Shown here: positions 1-64,000 of the stretch, one piece after another | Layout of the letters: each line of letters opens with the position of its first letter | Position numbering within the stretch: the first letter of the stretch is position 1 | Assembly: GCA_963662335.2 (NCBI GenBank) | Contig: CAXXVD010000002.1 | Location: forward strand, 192,001 to 256,000 | Direction: 5' to 3' | Source: Chloroflexota bacterium | GTDB taxonomy: Bacteria; Chloroflexota; UBA11872; VXOZ01 | DNA: 64,000 bases | Notes under the pieces: model-generated | Told to the model about the DNA's origin: nothing | What the model saw: only the letters and a program-made list of their open reading frames with translations | Database searches by the model: none | Program-made: the position numbers and the translations under genes

Positions 1-18
1 AAAGTTGCTCCTCGACAT

Positions 19-93
19 GTCATTCTGAGGAGCGCAGCGACGAAGAATCTAGAGCGCGGGCAACCCTAGATTCCTCGCTGCGCTCGGATTGAC
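19..93. repeat. REP-like palindromic repeat family A (gtcattctgaggagcgcagcgacgaagaatct...agattcctcgctgcgctcggaatgac)
   Basis: Inverted pair; related copies at 1983-2057, 25463-25556, 38701-38775, 50546-50574 (half), 55377-55491, 62985-63086 and 63302-63403. Confidence 0.85.
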
Positions 94-150
94 ATTGAGT
101 GCGAACACACCCTCGTTGGGCGAGCCGCCCAACATCAGTTTCCGTCTAGG

Positions 151-1908
151 CTAAGCTCTCTCACTTTTCAGCGGCTTAGGCTTAACTCGGATAGTGTACT
201 CGTTGCGGTAGGTGACGAGACCGGGGGGTGAGCGGGGGATGCGGCGGACGTAGCGGCGGCGGGTGACGTCTACTTCGGCGCTGGCGGATGCGCGCAGTTT
301 GCTGTAGTAGGCGGCGATTTGGGCGGCCTGGTGGATGATTGCGTCCGGCACGTCGCGGCCGCCGGACCGGAGGACGGTATGCGCGCCGGGCACGTTGCGG
401 GCGTGGAGCCAGAGGTCGTCGGCGTCGGCCAGGCGCAGGGCCGCGTCGTTCTGCGCGCCGCTGCGGCCCACCAACACCTGCACGCCGTCGAGCCAAAATG
501 AGACCGGCTGCGCGCCTTCATCGGCAGCCTTGCCGCGCTTGCCTTTCCCGCGTTTACCTTGAGACTTCTTGCTCTTGCCGTCCTGACCGCCGCCAAGGAT
601 GCCCAGTTCGCGCAGTTCGTCCCGCAGCGCGCGCACGTCGGTTGGGGTTTCCGCCGCTTCCAGCAGGGCCTCGGCTTGCTCGCAATACGCCTGTTCGTTC
701 GCGACGCGCCGCAACAGTCCCGGCACCTCTGCCTGCGCCCGCTTCTTGCGCTTGTATGTGTCGAAGTACGTCTCGGCATTCGCGGGAACAGAAACCTGCG
801 GGTCGATGCGAATCGTCTCGCCGTCAACCTGAATCTCGTGGCTGCCCGGCGCGGTGCTATACCCATAGGCCAGCACCAGGTCGCCCTTGCGCCGCCACTC
901 CTCCGCGTCGGCGGCTTCCGCCTGCTGGCGTTCCAGGGCGCGCCGCCGCTGCCGGAGTTGGTCCATACGCTCCTGGAGCGCCGCCGCCAGCGGCTTCTGT
1001 CCTAGATCTTGCTTTTGGTGGCGCGGCGGCGCTTTGCCCTGCTCCTGGTAGAACGTCTCGATTGCCGCGCTCATCGAAACGCACGGCTCGCACTGCGGGA
1101 ATATGGTCAACGCATAGGGCGCGTAGGCGGCAAGCGCGCCGTCCGCGTCGCGCGCCAGGCACGGCGTGAGTTCCCCATCCGCGACCTGCGCAAACACGTC
1201 CCGCGCCGCGCCGAGCACGTCCGGCCAGTTTACGTCCGCCGCCGGCGTTTCGGCAGCGCCCGCCGCGCGAAAGACCGCCTCGCGCGCCAACAGCGGCCCG
1301 ATGCCGCTCGTCTGCCCCATCAGCAGCCGCCAGGCGGGTTGTTTCTTCTCGGACTGCGCCGCGGCTGCCAGCACCGCAGCCTGCGCCGCAAAGGGATCGG
1401 GACGCGCCAGCGGCGGCGGCGGCACGTAGGGCAATTTGGGCAGCACCTGCCGGTAGCGGTTGATGGCGGCGTCCACCCGCTTCAGGCTCTCCAGAATCAC
1501 GCCTTCCGCATCCACCAAGACCAGATTGCTCGTGCGCCCCATGATCTCGGCGATGAGCGTGGTCTCCACAATGTCGTCGTCCACCCGCGCGTGCAGGGTG
1601 AATTGCAGCACGCGCTCCCACGGCGGCTGCGCCACCGCCATGAGCCGCCCGTTGCGCGCGTACTTGCGCAGCAGGAGCAGCAGCGGGGTCACGCTGTCGT
1701 TGGCGCGCGCCGGCCGCTCGCGGGTGAGGTAGCAGTGGGGCGCTTGGGGCGCGGCGTCGATGACGAGCCACCACGTTTCGCCCCGGGCGTAGACCTCGAA
1801 AGCCACGGCCAGATTGCCCGGATGCAGCACGCGCTGGATGCGCCCGCCAACGAGCGTATCGGCAATTTCCCGGCGCAAGGCGGTGAGGGTGGCAACGTCG
1901 ATGGTCAA
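151..1908 (-). CDS. rqcH: NFACT/Rqc2 (FbpA-like) ribosome quality control protein
   Basis: 585 aa. N-terminal NFACT-N (ERVLQF, IAEIMGRTSNLVL), coiled coil with NAETYFDTYKR, C-terminal NFACT-R (VGRSGAQND, DLWLHARNVPGAH, AAQIAAYYS, PGLVTY). Confidence 0.9.
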   Translation of the reverse strand: MTIDVATLTALRREIADTLVGGRIQRVLHPGNLAVAFEVYARGETWWLVIDAAPQAPHCYLTRERPARANDSVTPLLLLLRKYARNGRLMAVAQPPWERVLQFTLHARVDDDIVETTLIAEIMGRTSNLVLVDAEGVILESLKRVDAAINRYRQVLPKLPYVPPPPLARPDPFAAQAAVLAAAAQSEKKQPAWRLLMGQTSGIGPLLAREAVFRAAGAAETPAADVNWPDVLGAARDVFAQVADGELTPCLARDADGALAAYAPYALTIFPQCEPCVSMSAAIETFYQEQGKAPPRHQKQDLGQKPLAAALQERMDQLRQRRRALERQQAEAADAEEWRRKGDLVLAYGYSTAPGSHEIQVDGETIRIDPQVSVPANAETYFDTYKRKKRAQAEVPGLLRRVANEQAYCEQAEALLEAAETPTDVRALRDELRELGILGGGQDGKSKKSQGKRGKGKRGKAADEGAQPVSFWLDGVQVLVGRSGAQNDAALRLADADDLWLHARNVPGAHTVLRSGGRDVPDAIIHQAAQIAAYYSKLRASASAEVDVTRRRYVRRIPRSPPGLVTYRNEYTIRVKPKPLKSERA

Positions 1909-1982
1909 GAGAATAATCCTTCGTCAAGCGGCCTTTCAGATTGTCATTCTGCGGAGCCCTTTGGCAACCGTCCTTTTAGATT

Positions 1983-2057
1983 GTCATTCTGAGGAGCGCA
2001 GCGACGAAGAATCTAGGGCGCGGGCATCCTTAGATTCCTCGCTCCGCACGGAATGAC
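1983..2057. repeat. REP-like family A copy
   Basis: Same inverted pair as 19-93; a partial copy starts near 1943. Confidence 0.85.
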
Positions 2058-2071
2058 AGAATGGCGCGCGT

Positions 2072-2995
2072 TCACGCCACATTGGGCACAACGGAGGCGT
2101 AGATCTCGTCGTTCGTGGCGACCCAGCAGCCGCCGGGTTTTTCCAGCGCGTAGGGCAGCGCCGTTTCCAGCACGTCGCAGTGCGGATCGCGTACCGCCAG
2201 CACCGGCGGATGGAAGGTCATGGTGAACACCTGGCCGTTGGCGTGGGCGTGGTCGACGCCGTGCTTCAGCAGATCGATGAACTCCCAGCGGTCCAGGTCC
2301 AGGTAGCGGAAACCCCAGATGTCGGTAATGCCCGTGGGCGGCAGTTCCGGCAGGCCGTTGGGATAGCGGTAGGGCTGCAAGGAGTCGAGGCTCTCGCGCA
2401 TGGCCGCCCGCAAATCCGCCCGCGGCGGCCGCTTGCGCGTAGGATCGACCGGAAAGCGGTAGTGGGAAGAAGCGTAGCCGAACCCCTCTTCTTTCAATAA
2501 GCCCTGTACATCCGGCACATCGTGCAACCCGTCCACAAACCCGCCCGGCGTGCGAAAGCCGACCGGCGCCACGCCCAGCGTCGCGCGCATGGCGTCGCTG
2601 GTCTGCCGCAGTTCGTCGCGGATGCACGCCAGCGCCGAGCGTCCGTGCGCCCGCCACGGCGCGGCGGCGTACGTCACCTGCAACTGCGGAATCTCCCGCG
2701 CCCGCACGTTCACGTGGGAATAGGTGTGGTTGCCCAAGGCGTGACCGGCGTCCACGCTCTCCTTCAGGTAGTCCAGGTCGGGGTCTTCCAGCGCACTGCC
2801 CACCAGGAAGTAGTGCAGCTTAACGCCGTATTTCGCCGCCACCGCGTTCAGCTTGCGGATGTACTGCTTGCAGTCCGCGTCGATGGCCCCTTTGCGGTGG
2901 TCCCACACCGAGGTCCAGTAGGGGAAATTGGTGCACATCTCCACGTCGAACGTCAGGCTCAGACAGAATTGCGCGCCGTTGGGGTACATGGTCAT
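2072..2995 (-). CDS. Polysaccharide deacetylase (NodB/CE4-like) family protein
   Basis: LTFDVE, GNHTYSH, GFRTPGG and TFHP motifs; RBS aggag overlaps the znuB stop. Confidence 0.8.
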   Translation of the reverse strand: MTMYPNGAQFCLSLTFDVEMCTNFPYWTSVWDHRKGAIDADCKQYIRKLNAVAAKYGVKLHYFLVGSALEDPDLDYLKESVDAGHALGNHTYSHVNVRAREIPQLQVTYAAAPWRAHGRSALACIRDELRQTSDAMRATLGVAPVGFRTPGGFVDGLHDVPDVQGLLKEEGFGYASSHYRFPVDPTRKRPPRADLRAAMRESLDSLQPYRYPNGLPELPPTGITDIWGFRYLDLDRWEFIDLLKHGVDHAHANGQVFTMTFHPPVLAVRDPHCDVLETALPYALEKPGGCWVATNDEIYASVVPNVA

Positions 2996-3001
2996 TCTCT
3001 C

Positions 3002-3823
3002 CTAGCGTGCCTTCTTCACCGTCACCACGACCGCAAATATCCCCGTTGCCACCAGCGCCATCGCGGGACCCGACGGCAGATTGTAGTGATACGAGAGATA
3101 GAGCCCCGCCACGGCCGAGACCGCGCCCAGTAGCGCGCCCGTGAGCATGGCTTTGGGAAAATTGCGCACCAGCAGGAGCGAGGTGGCGGCCGGCGTGATT
3201 AGCATGGCCAGCACCAGCACGATGCCCACCGCCTGGATCGCCAGCACGGTCACCACGGCCAGCAGCGCTAGGAGCAGGTAGTCCAGCGCCTGGGTCGGCA
3301 GGCCGATGACCGACGCGCCGGCCGGGTCGAAGCTGGCAAAGACCAGTTCCTTGTGGAGCAGGAAGAGAATTGCCAGCACCACGGCGGCCATGCCCCCGGT
3401 CAGGACCACGTCCTGGGTGGTCACGCCCAGCACCTGGCCCAGCAGGATGTCCTCCAGGCTCACCCGCAGGCCGCGCGTGAACGAGAGCATCACCACGCCC
3501 AGGGCGAAGAGTCCGGCAAAGAGGATGCCCACGGAGGTATCGGCGCTGACGCCGGCGCGCCGGATGAGGTAGCCGCTGAGCAGCGCCACTACTATGCCCA
3601 TGGGCATCGCGCCCAGGAAGGGATTGACGCCAATCACGAACGCCGCCACCATGCCGGGCAAGACGGAGTGGGCCAGCGCGTCGCCCATGAACCCCAGGCC
3701 CTTGGTGACCACGTACGCGCCCAGCATGGGGCACATCACCCCCACCAGCACCGAGACCACCAGCGCCCGCAGCATGAAGCCGTACTGGAACGGAGCAATG
3801 AAGATGTCTGCGAGGACATCCAC
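3002..3823 (-). CDS. znuB: Metal (Zn/Mn) ABC transporter permease
   Basis: Hydrophobic ABC-3 permease with GDALAHSVLPG, SFDP and ITPAAT motifs. Confidence 0.88.
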   Translation of the reverse strand: MDVLADIFIAPFQYGFMLRALVVSVLVGVMCPMLGAYVVTKGLGFMGDALAHSVLPGMVAAFVIGVNPFLGAMPMGIVVALLSGYLIRRAGVSADTSVGILFAGLFALGVVMLSFTRGLRVSLEDILLGQVLGVTTQDVVLTGGMAAVVLAILFLLHKELVFASFDPAGASVIGLPTQALDYLLLALLAVVTVLAIQAVGIVLVLAMLITPAATSLLLVRNFPKAMLTGALLGAVSAVAGLYLSYHYNLPSGPAMALVATGIFAVVVTVKKAR

Positions 3824-4615
3824 TTAGTTTTGCTCGCTCTGGTACGCGCGGTAGATGTCCACCGAGCGGTACAACTCGTCCATGACGTCCGGCACGAGCA
3901 CCGCGTCGGTATGACCGCAGGCGACGACACTGCGGTTGAGGCAGAGGCAGTCGTCGGTCAGCCGGCGGATGTAGCTGATGTTGTGGGAGGCGAGCAGGAT
4001 GGTCTTGCCGGCGGCGCGCATCTCCTCCAGCACCAGGGTCATGACCTCCTGGGACGTGAAGTCCACGCCGCGAAAGGCTTCGTCCAGGATGAGCACGTCC
4101 ACGCCCTGGGCCAGAGCGCGGGCGACGAAGATGCGTTGCTGCTGCCCGCCGGAGAGTTCCGAAATGAGAGAGCCGCGCCGGTCCCACATCCAAACCTGGT
4201 TGAGGGCGTCCTCTACGGCTTGCCGGTCGGCGCGCCCCGGCCGGCGAAACCAGCCGATCTGCCGGGTGCGGCCCAGCATCACCATGTCGTAGACGGTCAT
4301 GGGCAGGCCCCAGTTGATGTTCTGCCGCTGGGGCACGAACGCGACCTGCCCGCGCGCTTCGCTGATCGACTTGCCGTTGATGCGCACCCGTCCCGCCCGG
4401 GCCTCGATGAGGCCGGTGAGCGTATTGAAGAGCGTGCTCTTGCCGGCGCCGTTGGGGCCGATCACGCCCATGATGCGGGCGCTCTGCGCGGAGAAGCTGA
4501 TGCCGTTCAGCACCTGGACCTCGCCGCGGTCCACGAAGAGGTCTTCCACCACCAGTGACGGCGACTGCGTCTCAGCGCCGGGGCCGGCTAGAGCCTCGTC
4601 ACCAGCAGTCGTCAT
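3824..4615 (-). CDS. znuC: Metal ABC transporter ATP-binding protein
   Basis: Walker A GPNGAGKST, signature LSGGQQQR, Walker B ILDE; overlaps the upstream gene stop by 4 nt. Confidence 0.88.
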   Translation of the reverse strand: MTTAGDEALAGPGAETQSPSLVVEDLFVDRGEVQVLNGISFSAQSARIMGVIGPNGAGKSTLFNTLTGLIEARAGRVRINGKSISEARGQVAFVPQRQNINWGLPMTVYDMVMLGRTRQIGWFRRPGRADRQAVEDALNQVWMWDRRGSLISELSGGQQQRIFVARALAQGVDVLILDEAFRGVDFTSQEVMTLVLEEMRAAGKTILLASHNISYIRRLTDDCLCLNRSVVACGHTDAVLVPDVMDELYRSVDIYRAYQSEQN

Positions 4616-5850
4616 CGCAGCGCCTCGACGACCAGCTTGACGTTGTGCCGCGCCATTTCCAGATAGGTTTCCGCGCCGCTGCCTGCCGGCCCGAGGGAGT
4701 CCGGGTAGAGCCGCACCAGCGGCACGCCGGCCTCATTGGCCAGGGCGCTTGCCAGGCGCTCCAGCGCGAGCATCTCGCCAAAGACCGCCTTCACGTTGCG
4801 CTCCTTCATCAATTCGACCAGGTGCGCCAGGTGTTCGGCAGACGGCTCGGCGTCTTCGGCAACCGAGAGGATGATGCCCACCACCTCGAAACCGTACCGC
4901 ACGGCAAAGTAGCGGTAGTAGTCGTGGGAACTGATGAACAGCCGCTGTCCCTCCGGCACCGTGCTGACTTGCTCCAGCGTCCAGGCGTGGAGGGCCAGGA
5001 GTTCCGCGTTGTAGGCGGCGGCGTTGGCGCGGTATTCGTCGGCGTTGGCCGGATCGATTTCCGCGAAGCGAGCCGCAATCGCGTCGATGGCGATCACCAC
5101 GCGCAGCGGGTCGAACCAGAAGTGCGGGTCGTGCGCGCCGTGGTCGTGCCCGTGGTCGTCTTCCTCGTCGGCGTGGTCGTCGTCATCATCGGCATGGCCT
5201 TCGTCTTCGTCGTTGGCATGGCCGTTTTCTTCATCGTCGTGGTCGGCGTCTTCGTCGTCGGCGTGGCCGTTCTCTTCGTCGTCGTGGCCTTCGTCTTCAT
5301 CGGCATGTTCATCTTCGTCTTCGTCGTGGCCCTCGCCCTCCTCGTCGGCATGCTCTTCCTCATCATCGTCGTGGCCCTCTTCGTCCTCGTGGGCATGATC
5401 CTCTTCATCGTCGGCGTGGGCGTCTTCACTCTCCGGGTCGGGCAGGAGCGGGTCAACCAGGTCGCCCAGCGTCAGCACGAGCGACGGGTCCCGCGCCACG
5501 TTGCGCAGGAGTTCATCCAGCCAGAAGCCCTCCATGCCCAGGCCGACGGCAATGACCAGGTCTGCTTCCGCGATCTTGGCCGCGTCGCGGGGGCCGGGTT
5601 GAAAGCCGTGGGGGTCCACGTCGGTGGGAATGAGGCTTGTTACCGCCACGCGGTCGCCGCCGACCACGTGCGCCCAATCCGCCAGCACGTTCGTGACGGC
5701 GACAACGCGAAAGACCGGCGCGTCGGCGGGCGCGGGCCTTTCCTGCTCCGGTTCGTCGCCCCCGCACGCGGCGGCGGCAACGAGCACGAGCATCGCGAAC
5801 GACGCCCACGAGAATTGTACGATGCGCTTGAGAGACTTTGGCCTAATCAT
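4612..5850 (-). CDS. znuA: Metal ABC transporter substrate-binding lipoprotein with long His/Asp/Glu-rich loop
   Basis: DPHGFQP, DPHFWFDP and SHDYYRYF cluster A-I motifs; lipobox AAAC; start reassigned to ATG 5850 (MIRPK). Confidence 0.88.
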   Translation of the reverse strand: MIRPKSLKRIVQFSWASFAMLVLVAAAACGGDEPEQERPAPADAPVFRVVAVTNVLADWAHVVGGDRVAVTSLIPTDVDPHGFQPGPRDAAKIAEADLVIAVGLGMEGFWLDELLRNVARDPSLVLTLGDLVDPLLPDPESEDAHADDEEDHAHEDEEGHDDDEEEHADEEGEGHDEDEDEHADEDEGHDDEENGHADDEDADHDDEENGHANDEDEGHADDDDDHADEEDDHGHDHGAHDPHFWFDPLRVVIAIDAIAARFAEIDPANADEYRANAAAYNAELLALHAWTLEQVSTVPEGQRLFISSHDYYRYFAVRYGFEVVGIILSVAEDAEPSAEHLAHLVELMKERNVKAVFGEMLALERLASALANEAGVPLVRLYPDSLGPAGSGAETYLEMARHNVKLVVEALR

Positions 5851-6003
5851 CGTGAAACTCCCTTGTTTCTCCACCGCAATGCTCGCGGTCACTGCTGCTG
5901 CTTGCAAGCGCCTACGTTCTGCCACTACGCCGCGCAAGCGCTACAACCCGCCGCGGCGACTTCGCCGTCCGCGTCGAAGCCGTCGTCTGTGACGAAGCCG
6001 GCC

Positions 6004-6822
6004 CTAGCGCCGGGCCGCCGCCACCGCCCGGCACGCCGCCATGAACTGCTCGTACCCGACCGTATCGCCCACGGCCTGTTGGAAGTACTTGAGCGCGGAG
6101 CGGGTCATCAGCCGCTCGGGGAACGTATCCGGGTACTCCACCGCCAGCGTCGCCTCGCGGATGAGGAAAACCTTGTAGCCATAGCCGAGCATAGGTTGGG
6201 TGGCGCCTGCCGAACCCAGGATGCACATGTTCGTGGCAAAGCCCGTATAGATGAGATTCTTGATGCCCTTGCCGCGGCAGATGCGGTCGAACTGGGCGCT
6301 GGTGAGTATCACCTGGTCGCCGGGTTCGGCGTCGCAGGACTGGATGATGCGCATCTGCTGCCAGCCGTCCCAATCGCGGTAGCCCGCGCCGTGGGAGCGG
6401 TCGGCGCGTTCCGCGTTCCAGCCCGGATTGGCCTCCGGCGGGCGCGCGGGGCCGGGCGGCGGGTTTGTGTCCTCATCTTCCAGCATGTGGTGGACGGAGT
6501 CGTACTTCATGGCGATGTTCCCCGGCTCCACGTGGAAGATCTGCATGCCGGCCGCCCGCGCCGCGTCAATCGCCGGGCGGATGTAGTTGTCGGCGATCCG
6601 CACGGATTCACCCTGGTTTTCCAGCGTGCCCATGTCCACGAAGTACCCCTCAGGGACTTCAGGCCCGTTCACGTCGCCCATGTTCCAAAGATGCAGCGCC
6701 ACGAAACCGGTCTCCGCCGGATTGAGGGTGAACTCTTCTTCTACCCACCCGGCGTCCTGCAAATTGGGCGTGGCCCAATGCGTGCCCAGTATCCGCAGCG
6801 CGACCGCTGTCTCGGTTGCCAT
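6004..6822 (-). CDS. Isochorismatase/cysteine hydrolase family protein
   Basis: GIKNLIYTGFATNMCI motif and YKVFLIREAT; ATG 6822 follows ggaggtaaggaa. Confidence 0.7.
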   Translation of the reverse strand: MATETAVALRILGTHWATPNLQDAGWVEEEFTLNPAETGFVALHLWNMGDVNGPEVPEGYFVDMGTLENQGESVRIADNYIRPAIDAARAAGMQIFHVEPGNIAMKYDSVHHMLEDEDTNPPPGPARPPEANPGWNAERADRSHGAGYRDWDGWQQMRIIQSCDAEPGDQVILTSAQFDRICRGKGIKNLIYTGFATNMCILGSAGATQPMLGYGYKVFLIREATLAVEYPDTFPERLMTRSALKYFQQAVGDTVGYEQFMAACRAVAAARR

Positions 6823-6907
6823 GATTTCCTTACCTCCGCAATTGCTGGGGAACGTCCTCAAAGGGTCATCAGAGTCGTCGGAAATGGAACTGCCCTTTGT
6901 GCGCGGC

Positions 6908-7351
6908 TCAGCGGAAGAGCACGATCAGGACGGCAAGGACACTGTTCGCCCCCACGACAAGCGCGCCAAGCCGCAGCGTCAAGCGCAGTTCCAAGTCTTT
7001 CATGTCGGCCTTGTGCGTTTGCGCCAGCGCTTCCAACCGCACTTCAACGTGCTGGAGGCGCAATTCCATCGCTCGCATTTCTGTTTGCGTTTTCTGGGCA
7101 AGGTCTTGGATTTCGGCTTGGGTCTTTTGCTCGAGGACCCGCAAATCGTCTTTGGTTGCAAACTCCCGCAAGTCGTCCTTGGTTGCAAGTTCCCGTAAGT
7201 CGTCCTTGGTGGCAAGTTCCCGCAAGTCGCCTTTGGTCGCAAGATCCTCGTGCGACTCGCCAACCGCGTCGACCACGGCCTCAGCCTTTGCTTCTTCGAA
7301 GCCGGCCGCCGTGAGGACCTTCACCGCCCTATGGGTATCGAATATCGCCAT
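6908..7351 (-). CDS. CCDC90/DUF1640-like coiled-coil membrane-anchored protein with ATKxDL repeats
   Basis: FDTHRAVKVLTAAGFEEAKAEA N-terminus, four tandem 9-aa ATK(G/D)DLR repeats, C-terminal TM segment. Confidence 0.8.
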   Translation of the reverse strand: MAIFDTHRAVKVLTAAGFEEAKAEAVVDAVGESHEDLATKGDLRELATKDDLRELATKDDLREFATKDDLRVLEQKTQAEIQDLAQKTQTEMRAMELRLQHVEVRLEALAQTHKADMKDLELRLTLRLGALVVGANSVLAVLIVLFR

Positions 7352-7610
7352 TGGTCACCTCGCTCATGCCTGCGCGCGACCGCGTTCGCTCGCCTCTCCG
7401 AAACTCAGCGCCACTCGCACATTACGCCTATGATACAACAATTGAGCGCAGTCTATCGCAATACGTTAAGAAATCCTTTCTAGCGGCGCCGTCACGCCGC
7501 CCCCGGCTGCGTTAAATGCCAAGGGGGCACGAAGAATCGTGCCCCCTTGGCGCGGCGGCAGCGAGCAAATGCCGCCCCCGCCGCCAATTGCCGGTCGTTG
7601 CGCGTCTACC

Positions 7611-9005
7611 CTAGCAGAGGCAGCCGCCATCGCGCAGCGCGTTCTCGGCCACCCGCTGCATCTCTTCCTGGACTTCCTGGACCGTCTTGGTCTGTTGCTC
7701 CAAGGCTGCCCAGTTCTCGGACCAGGCCTTGTTGACGTCAGACTGCTGCACGACCTGGCGCTGCTCGACGCTGATCTCGGCAGCGTGCGCGTAGACTGCG
7801 GGGTCTTCGTAGTCATAGACCGTGAAGCCCTCGAAGTTCTTGTTCGCTACGTAGCGTCCGCCGCCCAGCGGCACGATGAAGCTCTGGCCTTCCTGGCTCA
7901 ACCAGAACTTATAGAAGTCCCAGGCGCTGTCCGGATGCGCCGACGAACTGGATATCCAATTCGCGTTGATGGACTGTACAACCTGGCGGCCGGCCGGGCC
8001 CTTCGGCAGCATTTCCATCTCCACCGTGAAGGGCTCGTCCTGGGACATGATCTTCTCTTGGATTGTGCGCGTGCCGTACGAACCCCAGGTGCGGGCCGCC
8101 AAGAGTTCTGTGTTGAAGTCCGGCGCCACGTCGTCCTCACTCGGGGCGCTGCGACTGCGCATGACGCGGTGCTTGGTCACCAGGTCCGCGGCAAACTGCG
8201 TGCCTTCGGCAAACTCCTGCGTCAGCATGGCCGGCGCGGAAAAGTCATCGTTCCACCAGGTTGCGCCCCACGCCATCAGGTGGATCCAGTGCCAGCCGAA
8301 TGAGTAGGAGGGCGTAAAGAAACCCCACTGCGTGATGTTATTGCCCTCTACCTTCGTCAGCTTCTTCGCGCCTTCCAGCGCGGTGTCCCAGGTCCACGTG
8401 CCCTCGGCTTCATGCTCCTTGGGCGTCTTGAGACCGGCCTCGGCGTAGAGATCGGCGTTGTACCAAACCTCTTTGCCGTTGGTGAACCAGGCAATACTGT
8501 ACACCTGGCCCTGGATGCGCTCCGTCGCCCAGATGTGGTAGTCGGCCTTGCTCACCTCCGGGTCCGCCGACAGGAACGGCTCCAGCGACTGGATCATCTC
8601 CGCCGTCGCGAACTGGCTGATATAGGAAAAGTGGCCGTAATAGACATCGAAGACGATGCCGCCGGCAAACGAAGCCACGGCCTTATCGATGAGTACGTTG
8701 AAACCGCCGGTAACCGGGTCCACCTTAAGGTCGACATCGGGGTTCTGCGCCCGGAATGTATCGAAGAGGCTGCCGAAGCTTTCATCCCACACCGCCTGCG
8801 TGGTGGTGTAATGGAGGTAATTCACCGTCTTCTGCTCGGCGGCCGCCGGGGCCTCGGTCGTCTTCTCTTCCTGTGGCGCATCCGCCGCGGCCGGCGCATC
8901 GCCGGCAGGAGCGGTCGTTGCCGCACCGCAGGCCGCCAGCAGCAGGCCGGTTCCGGCCACCGCGCTGCTGCCCAGCAACGTTCGTCGTGTCAACTCTCCA
9001 CGCAT
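7611..9005 (-). CDS. ABC-type sugar/solute-binding lipoprotein (Tat signal)
   Basis: TRRTLL twin-arginine motif, LAAC lipobox, family-1 SBP features (YNADLY, WTWD, AWDFYKF). Confidence 0.85.
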   Translation of the reverse strand: MRGELTRRTLLGSSAVAGTGLLLAACGAATTAPAGDAPAAADAPQEEKTTEAPAAAEQKTVNYLHYTTTQAVWDESFGSLFDTFRAQNPDVDLKVDPVTGGFNVLIDKAVASFAGGIVFDVYYGHFSYISQFATAEMIQSLEPFLSADPEVSKADYHIWATERIQGQVYSIAWFTNGKEVWYNADLYAEAGLKTPKEHEAEGTWTWDTALEGAKKLTKVEGNNITQWGFFTPSYSFGWHWIHLMAWGATWWNDDFSAPAMLTQEFAEGTQFAADLVTKHRVMRSRSAPSEDDVAPDFNTELLAARTWGSYGTRTIQEKIMSQDEPFTVEMEMLPKGPAGRQVVQSINANWISSSSAHPDSAWDFYKFWLSQEGQSFIVPLGGGRYVANKNFEGFTVYDYEDPAVYAHAAEISVEQRQVVQQSDVNKAWSENWAALEQQTKTVQEVQEEMQRVAENALRDGGCLC

Positions 9006-9248
9006 GTTCTCTTCCTTCCTCGCTAGCTATCTCACCAGGGCAAGCCTACGGCATCTTCCGCCCGCGCCCTGCCCCTCGTCACTCTCCGGTTGTGCCAGGT
9101 TGATGCTCGTGCTCCGGCAGGCCGGGCGTTCTACGCCCCGCCGCCGGCCCAGCGGCCTGGCTGGCTGTTGAGCGCCTCGTATGCAACCCCCTCCCGATGG
9201 CGCTCGAACTACGCTACGCCCACCCACCACAACGGTGGTCTCTGCAGG

Positions 9249-9260
9249 CAGTTATAGCAC
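9249..9260 (-). promoter_or_regulatory. Extended -10 promoter (TGcTATAAC) for the 7611-9005 gene
   Basis: Minus strand gtgctataactg lies about 245 nt upstream of the start; resembles other TGnTAnnnT boxes in the window. Confidence 0.4.
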
Positions 9261-9486
9261 GTTTCGGCAGCGCTGTCATCCGGCGGAGTCCAAGTGATTT
9301 CCCGCGCGCTCGCTTCTACGCGTTGGGGCGGCGCGCCGCCAGTCCGATCCGTAGCCGCCGCTGGGCTGTTCCTCACACTTGACAGACGCCGGAGACCACT
9401 TTAAAATCGGTGCTGCTATCAGGGGTGGCGCTGGCGCGCATTTGCAGCCAGTTGCTTGAATTGTCAAGAGCTAAGGAGGTAGCGCA

Positions 9487-10926
9487 ATGCTCGATAGCAC
9501 GTTGTCTCGACGTCGCCTACTCGCAGGTTCGGCCATGCTGGGGGCGTCGTCCATAGTCTTTGCCGCCTGCGGCGCCGGCGGAGCGCCGGCGGACTCGGCG
9601 GCGGAGCCGGAAGCCGCTGAGCCGGAACAGAAGGAAGCGGCACAGCCGCAGGAAGCCGAGAGCGTCAACATCGTCGCCTTTCTCAAGGTTCCCACGGAAC
9701 TTGAGACCGACTTCATGCAGAACATGGCCGAGCCGTATATCGCCGAGAACGAGGGCGTGAGCGTCGAGCTCGTCTCCCAGGTCGGCGGCACCGCGGACCG
9801 TGTGGCCAAGATCAAGACCATGCAGGCCGGCGGCATTCCGCCGGACATCTCCGAGTTCCCCCGCCGCGCGTTTGCGCAGGTGATGCAGGACCTCGCCCAG
9901 AACATGGACGACCTGGTCAAGGCCCGCGGCCTGGACCTGAGCGTCTACAATCCCAATCTCCTCGAGCGCGACGCCATGTTCCAGGGGCAGGTCTACCTGC
10001 TGCCCATGGGCCACGGCGGCAACGCCCATGTGGTTATGATCAACCCCAACTACTTTGAGGCGGCGGGGCTTGACTATCCGTCAGCAGACGTGGCGAATTC
10101 CTGGACCTGGGACGAGTGGCTGGACGTGATGGTCAAGCTGCGCAAGTTCGAGGGCGACCAGGTGAGCCAGTGGGCGATGGGCAACCACGCGCACGACTGG
10201 TGCTCCTGGCAACTGCTCTGGGGCGATGAGTGTAGCTGGGTTTCGCAGGACCTGACCACGGCCACCTGTGACTCCGAGGCCATGATCGACTGCTACACGA
10301 GTTTCTTCGACCTGATCCACAAGCACAAGGTGATTCCGCCGCAGGCCGACCGCAACAACACCTACTTCGGCGGCCAGAATCCCTTCCTGAGCGGTCAGGT
10401 GCCCTTGATGATCTCGGCCCCGCGCAGTCTGCCCCTCACCTACGCCGACAAGGCGCTGGAGCAGGGCGTGGACTTCGTGATGGCGCCCATGCCGCGCGTG
10501 GTGCGCTCGACGCCGGACGCCAACCAGCATAAGCTCGGTTTGGTCTACGGCAGCGAGAAGCGCGAAGCGGCGTTCGACTACATGGCCTGGCTGCTGCACG
10601 AAGGCCGCCTCGGCAAGTTCGTGCGCCGGATCCCGGCCTGGATTCCCGAGATCGAGCCGTTCATCAACGAAGCCTTCCAGGGCTACAGCAACCCGCGCAT
10701 TTCCGTTGCGCAGGATGCCCTCGCCACCGCCGTCCCGCAGTGGAACGTCGGCTCCTTGCCCACCAGCGGCCAGGTGACGACCCTGCTGAACGACCTGGGC
10801 GACAAGAAGCTCTGGACCGGTGAGCAGGATGCGGCCACCTTCTTGAAGGAAATCCAGCCCACCATGCAGGCAATCGTGGACGACGGCCTCAAGATCATCC
10901 GCGAGAAGCTCGGCAACTGGCCGTAG
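9487..10926 (+). CDS. ABC-type sugar/solute-binding lipoprotein (Tat signal)
   Basis: SRRRLL, FAAC lipobox, WTWDEW; strong RBS aaggaggt. Confidence 0.85.
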   Translation: MLDSTLSRRRLLAGSAMLGASSIVFAACGAGGAPADSAAEPEAAEPEQKEAAQPQEAESVNIVAFLKVPTELETDFMQNMAEPYIAENEGVSVELVSQVGGTADRVAKIKTMQAGGIPPDISEFPRRAFAQVMQDLAQNMDDLVKARGLDLSVYNPNLLERDAMFQGQVYLLPMGHGGNAHVVMINPNYFEAAGLDYPSADVANSWTWDEWLDVMVKLRKFEGDQVSQWAMGNHAHDWCSWQLLWGDECSWVSQDLTTATCDSEAMIDCYTSFFDLIHKHKVIPPQADRNNTYFGGQNPFLSGQVPLMISAPRSLPLTYADKALEQGVDFVMAPMPRVVRSTPDANQHKLGLVYGSEKREAAFDYMAWLLHEGRLGKFVRRIPAWIPEIEPFINEAFQGYSNPRISVAQDALATAVPQWNVGSLPTSGQVTTLLNDLGDKKLWTGEQDAATFLKEIQPTMQAIVDDGLKIIREKLGNWP

Positions 10927-11071
10927 AGCGACGGCATTTCCCGAGCCGCTGTCTGTAACGTACACGGCAGCGCCTCGTCAGCCTCGCGGGGAACACACGG
11001 TCGCGGACCTTAACCGGTCCGCGACCGTGTACGCGTTAATGGCCGCGCGAACCGGAGCGCGCTTCCGCCGT

Positions 11072-11148
11072 GAGACCTTTGCGTGCCTCCGTCATTCCGG
11101 CGAAAGCCGGAATCCAGAGGCGCATTTACAGCCAAGAATAAAGGTCTC
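11072..11148. mobile_element. Short IS5-derived MITE
   Basis: Ends gagaccttt...aaaggtctc match the IS5 IRs at 40381/41630; interior nearly identical to the reverse complement of 56536-56588. Confidence 0.7.
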
Positions 11149-11241
11149 CTCCGTGCGGCACGCGGTTTTCCTGCGCGCGGGAAACAACGAGACACTGCAA
11201 GCGCGTTGCCATGGCGGCGCGCGCCGCTTCCGCGTGAGCGC

Positions 11242-11520
11242 TTAGGCGAGTTCCAGCCGCTGGGGGCGGCTCTTGGGCACGCGCGCGACTTCGCCGCGGG
11301 CTTCCAAGTCGAGCTTCACCGTGGTCACGTACCAGGAGATCGAACCGGCAAAACTACCCTCCAGCTTCCGCCCCGCCTCCTCTACCAATTCGGTAAACGT
11401 CAACGTGCCGTGCGCTTGCAGCGCCTGCCGGATCGCCGCCCGCACGGTTTCGTACTTCCGCTTGTCGATGTTCACCCCGGCCTTGCCCGCGGGATGCAGC
11501 GTCATGATCTTCTCCGCCAT
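11242..11520 (-). CDS. Small conserved hypothetical protein (DUF6958-like, winged-helix-like)
   Basis: 92 aa with TLHPAGKAGVNIDKRKYE and GSISWYVTTVKLDLEARG; family assignment from memory. Confidence 0.7.
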   Translation of the reverse strand: MAEKIMTLHPAGKAGVNIDKRKYETVRAAIRQALQAHGTLTFTELVEEAGRKLEGSFAGSISWYVTTVKLDLEARGEVARVPKSRPQRLELA

Positions 11521-11770
11521 CGCCCTATCTTAGCTCCTACGTCAAATGAGTATTCGATGCCCGACGCAGTGTCGCCAGCGTCTCCCTTGGCGGCTGCCGC
11601 AAGAGACACACACCCGTGAATCTGGTAGAGTAGAATACAGCATTGTGCTCCTCTTTTTATCACGTTAAGGGCGCGGCGCCGCCCGCCGCGCCGCTGGCGC
11701 AGCCGTTGCCATGGGGCAGTTCCCAATGGTCTGGCGGCGGCGCGCCGTCTAGCGGCGCGAGGAGTCACGA

Positions 11771-13129
11771 GTGAGCGGACCGCAAGCAACCCAACAAGCG
11801 GGCAACCCTCTATCGCGTCGCCAACTTCTCCTTAGCAGCGCCCTGCTGGCCGCCGCATGCAACCGCAGCCAGACGTTCGGCACTGACGGACAGCCGCTTG
11901 TCCTGCGCCTCGTCCACTGGGGCTACGAGACGGACCTGATCCGCCACAATCTGGAACGCTTCGCCACGCAGTACGCCGGCTTGCGCGTGGCGCCCGAGGC
12001 CGTCGACGGGGATTACCGCGACGCCGTCAGCCGCTCGCTCCATGCGGGACAGCCCATCGACGCCGCCTACGTGCGCGAGACGGACCTCGCGGCCTGGGTG
12101 GAAGCCGGTTGGCTCGAGCCGCTCGACGGCTACGGCGGCTTCGACCGGCTGCGCGCGGCCATGGTTCCCCAGGCGGCCGACGGCATCCGCTGCAAAGGGG
12201 AAACCTACGGCTTGCCGTACTTTACGGAGTGCGCGCTTTGGGTCTATGACGAGGCCATACTCCACCAGGCCGGCATCACGCTGCCGCCCCAGACGTGGAA
12301 CGAGGTGACGCAGCAGGCGCTCGAGATCAAGCGGCTCGGCATCGTGGAACACCCAATCCGGCTCACCTACCGCTTTCACACCAGCACCAATATAGACTGG
12401 TGGTCGATGGTCTACGCCCGCGGCGGCAGCTTCTTCGACGAAAACCTGAACCCCGTGTTCCATCTTCCCGGCTCCGCCGCCGAACAGACGCTAGGCTGGC
12501 TCTTGGAGGGCATTCACACCACTGCCATCATCCATCCCAACGTCCTCGACAGCAGCTATGGCGCCGCGCTGCGCAATCCCACCGCGTTTACAATCCAGCC
12601 CGGGTACAACTTTCTCTTCGCAAACCGGCAAGAGGGCGCCGGCGCCCCGGGTTCGCGCCGCGCCGCGCTCTTTCCCGGCAACGATCCCTCGCAGAGCGGC
12701 TCGGTAATGTGGACGCGGCTCTACGCGCTGCCCAGGACGAGCGGCAAGAAAGACGCCGCCTGGGAACTCCTGCGGTACCTGGGAGGGCAGGATCGCGAGG
12801 AGCGCTTCTATACGCCGCTCTTCTGGTTCGTGAACCGCTCGCTGGGCAGCGCGTATGAAGCGCTCTACACGGACCCGCAAGTGCAGTCTCTCGCCGCGGA
12901 GCGCGGCCTCGATCTGCAAGTGTACCTGGAGCAGCGCCGGGTGGCCCGCACGCACGAGGCCCGCGAGGTCCCGTGGTTCAGACAGTGGGAACACTACGCG
13001 CAGCTTGAGGTCCAACGCGCGCTGCTGCGGCAGATTCCGCCGCGCGCGGCGCTGGAACGCATGGCCGAAACCTTCTACGCCCTGCGTCTGGAGTGGAGCA
13101 ACGTGACGAGCGGCGCGTCATCCCAGTAG
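11771..13129 (+). CDS. ABC-type sugar-binding lipoprotein (Tat signal)
   Basis: SRRQLL, AAAC, YGLPY, PPQTWNE, AAWELLRYL. Confidence 0.8.
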   Translation: MSGPQATQQAGNPLSRRQLLLSSALLAAACNRSQTFGTDGQPLVLRLVHWGYETDLIRHNLERFATQYAGLRVAPEAVDGDYRDAVSRSLHAGQPIDAAYVRETDLAAWVEAGWLEPLDGYGGFDRLRAAMVPQAADGIRCKGETYGLPYFTECALWVYDEAILHQAGITLPPQTWNEVTQQALEIKRLGIVEHPIRLTYRFHTSTNIDWWSMVYARGGSFFDENLNPVFHLPGSAAEQTLGWLLEGIHTTAIIHPNVLDSSYGAALRNPTAFTIQPGYNFLFANRQEGAGAPGSRRAALFPGNDPSQSGSVMWTRLYALPRTSGKKDAAWELLRYLGGQDREERFYTPLFWFVNRSLGSAYEALYTDPQVQSLAAERGLDLQVYLEQRRVARTHEAREVPWFRQWEHYAQLEVQRALLRQIPPRAALERMAETFYALRLEWSNVTSGASSQ

Positions 13130-13267
13130 CGCGAGCCTGCCGCGGCCCCGTGCCCTTCCGGATGACGAACCGCGCCAAAAAACAGAAGAGCGCTACGACC
13201 GGATACGTCGTAGCGCTTCAGTGCGCCGCAGGCGGCACAGCGCGTCCGCGATGGCGGAAGCTACCGC

Positions 13268-13534
13268 CTAGCCGCGCAGGCCAAGCTCCGCTATGACCGC
13301 GCGGTACCGCTCCGGATCGCGGCGGTGCAGATAGCGCATAAGCCGCCGCCGCTGCCCCACCAGCTTGAGCAGCCCCATTTCCGAGTGCTTGTCGTTCTTG
13401 TGCTCGCCCATGTGGGTCGAAATCTGCTGGATGCGCTCCGTTAGCAACGCGATCTGCACCGCGGACGAACCGCTGTCGTTCGCCCCCCGGCCAAACTGCG
13501 CTATGATCTCTTGCTTCCGTTCTGTCGTCAGCAC
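13268..13534 (-). CDS. rpsO: 30S ribosomal protein S15
   Basis: DSGSSAVQIALLTERI, KNDKHS, GLLKLVGQRRRLMRYL, LGLR. Confidence 0.97.
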   Translation of the reverse strand: MLTTERKQEIIAQFGRGANDSGSSAVQIALLTERIQQISTHMGEHKNDKHSEMGLLKLVGQRRRLMRYLHRRDPERYRAVIAELGLRG

Positions 13535-13729
13535 GCCGTTTCTACCTCATCCTACTTCCGCGCCCGCAGGCGACAATTCGTACTCCTATATTCGCACGTT
13601 ACGTAGTCCGCGCGCAACTATGCGGGGCGCAGCGTACGGGACACGGGCTCTATGGGTCTTTCTTCTACTGGCGCGCGATCCACTGCCTGCGCCCGTCTAC
13701 GAACAGGCGGCGTATACGTTCCGGAATCG

Positions 13730-14209
13730 CTATTGCTCAATGCTAGGCGCGGGCACATCGCTGGGATCCACGCGAATGCGTACGTCAGGGATAATCTCCT
13801 GCGGCTTGAAAATCACCCGGTAGTGATACTCGCTTACGTCTGCCGCGTCTACTTGCTCCGCGACATAGGTAACGTTATCGGAAAGGCCGAGGAAGTGCTT
13901 CTTGTACGCATTCTCGCCGGTCTTGCACGTCACCTCGAGTTGCCCGCGTGCGCGCCCTCCCGAACCCCAGTCTTCATGGATTGAGCAGCGCCCCTCGATG
14001 ACCAGCATAAAGCTGTCCGTGATGCCATTGTAGAACACGATGCGGCGCTCTATCTCGAAGTTGTCGGCGGCAGTCGAGAGGTTGCGGGATGCGGTGGTAG
14101 CGGCGCTAGAGCATGCCACCAATAGCAAGAGTGCAATCGTCGTTAGCCCTAGTTCCAGCTTTGGCACGCGCCTCTTTCCCTTTCGCTCCGATGACCGTTT
14201 CTCCGCCAC
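13730..14209 (-). CDS. Lipoprotein of a family common in phages (start may be GTG ~14168)
   Basis: LVAC lipobox; NLSTAADNFEIERRIVFYNGITD...VTCKTGENAYKKHFLGLSDNVTY pattern. Confidence 0.75.
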   Translation of the reverse strand: MAEKRSSERKGKRRVPKLELGLTTIALLLLVACSSAATTASRNLSTAADNFEIERRIVFYNGITDSFMLVIEGRCSIHEDWGSGGRARGQLEVTCKTGENAYKKHFLGLSDNVTYVAEQVDAADVSEYHYRVIFKPQEIIPDVRIRVDPSDVPAPSIEQ

Positions 14210-14585
14210 TCTTCGCCCCTATCGTAGCCGATCAGTTTGTCCCTGGACAATGCCACTGCCGACTGTCGGACCAAGGCCGTTGCGGATTGCCTCACTCTTG
14301 AATTGCTCTTCTGTCGAGGATTCCCGTCGCCGCCGGCCTTGATCGGCCTTAGGCCAAACCGCATGTTCCAGGCGGCGGAACGGCGGCGGTCCGCGGCAAG
14401 GCGTTAGCGGTACTCACGGCGCCAGGGAACTACCACTCATGGGGCCGCTGCCCATCGCTTGTTGGTCTCAGGACGCCGCGACGGCGTGCGCGGGCTTTCG
14501 CCAGCGGGGTCTCGCGGGCGTTGCCGAGTCAGTGTAGAGGTTCACCGTCGTCCTGGGCGGACACAATGCACTATAGCTTTTAAGC

Positions 14586-14719
14586 GTTTGACAGCAGGTT
14601 CGTCGGGCGTGATTGCAGGAAGGACGTTAAAGTGGGACGAGGACTGGAAAACGCTGGTGTGAAACCAGGCGGGGGGTTGGAAGGATGCTGCAAGGACTAT
14701 GACGAACCTGCAGCCAAAC
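14586..14719 (-). ncRNA. Candidate ~134-nt structured small RNA (unknown family)
   Basis: 18 of 19 terminal positions pair, including a G-U wobble only on the minus strand; inner stems present; TGcTATACT promoter 7 nt upstream of the 5' end. Confidence 0.6.
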
Positions 14720-14725
14720 AAGAAC

Positions 14726-14734
14726 AGTATAGCA
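14726..14734 (-). promoter_or_regulatory. Extended -10 promoter TGcTATACT driving the candidate sRNA
   Basis: Plus strand agtatagca; predicted +1 at ~14719. Confidence 0.6.
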
Positions 14735-14958
14735 CACCTGCCGCCGGGGCACAATCGCCGGTAGCCGCCAGTGGCGCTCTCGCGGCATGGGTGTACCACC
14801 CGGCGCGCTCTCGCCAACCGCGGGCGAGACCAGCGCATCCCATTGACGCGGCGTGTTTTCGGCACGTAGACTGGGAGTAGAACTCTGCCCGCGCGGCCAC
14901 GCGCAGCAGCCATGCGCGGCCCCGGCGCACAACCCGCGCCTGATAGAGCGACAACGCC

Positions 14959-17595
<2,637 letters not shown>

Positions 17596-17611
17596 CACCA
17601 CCCACTACACA

Positions 17612-18784
17612 ATGGCTACGACAAAGCTGCTAACCGACGACGCGCGCCGCATCGCCCTCTACTGGCTGGCGGAAGCCGTGCCAAACTGTCAGTCCCAAGG
17701 CGTATCGGTCGGGCTGCCGGAGTGGGACGATCGGCTGCGGGTGTGGCGCGTCGCCATCATCGCGGCTGACGCTCCCGACCGTCCTTTGGGTGAGGTGCGC
17801 GTCGACTCGGCCGGCGCTATTTGCTTCAATTCCCCGCCTGAGATAGTCACGCAGCGATTGCGGGAATCCCGGAAATCGAAACGGAAAGCAAACCCCAAGA
17901 AGAGCAGCGCCCCGATTGCCTTTGCCCCCATTCCAAACAAGGTAATTCTGGGTGATTGCCGCACCGTGTTGGATGGGTTTCCGCCGGATAGCGTTCAGCT
18001 TGTCTTTACGTCGCCGCCATACCTCAATGCCAAGCCCGAATACTCGGAATACGTGGATTACCGCTCGTACCTCGACTTCCTTGGGGAAGCATTCGCCGCG
18101 TGCCACAGCGTACTCTCCGAAGGCAGGTTTCTGGTAGTCAACGTTTCGCCCGTGTTGCTGAAGCGAACCTCGCGCAGCACCGCCAGCAAGCGCCTGCCGA
18201 TACCCTTTGACCTGCATCCCATTCTGGACGGCATCGGCTTCGAATTCATCGACGACATCATCTGGCGCAAGCCGGAGGGCGCCGGCTGGCATCTTGGCAG
18301 AGGCAGAAGATTCGCCGCCGACCGGCAGCCATTGCAGTACAAGCCCGTGACGGTCACCGAAAACGTCTTGGTCTACCGCAAGCGGACGTCCCGCCTCATC
18401 GACTGGAACCTGCGCAATCATCCGGACCCGGGCCAGGTAGATCGCTCCCGCATTCTGGGTGAATATGACCGGACGAACGTGTGGGACATCACGCCGGCAA
18501 GCCATGCCGCCCACCCGGCGGTCTTTCCCGATGAGCTTGCGCGGCGCGTCATACGCTACTACTCATTCGAAGGCGACAGCGTCTTGGACCCGTTCGCGGG
18601 CATCGGCACCGTGGGCCGCGCGGCGTCCCAGTTGGCAAGACGATTCGTGCTCATTGAAAAACGCAGCGACTACTTCGAAATCATCAGGCAGGAGTTGGGC
18701 GCAACGTCTATGTTTGGGTCCCAGGCGGATTTTGACGACCTGGAGTACTTCTGGAGCGCGGATCATGGCCCCGGAACTCTATAA
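17612..18784 (+). CDS. N4-cytosine/N6-adenine DNA methyltransferase, beta class (M.CfrBI-like)
   Basis: TSPPY (motif IV) precedes HPAVFP and VLDPFAGIGT (motif I); ~95-aa N-terminal extension. Confidence 0.88.
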   Translation: MATTKLLTDDARRIALYWLAEAVPNCQSQGVSVGLPEWDDRLRVWRVAIIAADAPDRPLGEVRVDSAGAICFNSPPEIVTQRLRESRKSKRKANPKKSSAPIAFAPIPNKVILGDCRTVLDGFPPDSVQLVFTSPPYLNAKPEYSEYVDYRSYLDFLGEAFAACHSVLSEGRFLVVNVSPVLLKRTSRSTASKRLPIPFDLHPILDGIGFEFIDDIIWRKPEGAGWHLGRGRRFAADRQPLQYKPVTVTENVLVYRKRTSRLIDWNLRNHPDPGQVDRSRILGEYDRTNVWDITPASHAAHPAVFPDELARRVIRYYSFEGDSVLDPFAGIGTVGRAASQLARRFVLIEKRSDYFEIIRQELGATSMFGSQADFDDLEYFWSADHGPGTL

Positions 18785-19649
18785 CTTGAACGCGCCGGAG
18801 GGCCTGCGCGCTATTGTCACGGCTCTGTTTTGCGGCTATAACTACCGGCTTTACACCGAAGGCGAGACTCGTCACGTCCTGCTGGAAACCTACAGCGAGT
18901 TGAACGCCATTCGGCAGCGCCTCCCCGCCCACGCCGGCTACGACGAGTGGTTAGAGGCCGTTGCGGACGAACTGGATAAGAACCCGGGTTCTCTGGGGTG
19001 GTGGCTGGTTGGCTTGACGAACAAGACGGCCAACAACCTGGGTTTGCAGCGGAGCGATCGCCTGGACTACCTGGCGGAAGTACTTGCGCACATTCGCTCT
19101 TTCGTTGCGGATTCCGCCGCTCCGCACTCTTTCTCCGATGCCGTAGTCATGCTGTGGGCCGGGGCCGCCACGCTCACCATTCGCGGTTCGCGGAAATCGA
19201 GGCTTGGCAAAATCCTCGAAGGCTCATTCTTGCGCGCCGGCCTTAGCTTGCTGGGACTGCGTGAAGGGGAAGACTTTTGGCTCAATATGCAGCGGGATGC
19301 GGAGGTCCTGCGCGAAGTCGATGCGGAAATCGCCAGCCGCCGCGGGCGCATTAGGGTAGAAGTGGGGCTGATCGAACGCGGGAATCAGGAAGTCATCGAA
19401 GACAAAATCAACCGCGTTGGGCGCGGCGGCATCGTTATATTCGACCAGATCGGCCCCCGCTCCACCATCCACGGCACGGCCGCGGCGCAGCAGGTGTGTC
19501 TCATACAAATCAGAAACAGCCGCCCTCTGTCGGCGCTGCACGATTATCTAGCGGACAAGACAGAGAAAGCCGTCAACGAGCCTCCGGCGGACACGGCAGA
19601 CATTGAAACTGCCGTGAGCGCGTTGCCGGATGCCCTTTTCACAGCATAG
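18765..19649 (+). CDS. Type II restriction endonuclease, CfrBI-like
   Basis: TLTIRGSRKSRLGKILE...REVDAEI...VEVGLIERGNQEVIEDK resembles the CfrBI family; overlaps the MTase end; start reassigned to ATG 18765. Confidence 0.7.
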   Translation: MAPELYNLNAPEGLRAIVTALFCGYNYRLYTEGETRHVLLETYSELNAIRQRLPAHAGYDEWLEAVADELDKNPGSLGWWLVGLTNKTANNLGLQRSDRLDYLAEVLAHIRSFVADSAAPHSFSDAVVMLWAGAATLTIRGSRKSRLGKILEGSFLRAGLSLLGLREGEDFWLNMQRDAEVLREVDAEIASRRGRIRVEVGLIERGNQEVIEDKINRVGRGGIVIFDQIGPRSTIHGTAAAQQVCLIQIRNSRPLSALHDYLADKTEKAVNEPPADTADIETAVSALPDALFTA

Positions 19650-19661
19650 CGAGGGACTTTC

Positions 19662-20453
19662 GTGATCTTCGATGCCCACTGCTATCTCGGCCACAATCCT
19701 ATTTGGGAAGTCCAGGGCTTGCCCGCCACCATGCGGGGCGCGGACATGATTGGCTACATGGAGCGCGGCGGGGTAGCGCGGGCGTTGTGCGCGCCGCCGG
19801 GGGCGGGAACCGGCGACCACTTCGCCGCCGACCACGAGCGCATCGCGCAGGCGATTGCCGATTATCCAAACCGCATCTACGGCTGCGCGCGCGTCAAGCC
19901 CACGCGGGGGGCAATCGCCGTTGACGAAATGCGCCACTGGCTGCAAGAGCGCGGCTTCCGCGCGGTCAAGTTCAACACCGTCGACGCCTCCCTCGGCGGC
20001 ACGGGCACGTACCCGCTCGCCGACCGGGCGCTCATGGGGCCGGTCTTGGAAGCCATCGCGCCGCTTAACGCGCCGGTCATGATCCACACCGGCGAGGAAC
20101 ACGGCCACACCTGCACCCCGGCGCTGGTGGCCGACCTGGCCCTGGACTTCCCCCGCGTCACCTTCATCATGGCCCACGCCGGCGTGCCGGGCTTCCAGCA
20201 CGAGGTCATCCCGTTCATGCGGCGCGCGCCGAATACGGTGGCCGACCTGGCCGGCGTGCTGCGCCCCAGCATCGTGCAGAGCCTGGTGGACGGCGTCGGC
20301 GCCGAGCGCGTCCTCAACGCCACCAACGCCCCCCACATGCCCATCGAGTTCGGCCCCCAACTCATCCAACGCCACTGCCGCAAGCTCACCGCCGCGCAAA
20401 GAGAGCTTATTCTATGGGGGAATGCAATGCGATTGCTGCGCGTGGCTAGGTAG
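19662..20453 (+). CDS. Amidohydrolase_2 family metal-dependent hydrolase
   Basis: DAHCY, GFRAVKF, VMIHTG, IMAHAG, ILWGNA. Confidence 0.82.
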   Translation: MIFDAHCYLGHNPIWEVQGLPATMRGADMIGYMERGGVARALCAPPGAGTGDHFAADHERIAQAIADYPNRIYGCARVKPTRGAIAVDEMRHWLQERGFRAVKFNTVDASLGGTGTYPLADRALMGPVLEAIAPLNAPVMIHTGEEHGHTCTPALVADLALDFPRVTFIMAHAGVPGFQHEVIPFMRRAPNTVADLAGVLRPSIVQSLVDGVGAERVLNATNAPHMPIEFGPQLIQRHCRKLTAAQRELILWGNAMRLLRVAR

Positions 20454-22980
20454 ACGGGTGTCGCTCCAATAAAAAGAGGAGGCGACGACCGTCCACCAGT
20501 TCGACCCGGCTATTCTGCACTTCTCGCTGCGCATCCTTTGAAAACGTCCCATTGGTCACTACGACCGCGTTCGTGGCATCCGGTGTATTGCTGAGAACAC
20601 CGGCAAGTTGACGTACAACTGGTACACCAACGACACTTTCGCCCTTGGTATGCTTGCATTGGATAAGTCGCTTCTCCCGAGCCCCAATCATCTGTCGCTC
20701 TGCGACAACATCCACGCCTCCGTCACGACTATCGCGGGTCTTGTCTGCCCGATAGCCCATTCGCTGATAGAGCCGAGCAACGAGTTCCTCAAATTCATAT
20801 GGACTAAGCCCCCGGAGTCTTCGTTGGTCCCAAGTACCCGACCAAGAGAGTTGGTGTGGCGCGCTCGTGCCTCTGTCATTCCCGCGCAAGCGGGAATCCA
20901 TCTTCTCTTGGCGGGCATACTGATCCGGTAGCGGCAGATCCAATGCCTCAATCAAATCCTCCAAGGTGAGGCTCTCTTCAACCTTCTCGTGCACCTTACT
21001 AGGGTCATCCACATACGCCTGAAAGAGCGCCTTTTTCTCTTGGAGTTTCTGATATATCCATTGCTCAACAGTGTTGAGGGTGAAGAGTGATGTAAAGAAG
21101 ACATCCTTCTCTTGGTTCTTGCGGAGCGCACGTCCTAACGCTTGCTTGTGCGTAGCTGGATTCCACCAGTGATCGAAAAGAACAACATGGTTTGCTACCT
21201 GCAGGTTAAGGCCAACACCTCCAGCTTTAAGTCCCATCAACAGAACCCTGTAACGAGAGTCATGTTCAAACAGTTTCAGCAACTCCTCACGCCTTCTGGT
21301 GCTAAGCCCGCCATGGTAAGTGTCCAATACTGGGAAGTCGTTCTGCAGTCTATCCTTGAGATCCGGAAGAGAGACGTTCGGGTATTGCGAGAACACCAAT
21401 ATCTTGTCTTCAGGCGCAATCTCACGGAGGTGCTCGACCAGAAAGTCTGCCTTTGCACTGCTGCCCGTCTCCGGGTCAAAGTTACAAAGTTGCTTCAGTT
21501 TCTGAATTAGCGCAAGTAAGTGCACTCGCGCCCTATTCTCATCTACTTCACCAAGCACCCGCTGCGCCTCGGAGCGAGAAGCATCATATGCACTCCTGTA
21601 GGCTCTGCCCTGTTCGGGTGTGAGTTCCAACCACCGCTCAACCTCAACAGGCTCTGGGAGATCAAGGACGCCTATCTGCCGCCGCAGCATGACAGGTTGC
21701 ATGAGCTTCTCCTTCTGCTCAGGAGTGAGCCAGTGCTCCCAGCGGGGCAACGCGGCGACAATCGCCTTGACCTGCGCCTTCGTCAATGCGTCGACGGCGA
21801 TAAGGCGCAGAATGCTAATCAGATCATCGATTTTGGTTTCAAGAGGCGTCCCGGTTAGCGCCCAACACCGTTTACGCGGCAAACCGTGCAGCGCCCCTGT
21901 TGTCTTTGCTCCGGGGTTCTTGACTTTCGCAGCTTCATCTAAAATGACGAGGTCGAATTCCGCCAACTGCTGTACAGCCGCCAGGTCCCCTCTTAGCGTC
22001 TCATACGAAACAATCCACACGTGCGCCGGCGCATTCCACTGTTGCTGCCTCTGCACCTTAGGCCCTTCGACCACCTGAATTCGCACTTCGCGCTGCGCCC
22101 AAAGTTCCCACTCTCTTAGCCAGTTTCGAAGTAAAGACTTTGGCGCAACAACCAAGACTCGGGTAACAACTGCCTTTCGGAATAGGAGGCGCGCCGCCAC
22201 GATTGCTTGCGCAGTCTTGCCCAGACCCATTTCATCCGCTAGCAACGCGCCACGCCGCTCCACAAGGAATTGAATGCCCTGAAACTGATGCGGCATGAGC
22301 GGCTCATCGCTGGGGAGTGGGAATATGCCCTTAAGGGTCTTTGGGTCAAGCGGCGGCTGCAAGTAGAGCCACAGGAGTTCAAGCAGGTCCGCTATTGAAA
22401 CACCTCTCTCACTTTTCGGCAGTTTCTTCTGCTTGGCGGCCCGTTCACGGCGGCAGGAGTCACAGGCACCCCGTGGCAAGCCGTGCTTGCAGGCGCCAGA
22501 AGCGATGACTGCTCCCGTGGGAAGTAAGGGAGGGTGATCTTCAAGAGCATCGTCGGAGTCCGTTCTCCCGTATACTCTTGGTCTAGCGCCCAAGAGATCG
22601 GTCATGTCCCAGATGATTGGAAGTGCAAATGTAGTAACATTCAGAAGGGCTGCAAGCGCATCGCAAACTTCAACGTCCATCCCTATGTCCACGTCAAAGT
22701 GCAGCGCACTCGCTACACCGAAGTGTGCTGGAACCCTGTGGACGCTTGCGCCCGCCAAAGTCAGATCGTCGCTGCTGTTAGGCGTCACCAGCAGTGGGAA
22801 ATCTACTGCCTGCGAGGAGTGTGGCTCCAACTTTCGCGCGGTGTGGTGGGGAAAGACCGTGTAGACTTTGTCCAACGCACTGGGAGCAAGACCAGCGTCA
22901 AGCCGTTCAACCTCTCGTACCGGCGGCACTGAGAACGGCGCAGCCCGTTTAGCGGCATTGAGGCGAAGACTTCCCAACAA
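20446..22980 (-). CDS. SNF2-family helicase fused to C-terminal Mrr-like restriction endonuclease
   Basis: LADEMGLGKT, LDEAAKVKN, LTGTP, GVGLNL, FDHWWNP; Mrr domain EFEELVARLY...DGGVDV...IQCKH; lower GC than the flanks. Confidence 0.88.
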   Translation of the reverse strand: MLGSLRLNAAKRAAPFSVPPVREVERLDAGLAPSALDKVYTVFPHHTARKLEPHSSQAVDFPLLVTPNSSDDLTLAGASVHRVPAHFGVASALHFDVDIGMDVEVCDALAALLNVTTFALPIIWDMTDLLGARPRVYGRTDSDDALEDHPPLLPTGAVIASGACKHGLPRGACDSCRRERAAKQKKLPKSERGVSIADLLELLWLYLQPPLDPKTLKGIFPLPSDEPLMPHQFQGIQFLVERRGALLADEMGLGKTAQAIVAARLLFRKAVVTRVLVVAPKSLLRNWLREWELWAQREVRIQVVEGPKVQRQQQWNAPAHVWIVSYETLRGDLAAVQQLAEFDLVILDEAAKVKNPGAKTTGALHGLPRKRCWALTGTPLETKIDDLISILRLIAVDALTKAQVKAIVAALPRWEHWLTPEQKEKLMQPVMLRRQIGVLDLPEPVEVERWLELTPEQGRAYRSAYDASRSEAQRVLGEVDENRARVHLLALIQKLKQLCNFDPETGSSAKADFLVEHLREIAPEDKILVFSQYPNVSLPDLKDRLQNDFPVLDTYHGGLSTRRREELLKLFEHDSRYRVLLMGLKAGGVGLNLQVANHVVLFDHWWNPATHKQALGRALRKNQEKDVFFTSLFTLNTVEQWIYQKLQEKKALFQAYVDDPSKVHEKVEESLTLEDLIEALDLPLPDQYARQEKMDSRLRGNDRGTSAPHQLSWSGTWDQRRLRGLSPYEFEELVARLYQRMGYRADKTRDSRDGGVDVVAERQMIGAREKRLIQCKHTKGESVVGVPVVRQLAGVLSNTPDATNAVVVTNGTFSKDAQREVQNSRVELVDGRRLLFLLERHPST
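20875..20907. repeat. REP/dRS3-like family B (gtcattcccgcgNaagcgggaatccatcttctc) inside a CDS
   Basis: Same element as 55201-55232, 60802, 60974 and 61146; variants at 11091, 23671 and 29292. Confidence 0.8.
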
Positions 22981-22994
22981 AGCAACTCTCCCTG

Positions 22995-23543
22995 TTAGCG
23001 AAAGCGTTCGTCCTGAATCTGTAGCACGTCCACTGCATTCTTGATCCGTTGAAATGGCTCCAAGAGATCAAGGCTATCACCTAGGTGTCGAATGAATTCT
23101 GCCGCTTCACGAGCGTCTTCCGTGTATTGAGGATCAGTCTCCAGTGATACCGGTTGAGTTCGCTTCGACTCTACCGAGACGCCGGACGATTCACCGCCGA
23201 CCGAGAGTGTTTCACCGACCCGGCGGAGAAATATGACAGGGCAGTTGTCCGCATCCCGCAACTCTACGAGAAAGGGTTTGTCAACTAAGTATATCTCCGG
23301 ATTGGCTTCGACCTGGCCCAACAGCGGCCTACCGATTATGTCAATTCCAATGTGGGGTTCAAGCGAATCTCCATAGAGCACACGCTGCACCTGCGAGGGC
23401 TTCACGGGCTCCGTCACGCGGAACTCCTGCGGCACGCCCCGTTCATCCGTAATGAGCACCGCACCCAATCTCCCTCCTTCTTTGTTGATGGTGAGCAGCG
23501 TAAGAAATCCTATCGCTAGCTCTCGCCCATTCCCGTCAGCCAT
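22995..23543 (-). CDS. Hypothetical protein co-transcribed with the SNF2-Mrr gene
   Basis: 182 aa, RBS aaaaggag, low GC, 14 bp from the helicase ORF; LITDERGVPQEFRVTEPVKPSQVQRVLYG motif. Confidence 0.75.
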   Translation of the reverse strand: MADGNGRELAIGFLTLLTINKEGGRLGAVLITDERGVPQEFRVTEPVKPSQVQRVLYGDSLEPHIGIDIIGRPLLGQVEANPEIYLVDKPFLVELRDADNCPVIFLRRVGETLSVGGESSGVSVESKRTQPVSLETDPQYTEDAREAAEFIRHLGDSLDLLEPFQRIKNAVDVLQIQDERFR

Positions 23544-23766
23544 CAGTATTCTCCTTTTAGACGTTCACAACTACCGTAACGGTAAAGTATTCAGGGACTG
23601 GCAAGCAAGCACACCGAATTGCTAGTTTGTCCGTCTTGCCAACTGTTCAGTTCGCAGCGTAGGGTAAAGATGGATTCCGGCTTTCGCCGGAATGACGAAC
23701 AGGCTGCAGCGAGTACCAATTGACGTAAATGACGACTTTGCCAGGATGGTTGCGGCAAGAGCAGAC

Positions 23767-25356
23767 ATGACTCCTACCTACGACGCCATCATCATCGGCG
23801 CGGGGCACAATGGGCTGGTCGCGGCCGGGTATCTTGTCCGGGCGGGGTGGAAGGTGCTGGTGCTGGAACGCAGGCCGCTTGTGGGCGGGGCGTGCGTGAC
23901 CGAGGAGGTGTTTCCCGGCTACCGGGTTTCCACGTGTTCGTATCTGGTGAGCCTGCTGCAGGAGAAGGTGGCGCGGGAGCTTGAGTTGGCGCGCTATGGG
24001 TACAAGGTATTTCCCAAGGACCCGGCGTACTTTGCGCCGTATCCGGACGGCCGCCACATGTTCATGTACCAGGACATGGCGCGCACCCAGCGGGAAATCG
24101 CGAAGTTCTCGGCGCGCGACGCGGAACGCTATCCTGATTACGAAGCGTACATCGAGCGTATCGCGACTCTCGTCGAGCCGCTCATGCTCCAGCCGCCGCC
24201 CCAATTCCCGCCGCAACGGTTGAGCGACTGGCTGGAGCCTCTGCGGGCGGGACGCGCGCTCATGGCGCTTGACACTACCCAGTTGGCCGACGCCGCCAAG
24301 CTCATGACGCGCAGCGTGCAGTCCGTGCTGGACGAGTGGTTCGAATCCGACGCGCTCAAGGTGGCGCTGGCAACCGACGGCGTGATCGGCACGAACGGCG
24401 GCCCGCGGACGCCCGGCACGGCCTACGTGCTGCTGCATCATGTGATGGGCGGCGTGGGGGGCGTGCGCGGCTTGTGGGGCTTCGCGGCCGGCGGCATGGG
24501 GGCGATTACCCAGGCGCTGGCGGCCTCGGCCCAGGCCCACGGCGCGGAGATCAAGACCGAAGCGCCGGTGGCAATGGTGCTCACGCGCGGCGGCGCCGCG
24601 ACCGGCGTGGTTTTGGAAAACGGCGACGAGTACGCCGCAAAGGTCGTCATCTCCAACGCCGACCCCAAGCGCACGTTCTTGAGTCTCGTAGAGCGCAGCG
24701 CACTGCCGGCGGAATTCGTCGCGCAGATCGAGTCGTACCAGTGCGAGGGGTCGTCGTTCAAGCTCAATCTCGCCTTGAACGAGTTGCCGGACTACACGGC
24801 CTTTCCCGGCGCGGCGCTCGGCCCGCAGCACCGGGGCACCACGCACATCTGCCCGGACCTGGACTACCTGGAGCGCGCCTGGGACGACGCCAAATACGGC
24901 ATGCCCTCGGAGCGCCCGCTGCTGGAAATCACCATTCCCACGGCCTATGACTCTTCGCTTGCGCCCCCCGGCAAGCACGTCATGGGCGTCTTTGTGCAAT
25001 ATGCGCCCTATCGCTTGCGGGAACCGCTGCGCTGGGAGGACGAAAAGGAGCGCTTCGTGCAGCGCGTCATCGACATCCTGGCGGCCTACGCCCCCAACCT
25101 GCCCGGCGCCATCGAACACGTGCACGCCCTCTCGCCGCTGGACCTGGAGCGGGAGTACGGCCTCACCGGCGGCAACATCTTCCACGGGGAACTGAGCCTG
25201 GACCAGCTCTTCTTCCTGCGCCCGGCGCTGGGTTGGGCGCGCTACGCCACGCCGCTGCGCAACCTCTACCTCTGCGGTTCGGGGACGCATCCCGGCGGCG
25301 GCGTCACCGGCGCGCCGGGGCACAATGCGGCACTGGAGATTCTACGGCAGCATTGA
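23767..25356 (+). CDS. Phytoene dehydrogenase-like FAD oxidoreductase (PYROXD2-like)
   Basis: IIIGAGHNGL, GGACVTEE, GGNIFHG, NLYLCGSGTHPGGGVTGAPGHNAA. Confidence 0.88.
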   Translation: MTPTYDAIIIGAGHNGLVAAGYLVRAGWKVLVLERRPLVGGACVTEEVFPGYRVSTCSYLVSLLQEKVARELELARYGYKVFPKDPAYFAPYPDGRHMFMYQDMARTQREIAKFSARDAERYPDYEAYIERIATLVEPLMLQPPPQFPPQRLSDWLEPLRAGRALMALDTTQLADAAKLMTRSVQSVLDEWFESDALKVALATDGVIGTNGGPRTPGTAYVLLHHVMGGVGGVRGLWGFAAGGMGAITQALAASAQAHGAEIKTEAPVAMVLTRGGAATGVVLENGDEYAAKVVISNADPKRTFLSLVERSALPAEFVAQIESYQCEGSSFKLNLALNELPDYTAFPGAALGPQHRGTTHICPDLDYLERAWDDAKYGMPSERPLLEITIPTAYDSSLAPPGKHVMGVFVQYAPYRLREPLRWEDEKERFVQRVIDILAAYAPNLPGAIEHVHALSPLDLEREYGLTGGNIFHGELSLDQLFFLRPALGWARYATPLRNLYLCGSGTHPGGGVTGAPGHNAALEILRQH

Positions 25357-25376
25357 GCGCGTCGTCTTCCGTTCAT

Positions 25377-25556
25377 CCTTCGACAGGCTCAAGGCGAACG
25401 GCAGGCGCCCTTCTTGCCAAGATTGAATTTGCCAAACCCCAACTGTCATTCTGCTCCTAACTGTCATTCTGAGGAGCGCAGCGACGAAGAATCTAGAGTC
25501 CGGGAGTCACGTAGATTCCTCGCTGCGCTCGGAATGACAACTGCGCTCGGAATGAC
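25377..25556. repeat. REP cluster (family E ccttcgacaggctcaaggcgaacgg plus family A)
   Basis: Family E recurs at ~34228, 54316, 55311, 60917 and 61089. Confidence 0.75.
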
Positions 25557-25673
25557 AAGAATCGCTGCCTGCAAAGACTACAGGCCTCAGTCTACAAACT
25601 CCGGACGGAGCGCGTGCGGGTTGGCGGGCCTGCCGCCCTCCAGACCGGGCGGCTTGTTTACCCTCGCGTTAAC

Positions 25674-25682
25674 TGCTATCAT
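25674..25682 (+). promoter_or_regulatory. Extended -10 (TGcTATCAT) upstream of rpoB
   Basis: tgctatcat about 70 nt upstream of ATG 25751; rpoB is not preceded by rplL here. Confidence 0.45.
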
Positions 25683-25750
25683 ACAAGTAGTGTACCGTGG
25701 CGCAATAGTCGCTGCGGACAGTGCCCCCAGCCCAGAGAGGATTTGACACT

Positions 25751-28700
25751 ATGGCCATCAGCGGTAACGCATTGCATGATTCCGCCCGGAGCGCACCGGC
25801 TTCGTCCGGAGAACTTGAGCAGCGCAACTACGGCAAATTGCCGGAAATCTTACCGCTACCGGATCTCATCGAATTGCAGATGCGTTCGTTTCGCTGGTTC
25901 CAGACCGAAGGCCTGCGCGAGGTTTTTGCCGAGATTTCCCCGATTGAGGACTTCACCGGCAAGAACTTCGAACTGAGTTTCGAACTGCCGGAGTACCCGT
26001 TCGACCGGCCGCCCTATGACGAGAACGAGTGCCGCAAGCGCGACCTCACCTACCAGTCGCCGCTGCGCGTGCGCGCCAAACTCCTCATCAAGCAGACCGG
26101 CGAAATCAAGGAAATGACCGTCTTCATGGGCGACTTTCCGCTCATGAGCACCTCCGGCACGTTCATCTACAACGGCACCGAGCGCGTGGTCGTCAGCCAG
26201 TTGGTGCGCTCGCCCGGCGTCTACTTCACGCGCAAGGAAGACCCGTCCGGCAGCCGCTTCTTGTACAACGCCAAGCTCATTCCCAATCGCGGCGCGTGGC
26301 TGGAGTTCGAAACCAGCGCGAAGGACATCCTGACGGTGAAAGTGGACAAGCGCCGCACCATTCCGGTAACGGCGCTGCTGCGGGCGGCGGGCTACGGCAC
26401 CGACAGCGAACTCTACGAACTCTTCCAAGAAGTGGACACCAACCCGGAACATCCGTACATCGCCACCACCATCGGCGGGCAGGACGGCGCGCAGCGGCGC
26501 GACCCGTCTACCAGCCACGAAAGCGGCTTGCGCGAGGTCTACAAGCGCATCCGCCCCGGCGATCCGGTCACGCTGGACAACGCCAAGAACCTGATCGAGT
26601 CCACCTTCTTCAACAGCCGCCGCTACGACCTGGGCCGGGTGGGCCGCTACAAGCTGAACAAGCGGCTGCAGATGCCCGAGCCGCCGGAGGTGCGCACCCT
26701 CACGCCGGAAGACCTGGCCTACATCGTGCGCACGCTCATCGAACTGAACAATTCTCAAGCGCCCGACGACGACATCGACCATCTGGGCAACCGGCGGGTG
26801 CGCGCCGTGGGCGAACTCTTGCAGAACCAGTTCCGCATCGGCCTGCTGCGCATGGAGCGCGTGATCAAGGAGCGCATGACGCTGCAAGACCCGGCCACCG
26901 TGACGCCGGCGGCCCTCATCAACACCCGGCCGGTGGTCGCCGCCGTGCGCGAGTTCTTTGGCGGCAGCCAGCTTTCGCAGTTCATGGACCAGACTAACCC
27001 GCTTTCGGAGCTTGGGCACAAGCGGCGGCTCTCGGCCATGGGGCCGGGCGGCCTCTCCCGCGACCGCGCCGGCTTCGACGTGCGCGACGTGCACTACTCC
27101 CACTACGGGCGCATCTGCCCGATCGAGACGCCGGAAGGCCCGAACATCGGCCTCATCGGCAGCCTGGCCACCTACGGCCGCGTGAACGACTACGGCTTCA
27201 TCGAGACGCCGTACCGGCGCGTCGTGCAGTCGCTCACCTTCGCGGGCGACGGCGCGGACCTCATCGGCCACACCGTTTCCGCGGACGTTGCGCATGAGGA
27301 CACCGTGCTCGTGCCGGCCGGCGCCGTGATTACGAAGAAAGAGACGGCGGCCCTGAAGCGCGCCGGGCTGGCAGGAACCGAAATTGCCGTCCGTCCCTTT
27401 GCCAGCATGAGCGACGACGGCGTGGAATACCTCTCCGCGGACGAAGAAGACAAGTACATCGTCTCCCAGGCGAACGCCCGGGTGAACGCGGTTGGCGAGT
27501 TCGAGGAGGAACGGGTAGCGTGCCGCTCCGGCGGCCAATTCCTGCAAGAGACGCCCGCCAACATCAACTTCATGGACGTCTCGCCCAAGCAGATCGTCAG
27601 CGTGCCCACCTCGCTCATTCCGTTTTTGGAGCACGACGACGCCAACCGCGCCTTGATGGGCGCCAACATGCAGCGGCAGGCGGTGCCCCTGCTCACGCCG
27701 GAAGCGCCGCTGGTGGCCACCGGCATGGAGTGGAAAGCGGCGGAAGATTCCGGCCAGGTGCTCTGCGCCGCCGTGGACGGCATCGTCAGCAGCGCCACGG
27801 CCCGCGAAATCCGCCTCTTGGGCGACGACGGCGAGGAACACGTCTACCCGCTCAAGAAGTTCCAGCGGACGAACGCCGCCACCTGCTTCAACCAGCGCGC
27901 CATCGTGCGCAAGGGCGAACAGGTCAAGCAAGGGCAGCCCCTGGCCGATAGCTCCAGCACCGACAACGGGCAACTGGCGCTGGGGCAGAACGTGCTCTGC
28001 GCCTTCATGTTCTGGGAGGGCAGCAACTACGAGGACGCCATCATCATCAGCGACCGGGTGGTGCAGAACGACCTCTTTACCTCCGTGCACGTGGAGAAGT
28101 ACGAGTGCGAGGCCCGCGACACCAAGTTGGGGCCCGAGGAGATTACGCGCGACATTCCCAACGTGGCCGAAGAGGCGCTGCGCAACCTGGACGATAGCGG
28201 CGTCATCTACGTGGGCGCGGAAGTGCATCCCGACGACATCCTGGTCGGCAAGGTCACGCCCAAGGGCGAGACCGACCTGACCGGCGAGGACCGCCTGCTG
28301 CGCGCCATCTTCGGCAAGGACGCCCGCGACGTGAAAGACACCTCCAAGCGCATGCCGGCCGGCGAGCACGGCAAGATCGTGGACGTGCAGACGTTCGAGA
28401 AAGACAAAGGCGACGAACTGCCCAGCGGCGTCAACGAGATGGTGCGCGTCTCGGTGGCCTCCAAGCGCAAGCTCATGGCCGGCGACAAGATGGCCGGCCG
28501 CCACGGCAACAAGGGCGTGGTGGCGCGCATCATGGCGGTGGAGGACATGCCCCATCTGGCCGACGGCACGCCGGTGGACATCGTCCTCAGCCCGCTCGGC
28601 GCGCCCTCGCGCATGAACCTCGGCCAGATTCTGGAGGCGCACCTGGGCTGGGCCGCCAGCGAACTCGGCTTCCAGGCGGTGGTGCCGGTCTTCGATAGCG

Positions 28701-29251
28701 CCGCCGAAGCCGAAATCGAGGAAGTGCTGGAAGAGGCAGACTTGCCCAACGACGGCAAAGACGTCCTCTACGACGGCCGCAGCGGCGAACCGTTCGACCA
28801 GGAAATCACCGTGGGCTGGGTCTACATGCTCAAGCTCGCCCACCTGGTGGAGAACAAAGTCCACGCGCGCTCCACCGGCCCCTACTCGCTCATCACGCAG
28901 CAGCCCCTGGGCGGCAAGGCCCAGTTCGGCGGCCAGCGCTTTGGCGAGATGGAGGTCTGGGCGCTGGAAGCCTACGGCGCCGCCTATACCTTGCAAGAGA
29001 TGCTCACGGTCAAGTCCGACGACGTGCACGGGCGCGTCAAGACCTACGAAGCGATCGTGAAAGGGGAAGAGGTGCTCCAGCCCGGCATACCGGAGTCGTT
29101 CAAGGTGCTGGTAAAAGAACTCCAGAGCCTGGCGCTGGCGGTCGAGGTGCTGAACGAGAATGAGGAAGAGATCCACTTCCCCGACGAGAGCGAAGCGGAC
29201 GGCATGTCCGACTTGGGCATCAACCTGCAAGGCCGGGAGCATCACGAATAG
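25751..29251 (+). CDS. rpoB: DNA-directed RNA polymerase subunit beta
   Basis: [56 protein letters not shown]. Confidence 0.99.
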
Positions 29252-29289
29252 CGCGGCCATCCCGCGGGCGGCAGCTACGACCATCTCTC

Positions 29290-29415
29290 CGTCTTTCCCG
29301 CGAAAGCGGGAATCCATCAACCTGCCGCAGCAAGCCCGCCCCGTACACGCAATCCGGTAACGCGGGGGCTCATCTCCCGCCCAATCCCGTAGCGCGGGGG
29401 CTTGTCCCCCGCTCT
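29290..29415. repeat. REP copies (families B and C: gtagcgcgggggcttgtcccccgc) between rpoB and rpoC
   Basis: Family C recurs at ~34308, 44472, 50985, 51650-51807, 55255, 60858 and 63198. Confidence 0.75.
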
Positions 29416-29536
29416 TCCAAGAACGACGACGAATATCGGTGCGACGACTTCTTTTGCAACCCGCCGGCGCGTATCCGGCGGGTGCCGCACAGTAGCGCAG
29501 GCGTGAAGCCTGCGGCCACAGGAGGCGCAATAGACT

Positions 29537-34156
<4,620 letters not shown>

Positions 34157-34176
34157 CGCGCGCATTGATCACGGGC

Positions 34177-34470
34177 GTAGGGGCACGACATGTCGTGCCC
34201 CTACGCCTGTGATGCCGGCCGCTCACCCTTCGACACGCTCAGGGCGAACGGTAGATGCCACGCCACCGCCGCGCGGTGTGGGCCCTTCGCTATTCACCTG
34301 CAATACCGTAGCGCGGGGGCTTGTCCCCCGCCGGTGTGCAAGGCACGGAGGGCGATCGCCGCAAGTTTCCCTCCGGCAGACGACGTCCACATCTTGACCC
34401 TACCCTGACGCAGGTTGCAAACCTGCGCTACCGGGCAGGGGCGATGAAGAAGCGCGGGAATGACGGAGGG
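34177..34470. repeat. REP cluster (family D gtaggggcacgacatgtcgtgcccctac; families E, C, F)
   Basis: 28-bp GTAG...CTAC palindrome, also at 44309-44336, 50621-50648, 54348-54375 and 56350-56377. Confidence 0.85.
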
Positions 34471-34499
34471 TGGGCGCTCATTGCAAGGCAAGGACGCGC

Positions 34500-34967
34500 C
34501 TACGCTTGGCGGCGGGGGGTCTGGCGGTCTTCCGAATTCAGGATGATGGTCACCGGCCCGTCGTTGACCAGGGAGAGTCGCATCATCGCGCCGAACTCGC
34601 CGCAGGCCACGGCAATGCCCCGGCCGCGCAGGTCGCTCACAACCTGTTCGATTAAGGGTTCGGCTTCCGCCGGCCGGGCCGAGCGCGTGAAGCTGGGCCG
34701 GCGGCCCTTGCGGGTCTCGCCGTAGAGCGTGAACTGCGAGACCGCCAGCACCGCGCCGCCGACTTCCTGCACCGAGAGGTTCATCTTGCCGGCGTCGTCG
34801 CCAAAGATGCGCAAGGTGGCGAGTTTGGCGGCAATGTAGGCCGCGTCCTCAGCCGTATCGCCGCTCTTCACCGCGATCAGCGCCACCAGCCCGTGGCCGA
34901 TGCTGCCGGTCGTCTTCTCGCCAACGTCCACGCGCGCTTCCCGCACCCGTTGCGCCACAGCCAACAT
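34500..34967 (-). CDS. dtd: D-aminoacyl-tRNA deacylase
   Basis: QRV, KMNLSV, VSQFTL, GRRPSF, VNDGPVT. Confidence 0.95.
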   Translation of the reverse strand: MLAVAQRVREARVDVGEKTTGSIGHGLVALIAVKSGDTAEDAAYIAAKLATLRIFGDDAGKMNLSVQEVGGAVLAVSQFTLYGETRKGRRPSFTRSARPAEAEPLIEQVVSDLRGRGIAVACGEFGAMMRLSLVNDGPVTIILNSEDRQTPRRQA

Positions 34968-35070
34968 ACGCGGTACCTTACAGAGGGGTCAGTCAAGCGA
35001 CAAAGTCCCTGCAAAGTATAGCACGCGGGGTTCCTCCCAGCCGCGCGTCACGTTCTTTCTTCCCCTGCGG

Positions 35071-35076
35071 TATAAT
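35071..35076 (+). promoter_or_regulatory. -10 box TATAAT of the pdh operon
   Basis: Perfect TATAAT about 205 nt upstream of the pdhA ATG. Confidence 0.55.
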
Positions 35077-35282
35077 GGTTAAGGACTGGCGCGCGGCAGA
35101 CCCTGGGGGAGGCGAACAGCGCGCCGCGGATTCGTCAGCCTATATTTCCGCAGACGGGACGCCCGGTCATAGAGAAGACCTGCGGCCGGCTTCCGCGCGG
35201 ACGTCCGACTTCGACAGAGACGTCGACTTCGACGCAGACGGGCTGCGTGCACGCGCAGCAAGACAAAGGAGGTTGCACGGGA

Positions 35283-36326
35283 ATGGACCAAACCCAGAAA
35301 CCGACGGAACAGGTTGCCGATTCGGAACTTCCGGTACGTGACTCCGGCGATCTCGCCAACTACGAGCGCGACCAACTCATCGACTTCTACTCCAGCATGT
35401 TATTCGTCAGGCGCTTCGAGGAGCGCGTGGCGGAGATGTACCTGCGCGCCAAGATTGGCGGCTACTGCCACCTGAACATCGGCGAAGAGGCCTCCGTCGT
35501 TGGCATGCTCAAAGCGTTGCGAGAAGACGACTATTTCTTTGGCAGCTATCGCGTGCACGGCTCCGCAATCGTGCGCGACGTGCCGGCCGGCGCGGTAATG
35601 GCGGAACTCTTCGGCAAGCGCGACGGCTGCGCCCGCGGCCGCGGCGGCTCCATGCACCTGGTGGATCCCGACCGCCGCTTCATGGGCGGCTACGGCATCG
35701 TCGGCGGCAGCATTCCGCTCTCCACCGGCGTCGCCTTTGCCAGCAAGTACCGGGGCACGGACGAAATCGTGATGTCGGTCTTTGGCGACGGGGCCACGAA
35801 TATCGGCGCGTTTCACGAGGCGCTGAACATGGCCAGCCTCTGGAAACTGCCCAACCTCTTCATCTGCACCAACAACCAGTACGGCATGGGCACCAGCGTC
35901 GCCCGCGCTTCCGCCGTGACCGAACTCTGGAAGAAAGGCGTGGCCTACGACATCCCCGGCTATAAGGTCAACGGCATGGACGTGCTGGCGGTCTACCAGC
36001 TTACCAAGAAACTGGTGGAGGAGGTGCGCCGCACCAGCGAGCCGATTTTCGTGGAGTGCGTGACCTACCGCTACCGGGGCCACTCCATGGCCGACGCCGG
36101 CAAGAACTACCGCACGGAAGAGGAAATCGCGGAGTGGCGCGCGCGCGATCCGGTGGAGAACTTCCGCCAACGCCTGCTCGAGGGCGAGATCTTCACGCAA
36201 AACGACGCCGACGCCATTGAAGACGACGTGCTGGCGCGGGTGCAGGACGCGGTGGACTTTGCCGAGGAGAGCCCGTTCCCGGACGTGGCCGACCTGCACC
36301 AGTTCGTGTACGCGGAGGACGGCTAG
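35283..36326 (+). CDS. pdhA: Pyruvate dehydrogenase E1 alpha
   Basis: GRGGSMH, FGDGATNIG TPP motif, TYRYRGHSMAD; RBS aaggagg. Confidence 0.93.
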   Translation: MDQTQKPTEQVADSELPVRDSGDLANYERDQLIDFYSSMLFVRRFEERVAEMYLRAKIGGYCHLNIGEEASVVGMLKALREDDYFFGSYRVHGSAIVRDVPAGAVMAELFGKRDGCARGRGGSMHLVDPDRRFMGGYGIVGGSIPLSTGVAFASKYRGTDEIVMSVFGDGATNIGAFHEALNMASLWKLPNLFICTNNQYGMGTSVARASAVTELWKKGVAYDIPGYKVNGMDVLAVYQLTKKLVEEVRRTSEPIFVECVTYRYRGHSMADAGKNYRTEEEIAEWRARDPVENFRQRLLEGEIFTQNDADAIEDDVLARVQDAVDFAEESPFPDVADLHQFVYAEDG

Positions 36327-36328
36327 CC

Positions 36329-37306
36329 ATGGCCGAAATCACCTACCGCGAAGCCTTGCGCGACGCCCTGATCGAAGAGATGGACCACGACCCGGACGTC
36401 CTGGTCATGGGCGAAGAGGTCGGCGTCTTCCAGGGCGCGTACAAAGTTACCGAAGGTCTGCTGGACCGCTTTGGCGAGAAGCGCGTGGTGGATACGCCCA
36501 TCGCCGAGGAAGGCTTTATCGGCATCGGGGCCGGCGCGGCCATGACGGGACTGCGGCCCGTGGTCGAACTTATGACCATCAACTTCGGCATGGTGGCCAT
36601 GGACCAGATCGCCAATCACGCCGCCAAGATCAGCTACATGTTCGGCGGCCGGCTCAAGTGCCCCATGGTCATTCGCGCCCCCGGCGGCGGCGGCCAGCAA
36701 CTCACGGCCCAGCACTCGCACAGCCTGGACGTCTGGTTTGCCTACATCCCCGGCTTGAAAGTGGTCGCGCCGGCCGTGCCCGCCGACGCCAAGGGCATGC
36801 TCAAGACCGCCATCCGCGACGACAACCCGGTGATGTTCCTGGAACACCTGGCGCTCTACAACACACGCGGCGTGGTGCCGGAAGGCGAGCACACGGTGCC
36901 GTTTGGGGAAGCGGACGTGAAGCGCGTGGGCAGCGACGTTACGCTCATCGCCCACTCGCGTATGGCGCTCTTTGCGCTGCAAGCCGCCGCCCAACTGAGC
37001 GAAGAGGGCATCAGCGCGGAAGTCATCGACCTGCGCAGTATCCGCCCGCTGGACGTGGAGACGCTGGTCCACTCGGTGGAGAAGACGAACCACTGCGTGA
37101 TCGCGGAAGAAGAGCACCGCTCGTTTGGCGTGAACGCCGAGGTGGCCGCCACCATCTATGAAGAGGCGTTCGACCATTTGGACGCCCCTATCGGCCGGGT
37201 TGGCGGCGTGGAAGTGCCCATGCCCTACTCCAAACCGCTGGAACAAGCCGTAATACCTGGGCCGGAAAGCATCGTCAACGCCGTCAAGGCCACCCTCAAC
37301 CGGTAG
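36329..37306 (+). CDS. pdhB: Pyruvate dehydrogenase E1 beta
   Basis: DTPIAE, AQHSHS, IDLRSIRPLD. Confidence 0.93.
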   Translation: MAEITYREALRDALIEEMDHDPDVLVMGEEVGVFQGAYKVTEGLLDRFGEKRVVDTPIAEEGFIGIGAGAAMTGLRPVVELMTINFGMVAMDQIANHAAKISYMFGGRLKCPMVIRAPGGGGQQLTAQHSHSLDVWFAYIPGLKVVAPAVPADAKGMLKTAIRDDNPVMFLEHLALYNTRGVVPEGEHTVPFGEADVKRVGSDVTLIAHSRMALFALQAAAQLSEEGISAEVIDLRSIRPLDVETLVHSVEKTNHCVIAEEEHRSFGVNAEVAATIYEEAFDHLDAPIGRVGGVEVPMPYSKPLEQAVIPGPESIVNAVKATLNR

Positions 37307-37333
37307 GCGGCAGAAAGAGGACTACTCCACATC

Positions 37334-38581
37334 ATGGCGCGCGAAGTCCCCATGCCCCGCCTCAGCGATACCATGGAGGAAGGCCGTGTCCTCCAGTGGT
37401 ATAAGCAGGTGGGCGACAGCGTGGCGAAAGGCGAATTGCTGGCCGAGATCGAGACCGACAAAGCGGTGATGGACCTGGAGTCGGTCGAGGAAGGCACACT
37501 GCTGCAACTGCTGGTGGCGGAGGGCGGCTCGGCCGCCTTGGGCGCGCCAATCGCGCTGGTGGGCGACGCGAGCGAACTGGGCAGCGAGGCCGCGGCCGCC
37601 GCGCCTGCGGCTGAGTCCGCGCCCGCGACTGCGGCGGCGCAGCCAAGCGCCGCCGCAAGCGACGGCGGCCCGCCGCCTACGTCATTTGCGCCGCAAGCCG
37701 CCGGGCAAGAGACCGGCGCAAGGCAAGATACCGGCCGTATCAAAGCCTCGCCGCTCGCCCGCCGCATCGCCGCCGAACAAGGCGTAGACCTTTCCCAAAT
37801 TGCGGGCACCGGGCCCGGCGGCCGCATCGTCAAGGACGACGTGGAGAACGCCGCCCGCACCGCGGCCGCGGCGGAAGACCCCGCCGCAATGCCAAGCGAG
37901 ACCGAGGTGGCGTCGCCCTCGCGCATGCAGGCCACTATCATCCGGCGCATGTTGGAGAGCAAGACCACCGTGCCCCACTTCTACCTGACGATGGAAGTGG
38001 ACATGAGCGCCGCCAAGGCCATGCGCGCCGAGGTGAACGCCGCCTGGAGCGAGGAAGAGCGGATCAGCTACAACGACATTGTAATCCGGGCCACCGCGCT
38101 TGCGCTGATGCGGCACCCAGACGCCAACGGCTCGTACCGCGACGGCGGCTTCGTCTACCACCAGGCGGCCAACATCGGCATTGCCGTGGCCGTGCCCGAG
38201 GGTCTGCTGGTGCCCGTGCTCAAGAACTGCGACACCAAGCCGCTGCGCCAACTGGCCGTGGAAGCGAAAGTGCTGGCGGAGCGCACGCGGCAAGGCCGCA
38301 ACCGCCCCGGCGACCTGGAAGGCGGCACGTTTACGGTCTCGAATCTCGGCATGTTCGGCGTGCGCGATTTCTACGCCATTGTCAATCCGCCGCAGGCCGC
38401 CATCATCGCGGTGGGCGCGATCGAGCCGCGTCCGGTTGTCCGCGATGGCGAGATCGTCGCGCGCGACATCATGTACCTCAGCATCTCCGCCGACCACCGC
38501 ATCCTCTACGGCGCGCCCGCCGCCGAGTTCCTGCGCGACTTGAAAGACCTGCTGGAGAATCCGTACAACCTCTTGATTTAA
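37334..38581 (+). CDS. pdhC: Dihydrolipoamide acetyltransferase E2
   Basis: One lipoyl domain (ETDKA), E3-binding ASPLARRIA...GTGPGGRI, catalytic DHRILYG. Confidence 0.92.
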   Translation: MAREVPMPRLSDTMEEGRVLQWYKQVGDSVAKGELLAEIETDKAVMDLESVEEGTLLQLLVAEGGSAALGAPIALVGDASELGSEAAAAAPAAESAPATAAAQPSAAASDGGPPPTSFAPQAAGQETGARQDTGRIKASPLARRIAAEQGVDLSQIAGTGPGGRIVKDDVENAARTAAAAEDPAAMPSETEVASPSRMQATIIRRMLESKTTVPHFYLTMEVDMSAAKAMRAEVNAAWSEEERISYNDIVIRATALALMRHPDANGSYRDGGFVYHQAANIGIAVAVPEGLLVPVLKNCDTKPLRQLAVEAKVLAERTRQGRNRPGDLEGGTFTVSNLGMFGVRDFYAIVNPPQAAIIAVGAIEPRPVVRDGEIVARDIMYLSISADHRILYGAPAAEFLRDLKDLLENPYNLLI

Positions 38582-38942
38582 CGCGCGCGTTTCCTCAACT
38601 CGCTAGTAGACGACAAGGGGCGAACCCAGCGTTCGCCCCGCTTGATTCTGGTCTGAGTGAATCTTACTTTGCCGCGAGCGACGTGACGGTCATTGTGACT
38701 GTCATTCTGAGGAGCGCAGCGACGAAGAATCTAGGGCGCGAGCGGCACGAGATTCCTCGCTGCGCTCGGAATGACGGGAGACGCGGCTTCAGTCTCTCGT
38801 TGAGACTGATAATACGGCTGCAATTTGATTCCTGACTAGCGCATTGGGCAAGATGGAAGGAGCGTGCGGCGCACGCTATCCCGGCAATTGCATGGCCAAC
38901 AAAACCGCCTACAGGCAAAGACACAGTAGAGAAAGAAGCGCA

Positions 38943-40358
38943 ATGTCAGACAAATCGTACGACGTGGTGATCATCGGCGGCGGGCCCGGCGGCTATCCGG
39001 CCGCCATTCGCGGCGCGCAACTTGGCCTGAAGGTGGCCGTGGTGGAGAAAGACCAGGTCGGCGGCGTCTGTCTCCACAAGGGCTGCATCCCCACCAAGGC
39101 GCTGCTCGAGTCCGCCGAGCGCCTGCACCACGCCCGTGACGAGAGCGCGGCGTTCGGCGTCGTGGCGCCGGACGTTTCCTTCGATTACGCCAAAGTGCTG
39201 GCGCGCAAGTCCCAGGTGGTGGGGCAACTCCACAAGGGCGTGCAGGGCCTGCTGCAACGCAACAGGATCGACGTATTCTACGGCGCCGGCGCACTCACTT
39301 CGCCCCAGTCAGTGCGCGTGGCGGGCAACGACGGCGACCACGACCTGCGCGCCGCCAACGTCGTCATCGCCACCGGCTCACGCCCCCGCAGCCTGCCCGG
39401 GCTGGAACTGAACGGCACAACCGTCATCAGCAGCGACCACGCGCTGGAACTCACGACGCTGCCAAAGTCGATAATCATACTCGGGGCGGGAGCGGTAGGC
39501 GTGGAGTGGGCCAGCCTCTTCCACGACTTTGGCGTTGCGGTCACGATCGTGGAAATCATGCCGGCGCTGGTACCACTGGAAGACAACGACGTCGGCAAGG
39601 AACTCGGCCGCTCGTTCACCCGGCGCGGCATCACCGTCAAGACCGGCGCCAAGCTGCTGGTGGAGAGCCTAAAGAGCGAGGAAAAGTCCGTATCCGTGGA
39701 CGTCGAGACGGCGGGCAAGCGAGAGTCCTTGCAGGCGGACCTGCTGCTCGTGGCCGTGGGCCGCGCCGGCAACGTGGAAGAACTCGGCCTGGAGGCGCTC
39801 GGCGTAAAGACGGAGCGCGGCGTGATTCCGGTTGACGGCTGCGGCCGCACCAACGTGCCGCACGTCTACGCGATTGGCGACGTGGCCGGCGGCTACCTGC
39901 TCGCCCACAAAGCCACCGCCGAGGGGCATATCGTCATGGAACACCTGGCCGGCGAGGAGACCTATCCCTTAGACCCCAACCGCGTGCCGCGCGCCACGTA
40001 CTGCCGGCCCGAAATCGCCAGCAGCGGCCTTACGGAACAGGAAGCCGCCGATCAGGGCCGGGACGTGAAAGTAGGCCGTTTCCCCTTTGCCGCCCTGGGG
40101 CGGGCGCTCATCAAGGGGCAAACCGAAGGCTTCGTCAAGCTGGTCAGCGACGCCGGGACCGGCGAAATCCTGGGCGCGCACGCCATCGGCCCCAACGCCA
40201 CCGACATCATCGCCGAGATGGGACTGGCCCAACTGCTGGAAGCCACGCCGCTGGAGGTCGGCCTGAACGTCCATCCGCACCCGACGCTCTCGGAGGCGGT
40301 CATGGAAGCCGCCTGGGACGTCGACCGCCGCGCCATCCACGTCTTCCGCCGACAGTAG
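38943..40358 (+). CDS. lpdA: Dihydrolipoyl dehydrogenase
   Basis: GGGPGGY, GGVCLHKGCIPTK, HPHPTLSE. Confidence 0.95.
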   Translation: MSDKSYDVVIIGGGPGGYPAAIRGAQLGLKVAVVEKDQVGGVCLHKGCIPTKALLESAERLHHARDESAAFGVVAPDVSFDYAKVLARKSQVVGQLHKGVQGLLQRNRIDVFYGAGALTSPQSVRVAGNDGDHDLRAANVVIATGSRPRSLPGLELNGTTVISSDHALELTTLPKSIIILGAGAVGVEWASLFHDFGVAVTIVEIMPALVPLEDNDVGKELGRSFTRRGITVKTGAKLLVESLKSEEKSVSVDVETAGKRESLQADLLLVAVGRAGNVEELGLEALGVKTERGVIPVDGCGRTNVPHVYAIGDVAGGYLLAHKATAEGHIVMEHLAGEETYPLDPNRVPRATYCRPEIASSGLTEQEAADQGRDVKVGRFPFAALGRALIKGQTEGFVKLVSDAGTGEILGAHAIGPNATDIIAEMGLAQLLEATPLEVGLNVHPHPTLSEAVMEAAWDVDRRAIHVFRRQ

Positions 40359-40380
40359 GCCAAAATCCCCTCTCCCTTAA

Positions 40381-41630
40381 GGAGACCTTTGCATAAACCC
40401 TAGTGTAGGGGTGAAAATAGGGAGAGGCAGGCCTGCGCTAACCGGAGGGTGTCATGCACCAGGAACTGGGTCGACCGTCACTGAGCGAGTATATGTTGCC
40501 GGAGGGATTGGGGCAGAACGAGCGGTTGGAGCGGATAGAAGCGGCGGTGGATTGGGAGCGGATGGGGGAGTTGGTGGCGGGCATCTATGGGTCTGAGCGG
40601 GGACGGCCAAGCTACCCACCGTTGCTGATGGTGAAGGTGTTGTTGTTGCAGCAGTGGTACAACCTATCGGATCCGGTGATGGAGGAGATGTTGCGGGATC
40701 GGCTCTCGTTCCGGCGGTTCGTGGGGTTGGGGCTTGCGGACAAGACGCCGGATCACTCGACGCTGAGCCGGTTTCGGGGGCAGATCGCGGCGCGTGGGTT
40801 GAGCGAAGCGTTGTTTGCGGAGTTGGGGGCGCAGTTTGAGGAGCGTGGGTTGGTGGTGAAGAACGGGACGTTGCTGGACGCGACGCTGGTGGAAGCGCAG
40901 GTGCGGCGGCCGCCGGTGAAAGCGGGGCTGGGGAAGAAGGGTAAGAAAGACCCGGACGCGGATTGGACGCGCAGCGGGGCCAAGCGGCAAGCGCACTACG
41001 GGTACAAGGCGCACGTGGGGATGGACTTAGGGTCGGGGCTGGTGCGGCGGGCGGAACTGACGCCGGCCAAGGTGTCTGAGAGTGAGGTGGCAGACCGCTT
41101 GGTCTGTGGCGATGAACCGGCGGTGTACGCGGACAAGGCGTACGAGTCCAAGCGGCGGCGGGAGTGGCTGCGGTCACAGGGGATAGACGATTGCATCATG
41201 CACCGGTCGCACAAGCACCAGCGGGAATTGCCGCAGTGGCAGCAGGAGCGCAACGCGCGGATAGCGCGGGTGCGGGCGGTAGTGGAGCGGGTGTTCGGCA
41301 CGCTGAAGCGGAGTTACGGCTACCGGCGGGTGCGCTACCGGGGCCTGGGCCGCAACGGCGTGGAGGTGTGGTTCAAACTGATAGCGTACAACCTGCGGAC
41401 GGCGGAGACGTTGCTGGCACGCGCGGCCTAACCGAGAAAGGCAGAGCAGAGACGGCGGGAACCCGGTTCCCGCACCACCACAGCACCAAACTGACCCCTG
41501 CGCGGGGGCAAAGAGCCCGCTCAATACTCACGCACGGGCGAAGAACACCCCCCGGCGGAAGCTGAAAAATCCGCTTCCCAGCCCGGAACACCTATGTCTC
41601 GCCCAAAACCAGGATTACGCAAAGGTCTCC
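40381..41630 (+). mobile_element. IS5-family (IS1106/IS5-like) insertion sequence
   Basis: Terminal IRs ggagacctttgcataa / ttacgcaaaggtctcc (15/16 match); flanks ttaa/ttga are not a perfect TSD. Confidence 0.9.
40454..41431 (+). CDS. IS5-family DDE transposase
   Basis: GRPSYP, QQWYNLSD, PDHSTLSRFR, LDAT, YGYKAH, ADKAY, RAVVERVFGTLK. Confidence 0.93.
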   Translation: MHQELGRPSLSEYMLPEGLGQNERLERIEAAVDWERMGELVAGIYGSERGRPSYPPLLMVKVLLLQQWYNLSDPVMEEMLRDRLSFRRFVGLGLADKTPDHSTLSRFRGQIAARGLSEALFAELGAQFEERGLVVKNGTLLDATLVEAQVRRPPVKAGLGKKGKKDPDADWTRSGAKRQAHYGYKAHVGMDLGSGLVRRAELTPAKVSESEVADRLVCGDEPAVYADKAYESKRRREWLRSQGIDDCIMHRSHKHQRELPQWQQERNARIARVRAVVERVFGTLKRSYGYRRVRYRGLGRNGVEVWFKLIAYNLRTAETLLARAA

Positions 41631-41638
41631 TTGAGACG

Positions 41639-42268
41639 ATGGCAGACCGCATTCTCGACGCAACCGATCCCGCCGCCATTCAGCGCGCGGCGGCCATACT
41701 CCGCGCAGGCGGCATCGTCGCTTATCCCACCGACACCGTGTACGGGCTGGGCGCGAACGTGTTTCTGCCGGCGGCTCTGGAGAAAGTGGTGGCGGCCAAG
41801 CGGCGGCCGGAAGAGAAGCACTTGCCGGTGCTCATCGGCGCGCAAGCGCAACTGAAAGATCTCGTTACAAGCATTACGCCGGACGCGGAGAAACTGATGG
41901 CGGCATTCTGGCCCGGCGCGCTCACGCTCGTCCTGCCCAAGCGGCCGGAACTCTCGCCGTTGCTGGGCGACACGACCCTGGGCGCGCGGCTGCCGGACCA
42001 TCCGGCAATTCTGGAGTTGCTCGCGGCGGCCGGCGTGCCCATCACCGGCACCAGCGCCAACCGCAGCGGCCATCCGTCCGCCACCACGGCGCAAGCGGCG
42101 TGGGAGCAATTGGGCGCGGCGGTAGACCTGATTCTCGACGGCGGGCCGGCGCGCAGCAGCACGCCTTCCACCGTGATAGACTGCACGGTGCGGCCGGCGC
42201 GCATCTTGCGTGAAGGGGCGCTTACGCGGAGCGCGCTCGCCGCTGTCGCAGCAGTCCGCGCGCCCTAG
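41639..42268 (+). CDS. tsaC: L-threonylcarbamoyladenylate synthase (Sua5/YrdC)
   Basis: [36 protein letters not shown]; the longer ORF start lies inside the IS. Confidence 0.9.
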
Positions 42269-42722
42269 CCCAGAGCGCGGCCTCGTTGGCGAAGCTCAGC
42301 GTGCTCGTCACCCGCTCTTCCGGCACCCACAGGACGGCGTGCACCTCCGGGCTGGCGTCGTTGGCGCTGCCGCCGACGTACTCCATCAAGTAGAACTGGG
42401 CGGTCTTCGCAACCTGGCGGCCCCGGGCGCGAAAGACGTAGCGAATCGCGCCCACGCGCTCTACGATGCGCGCGTCTACGCCGGTTTCTTCCTTCACCTC
42501 GCGCAGGGCGGCGGCGCTGGCCGTTTCGCCGTGCTCCAGGTGGCCTTTCGGGAAGATCCAGCCGTCGTGGGCGCTGCTCTGGGTCACCAGCACGTTCAGC
42601 CCGCCGTTCTGCTCGCGGTAGACGATGCCGCCCGCGGAAATCTCTTTGTGCGGGCGGCGCTTCCGGTGGCGTTGCGGCGGAGGCGGCTTGCGGGCGCCAG
42701 GCTGTGTGCGCTTGCGGTTCAT
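42222..42722 (-). CDS. NUDIX hydrolase
   Basis: Nudix box [24 protein letters not shown]. Confidence 0.88.
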
Positions 42723-42861
42723 GGCGCTTTTGCAGAGATTGGCTTCAGAAAACTATACTAAGAAGAAAGGCTCACGCTGCCGCGTGAGCGCAATACGACA
42801 AGCACTGCCGAAACGTGGTTCGAGCATACCACGTTTCCCAAACCGAGGTGGAGAATTCTCG

Positions 42862-44133
42862 ATGAGCGTTGCCATAGATATATTGACAGATAAGCTGCCC
42901 CAGGCGCGCGTTGCCTCCCGCGCCGTGGCGCAACTCGCCACCGCAACCAAGAACGCGGCGCTGCACGCGGTGGCCGCGGCCCTGGAGGCGGAGAGCGAAT
43001 ACCTGATCGCCGAAAACGCCAAAGACGTCTCCGCCGCCGAACAGGCGGCGCTGGACGTCTACACCATCGACCGCCTCACGCTTACGCCCAAAGTGCTGGC
43101 GGGGATTGCCGCCGACGTGCGCAAGGTGGCGGCGCTGGAAGACCCGGTGGGCGCGGTTAGCGAGATGCGCACGGTGGAGAGCGGCATCACGGTCGGGCGC
43201 ATTCGCGTGCCCTTTGGCGTGGTGGGCGCGATCTACGAGTCCCGGCCCAACGTGACCGTGGACATCGCCTGTCTCTGCTTCAAGTCCGGGAACGCCGTGG
43301 TGCTGCGCGGCGGTTCCGAGGCGATCCACAGCAACATCGCCCTGGCGCGGGTGATCCACGACGCCGGGCTGGAAGCCGGCGCGCCGCCGAACTGGGTGCA
43401 ACTGATCGAGGACACCGACCGCGAACTGGTGCACCGCATGTTGCGCGCCAAAGGCGAGATCGACCTGGTGATCCCGCGCGGCGGGGCCGGCCTGATCAAC
43501 TTCGTGGTGGAGAACGCGACCGTGCCGGTGATCGAGACCGGCGCCGGCGTCTGCCATACCTACGTGGACGCCCACGCCGACCTGGAAAAAGCCCAGCGCA
43601 TCGTGGTGAACGCCAAGACCCGGCGCTATACAATCTGCAACGCCCTGGATACGCTGCTGGTGCACGCGGACGTGGCGCGGGAGTTTCTGCCGGCCGTCTT
43701 TCCCGATTTGGCGGCGGCGGACGTGGAGATTCACGGCTGCCCGCGCACCCAGGCCATCCTGGGCGAGTCGCTCCGGGTGCGGCCGGCCACGGACGACGAC
43801 TGGGGCACGGAGTTTCTGGCGCTGACCATGGCGGTGAAGGTGGTGGACGACTTCGAGGCCGCCCTGGAGCACCTGCACGCCTACACTTCCGGCCACTCGG
43901 AGGCGATCGTGACGCAGGACTATACCGCCGGCCAGCGCTTCATGCGCGAAGTAGACGCCGCCGCCCTCTACTGGAACGCTTCGACCCAGTTCACCGATGG
44001 CGCGCAGTTCGGCCTCGGCGCGGAGGTGGGCATCAGCACCCAGAAGCTCCACGCCCGCGGCCCCATGGCCCTGCACGAGATGACGACGTACAAGTGGCTG
44101 GTCTACGGCGACGGCGCGACGCGGCCGCGCTAA
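42862..44133 (+). CDS. proA: Gamma-glutamyl phosphate reductase
   Basis: YESRPNVT, PRGG, ICNALDTLL, NASTQFTDG, ISTQKLHARGPM. Confidence 0.95.
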   Translation: MSVAIDILTDKLPQARVASRAVAQLATATKNAALHAVAAALEAESEYLIAENAKDVSAAEQAALDVYTIDRLTLTPKVLAGIAADVRKVAALEDPVGAVSEMRTVESGITVGRIRVPFGVVGAIYESRPNVTVDIACLCFKSGNAVVLRGGSEAIHSNIALARVIHDAGLEAGAPPNWVQLIEDTDRELVHRMLRAKGEIDLVIPRGGAGLINFVVENATVPVIETGAGVCHTYVDAHADLEKAQRIVVNAKTRRYTICNALDTLLVHADVAREFLPAVFPDLAAADVEIHGCPRTQAILGESLRVRPATDDDWGTEFLALTMAVKVVDDFEAALEHLHAYTSGHSEAIVTQDYTAGQRFMREVDAAALYWNASTQFTDGAQFGLGAEVGISTQKLHARGPMALHEMTTYKWLVYGDGATRPR

Positions 44134-44535
44134 CCGCGCGCCGCGGCCGCGCAACGTCGTCTCCGCTCGCGCAACGCCGCCTCCGCTGGCGCGACATCAT
44201 CTCCGGTAGCGCAGGTTTGCAGCCTGCGCCCGCGCGGGTCGTCTCGCGAGTCGCCCGCCAATGCGGAAGGCAATCACAAGAACGCCTTTACCCCACTTAT
44301 CAAACGGCGTAGGGGCACGACATGTCGTGCCCCTACGCCGTCTCGATGGAGTTTCAAGGCTCGTAGCAGCGCGTAGCCGCTATCGACTACAATGCGGCGG
44401 TCTCCGCGACAGCATCGAGGCGTACCCCTAAGTCATTCCGAGCGCAGCCGGCGAACCGTGGCTTGCGAACCGTAGCGCGGGGGCTTGTCCCCCGCTCTTG
44501 AGCGCGAATGCTGCCGGACGCCGAGGGCAGATCGG

Positions 44536-44952
44536 CTAGTCTTTTGGCTCAGGGGTCTGGACGACGGAGCGGCCGGCCGGCGTGGGTGTAGGCTCTTGAT
44601 TCGGCGGCGGAGGGATGACCAGTTGCTGGCCAACTTGAAGGGGGTAAGGGTCCTCGAGATCGTTTGCATTGGCGATGTCCAGATACGTCACACCGGGAAA
44701 CTGGCTCGCGATTCCGCTCAGGGTGTCACCCGACTTCACCACGTAGACAGTCCCTTCAGCCGGCGGCGGTGTCGGTTCCGCGATCGCGGTGGGACTGGGC
44801 CGGATGATCATGATGGTGGGTGTGGGCGTGGGCGGCGTTTCCGCGCCGTTTTCGTCGCCCAGGAACGGAATGCACGCGCCCGCCAGCACGGCCGCCGCCA
44901 TGCCCAGCAGCAACGCAAGCGCGCTCGAATCTCGACCTCTCACTAGGTTCAT
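44536..44952 (-). CDS. LysM-domain lipoprotein
   Basis: LAGAC lipobox, PT-rich linkers, YVVKSGDTLSGIA...LQVGQQLVIP. Confidence 0.82.
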   Translation of the reverse strand: MNLVRGRDSSALALLLGMAAAVLAGACIPFLGDENGAETPPTPTPTIMIIRPSPTAIAEPTPPPAEGTVYVVKSGDTLSGIASQFPGVTYLDIANANDLEDPYPLQVGQQLVIPPPPNQEPTPTPAGRSVVQTPEPKD

Positions 44953-45139
44953 TCTCCCCGCTACCGTATACGCGGCAAGACACACACCTACCTAATGTAG
45001 TACAGCGCACACGGCTTTGACAAGCGCCCACCGCCCCACCGGCGCGCCCGGCGGGGGCGGCGGGCGCGGCCTCAGTCGTCCGCTCTGGGCTCGAAGTCCA
45101 GGTGCGCCTTGCTCTCTCGGAAATCTCCTGAATGGCGCC

Positions 45140-45874
45140 TCACCCTGTAATCATGTCGGCTGGCAGGTGTTCTACGCTATTCAGGTAACGCACCGTAGTC
45201 TCGTTCTCTTCGATAATCAGATTCGACATCCCCGTATGGGCATGATTGAAATAGACCTTCTCGTATTCCGTGCTCCCCAGTAAGCCATGCAAGATGTAAT
45301 TGGACGCCGTGCCGTGTGAAACGATGGCAATGCGCTCATCTGAATTCTTTGCCATCGCGCGTAGGTCCTGCGCCACTCGTTGCAGGCGCGGGAGACACTC
45401 GGCCTCCGTCTCCGGCGGACGATTCCACCACCCGTCATCCGCAAAGTCCGGCGGGATGACGAATTCGGGAAATTGCTCTTCCACCTCAACGCGGGTAAGC
45501 CCCGGCACGCCCCGCGCGCCGCGTCCGTCACCTTCGTCATGCCACAATCCAGTCAATTCATGGAGACCCAGCCAAATCTCGGGACGGAGGCCGAGCGCGG
45601 CTGCCACGAGCTGCGCCGTCTGCAGCGCCCGTCGCATTGGACTGCAGAAGAGGCGCGTAATCGCAAACACCAATCGATCATGGGGCAGAGGTTGGGTATG
45701 CTCCTCAGGCACTATTCCTCTGCTCATGTGCTCGCCAAGCAGTGCAGCTTGCCTGCGGCCCACTTCCGTGAGCGCGGGATCAGGGAGGAGGCTTCGTTCT
45801 TCCGGCGGCACGCTGGCAAAAGGCACACCCCTGCGATACGTCACGTGGCCGTGGCGAATTATGTAGAGCCTCAT
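45140..45874 (-). CDS. Histidine phosphatase (phosphoglycerate mutase family)
   Basis: IIRHG, CSPMRRALQTA, VSHG. Confidence 0.85.
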   Translation of the reverse strand: MRLYIIRHGHVTYRRGVPFASVPPEERSLLPDPALTEVGRRQAALLGEHMSRGIVPEEHTQPLPHDRLVFAITRLFCSPMRRALQTAQLVAAALGLRPEIWLGLHELTGLWHDEGDGRGARGVPGLTRVEVEEQFPEFVIPPDFADDGWWNRPPETEAECLPRLQRVAQDLRAMAKNSDERIAIVSHGTASNYILHGLLGSTEYEKVYFNHAHTGMSNLIIEENETTVRYLNSVEHLPADMITG

Positions 45875-46022
45875 GATAGGCCTAGTCCTTCAATCTCTTT
45901 TCCAATCAACTGATTCTGGAGCAACGGGCAATGCGCCAATGGAACGACAGACGTTGTCATCTAAAGAGGCGAATGTCGACCCTGCCAGCGTGAACGCCGG
46001 CCAGATCCCTCAGCGCGCGGCG

Positions 46023-46604
46023 CTACTCTTCCCTTTCCGGCTTAAAGCTCAGGTGCACTTTGCTCTCGGTTGGTTTCTCCTGCCCCTGGTACCGGCTGCC
46101 CAGGCCGGGCGAGCCGTAGGGGCGGTCTACCGGCGTCGTCAAGGTGAGAAAGGAAATTTGGCCGATGAACATGCCCGGGTAGAGCGGTATCGGCAGCTTG
46201 GCCACGTTGGAAAGTTCCAGCGTAATCGTGCCGGAAAAGCCAGGATCGATATACCCCGCCGTCGAGTGGATAATCAGGCCCAAACGCCCTAACGAGCTCT
46301 TGCCTTCCAGGCGGCCCACCAGGTCGTCCGGCAGCCCCACGCGCTCCAGGGTCGTGCCCAGCGCAAACTCGCCGGGATGCAGCACGAACGGCTCGTTCTC
46401 TCCCACTGCGATTTCCTGCGTCAGATCCGGCTGCGGCTCCCGCACGTCGATGTGCGTATAGCGGCTGTGCTCGAAGACGCGAAAGTGCCTTCCCAGCCGC
46501 ACGTCCACGCTGGAGGGCTGCACGTGCGCCGCCGCGAACGGCTCGATGCGCAAGCGCCCGCTGGCGATGAGTTCGGAAATCGTGCGGTCGCTGAGGACGG
46601 ACAT
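46023..46604 (-). CDS. dcd: dCTP deaminase
   Basis: [36 protein letters not shown]. Confidence 0.95.
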
Positions 46605-46792
46605 GTGTCGCTCTTGGCAATGCCAGACTGCAAATCGTCAAGCGCCGCTTACAGTATAGAGCAGGAGCGCCCGGCGCGCCGGAGCGCAACCAACATGCCA
46701 ACCGCCGACGGTTCGTGCTATCCTACCGTGTGAGCACCATTCCATTTCAGGGTAGCAATCGCTATTGGAGCATCAGGAAAGGAACCGGCGGC

Positions 46793-48127
46793 ATGCAAGT
46801 CAAGTCGAGGTTGGCATTGTTGGGCGGCCCCAAGTCGGTGCAGAGCGACCCCGGCGACATCTTCAACTGGCCGATCGTCACGCCTGAGCACGAAGCGGCC
46901 GTCTTGGACGTGCTGCGCCGGGGGGGCATGTCCGGCACGGACGTGACCCGCCAATTCGAGCGCGAGTACGCCGCCTGGGTTGGAACCACCTACGCCCTGG
47001 GCGCGAACACCGGCACCGAGGCGCTGCGCGCCGCCATGTACGGCTGCGGCGTGGGCGTGGGCGACGAGATGATTTCGCCCAGCGTGACCTATTGGGCGTC
47101 GTGCCTGCAGGCCCTTTCCCTGGGCGCGAGCGTCGTCTTTGCCGACATCGATCCCGACACTCTCTGCATCGATCCCAACGACATCGAGCACCGCATCACG
47201 GAGCGCACCAAGGCCATCGTGGCCGTGCACTACTGCGGCCATCCCGCCGACATGGACCCAATCATGGCAATCGCGCGCAAGCATAACCTCAAGGTGATAG
47301 AGGACGTCTCCCACGCCCACGGCGGGCGTTACAAGGGCCGCACGGTGGGCACGATCGGCGACGTTGCCGGCATGTCGCTCATGAGCGGCAAGTCCTTTGC
47401 CACCGGTGAAGCGGGCATCATGACCACCAACGACCGTGAAATCTACGACCGCGCCGTGGCCTTTGGGCACTACGACATGTACGACGCGGAGAATATCGAG
47501 ACCGAGTACCTCAAGCCGTACGCCGGTCTGCCGCTCGGTGGGTACAAGTACCGCGTGAACCAGTTGAGTTCCGCCATGGGCCGCGTGACGCTGAAGTACT
47601 ACGACGGCTACGTGGCGGAAATCCAGCAGGCCATGAACTACTTCTGGGATCTCCTGGAAGGCGTACCGGGCATTGCGCCGCACCGGCCGGCGCAAGATTC
47701 CGGCAGCACCATGGGCGGCTGGTACGCGGCGCGCGGCCTCTACCGGCCGGAAGAGGTCGGCGGCCTTTCGATTACGCGCTTTGCCCAGGCCGTTTCCGCC
47801 GAGGGCGCGCGCTGCGGGCCGGGCACCAATAAGCCTCTGCACCCGCATCCGCTCTTCCACGAGGCCGACGTCTACGGCCATGGCAAGCCTACGAACCTTG
47901 CCCACGCCAGCCGGGACGTGCGCCAACCGCTGGGCAGCCTGCCGGTCAGCGAAGGCATCAGCGCGCGGACGTATAGTATCCCGTGGTTCAAGAAGTTCCG
48001 GCCCCAGGTGATCGAAGAGTACGCCGCCGCCTACCGCAAAGCCGCCGAGAGCTACACCGAGTTGCTGGAAGACGATCCCGGCGACCAGGGCGACATCGGT
48101 AGTTGGCGGTTCTACTCGCCGGCGTAA
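46793..48127 (+). CDS. DegT/DnrJ/EryC1/StrS PLP aminotransferase
   Basis: VHYCGHPADMD, IEDVSHAHG, SLMSGKSFATGEAG. Confidence 0.88.
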   Translation: MQVKSRLALLGGPKSVQSDPGDIFNWPIVTPEHEAAVLDVLRRGGMSGTDVTRQFEREYAAWVGTTYALGANTGTEALRAAMYGCGVGVGDEMISPSVTYWASCLQALSLGASVVFADIDPDTLCIDPNDIEHRITERTKAIVAVHYCGHPADMDPIMAIARKHNLKVIEDVSHAHGGRYKGRTVGTIGDVAGMSLMSGKSFATGEAGIMTTNDREIYDRAVAFGHYDMYDAENIETEYLKPYAGLPLGGYKYRVNQLSSAMGRVTLKYYDGYVAEIQQAMNYFWDLLEGVPGIAPHRPAQDSGSTMGGWYAARGLYRPEEVGGLSITRFAQAVSAEGARCGPGTNKPLHPHPLFHEADVYGHGKPTNLAHASRDVRQPLGSLPVSEGISARTYSIPWFKKFRPQVIEEYAAAYRKAAESYTELLEDDPGDQGDIGSWRFYSPA

Positions 48128-48259
48128 ACGGCTGTCCCGGCTTTCACCGCAACGACGGGATTGTGCAAAAGGCCTCCATGGGAAAGGGAGGCCTTTTGCT
48201 TTCGCCTGCGGTGCGCACAATCCAGGTGGAGAGGGAATCCGCTTGCCTGCCGGCGGAGA

Positions 48260-49150
48260 TTACTCCCAGCGGCCCGTGTGGGGCAGCGGCTTGGTCAGCG
48301 CCAGCAGCGGGCGGGTGAACGCGGGTGGCGGGGGTGTGCCTTCCGTCGCGCGGCGCGCGCGTTCCGCGTCCCATAGTTCCGTGTAGAGCACGTAGACGGC
48401 GGGGATGAGCAGCGGGCGGACAAGCTGGATGGCGGCCCAGGCGAGGTCCGGCAAGACGAGCAGGAACGTTGCCTGCGGCGCGGCCGGCAGCGCGAGCAAG
48501 AGTCCGCCGCACACCACGCCGAACGGCAGCGCCACCGGCGCCGCGGCCAGCGCCAGCGTGCTCAGGCAGCCCCAGAAGGAGCGCCCGCTCAGCCGCCAGG
48601 ATTCGAGCGCGGCCAGCGTGCCCGGCAGATCGCCGTGCACGGCCAGAAAAGGCGCGAGCAAGGTGCGCGTATGAATCGCCAGCGCCACGCCGCCAATCAC
48701 CGCCCACCAGACGCCGTTCATGAGCGGCTGCCCGCTTCCGCCCAGCGGCGCGGCCTCCGCCTGCCAGGCGCTCACCCACACGATCCCGCTGACCGGCAGC
48801 CAGAAGATCAGGCTGGTATGGGCGTTCGTCCACAGGTAGCGGCACACCCAGCGCAAGCCTAGCCAGGTGGCCCGCGGGACGCCGATTGCGCGCCCCTGCG
48901 CATGGTACGCCACCACCACCATTACCGTGACGGCGCCAAGCACGACGGTGAGCGAACGGAGCAGGTAGAGCAGCGCGTTCTGCCACAAATTCGGCTGGGG
49001 CATGAGCACGGTCAGCGCGGCAACGATGAGGGCCGGCGGCACGAAGAGCGCCGTTAGCAAGCCGTACGCGCCCGGATACCGGCGCACCAAGCGGAAGCCA
49101 AGCGCAAAGCGGCGCGCCGCCGGACGCCAGGCAGCCTTGTTTGCAACCAT
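48260..49150 (-). CDS. Hypothetical multi-pass membrane protein
   Basis: 296 aa with about six hydrophobic segments; ALESWRLSGRSFW pattern. Confidence 0.7.
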   Translation of the reverse strand: MVANKAAWRPAARRFALGFRLVRRYPGAYGLLTALFVPPALIVAALTVLMPQPNLWQNALLYLLRSLTVVLGAVTVMVVVAYHAQGRAIGVPRATWLGLRWVCRYLWTNAHTSLIFWLPVSGIVWVSAWQAEAAPLGGSGQPLMNGVWWAVIGGVALAIHTRTLLAPFLAVHGDLPGTLAALESWRLSGRSFWGCLSTLALAAAPVALPFGVVCGGLLLALPAAPQATFLLVLPDLAWAAIQLVRPLLIPAVYVLYTELWDAERARRATEGTPPPPAFTRPLLALTKPLPHTGRWE

Positions 49151-49339
49151 CGCACCCTTGCCCCCACGTGTGCGCCGGTAGGACTCGTTCCACGCTAAAG
49201 CGTATCATAAGGCCGTCGGCCGCAAGCGCGCCGCGCGCGGGCGCAAGGAGCCGCCGGCAAGCGCGCTCACGGATATGGGATAGTATAGTCACAGCGCAAA
49301 CTGCCGCAGCCAGCGAAATCCGAAACCGGATAGGAGGAA

Positions 49340-50527
49340 ATGAGACCAATGGCGACGCTCACGCAACGAACACTGCCCCAGCGGCTGCTCCTGGGTCCAG
49401 GGCCGGCCAACGTGCATCCCCAGATCATGGCGGCGCTCCAGCAACCGGTGCTGGGGCACCTGGACCCGGTCTTCCAGGAGATTTTGGTGGAGACCGCCGG
49501 GCAGTTGCGGCGGTTGTTTGGCACGGAGAACGAACTCACCCTGGCCGTGACCGGCACCGGCTTCGCCGGCATGGAGTCGTGCCTGGCGAACCTCATCGAG
49601 CCGGGCGATACGATGCTGGTGGGCGTGAACGGCTTCTTTGGCACGCGCATGGCGGAATTCGCCCAGCGCTTTGGGGCCGAGGTGGTGGAAGTAAACGCGC
49701 CGTGGGGTGAACCCATTGCCGCCGCCGCCGTGGACGCCGCGCTACGGCAGAATCCGGGCGTGAAGGTGGTCGGCGTCGTGCACGGCGAGACCTCCACCGG
49801 CGTGCGCCAGCCGATCGCGGAGATCGCCAGCGCCGCCCACGCCCACGGCGCGTTGCTGCTCATGGACGCGGTGACGACCCTGGGCGGGCTGCCGGTGATG
49901 GTGGACGCCTGGGGCGTGGACGCGGCTTACAGCGCCAGCCAGAAGTGCGTGGGCACGATTTCCGGCCTGGCGCCGCTCACGCTCAGCCCCCGCGCCCGCG
50001 AGCGTATGGCCCAACGCGCGGCGGCGCTGCCCACCTGGTACCACGACGTGGAGGCGCTGCACCAGTACTGGTCGGCACAGGGCTTCTACCACCATACCTG
50101 CTCCAGCACCCTGGTCTACGGCCTGAAAGCGGCGCTGGACCTGATGGATGAGGAGGGCGTGGAGAACCGCTTTGCCCGCCACCAACGCTGCGGCGACGCG
50201 CTGAAAGCCGGTCTGGAAGCGATGGGGCTCTCCCTGGTCGCTGCGGCGGGACACCGCCTGCCCATGCTCACGACGGTCAGGATTCCCGAGGGCGCCGCCG
50301 ACCTGGACGTGCGCAAAGCTCTGCTAACCGAGCACGGCATCGAAATTGCCGGCGGCCTGGGGCCGCTGATGGGCGCAATCTGGCGCATCGGCCTGATGGG
50401 CTACGCGGCAAGACCGGAGAACGTGCGCACGTTCCTGGCTGCCTTTGCCCAGGTGCTCACCGCCCAAGGCTGCGCGGTGGATGGAGGTGCTGGCAAGAAT
50501 GCCGCCGAGGCGCTTTTGTCTCAATAG
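49340..50527 (+). CDS. Alanine-glyoxylate/serine-pyruvate aminotransferase (class V)
   Basis: LLLGPGP, VHGETSTG, DAV, SASQKC, WRIGLMG. Confidence 0.9.
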   Translation: MRPMATLTQRTLPQRLLLGPGPANVHPQIMAALQQPVLGHLDPVFQEILVETAGQLRRLFGTENELTLAVTGTGFAGMESCLANLIEPGDTMLVGVNGFFGTRMAEFAQRFGAEVVEVNAPWGEPIAAAAVDAALRQNPGVKVVGVVHGETSTGVRQPIAEIASAAHAHGALLLMDAVTTLGGLPVMVDAWGVDAAYSASQKCVGTISGLAPLTLSPRARERMAQRAAALPTWYHDVEALHQYWSAQGFYHHTCSSTLVYGLKAALDLMDEEGVENRFARHQRCGDALKAGLEAMGLSLVAAAGHRLPMLTTVRIPEGAADLDVRKALLTEHGIEIAGGLGPLMGAIWRIGLMGYAARPENVRTFLAAFAQVLTAQGCAVDGGAGKNAAEALLSQ

Positions 50528-50671
50528 ACAGTGTCAACAGTTCCTGTCATTCCGAGCGCAGCGAGGAATCTAGAGTTCAACCGGGAATCTGAGGCGTGGC
50601 GGGGGACTTGCATAATCGGTGTAGGGACACGACATGTCGTGCCCCTACGTCCATCGTGAAGGAGCTTACGC

Positions 50672-50974
50672 ATGGCGCTACCTATGGTCCATCCCGGCGA
50701 ACACCTGGCCGCGGAGTTGCAAGAAATCAGCATGAGCGCCGCCACGCTGGCGCGCCAGTTGGACGTGCCCACCAACCGCATCACCGCAATCCTAAACGGA
50801 CAGCGCGCCGTCACCGGGGATACCGCGCTCAGGTTGGCTCACTTCTTTGGTACCAGCGCGGATTTCTGGCTGAATTTGCAGAAGATCTACGAACTGCGGT
50901 TGGCTGAGAAGAGAGCCGGCAGCGCAATCAGAACGCTGCCGACACTTGAGAGCCTCCAGTCGGCCCGCGCGTAA
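50672..50974 (+). CDS. higA: HigA/VapI-family antitoxin (HTH)
   Basis: VHPGEHL, NRITAILNGQRAVTGDTALRLAHFFGTSADFWLNLQ. Confidence 0.88.
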   Translation: MALPMVHPGEHLAAELQEISMSAATLARQLDVPTNRITAILNGQRAVTGDTALRLAHFFGTSADFWLNLQKIYELRLAEKRAGSAIRTLPTLESLQSARA

Positions 50975-50984
50975 CGTGCGGCAG

Positions 50985-51303
50985 CGGGGGGCAAGCCCCC
51001 GCGCTACGGCTACGGCTTGGCCGGTTGCGGTCGCGTCCCCGCCCGGTAGGGGCGACCCTTGTGGTCGCCTGGAATGCGAGCCCCCGCGCTACGGCTTGGC
51101 CGGTTGCGGTCGCGCCCCCGGCCCGGTAGGGGCGACCCTTGTGGTCGCCTGGCGCGCAACCGCATCCAACCGTGGGGTCCACGGACAGCGCCGCAGGGCA
51201 ACCGCGACTGCCGTCCACCGCAGGGCAACCGCGACGGGGCAACCCATCGCAGGGCAACCGCGACTGCCGTCCGCCGCAGGGCAACCACAAGGGTTGCCCC
51301 TAC
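50985..51303. repeat. REP cluster (families C and G gtaggggcgacccttgtggtcgcc; four cgcagggcaacc units)
   Basis: Palindromic and direct repeats are visible; the last unit overlaps the TAG of the 51300 gene. Confidence 0.75.
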
Positions 51304-51548
51304 GTGTATACTGCCACCAGCACGGCCTCGTTGGGATTCTGCAGGTCGTTGAAGACCACCACGCAGCGCCGGCCGGCCGTGATGGCCATGGCGTCCAGGC
51401 CGCGATTGACGGCGATGCCGGCGAGAAACGTGGGAAACGAGCCGGCCAACTGCACGTCAGCCTGCCACTTCTTGGCGTCGAACTCTTTGACGACGCCGCT
51501 CAGCGCGGCGCCGGGCGTGATGCCTCGTGTTTCTGCGCGTTCTGCCAT
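51300..51548 (-). CDS. Small OB-fold-like protein (baseplate spike N-terminal/gpV-like, tentative)
   Basis: 82 aa, RBS ggagg; GVVKEFD...ADVQL...GRRCVVVF beta pattern; last gene of the cluster. Confidence 0.6.
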   Translation of the reverse strand: MAERAETRGITPGAALSGVVKEFDAKKWQADVQLAGSFPTFLAGIAVNRGLDAMAITAGRRCVVVFNDLQNPNEAVLVAVYT

Positions 51549-51649
51549 GGATGTTCCTCCGGTGTCGGTTACATGCTTGTGCCGCCGTCTTCCCCCTCTC
51601 CCTAACCCACCCCCCAGTGGCGAGGGAACCGGAACCGCCGGACACGTAT

Positions 51650-51810
51650 CGGCGGGGGGCAAGCTCCCGCGCTACGGTTGGTGAGCGTTCGGTTTGCGGG
51701 GGGCAAGCCCCCGCGCTACGGTTGGTGAGCGTTCGGTTTGCGGGGGGCAAGCCCCCGCGCTACGGTGAGTGGGCATTCGTTCTGCGGAGGACAAGCCCCC
51801 GCGCTACGCG
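51650..51810. repeat. Tandem ~44-bp family C units
   Basis: ggggggcaagcccccgcgctacggttggtgagcgttcggtttgc repeated two to three times plus a degenerate copy. Confidence 0.8.
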
Positions 51811-51828
51811 GATGCGCAGCGCTTGCTC

Positions 51829-53796
51829 CTATGTGTCTTCCAACTCCCCGCATTCCAGGGTCATCGTGTACTCCGCGTCGTCGGGCGTATAGCGGTGGTT
51901 GATGCGCGCAATGCGCAACGTGCCGTGGTCAAAGCCCGTGGTCTGAAAATCGACCACGTCGCCCACCTGGAGCGCCGGGTTATACGGCACGTCCACCGTA
52001 TACGCCTCGTTGGCGCGGCGGGCGGCGGCCAGCGCGGCCGCGGCGCGTTTCTGGCAGTCCGCGGCCTGTGTCAGTTGGGTATCGGTCACCAGCGCCGTGT
52101 TCGCGTTGCCCTGGGCGCGCAGCGCGGCCCAGTCCCACGCCTCGCCCAGCGCGCCGTCGCCCTGCACCAGCACGTGGTTGACGCGGGCGCTCTGCCGCCA
52201 GGCGCCGGCGAACTCCTGGCCGGTGTACGTCCACGCCGCCGCGTCATCCTTGCTGGGAAACCAACAGCGCACCGTGCCGTCCGGTTCCACGCGCCACCAC
52301 AGCGCGTCCAGCGCGGTCAGGCGGTCGATCATCGTTTGCCACGGTTGGCCGGCGTGCAGGGCAAAGGCCGGCAGCGCGCGGCCGAAGCGGCTATCGTTGT
52401 CGTCGCTCAGGCGCAGCGCGCCGGCGCGGTACCAGGCCTCCGCCAGCAGCGCGCGCAGGGTCTTGCCGCTAAACGACCACGTCTGCGCCACCCGGCGGCG
52501 GGCGTGCACGCTGGCGTCCGCCGCCTCCACGCGGACGGTCTTATCGGGCAGCAGCGTCACGCTTTGCACCGCCAGTTCCGCCATCTTCTTCTTCTCCGCG
52601 CCGGCGCTCGTCACGTAGCCGGCGCGCACGTCCAGCGTCACGCCGGCGCGCAGCGTCTTATCCAGCCGGGCGTCCAGCGCGCCGTCGGTGTTATCCAGCA
52701 GCAGGCTGGCGGCGCTCGTTGCGTTGGCCCGTTCCTCCCAGCGGAAATCCAGCGCGCGGGAGGTAACGTCCTGGAACTGGTCGACGTTCGTGGCCGCGTA
52801 GCCGGTGTAACGGTGGGCGATCTCCTGGTTCACCAGCCAATACTTGGTCGCGCTTTGCCGCAGCCACCAGAAGCCGGTGAACGACTCATCTTCCACCGGC
52901 GCGCCCTCGGAAAACAGTCCCCACGTGTGCGCCGTGCCGTAGCGCCAGCGGCCGAAGTTGAGACCCGAGACCGTGCCGTAGTCCCGCTCCAGGTAGCCGA
53001 TGCGGAAGGCCTGCTCCCAGTACTGGATTGTGGGATCCAGCAGGTCGCGCCGGGCCGCGCTGTCGTCCACGCGGGCGATGGTGGTCAGCGGTTCCCAGGT
53101 CGTGCCGTTGGTGCGGCAGCCCACGATTGCGGTGCCGCTGGCGCCCGGCGCGCCGCCCCAGAGCGATACGGCCAGGTGCCACTTCGTGCCGTCCCACGCC
53201 GCGCCGATGCCGCCGCAGGACGAGTATGCGCCGTGGCTCCACTCGTCCGCCTGCCAACTGCCGCCGGATTCATGCAGCCGGTAGATTGTCACACCGCCGC
53301 CGGTCTTGTCCACCGCCAGGAAGATGCTGCCGTTGCCGCCGTAGCAGAGCGCGCGCACGAACTTCTTGGCGTTCCAGAGAGTCTCCGCGCTGCTCCAGGT
53401 GGCGCCGCCGTCGCTGCTGGTGCGCCGGTAGACGGTGGTGAGCTTGACGTACACCACCGCCACGTGGCCGTTGGGCAACACGCCCGCGCCCACCCCGGCC
53501 GCGCCGGTGACGCCGGTCTGCAACGTCGTCCAGGTGGTCCATTGGCTCGCCTGGGTGGTGTCGGTGATGCGCTGAAAGGCGACGACGGCGGCAATCACGC
53601 CCCGCGCCGACGAGACGTCCACCCGCCAGAGCGCGCCGCCGTTATCCACGAAGCAGGCGTTGGCCGCGGCGGAGCGCGTAGCGGAGCGGTAGCGCGTGTA
53701 GCGGTGCGCCGCGTCGCGCAAGGTAAACTGCATCGCCGGCCGGCGGGCTGCCGCGTTCACCGCCGCCGCCAGGGTTGTGGTCAAGGTGCGGGCCAC
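51829..53796 (-). CDS. Putative tail-tip/baseplate hub protein with N-terminal BNR/Asp-box propeller
   Basis: GTG 53796 after ggaggt, 2 nt from the upstream stop; SSDGGATWS Asp-box; C-terminal NHVLVQG...PYNPALQVGDVV hub-like motif. Confidence 0.6.
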   Translation of the reverse strand: MARTLTTTLAAAVNAAARRPAMQFTLRDAAHRYTRYRSATRSAAANACFVDNGGALWRVDVSSARGVIAAVVAFQRITDTTQASQWTTWTTLQTGVTGAAGVGAGVLPNGHVAVVYVKLTTVYRRTSSDGGATWSSAETLWNAKKFVRALCYGGNGSIFLAVDKTGGGVTIYRLHESGGSWQADEWSHGAYSSCGGIGAAWDGTKWHLAVSLWGGAPGASGTAIVGCRTNGTTWEPLTTIARVDDSAARRDLLDPTIQYWEQAFRIGYLERDYGTVSGLNFGRWRYGTAHTWGLFSEGAPVEDESFTGFWWLRQSATKYWLVNQEIAHRYTGYAATNVDQFQDVTSRALDFRWEERANATSAASLLLDNTDGALDARLDKTLRAGVTLDVRAGYVTSAGAEKKKMAELAVQSVTLLPDKTVRVEAADASVHARRRVAQTWSFSGKTLRALLAEAWYRAGALRLSDDNDSRFGRALPAFALHAGQPWQTMIDRLTALDALWWRVEPDGTVRCWFPSKDDAAAWTYTGQEFAGAWRQSARVNHVLVQGDGALGEAWDWAALRAQGNANTALVTDTQLTQAADCQKRAAAALAAARRANEAYTVDVPYNPALQVGDVVDFQTTGFDHGTLRIARINHRYTPDDAEYTMTLECGELEDT

Positions 53797-53798
53797 GG

Positions 53799-54236
53799 CT
53801 ATACCTCCCGCAGCGTGACGCGGATTTCCCACTCCAGCGTCCACAACTGCTCTTTGCCATACGGGATGACGCGCTCCTCGCACGCGGCGAAACGCACGGT
53901 ATGGCTGGCGTTCAGCGGATCGACGAAGGTGTGGCTCTCGTTCGTGCGCTGAAAGAACGACCAGAGCCGGTCGCGCCACTGCCGGGCCGTGGTGGCGTTC
54001 GTCGTGCCGTCGAGATTGCGGATGCTCTCCCGGCACAGCGCGACGAACGAAAACTCGCGCTTGCCCAGGCCGCTCTCCACGTAGGAGACCGTGCCGCCCG
54101 CGGTCAGGCGCGACTGCGCGCGGCGCGGCCGGGTCATGGTATACGTGCCGGGCTTGATGAAGAACCCCAGCGCAGCGCCGTCGTTCACGTTGGTATTGGT
54201 CAGGGTTACGTTGCAGTCCACTCCAATGGTGGGCAT
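53799..54236 (-). CDS. Hypothetical virion/tail protein (paralog 2)
   Basis: 145 aa, MPTIGVDCNVTL...GFFIKPGTY; paralog of 54381-54788. Confidence 0.7.
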   Translation of the reverse strand: MPTIGVDCNVTLTNTNVNDGAALGFFIKPGTYTMTRPRRAQSRLTAGGTVSYVESGLGKREFSFVALCRESIRNLDGTTNATTARQWRDRLWSFFQRTNESHTFVDPLNASHTVRFAACEERVIPYGKEQLWTLEWEIRVTLREV

Positions 54237-54380
54237 CCTTTTCGTGCTCCCTCTCGTGTTGGTATTCGCTACCCGTGCCTGCGCAGGCGCTCTCCGGCAG
54301 CCTCTCCCGTTCCTGCTTCGACAAGCTCAGCACGAACGGTCTAGCCGGTAGGGGCACGACACGTCGTGCCCCTACCGGCC

Positions 54381-54788
54381 TCACGCCTCCACCAGCGTCA
54401 CCGCGATCTCCCACTCTGGTGTCTCCCACAGGCCCGAGGCCGCGGACACGCGCTCCTCCAGCGCCAGCGCGCGCACGCTGTGCACGCTTCCCAGCCGGTC
54501 GGTAAAACTCAACGCCGCGGTCTTGGCGTGGGACGCCCGCAGGTTGGCGCGGTAGGTAGCGGCAGACGTGAGATTCACCGTGCCGTCGTGGTTGAGGTGG
54601 TTGGTGTAGGCGAGCACGGTGAAGCGCCAGACCTGCTTGCCCGCGCCCAGGTCCACCGCGGCCGGCCCGGCGCTGGCGTCCGGGTCCGCGGCCATGATCT
54701 TGGGAATCTCCACGCGATACGAGCCGGGCTTCACGAAATAGCCGTTGCCATCCAGGATTACCGAACAATCCGTTCCAACGGTTGGCAT
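54381..54788 (-). CDS. Hypothetical virion/tail protein (paralog 1)
   Basis: 135 aa, MPTVGTDCSVIL...GYFVKPGSY...WEIAVTLVEA. Confidence 0.7.
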   Translation of the reverse strand: MPTVGTDCSVILDGNGYFVKPGSYRVEIPKIMAADPDASAGPAAVDLGAGKQVWRFTVLAYTNHLNHDGTVNLTSAATYRANLRASHAKTAALSFTDRLGSVHSVRALALEERVSAASGLWETPEWEIAVTLVEA

Positions 54789-54794
54789 GGTTTG

Positions 54795-55181
54795 CTACCT
54801 TATTGCTGCGAGTTTGGCCAGGATGCGGTTGGGCGCGCCGGTCAGCCCCAAGCGCAGCCACTCCCGCACCCGGTATTTGCGGGCGCTGGCGACCTTTGTG
54901 CTGTCCGGCGTATCGACAATGGCGACCACGTCGCTGAGGTCCACGTCCGGCGGGAACTCCGCCGTCACGTCCGGGCCTTTGCTGGCTGGCTCTTCGCCCC
55001 GGTTTGCCGCGCCGGACGCGGCGCCGCGCGCTTCCTGCCACGTGCACGCCGCCGCCGCGTAGACCGTCTCGCTGCCGCTCTTGCGGATCAGCGTCACGGC
55101 GCGCAGCCGCCCCTGCCGGATTCGCGCCCGGTTCGCCTGCGCGTGGGCAACCTGCCTGCTATCGAGCATTCTTTTCTCCAT
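54795..55181 (-). CDS. Hypothetical protein in head-closure position
   Basis: 128 aa (alternative start ~55169), 6 bp from the next gene; function inferred from gene order only. Confidence 0.55.
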   Translation of the reverse strand: MEKRMLDSRQVAHAQANRARIRQGRLRAVTLIRKSGSETVYAAAACTWQEARGAASGAANRGEEPASKGPDVTAEFPPDVDLSDVVAIVDTPDSTKVASARKYRVREWLRLGLTGAPNRILAKLAAIR

Positions 55182-55595
55182 TTCCGTTCAACGTCGGCCC
55201 GCCATTCCCGCGAAAGCGGGAATCCATCTTCTCATCGTCAATTCCCACTCCCCAGCGGGGGACAAGCCCCCGCGCTACACAGAGTTCACCCCCAAAACCC
55301 GGCAGTGCGACCGTTCGCGCTGAGCTTGTCGAAGCGTGAACGGTCTCACGGCGCGCGCCAACAAATGATGCACCATGTCATTCCGAACGGAGCGCAGCGG
55401 AGTGTCGAACCCTGTTCGCGGAATCTAGAGTCTTGGAGCAGCCGGGCGCGTTGCCGTATGGCACGAGATTCCTCGCTGCGCTCGGAATGACAGAAGCGCC
55501 GGTCTGCGTCTGAAACAGGGGCTGCAAGCGGCGCGACCAATGCGCTGGCGTATGCGAACAGACCCGCGCCAGCTAGCGTTCCCCATTGTTGCCGT

Positions 55596-56264
55596 TTAGC
55601 GTTCCGCATTCGTGCCGTCCACCGTCCACGCCACGCTCCCCCGCGTCTGCTGCGCCCGCTCCTGCCGCAGGCGCGCAAGCTCTTTCTCGAACGCCTCCCG
55701 CGCGTCCATGCCCTTGCGCCACCAGGCCGCGCTCACCATGCTCGTATCCACGCCCGCGCCTTGCTGGCCGTCCTGGTAGCGGAAGTTATCGGACTTCGGC
55801 GTGGCGTAGGCCAGGCAAGCGTGGGCGTACGCGCCGGTGGTGAGCAGGCCGGTGTGGGCGTCCGGCAGCGTCCACTGGCTCTCGCTGGCGACGTGTTTCG
55901 CGCCCCAGCGCACCCGCGCCGGTTCCGCCGCGCCGGGCGCTTCCGGCACGAGCAGGAAGACGTAGCCCGGCGTGCCGTCGCTGGCGGGCAGCGTCATGAA
56001 CGTGCAGAGCGCCGGCGGATAGCGGCCCGTGGGCCACTCCACCTCCTCCACGCTCCACACGCCCGCCAGGCTGCTCACGTCCAGCAGGCGCGAGCCGGCG
56101 CTGGTGGTCAGGGTGGCGTCGCGGGTCCAGGGCGCGGCGCGGGAGAGTTCGCTCAGGGCGCGGTCGATGGCGTGATCGAGGTCCGCGTCGCTGAAGCGCG
56201 CCTCGCTGCCGGCCGGATCGAACAATTCGCCGCGCAAGACGCCGCGAAATTCGCTCAATGTCAT
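55596..56264 (-). CDS. Putative head-tail adaptor/connector protein
   Basis: Follows the capsid gene; MTLSEFR...RFSDADLDHAIDRAL helical N-terminus typical of adaptors. Confidence 0.6.
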   Translation of the reverse strand: MTLSEFRGVLRGELFDPAGSEARFSDADLDHAIDRALSELSRAAPWTRDATLTTSAGSRLLDVSSLAGVWSVEEVEWPTGRYPPALCTFMTLPASDGTPGYVFLLVPEAPGAAEPARVRWGAKHVASESQWTLPDAHTGLLTTGAYAHACLAYATPKSDNFRYQDGQQGAGVDTSMVSAAWWRKGMDAREAFEKELARLRQERAQQTRGSVAWTVDGTNAER

Positions 56265-56452
56265 AGGTTTTCCTTACGTTGACAACTACACACGGATTGC
56301 TCGGCACAACGAAGCGCGCGCTCAGGCAGAGAGCCACCGCCCCCGCCCGGTAGGGGCACGACACGTCGTGCCCCTACCGGGCGTTCCCTCTCTCTTACGG
56401 AAGAAGGTGACGGCGGCAAATGTCCTCTCCGCCTCCGGTTCCCTCTCCCGCT

Positions 56453-56605
56453 GGAGACCTTTGCATAATTCTGTCACTCCGGCGAAAGCCGGAGTCCAGA
56501 TGCCCTTTTGCAACTGTAAATGGCTTGACAACCGCTATTCTTGGCTGTAAGAGCGCCTCTGGATTCCGGCTTTCGCCGGAATGACGGAATTACGCAAAAG
56601 TCTCT
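56453..56605. mobile_element. IS5-derived MITE carrying an inverted family B pair, inserted in a family H REP
   Basis: Ends ggagacctttgcataa / ttacgcaaaagtctct; gct duplicated at 56450-56452 and 56606-56608. Confidence 0.8.
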
Positions 56606-56634
56606 GCTGGGAGAGAGTTAGGGTGAGGGCCGCC

Positions 56635-58629
56635 CTACGCCACGTCCGCCCAATACGCGCCCCGGAAGTCCAGCCAGCCGCCGCCGAACTCCCAGCGCAC
56701 CTTGTAGCTGATGGCGTCGTTGGTGAAGACCGAGCCGGCCGTCGGGTTGTCCTGCACCAGCAGTTCCGGCGTCTCCTGGCCGTTGATGAAGCCCACCTCC
56801 AGGCACTCGCTCTGGGCCGGATCCGCCATCAGGTAGTAGTCCTTGACGTCGGTGAACTGCGGCGCCACGAGCGGCTCCACCATGCCCTGGAGCGGATTGG
56901 CATCGTTGTTCTGGCTGCCGGGCAGCAGCGTGCTGTTGAGGATCGTCACCGCGGTCCAGTAGAGGTCCGGCGGCAGCAGCAGGTAGCGCGGCTTGAGGCC
57001 CAGGCGCTTGCCGGCGCTGTTGGTCTGCTTCATCATCGCCGTGATCGCGGCCTGGAGCGCCGCCGCCGAGAGCGCGGTCGTGCCGCGATTCTTGTGCGCG
57101 GTCTGGCTGCCGTCGTCGAAGACCTTCGTGTTGTCCGCCAAGCGCGGATTGCTCGTGAAGAGGCCGTAGACGAACTCGTTGATCGTCGTGGCCGCGGCAA
57201 TCGCCAGCTTGGTGGGAATGCGCCGCACCGCCTCCAGGTCGTCGTTCAGGATCGCCTCGCGGGTGACCACCACCAGGTTGCCGCGCTTGGCCGGCGTGTA
57301 CGTCTCGCGGGTGTCGTCCCAGGCCAGGTTCGTGTAGGCGGCGTTCTCGTTCACCGTGCCGAGCGCGGCGAAGTCGTGCAGCAGCACCCGGTACTGGGGC
57401 TTGTAGTCGCGGATGGCGCGGATCGCGCAGAACTTCTTCCAGTCCTGGGGCTGCGCGGCGTAGTCCTGCACCAGACGCTTGGTAATGGCGTTGGCCAGGG
57501 CGTGGTTGAGCACGCTGGTGGTGACCTCGTTGGCCTCGCGCACCAGCGAAAGCTCAGGATTCAGAGCGCCGCGCACCTCGGCGTCGCCCGTAATCTGCAC
57601 GTAGGCTTCGCGGATGCTCGACCAGGCGGGCGCCGGCGCGTCGCCGCCCATGTCCCGCACGCCCAGCAGGCGCGCCAGGCCGGCCGCGGCGGCGGCCAGG
57701 CCCCGGTCGGCGCCCGCCGTGCCCAGGCTCACGCGCGCCTTCTCCGCGCCCGCGCCGCGCACGCCGTTGCCGCCGCCGGCGAGCGCGCGCACGGTCTCCA
57801 CCTCGTCCTGAATGGCCTGTTCCAAGACCTCGGTCGTAAAGGTCTGCCCCGCGAAGCGGCGGCGCAACTTGCGCGTGATGGCGCGCGGCAAGGCGGCGGT
57901 TTCCAGCCGCTCGTTGAGCGCCGTCATGCACGCCAGTTTGGCCTCGGCCTCCGCCAGGCGCGTCTCGGTGTTGGCTGCGGTCGTGTCTCCCATCTGTACC
58001 TCCTCGGTATGGGATGAATCATGCGACTCCGCCCCGTCCTGGGGGCGGTCGTTCACGGTGTTGGCCTGTTCGTCTTGCTGCAAGGTATCCTCCTTGTGTG
58101 TGTCGGTACCCTCCGACGCCGGCAAGATCTGTTCGAACGCGCCGCCGGCCGCGGCCCGGGTGACCACGTCGCACGAGCGCAGCGCCGGAATGCTCTCCAC
58201 CACCTGGACGGTCGCGCCGTTCTGGCGCTGGGCGCGCACCGACGCCAGCGAGTCGATGGAGAGCCCCAGCACGTCGGGACGCCCCAAGTCGACGGCCTCT
58301 TGCACCAGGCTCCAGAGCCAGTCGGCGCTGGCGAAGATATGGAGCACGGCGCGCACACGGTCGCCTTCCAGCCGGGGTTCGCGGTAGAAGCCCACCACGT
58401 CGCGCACGCTGCGGGGCTTCTCGCTGCCCTCGGCCGCGGGCGCGGGATGGTCGGCAAAGGCGCGCAACCCGTCAAGCTGCGCCGCCACGTCCCGCAGCGC
58501 CTGGGGCGTGAAATAGCGGCCGTTGCGCGATAGCCCCTGCCGCAACACGGTCACGGCCACCTCCCGCCGGGGCGCGTCCAGTTGCGCCTCTTGCAACGGC
58601 ACGAGCAACGCGAGTTGTTCCGGTTTCAA
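56635..58629 (-). CDS. Prohead protease-scaffold-major capsid fusion (Mu gpT-like C-terminal domain)
   Basis: N-terminal GLSRNGRYF, ADHP, GLSID, SCDVVTRAAAGG protease-like motifs; C-terminal LGLKPRYLLLPPDL, YYLMADP, YKVRWEFGGGWLDFRG; TTG start after AAAGGAG. Confidence 0.85.
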   Translation of the reverse strand: MKPEQLALLVPLQEAQLDAPRREVAVTVLRQGLSRNGRYFTPQALRDVAAQLDGLRAFADHPAPAAEGSEKPRSVRDVVGFYREPRLEGDRVRAVLHIFASADWLWSLVQEAVDLGRPDVLGLSIDSLASVRAQRQNGATVQVVESIPALRSCDVVTRAAAGGAFEQILPASEGTDTHKEDTLQQDEQANTVNDRPQDGAESHDSSHTEEVQMGDTTAANTETRLAEAEAKLACMTALNERLETAALPRAITRKLRRRFAGQTFTTEVLEQAIQDEVETVRALAGGGNGVRGAGAEKARVSLGTAGADRGLAAAAAGLARLLGVRDMGGDAPAPAWSSIREAYVQITGDAEVRGALNPELSLVREANEVTTSVLNHALANAITKRLVQDYAAQPQDWKKFCAIRAIRDYKPQYRVLLHDFAALGTVNENAAYTNLAWDDTRETYTPAKRGNLVVVTREAILNDDLEAVRRIPTKLAIAAATTINEFVYGLFTSNPRLADNTKVFDDGSQTAHKNRGTTALSAAALQAAITAMMKQTNSAGKRLGLKPRYLLLPPDLYWTAVTILNSTLLPGSQNNDANPLQGMVEPLVAPQFTDVKDYYLMADPAQSECLEVGFINGQETPELLVQDNPTAGSVFTNDAISYKVRWEFGGGWLDFRGAYWADVA

Positions 58630-58680
58630 GGCGTCATTCTCCTTTCGCTGCTGTGAGTCGTACGTATTCATGCGGCCACT

Positions 58681-58689
58681 TGGTACAAT
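58681..58689 (+). promoter_or_regulatory. Extended -10 TGgTACAAT giving a leaderless transcript
   Basis: ATG 58697 lies 7 nt after the -10 box and has no SD. Confidence 0.55.
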
Positions 58690-58696
58690 AGCGACC

Positions 58697-59275
58697 ATGA
58701 ACGATAACCAATCTCCCGCCGCCGTTGCGCTCACCGTGGTCGTCGCGCCCTCCCAGGCCGGCGGCTACTGGGCGGAACTGCCGTCCCTGCCGGGCTGCGC
58801 GGCCCAGGGCGACACCGTTGACGCCGTGCTCACCGACCTCACCATGGCGGCGGAGATGTTCCTCTCGCAGGAAGCGCCGCCGGCCGATACGCTCGCGCTG
58901 CGCACGGTTGCCGCCGCAGTGGGCGACGCCGCGTACCGCCTGCCGGCCGTCACCTGGCGCGTGGGGCGGCGCGTCCACGCCGTCGCCATTCCCGTCCACG
59001 ACCGCGTGGCGCGCGGCGAAACCGAGGAAGAGGCCCTGGCGCAACTGCAACGGCTGCTGCCCGCCTGGATAAGCGCCGACCTGAGCGAGGGCGAGACCGT
59101 GCCGGTGGTCGGGGTGGCCGATACCGCCGCCATCCACCCCCGCGTCGGCCAGGCCACCGGCGCGCCCTTGTCCCAAAACGAGGCCCTCAAGCCCGAAGTC
59201 GTCCTGGTGCTGCTCCGCGCCGCCGGCATGACCAAAGAGCAACTGAGCGAGATGCTGGACTACGATCCGGATTAG
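58697..59275 (+). CDS. HicB-like protein (two HicB-like domains plus a degenerate HicA-like tail)
   Basis: GGYWAELPSLPGCAAQGDTVDAVL; second unit ARGETEEEALAQL; tail HP...LKPEVVLVLLRAAGMTKEQL. Confidence 0.7.
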   Translation: MNDNQSPAAVALTVVVAPSQAGGYWAELPSLPGCAAQGDTVDAVLTDLTMAAEMFLSQEAPPADTLALRTVAAAVGDAAYRLPAVTWRVGRRVHAVAIPVHDRVARGETEEEALAQLQRLLPAWISADLSEGETVPVVGVADTAAIHPRVGQATGAPLSQNEALKPEVVLVLLRAAGMTKEQLSEMLDYDPD

Positions 59276-59361
59276 CCTCATCTTCCTCCCAAATGCCCCC
59301 TTTCCCTCGAGGAAGAGGGCCGGGGTGAGGGTGTCTCCGGCCAGCCGTTCACACACCATCC

Positions 59362-60648
59362 TCACTCCTCCTCAGCCAGAAACCGCCGGAAGAGCCGCGC
59401 CGCGTCCTCCGTTTCCAGCCAGCCCTCGCCCTGCGCCAGTTGCAGCGAGCGCGCGAACGACTCGGCGTGCGGCCCGGCCACCTGCGCCACGTCCGGCTGG
59501 AGTTCCTGGAAGACCACGCGAAACGCCGTATCGACGTCCGCCGCCAGCGCGCCGGCCTCCTGTTTGGCCTGGATTGCCCGCGCCACGAGACGGCGCAGGT
59601 AGCGGCCAAAGAGTTCCTGGCGGCGTTGGAAGCGCCGCAGCGTGGGCAGGCCCATCTCGGCCGCGGTGGCCCGGTTCACGTGCCCGCCTTCCGCGAGATA
59701 GTGCTCCGGCAGGCCCGCGCCGGCCGCGATCATCAGCTTGAGCGCGCGGCCGTCGGCGGCCACGTCGTCGGCGCCAATCGCGGGCTGCACCGGCTGCCAG
59801 GTTTCCGCTTCGTTGTGGAAGACCACCGTGCCGGGGGCGGGCGGGTGGGCGTAGGCGGCCATCTTGGCCAGCAGGTCGTTGCGCGTCGCGCCGCGCACGG
59901 TCACGTCGTAGATGAAACTGCCTTTGAGCCGGTTGATGCGGGCGCGGTCGACGAGCCAGTCCCGGTACCGCTTGAGCCAGGGCAGCAGGGGCGCCAGGTC
60001 GCTGCGGCCCCGCAGGGCGTTGGAGACGCGGTTGATGGTGAAGTGCTCCATCTCCCCGGCGGCCACCCAGTAGCCGGGGTCCGCGCCCACGCCGCGCACC
60101 CGGTAGCGCAGCGCGCGCTCGACGTCTTCCGGCGCGGTCTCGATCTGCTCGATGAGGAGCGGATCAAGCTGCCGCAGGCGGATTTCGCCGGCAAGCGGGT
60201 CGGTGAAAACCCGCACGAACTGCTCGCCGTAGAGGGCAAGCTCGGTGTAGAGGCTGTAGACGCGGGTGTCCATGCTGTTGTCGAGATGCCGCCAGAAGGC
60301 GTCCACCGCTTCCTGCGCCGCCGGGCTGGCGCACGCGATGCGCACGCCGCCGCCCAGCACGAAATTGGCCTGGACGTCGATGACGGCGTAGGCCAACGGA
60401 TTGGTGACGTAGGCCTCGTAGACCTCGCGCAGCAACCGCTGATGGTCCCAAAGGGGATCGTCCCGCGTCTCCGCCGCGCCGGCGGCCTGGCGGTAGCCGA
60501 TGTCCTCAGCCGCTACCGCCTCCTGCACCCGCGCCTGGATCACGTCGCCAAAGAGCCGCTCGCCCACGCGCCGCCACCACTGTCTCGTCTGTATTGCCAT
60601 CGCGCTCGCTTTCTGCTCTTCTGCACTTTTCTGTTCTTTGTCCGGCAT
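59362..60648 (-). CDS. Phage portal protein
   Basis: Directly after the terminase; YVTNPLAYAVI, ELALYGEQF, GRSDLAP, AGAGLPEHYL...NRATA motifs; ATG 60648 after aggag. Confidence 0.82.
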   Translation of the reverse strand: MPDKEQKSAEEQKASAMAIQTRQWWRRVGERLFGDVIQARVQEAVAAEDIGYRQAAGAAETRDDPLWDHQRLLREVYEAYVTNPLAYAVIDVQANFVLGGGVRIACASPAAQEAVDAFWRHLDNSMDTRVYSLYTELALYGEQFVRVFTDPLAGEIRLRQLDPLLIEQIETAPEDVERALRYRVRGVGADPGYWVAAGEMEHFTINRVSNALRGRSDLAPLLPWLKRYRDWLVDRARINRLKGSFIYDVTVRGATRNDLLAKMAAYAHPPAPGTVVFHNEAETWQPVQPAIGADDVAADGRALKLMIAAGAGLPEHYLAEGGHVNRATAAEMGLPTLRRFQRRQELFGRYLRRLVARAIQAKQEAGALAADVDTAFRVVFQELQPDVAQVAGPHAESFARSLQLAQGEGWLETEDAARLFRRFLAEEE

Positions 60649-60723
60649 TCCGCTAACTCCTACATTCCCTCTATGTGCTGCCTTTCCTCGACGACCTGAA
60701 TTCCCTCGATGTGCTCCATCTTC

Positions 60724-61224
60724 GTTCGCCCTGAGCGTGTCAAAGGCGTCCGCCGCCGTCATTCCCGCGCCCGCACTCCGTCATTCCCGCGCCCGCACTA
60801 CGTCATTCCCGCGAAAGCGGGAATCCATCTTCTCCGCCGGCGCCGCCGCCGCGCCTGCGGGGGGACAAGCCCCCGCGCTACGTGTCAGCCGCCTTGCCGG
60901 TTTGTCCTTCCTTGCCGTTCGCCCTGAGCGTGTCGAAGGGCGTCCGCCGCCGTCATTCCCGCGCCCGCACCCCGTCATTCCCGCGAAAGCGGGAATCCAT
61001 CTTCTCCGCCGGCGCCGCCGCCGCGCCTGCGGGGGGACAAGCCCCCGCGCTACGTGTCAGCCGCCTTGCCGGTTTGTCCTTCCTTGCCGTTCGCCCTGAG
61101 CGTGTCGAAGGGCGTCCGCCGCCGTCATTCCCGCGCCCGCACTACGTCATTCCCGCGAAAGCGGGAATCCATCTTCTCCGCCGCCGCCGCCGCCGCGCCT
61201 GCGAGGGGCAAGCCCCCGCGCTAC
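60724..61224. repeat. Three tandem composite REP units (E+B+C, ~170-190 bp each)
   Basis: Units start at 60724, 60917 and 61089. Confidence 0.88.
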
Positions 61225-61248
61225 GGCTCAGCCGCCTCTTCGCCGGTA

Positions 61249-62799
61249 TCAATAGCCTTCCGTCCGCGCTTCTTGCGGCGGCAGCGCCACCGACGCGGCC
61301 GGCGGCGCGCCGCCTTCCACCGCGCGCGTCAGCAGGGCCAGGGCCGACACGTAATCGTCGTGGCCTTGGCCGCTGGGCACGTGGAAGCCGATGCGCTGGC
61401 CGGCATGCAGCGTCAAGCGGCACCTGCGCGCTTGGCGCCGGCACTCCCGGTGTTCCGGCGAGCCGTCGTCGGCCCACAGTTGCAGGCGGCCGCCGCCCAC
61501 CAGACTGCGCAGGTCGTAGCCCAGGGCGCTCTTGGACTGCGCCGTGAACGTAAACGGCTCCACCCGCTCAGCCCCCAGGCGCGCCCGCAGGAAGCGGGCC
61601 AGCGCGTCGCCGATGCCGGTGGCGTCGATGATTGCCCGCTGCGCGCGCCATTCCTCGCCCAGCAGGCGCGCCAGGCGGGCGTACTGCTCGGTGGTAGGCA
61701 GGCCGGTCCACTGGTAGGCGTTCACCACCTGCACCGCGGGCAGGGCGAACCCCAATACCGGGTCGTGCCGCCAGACCCGCTCGCCAATCAAGACCACCGT
61801 GCTGTCGCGCCGCGTATTGCCGCTCGTTTCGCCAAGAGCGGTTTCCTCACCGGCCACGTCCACCGCCGCCACGTAGTGCGCGTCGGCCTGCGGTTCCCGT
61901 TGCCGTTCGTGCGCGCCTTGCAGCGCCGCTTGCAGTTCCGGCGTGAAGAAGCCGGTGGCGTCGTCCACCTCTTCCAGGCAGTACTGGGTGCGGATGACCA
62001 GGTCGTTCGCGCCGCGCTGGCGGATCTGCGCCCGCACCGCCGCGCCGTAACGCGGGTTCTCCCGCGCCCCCACCTGCCAGGGAAAGGAAAAATGCCGCCG
62101 CTCGCCGGTCTCCTTTTCTCCTGCGAGGTTTATTGCTTTGTATTGAGCGAGGAGCGTATCGTTCGTCCACGGCGTGCCGTAGAGCACGATCGTCGCGTTC
62201 TGCGCCGCAGCCATGGGCAGGAACTCCTTGGCGAACTTCTCCGCGTCCACGTCCTGGGCTTCGTCCACTTCCAGCAGCAGGTCGGCGGTGGCGCCGACCA
62301 CGTTGGCCTGCTCGTGGGCCGAGAGAAACAGCGCCCGCGCCTTGCCAACGGCAATCATGTTGCCGGGGACGCGCCGCCAGTGGGGCGCCAGCCAGGGACG
62401 TTCCAGCGCCTCTTCCAGACGCAGGCGCGAGATGAGGGTCTGCGGCGTGAGCGTGGGCGCGCACTTGACGACCGTGCCGCCGCGCCGTTGATGGCGGTAG
62501 AGCAGGTAGGCTTCCAGATGGGCCGAAAGCTCGTTCTTGCCCATCTGCCGGGCCATCTCCACGGTGAAGATCTTGCCCTCCCGCCGCCGCACGCTGGCCA
62601 GCACCGCCCGCGCTACCGTTAATTGGTAAGAACGCAGCGGCCGTCCCACGAGCGCGCGCGAAAAGTGGGCGATGTCGGTGAGGGTGTGGCGGAAGAAGGC
62701 GCGCGCCAGCGCGTTGCCGTCGTTGCCGCCCGCCGTTGACGGCGGCGGCGCGGCGTCCTTCCTAAACCGGTTTTCTCTGTCGGCTAGATTAGTCTGCAC
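61249..62799 (-). CDS. Terminase large subunit
   Basis: LRSYQ, Walker A ARQMGKNE, Walker B LEVDEAQD, GTP coupling motif, nuclease VDVAGE / IDATGIG / HDDYVSA; GTG 62799 after aggaag. Confidence 0.9.
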   Translation of the reverse strand: MQTNLADRENRFRKDAAPPPSTAGGNDGNALARAFFRHTLTDIAHFSRALVGRPLRSYQLTVARAVLASVRRREGKIFTVEMARQMGKNELSAHLEAYLLYRHQRRGGTVVKCAPTLTPQTLISRLRLEEALERPWLAPHWRRVPGNMIAVGKARALFLSAHEQANVVGATADLLLEVDEAQDVDAEKFAKEFLPMAAAQNATIVLYGTPWTNDTLLAQYKAINLAGEKETGERRHFSFPWQVGARENPRYGAAVRAQIRQRGANDLVIRTQYCLEEVDDATGFFTPELQAALQGAHERQREPQADAHYVAAVDVAGEETALGETSGNTRRDSTVVLIGERVWRHDPVLGFALPAVQVVNAYQWTGLPTTEQYARLARLLGEEWRAQRAIIDATGIGDALARFLRARLGAERVEPFTFTAQSKSALGYDLRSLVGGGRLQLWADDGSPEHRECRRQARRCRLTLHAGQRIGFHVPSGQGHDDYVSALALLTRAVEGGAPPAASVALPPQEARTEGY

Positions 62800-62901
62800 A
62801 AGTCTCTTCCTGAGCGGTTTTCCCGCGTGGACTTTCTCGCCCTCTCCGGCCGGCGGGTGACAAGCCCCCGCGCCACGTTCCGCTAATCCCGCTCTACGCT
62901 C

Positions 62902-63403
62902 CGCCAGTCCGGTAGCGCAGGTTTGCAACCTGCGTCCCCGGTCAGCGGGTGACAAGCCCCCGCGCAACCGCATTGGCTCTTTCTGTCATTCCGAGCGCAG
63001 CGAGGAATCTAGAGTCCATGCGGAGCGCGGTCCAATTGATCGAGAATCCTAGATTCCTCACTGCGCTGCGCTCCGTTCGGAATGACATGCGTGTGCAGAC
63101 CATCGGCCCGGCTACCAAGGCCGGGCGCTCCATTTGGAATGACATGCACAAGAGGCAAACAGGGCGCTGTGCTTCCATGTTCCTTCCATAGAGTCGGACA
63201 AGCCCCCGCGCTAGGTTTCGCCAGTCCGGTAGCGCAGGTTTGCAACCTGCGTCCCCGGTCGGCGGGTGACAAGCCCCCGCGCAACCGCATTGGCTCTTTC
63301 TGTCATTCCGAGCGCAGCGAGGAATCTAGAGTCCATGCGGCGCGCGGTCCAATTGATCGAGAATCCTAGATTCCTCACTGCGCTGCACTCCGTTCGGAAT
63401 GAC
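62902..63403. repeat. Direct duplication of a 185-bp composite REP unit (F+C+A)
   Basis: 62902-63086 and 63219-63403 are nearly identical. Confidence 0.88.
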
Positions 63404-63435
63404 AAAGCGCGCGCAATGCGGAACGGCCATTCCGG

Positions 63436-63687
63436 TTACTGCCCTGGCGCGAAGCGCAGAATGCCGTTCAGCAGCGCCGCGGCAAACGGCGAAGCGAAGA
63501 TGCCGATCAGAATCACGTTGATCTTCGCTTCCAGCCGGGCGTAGTCCTCCCGCGTGTTCTCCGCCAATTCGCGCGTCACTTGACCGTACGCGCAGCCGTG
63601 TTGCGCCAGGCGGTCGGCCAACTCGTGGCAGCGCGCGGCGTGTTGCGGCGGCGTATGGGTGTTCGGTTCATTCAGTGTGGTCGGCAT
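63436..63687 (-). CDS. Small coiled-coil plus single-TM protein (XhlA/holin-like architecture)
   Basis: 83 aa; REDYARLEAKINVILIGIFASPFAAALL; overlaps the upstream gene end. Confidence 0.6.
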   Translation of the reverse strand: MPTTLNEPNTHTPPQHAARCHELADRLAQHGCAYGQVTRELAENTREDYARLEAKINVILIGIFASPFAAALLNGILRFAPGQ

Positions 63688-64000
63688 GGTGTGCCTGCTC
63701 TTCCTGTTGTTCCAGCGCTTCGATTTCGGCAACGACCTGGCGCATCGCCTCGGTCAGGTTGTCCTCGGCCCGGGGCGAGAGTTGGGCGCGCGCTTTCAGG
63801 GCGTCCAGCAGAATGCCCGTCAGTTCCTTCACCGCCTTGATTTTGTCCGCCGGCGCGCGCTCGTCGTCTTCGGCAGCGAGCAGTTGGGCCGCGATGCGGC
63901 GCAGGAGCATGCGCAGCAGGCCGATCTCGTCCTGGAGCAGCGGATTGTCGGCCGTGCGCGCCAGCGCCGCCAACTCCTGCTCGGTGAAGAGGTCGGCGTA
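63668..64000 (-). CDS. Probable terminase small subunit-like helical protein (5' truncated)
   Basis: Frame is open to the window edge (YADLFTEQEL...LQDEIGLLRMLLRRI); lies upstream of TerL. Confidence 0.55.
   Translation of the reverse strand, partial: YADLFTEQELAALARTADNPLLQDEIGLLRMLLRRIAAQLLAAEDDERAPADKIKAVKELTGILLDALKARAQLSPRAEDNLTEAMRQVVAEIEALEQQEEQAHHADHTE

Follow-up and report, generated by a model that had tools for sequence, protein, structure and literature searches.

A candidate domesticated phage-particle locus in a Chloroflexota chromosome

An ORF survey combined with profile searches identified a co-oriented set of packaging and virion genes at ~51,300-64,033, at the right end of the analysed window (the whole stretch of 64,000 nucleotides). 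All of them are located on the minus strand and are transcribed leftwards from the right end of the window in the order g1, g2, large terminase (TerL), portal, protease-scaffold-capsid fusion, adaptor, g8, g9, g10, hub and g12, the start of g1 lying 33 nt outside the window (Table 1). A HicB-like gene is located on the plus strand between the portal and capsid genes. The first-pass annotation had proposed an intact, co-oriented packaging and virion set; this held, with the minus-strand orientation and the extension of g1 beyond the window now added, but the conserved HicB-like gene had been missed.

Table 1. Features of the locus and its left border (positions within the window)
Feature	Position	Strand	Remarks
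HigA-like HTH gene	50672..50974	+	left border; HTH_3 1.4e-8
g12, 82 aa	51300..51548	-	putative OB-fold spike base
hub, 655 aa	51829..53796	-	GTG start, GGGAGG RBS
g10, 145 aa	53799..54236	-	tail-tube / tube-initiator fold
g9, 135 aa	54381..54788	-	g10 paralogue
g8, 128 aa	54795..55181	-	neck protein, family unknown
head-to-tail adaptor	55596..56264	-	SU10_adaptor 1.2e-5, residues 1-203
prohead protease-scaffold-major capsid protein fusion	56635..58671	-	Phage_capsid_4 (Pfam) 2e-42; phrog_4523 5e-68
HicB-like gene, two UPF0150 stretches	58697..59275	+	UPF0150 5e-9; HicB_lk_antitox 4e-5
portal protein	59362..60648	-	phrog_10963 8e-36; Phage_portal_2 3.6e-4
three tandem 172-nt repeats (D2, D6)	60778..61293		between portal and TerL
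large terminase (TerL)	61249..62832	-	Terminase_6C 0.0056; phrog_5909 5e-6
g2, up to 98 aa	63436..63732	-	overlaps g1 end
g1, 121 aa	63668..64000, continuing to 64,033 outside window	-	candidate small terminase, position only

The earlier assignments of TerL, portal and protease-scaffold-capsid protein are upheld by family matches. The ATPase (Walker A/B) and nuclease motifs of TerL (dN/dS 0.139) are invariant in families f1, f2 and f5 (including the solo f5 genes) and in phage relatives; its start is uncertain, since the first part of the long ORF is REP sequence. The portal protein shares 89-92% identity within the genus (dN/dS 0.074). The capsid fusion (dN/dS 0.137) also matches NCBIfam scaf_prot_MCP2 (3e-74, under the cut-off of that model); its real start probably lies about 15-20 codons further downstream than 58,671, and in relatives a stop codon precedes LALLVPL. 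The HicB-like gene is present in 11/11 genus genomes (dN/dS 0.171), whereas no counterpart turned up in f2 or f5. The proposed small terminase, g1, remains a candidate by position only, without a match in Pfam, PHROG or NCBIfam; its start and RBS are conserved (dN/dS 0.156), and HMM homologues are located upstream of TerL in f2 (2e-6), f30 (2e-9) and f35 (2e-8). The small protein g2 (dN/dS 0.33) has a C-terminal hydrophobic helix, read as transmembrane from sequence alone, and lacks a family match in Pfam or PHROG searches. Its homologues in f2 (5e-23) and f30 are placed between g1 and TerL, as in f1.

The adaptor match (dN/dS 0.138) falls just under the cut-off (26.2 versus 27 bits). The "three small genes" of the first-pass annotation correspond to g8 and the paralogues g9 and g10. 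No match to g8 was found in Pfam, PHROG or PDB; it is conserved in f1, f2, f3 and f5, and a homologue (7e-11) is located between portal and capsid in a phage-like record (G098, see below). For g10, an AF2 model (pLDDT 92.2, pTM 0.82) gave Foldseek matches that include diffocin baseplate chains 8v3w_T/G (2e-5, TM 0.68/0.71), a neck chain of RcGTA (6toa_G, 2.3e-3), the tubes of monocin and lambda, and proteins of phi812, Mu and pyocin R2. The g10 family is rare, with 90 clusters at E<=1e-3 in a search of 1.84 billion proteins. Membership of g9 (35-40% identity to g10; dN/dS 0.153) in the tail-tube-fold family is inferred from this paralogy.

The hub assignment held by fold. Foldseek matches of its AF2 model (pLDDT 72.6) include eCIS hubs (1e-18), Mu gp44 (1wru; 1.6e-14, TMt 0.70), the pyocin R2 hub, VgrG and T4 gp27, the C-terminal half thus being predicted as a gp27/gp44-type baseplate hub. 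The N-terminal domain is all-beta with a weak BNR signal (BNR_2 0.02), and the protein (dN/dS 0.158) matches phrog_1887 "tail protein" (1.5e-4). In case of g12, the OB-fold spike base is inferred from a sequence pattern only, its fold not having been predicted; no sequence match was obtained in Pfam, NCBIfam or PDB (PHROGs were not among the databases searched). The gene is present in 11/11 genus genomes (dN/dS 0.148), and g12-like N-terminal domains occur in hub-adjacent proteins of 194-257 aa in phage-like records and other families. The tail-tube fold of g10 together with the gp44/gp27 hub fold indicates a stubby tail that lacks both a tape measure and a sheath.

Integrase, replication, repressor, tape-measure, sheath and endolysin families had no Pfam match among the 11 minus-strand ORFs and the HicB-like gene, and none was recovered in a PHROGs scan of the locus ORFs, from which g12 was left out. 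Beyond 64 kb, where no integrase or replication module was found, follow lexA (Peptidase_S24 5e-25, LexA_DNA_bind 7e-13), a sigma-70 region-4 protein, KDPG aldolase and further host genes. No tRNA was found at the locus, no direct repeat of >=12 nt between its two flanks, and the only two PF00589 matches in the genome are on other contigs. No paralogues of locus genes were found elsewhere in the genome, neither the locus nor the rest of the genome showed a recognisable lysis gene, and the holin of the phage-like record has no homologue in the genome. At the left border, the HigA-like gene, which has four paralogues elsewhere in the genome and occurs at this flank in 5/11 genus genomes, is likely a host or TA gene outside the particle set; within the fetched range, a left flank with the HigA-like gene and/or the aminotransferase could be seen in no more than 6/11 genus genomes.

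GC and GC3 of the locus match those of host genes, and the gaps are filled by host-wide REP elements, of families shared with the remainder of the window. Outside the locus, families D5/D7/D9/D10 occur at 16-94, 1980-2058, 38698-38795 and, upstream of rpoB, at 25460-25511; within locus gaps they recur at 50541, 55460, 62980 and 63297; family D8 is found at 11072, 20856 and 56454. Tandem repeats occupy 60778-61293, 62888-63404 and 51652-51808. Thus, the initially claimed absence of mobility and phage-type genes, the shared REP families and the host-like composition all held.

Within the genus, all 12 genes retain identical order in each of the 11 genomes fetched (16 known), with lexA at the right flank in ten and the eleventh cut off by the fetched range. 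Median pairwise dN/dS of locus genes (0.074-0.33) resembles that of flanking host genes (0.11-0.20), indicating purifying selection, and is still 0.12-0.14 in the closest trio (dS 0.10-0.15). Locus dS matches rpoB dS (pairs 0.335/0.321, 0.561/0.625 and 0.586/0.540), and four shallow clades are common to the locus and rpoB trees. The two trees disagree at deep nodes inside the genus, one deep locus-tree clade being rejected by rpoB data (AU p 0.0006); the test in the opposite direction gives a borderline p of 0.053. Seven frameshifts or stops affect locus genes in 4/11 relatives (G007 three, G006 two, G013 and G005 one each), as compared to zero lesions when 62 host orthologues from the flanks (29,772 aa) were inspected in these four genomes. 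The lesions are hence specific to the locus, which some species are in the course of losing. It is fully intact in 8/12 genus genomes examined.

Across the class, the capsid gene is present in f1 (16/16), f2 (1/1), f5 (9/9) and f3 (7/14), and is missing from the two sister families f4 (1/19, a weak match) and f6 (0/38). Host copies form one clade in the capsid tree (99-100) with the topology f1,(f2,(f3,f5)), which is congruent at family level with that of RpoB, (f3,f5)+(f1,(f4,f6)), given a single loss on the stem of (f4,f6). In f5, the genes are dispersed as three pieces (TerL, portal plus capsid, and adaptor-g8-g9/10), 30 kb to >1 Mb apart in 4/4 genomes; the pieces are intact, and each lies in a host-gene neighbourhood that is itself conserved (3/3, 3/3 and 4/4 genomes). 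Hub and g12 were not detected in f2, f3 and f5. Accordingly, the class-wide conserved part is head plus neck, a core that poorly fits DNA delivery.

Several known systems allow comparison. The phage-like record G098 (IMGVR_UViG_3300031520_000006; 46 kb, CheckV 96%) has homologues of portal (48% identity), capsid (3e-161), g8, OB protein, hub (6e-56), adaptor, g9/10 and TerL (5e-106), and tape measure and sheath are not seen in either. In contrast to the locus, it carries an integrase, a holin, a DnaD-like protein and an exonuclease, differs in gene order, GC (55% versus 65-70%) and the greater length of its adaptor and OB proteins, and lacks homologues of g1, g2 and HicB. Such IMG/VR records share the module and carry integrase and holin in addition; activity of G098 as a phage is not established. 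RcGTA-type GTAs (alphaproteobacterial type I, viriforms; PMC9662315) likewise represent caudoviricete-derived head, packaging and tail clusters without integrase or replication genes, vertically inherited with the host under purifying selection. RcGTA has several loci, recalling the genes spread over several chromosomal sites, and its tube-fold neck chain is among the g10 matches. However, it belongs to another phylum with no sequence relationship shown; the Chloroflexota locus differs by its Phage_capsid_4-type protease-scaffold-MCP fusion and by lacking a tape measure or long tube, and host-DNA packaging, subpopulation induction and transfer lack data for it. Rickettsiales and Holosporaceae symbionts harbour head-only GTA remnants of unknown function under purifying selection (George et al. 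2022, PMC9254644), which resemble f2, f3 and f5 in retaining head and portal genes without tail parts; these are degenerate RcGTA homologues, whereas the Chloroflexota element is independent in origin and keeps a tail tip in the window's genus. Capsid-forming satellites (cf-PICIs) possess a similarly compact terminase, portal, capsid and connector set without full tail, but are mobile and keep integrase and replication genes, in contrast to the fixed, host-co-diverging locus without these. The folds of g10 and of the C-terminal half of the hub match the minimal tube-and-hub core of tailocins, long-tailed phages and contractile injection systems (tube initiators of diffocin and pyocin, Mu gp44, T4 gp27); wedge proteins, spike tip, sheath and tape measure, however, were not found at the locus, where the tube and hub parts are joined to a DNA-packaging head.

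An active or recent prophage, or independent hot-spot integrations of related phages, can be all but excluded. Phage-like IMG/VR relatives do nest within f25 genomic copies, and one such record is flagged provirus; but integrase, att repeat, tRNA and replication genes were not found at the locus, the copies in f1, f2, f3 and f5 hosts form a single clade whose branching follows the host tree, locus dS equals rpoB dS, and the gene order is unlike that of the phage-like record. A cryptic prophage remnant in slow decay without host function would account for the locus-specific lesions in 4/11 relatives, the failure to find phage-type lysis or regulatory genes and the invasion of every gap by REP elements. 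This is very unlikely, however, in view of host-like dN/dS (0.07-0.33), retention since before the family split, f5 genes that are intact despite dispersal, invariant TerL catalytic motifs and the predominance of intact copies (8/12) in the genus.

Domestication for a task other than gene transfer appears unlikely, if less so. Conceivable are capsids that interfere with infection by related phages or use the tails of these phages (comparable to capsid-forming satellites, but chromosomal), DNA export, or interaction with a host animal. The class core of head plus neck without hub or g12 in f2, f3 and f5, the existence of related phage-like records bearing integrase and holin, and the repurposing suggested for the selected head-only remnants of obligate symbionts (PMC9254644) favour this possibility. 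On the other hand, PADLOC defence models match 0/10 locus proteins, the intact ATPase and nuclease motifs of TerL indicate DNA packaging as the selected activity, and a complete tail tip is under selection in the window's genus.

On balance, the evidence leans towards an anciently domesticated particle locus, serving as a GTA or in a related use. The analysis shows the ancestry of the locus, its immobility and age, the selection on it, and the folds adopted by g10 and hub. All computational tests that the first-pass annotation had proposed favoured its long-resident, selected, GTA-like and probably short- or non-tailed system, including those of synteny, dN/dS and RpoB congruence, and this reading also fits the three-site dispersal in f5 and the short tail of tube-fold proteins and gp27-like hub. 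GTA activity itself (packaging of random host DNA, transfer) is plausible, without experimental data. Under the domestication reading, the virion and packaging module of a temperate, short-tailed Chloroflexota phage would have been captured in the chromosome before this class split into its families and then inherited vertically under purifying selection, with loss of integrase, replication and recognisable lysis genes. Retained would be (i) the DNA-packaging motor (TerL, with g1 as candidate TerS), (ii) the portal and self-processing capsid protein, with adaptor and g8 as neck, and (iii) in the window's genus, a stubby tail of tube-fold g9 and g10, the gp27-like hub with its added beta-rich domain, and the small OB-type g12. 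A phage head, DNA-packing motor and stubby tail have persisted very long in the chromosomes of this bacterium and its relatives without genes for viral spread, suggesting that the cells now make a virus-derived particle for their own use, possibly shipping DNA. Continued assembly of DNA-filled particles, controlled by the cell itself, is inferred, no particle, packaged DNA or transcript data being available, as is the use of such particles as a gene transfer agent or in a similar export or delivery role. The adjacent lexA and the sigma-70 region-4 gene would be candidate regulators of such particle formation.

Eleven genes of a packaging and virion module are arranged head to tail on the minus strand between 51,300 and 64,033, yielding a locus length of 12.7 kb (coordinates in the table; g1, g2, g8, g9, g10 and g12 denote the small unnamed ORFs). 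GC content and GC3 of the locus are host-like. Right of the sigma-70 region-4 gene follow a KDPG aldolase and further host genes, and the left border also comprises a 395-aa ORF, named aminotransferase-like from its own sequence alone, without family search. No tRNA was found at the locus borders, no direct repeats of at least 12 nt are shared between the two flanks, and no paralogues of locus genes occur elsewhere in the genome. Only two tyrosine-recombinase matches were obtained in the genome, both on other contigs. The first-pass annotation had stated that integrase and replication genes are absent, that the left end runs into host-type genes and that REP families of the window recur in the locus. 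All of this held: the sequence past 64 kb contains lexA and host genes, and the gaps of the locus are filled by local tandem repeats and by REP families that also occur close to rpoB and at other places of the window.

Genes of the packaging/virion locus and its borders (window coordinates; positions above 64,000 lie beyond the right end)
Feature	Position	Strand	Remarks
g1	63668-64033	-	121 aa
g2	63436-63732	-	small; hydrophobic helix at the C-terminus
TerL	61249-62832	-	large terminase
portal	59362-60648	-	portal
HicB-like gene	58697-59275	+	double UPF0150, inside virion cluster
capsid fusion	56635-58671	-	prohead protease-scaffold-major capsid
adaptor	55596-56264	-	head-to-tail adaptor
g8	54795-55181	-	neck protein, family unknown
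g9	54381-54788	-	paralogue of g10
g10	53799-54236	-	predicted tube-fold protein
hub	51829-53796	-	655 aa; starts with GTG, preceded by GGGAGG
g12	51300-51548	-	82 aa
lexA	64185-64883	divergent from g1	Peptidase_S24 5e-25, LexA_DNA_bind 7e-13
sigma-70 region-4 gene	65306-66049		after lexA
HigA-like HTH gene	50672-50974		left border

The HicB-like gene lies on the strand opposite to the virion genes and is kept across the genus under purifying selection; a HicA partner was not seen. The HigA-like gene has four paralogues elsewhere in the genome (C2:130904-131158, C4:132827-133069 and two sites on contig C3) with 30–64% identity.

Searches against Pfam, PHROGs and NCBIfam name four of the locus genes: TerL, portal, capsid fusion and adaptor. 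The TerL matches are weak (Terminase_6C, 0.0056; phrog_5909, 5e-6). The stretches which we take to be Walker A (ARQMGKN), Walker B (LLLEVDEAQDV) and the nuclease motifs (RRDS, IDATGxG, GHDD) of T4-type terminases are invariant among the window's genus (f1), family f2 of the same class, the solo genes of family f5 and two phage-like relatives. The portal matches phrog_10963 (8e-36). In case of the capsid fusion, matches were obtained to Phage_capsid_4 (PF25209; 2e-42, 146.6 bits versus a gathering cut-off of 27, residues 380–674), to phrog_4523 (5e-68) and to the prohead protease/major capsid protein fusion NF045541 (3e-74); the 250.6 bits of the latter remain below the curated cut-off of 525, i.e., the protein shares this architecture without being a member by the curated threshold. 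The adaptor aligns to nearly the whole SU10_adaptor model (PF24175; 1e-5, 26.2 bits, cut-off 27). Since a stop precedes the conserved LALLVPL in several relatives, the capsid start is likely located some 15–20 codons past 58,671. TGA stops in the capsid genes of seven relatives were accordingly rejected as lesions, being upstream of the real start.

The products of g1, g2, g8, g9 and g10 have no match in Pfam, PHROGs or NCBIfam, and comparison of profiles A1-A6 with the PDB yielded chance-level matches only. For g1, called a probable small terminase in the first-pass annotation, none of the three family databases provides a small-terminase match; the assignment is possible but rests solely on the place of g1 upstream of TerL in four families. 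The nearest named phage, Microcystis phage Mae-JY22 (capsid fusion 31.5% over 94%), possesses a tape measure and was rejected as a guide to the tail, since only the capsid and, weakly, the adaptor are common to it and the locus.

Members of the g9/g10 family are scarce, 1.84 billion proteins yielding 90 clusters at E ≤ 1e-3, and the family is without match in Pfam, PHROGs and PDB sequence searches. Fold predictions were restricted to g10 and the hub. The AlphaFold model of g10, built on a 39-row alignment, is confident (pLDDT 92.2, pTM 0.82) and matches tube-initiator, tube and terminator chains, with 22 PDB chains at E ≤ 1e-3. Among the matches are diffocin 8v3w_T/G (2e-5, TM 0.68/0.71), phi812, Mu, pyocin R2, AFP, the monocin tube, the lambda tube and the RcGTA neck chain 6toa_G. 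By this fold similarity, g10 is predicted to belong to the tail-tube superfamily (tube, tube initiator, terminator). The hub model is of moderate quality (pLDDT 72.6; residues 215-306 unreliable). Over ~330–350 alignment columns it resembles solved hubs of 311–335 aa (E 1e-18 to 1e-14, TMt 0.66–0.71), among them eCIS hubs (1e-18), Mu gp44 (1.6e-14, TMt 0.70), MuSo2, the pyocin R2 hub, VgrG and T4 gp27. We take the matching segment to be the C-terminal half; the N-terminal third consists of beta structure throughout and shows a weak BNR signal. The model thus predicts a baseplate hub fold of the Mu gp44/T4 gp27/P2 gpD/VgrG N-terminal type, again meeting the criterion of fold similarity. A word-indexed search of 5.8 billion proteins retrieved only 22 hub homologues, all with at least 71% identity; distant ones surfaced through their loci only. 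The g12 product, without match in Pfam and NCBIfam, may represent an OB-type spike base, as inferred, without fold model, from the pattern of its sequence and from its place behind the hub.

Gene order and folds suggest a particle in which portal, adaptor, g8, g9, g10, hub and g12 would be stacked in this sequence. Such a plan, inferred from gene content and predicted folds, would be unusual in that a packaging head is joined straight to a tail tip of tube initiator and gp27-type hub, without tape measure or sheath. The hub of the first-pass annotation, which held the particle to be probably short- or non-tailed, and a short tail are thereby upheld at the level of predicted folds.

Within the window's genus, the capsid gene is present once per genome in all 16 genomes (79–86% identity), and twelve genes appear in identical order in each of the 11 genomes fetched. 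The right flank is occupied by lexA, with the sigma-70 region-4 gene beside it, in the 10 genomes reaching that far; the range fetched for the eleventh stops before it. At the left flank, 6 of the 11 carry the HigA-like gene, the aminotransferase-like ORF or both; the others contain neither within the 0.5–3.5 kb fetched. Median pairwise dN/dS (Nei-Gojobori) amounts to 0.074 for the portal, 0.33 for g2 and 0.14–0.21 for the other locus genes, compared to 0.11–0.20 for flanking host genes; in the closest trio (dS 0.10–0.15) the locus values are 0.12–0.14. In three deeper pairs, dS of the locus approximates that of rpoB. Trees of the concatenated locus and of rpoB (ten genomes) have four shallow clades in common and disagree at short deep branches. 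One clade of the locus tree is rejected by the rpoB data (AU p 0.0006); tested the other way round, the result is borderline (p 0.053). Synteny, dN/dS and congruence with RpoB had been named as checks in the first-pass annotation: conserved order and host-like purifying selection held, as did congruence at the family level, whereas deep nodes within the genus are partly incongruent.

Lesions of locus genes were observed in 4 of the 11 fetched relatives: a capsid stop together with hub and TerL frameshifts (G007), a hub stop and an adaptor frameshift (G006), a capsid frameshift (G013) and a g9 frameshift (G005). None of the 62 host orthologues from the flanks of these four genomes (40 kb of DNA each; 29,772 residues aligned) has an internal lesion, all apparent stops being upstream of the true start. 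Assembly error was therefore rejected, and the lesions are likely to be real and specific to the locus. In some species the system is thus being lost, which speaks against steady selection.

Across the class, the capsid was detected in f1 (16/16), f2 (1/1), f5 (9/9), f3 (7/14, fragmented MAGs) and, weakly, f4 (1/19), and in none of 38 genomes of f6. The f2 locus consists of g1, g2, TerL, portal, capsid, adaptor, g8, an extra ORF and one g9/10-like gene, followed by host genes. Family f3 contains portal-capsid-adaptor-g8-g9/10 clusters; one of its loci (L108 of genome G093) differs from the others by a rearranged order, with capsid followed by adaptor and portal on one strand. Family f5 has its genes dispersed along more than 1 Mb. 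In G020, for instance, TerL is located at 1.25 Mb, the adaptor-g8-g9/10 piece at 2.889 Mb and the portal-capsid piece at 2.92 Mb; spacings differ in G026, G038 and G088. Each of these pieces is located between conserved host genes (3/3, 3/3 and 4/4 genomes). Profiles of hub and g12 found nothing in f2 and f5. In capsid trees, the copies of f1, f2, f3 and f5 form one clade (support 99–100) of the topology f1,(f2,(f3,f5)); the RpoB tree with outgroups reads (f3,f5)+(f1,(f4,f6)), a further RpoB tree being unrooted. On the simplest reading, the locus was present in the class ancestor and was lost once on the stem of (f4,f6), with further, scattered losses within f3.

Phage-like relatives were scarce in a first IMG/VR scan with the capsid query alone (one 31% match); profile A1 of g9/g10 pulled eight IMG/VR contigs. 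One of these records, G098 (IMGVR_UViG_3300031520_000006; 46,344 nt, linear, CheckV completeness 96%), encodes a portal (48% identity), a g8 homologue, the capsid, a 194-aa OB-containing protein and the hub (6e-56), furthermore a holin (phrog_608, 3e-17), a longer adaptor, g9/10 and TerL, in a gene order differing from that of the locus. Genes for autonomy comprise an integrase (2e-17), a DnaD-like protein, an RNase T exonuclease and a HerA-like ATPase. Neither a tape measure, tube polymer or sheath gene nor homologues of g1, g2 and the HicB-like gene were recognised in G098. Judged by this gene content, the window locus likely represents what the virion module is in a temperate short-tailed phage of this kind, all functions required for autonomy being absent. 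Contigs from the viral database (L095/L097/L099 of G098) nest among genomic copies (L109, L121) of f25, a family outside the class, in the capsid tree. Either the f25 copies are prophages that belong to a live phage lineage, or chromosomal fragments have been recorded as "viral".

Beyond the class, 401 Chloroflexota genomes were sampled with the capsid profile, and 77 of them gave a match, almost always a single one. Several families are positive throughout or nearly so (f25 24/29, f18 3/3, f17, f21 and f23 2/2 each), and f19 reaches 5/10; all tallies include the unpublished genomes G135 and G218. Two families, f30 and f60, display the gene order of f1, and the groupings (f47,f25), (f60,f30) and the window's class recur in capsid and RpoB trees. 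A divergent homologue of the sigma-70 region-4 gene beside lexA directly adjoins g1 in f30 (G141, a genome of another class, L116:4789-5370; 28% over 180 aa, 6e-12), and the sigma-70 region-4 protein may conceivably be the element's own regulator.

Domestication followed by long vertical descent is well supported, and the rival reading as a recent prophage can be all but excluded. A bolder alternative would be a phylum-scale, very ancient Chloroflexota viriform, GTA-like and independent of all known ones, with a stubby tail of tube and hub and with a sigma-like regulator of its own, which in the window's genus would be linked to lexA. The near-single-copy capsid hits, entirely positive families, the gene order of f30 and f60 and the recurring groupings speak for this possibility; against it stand the nesting of IMG/VR records inside f25 and the reliance on one host marker only. 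Because of this nesting the timing of capture is ambiguous: it may as well be older than the class as have occurred repeatedly, which a single marker cannot decide. A role in defence was also considered and rejected (PADLOC, 0/10 locus proteins).

With respect to domestication, the locus meets three criteria for GTAs and viriforms (PMC9662315): structural genes from tailed phage (Pfam/PHROGs families, tube and hub folds, phage-like relatives), vertical transmission in a cellular genome (gene order, dS, capsid versus RpoB at family level) and absence of self-propagation (no integration or replication module; dispersed f5 genes). Two further GTA criteria are particles that take up mostly host DNA and at best part of their own genes, against which only the extent of the locus can be set (12.7 kb here, more than 1 Mb in f5), and induction in a small subpopulation under host regulation with transfer to recipients, for which lexA and the neighbouring sigma-70 region-4 gene are no more than leads. 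The conserved packaging chemistry favours DNA-filled particles as the likely product, with function, packaged DNA and transfer being inferred. For the window's genus, which keeps the tail tip, a GTA is the best fit, gene-transfer activity again being an inference. Since the sister families retain head and neck only and lesions occur in some species, a repurposed or waning role remains possible. Control by lexA in the sense of an SOS response is merely a lead, because no conserved palindrome (LexA box) was seen in the g1-lexA spacer, which aligns poorly past the g1 RBS and the lexA promoter region. Promoter and terminator scans performed no better than shuffles, and Rfam matches were zero. RcGTA is encoded by several loci and has links to LexA and to a sigma-like activator.

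Known GTAs are confined to a handful of lineages, chiefly Alphaproteobacteria and spirochaetes (PMC9662315). Each arose by a separate phage capture. Judged by titles in full-text literature searches (supplements not covered), no paper joins Chloroflexi or Chloroflexota to "gene transfer agent". The locus represents an independent capture in Chloroflexota, most of which are known only as genomes of uncultured organisms, with the full comparative signature, i.e., fixed position, host-like selection, co-divergence, gene dispersal and loss of all mobility functions. If its particles carry host DNA, they would provide a route of gene exchange in a group for which, to our knowledge, none is known; if they do not, the long-kept head-and-neck core demands another explanation.

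Some observations concern other parts of the data. RpoB matches are split or interrupted in six relatives (G013, G016, G017, G026, G040, G029), five of which have open frames of 1233–1544 aa while the match of G017 falls in two shorter frames; rpoB of some relatives may carry insertions, perhaps inteins or lineage-specific inserts. The GC content of 0.57 at 20001-24000, versus ~0.65 in the rest of the window, could reflect an rRNA-like region or foreign DNA. At 5131-5455, where the long ORFs 4555-7314 (+) and 4612-5937 (-) overlap, a 61-nt unit rich in GTC/GTG occurs in sixteen overlapping copies with a spacing of 9–24 nt, which are read as a repetitive low-complexity protein segment.
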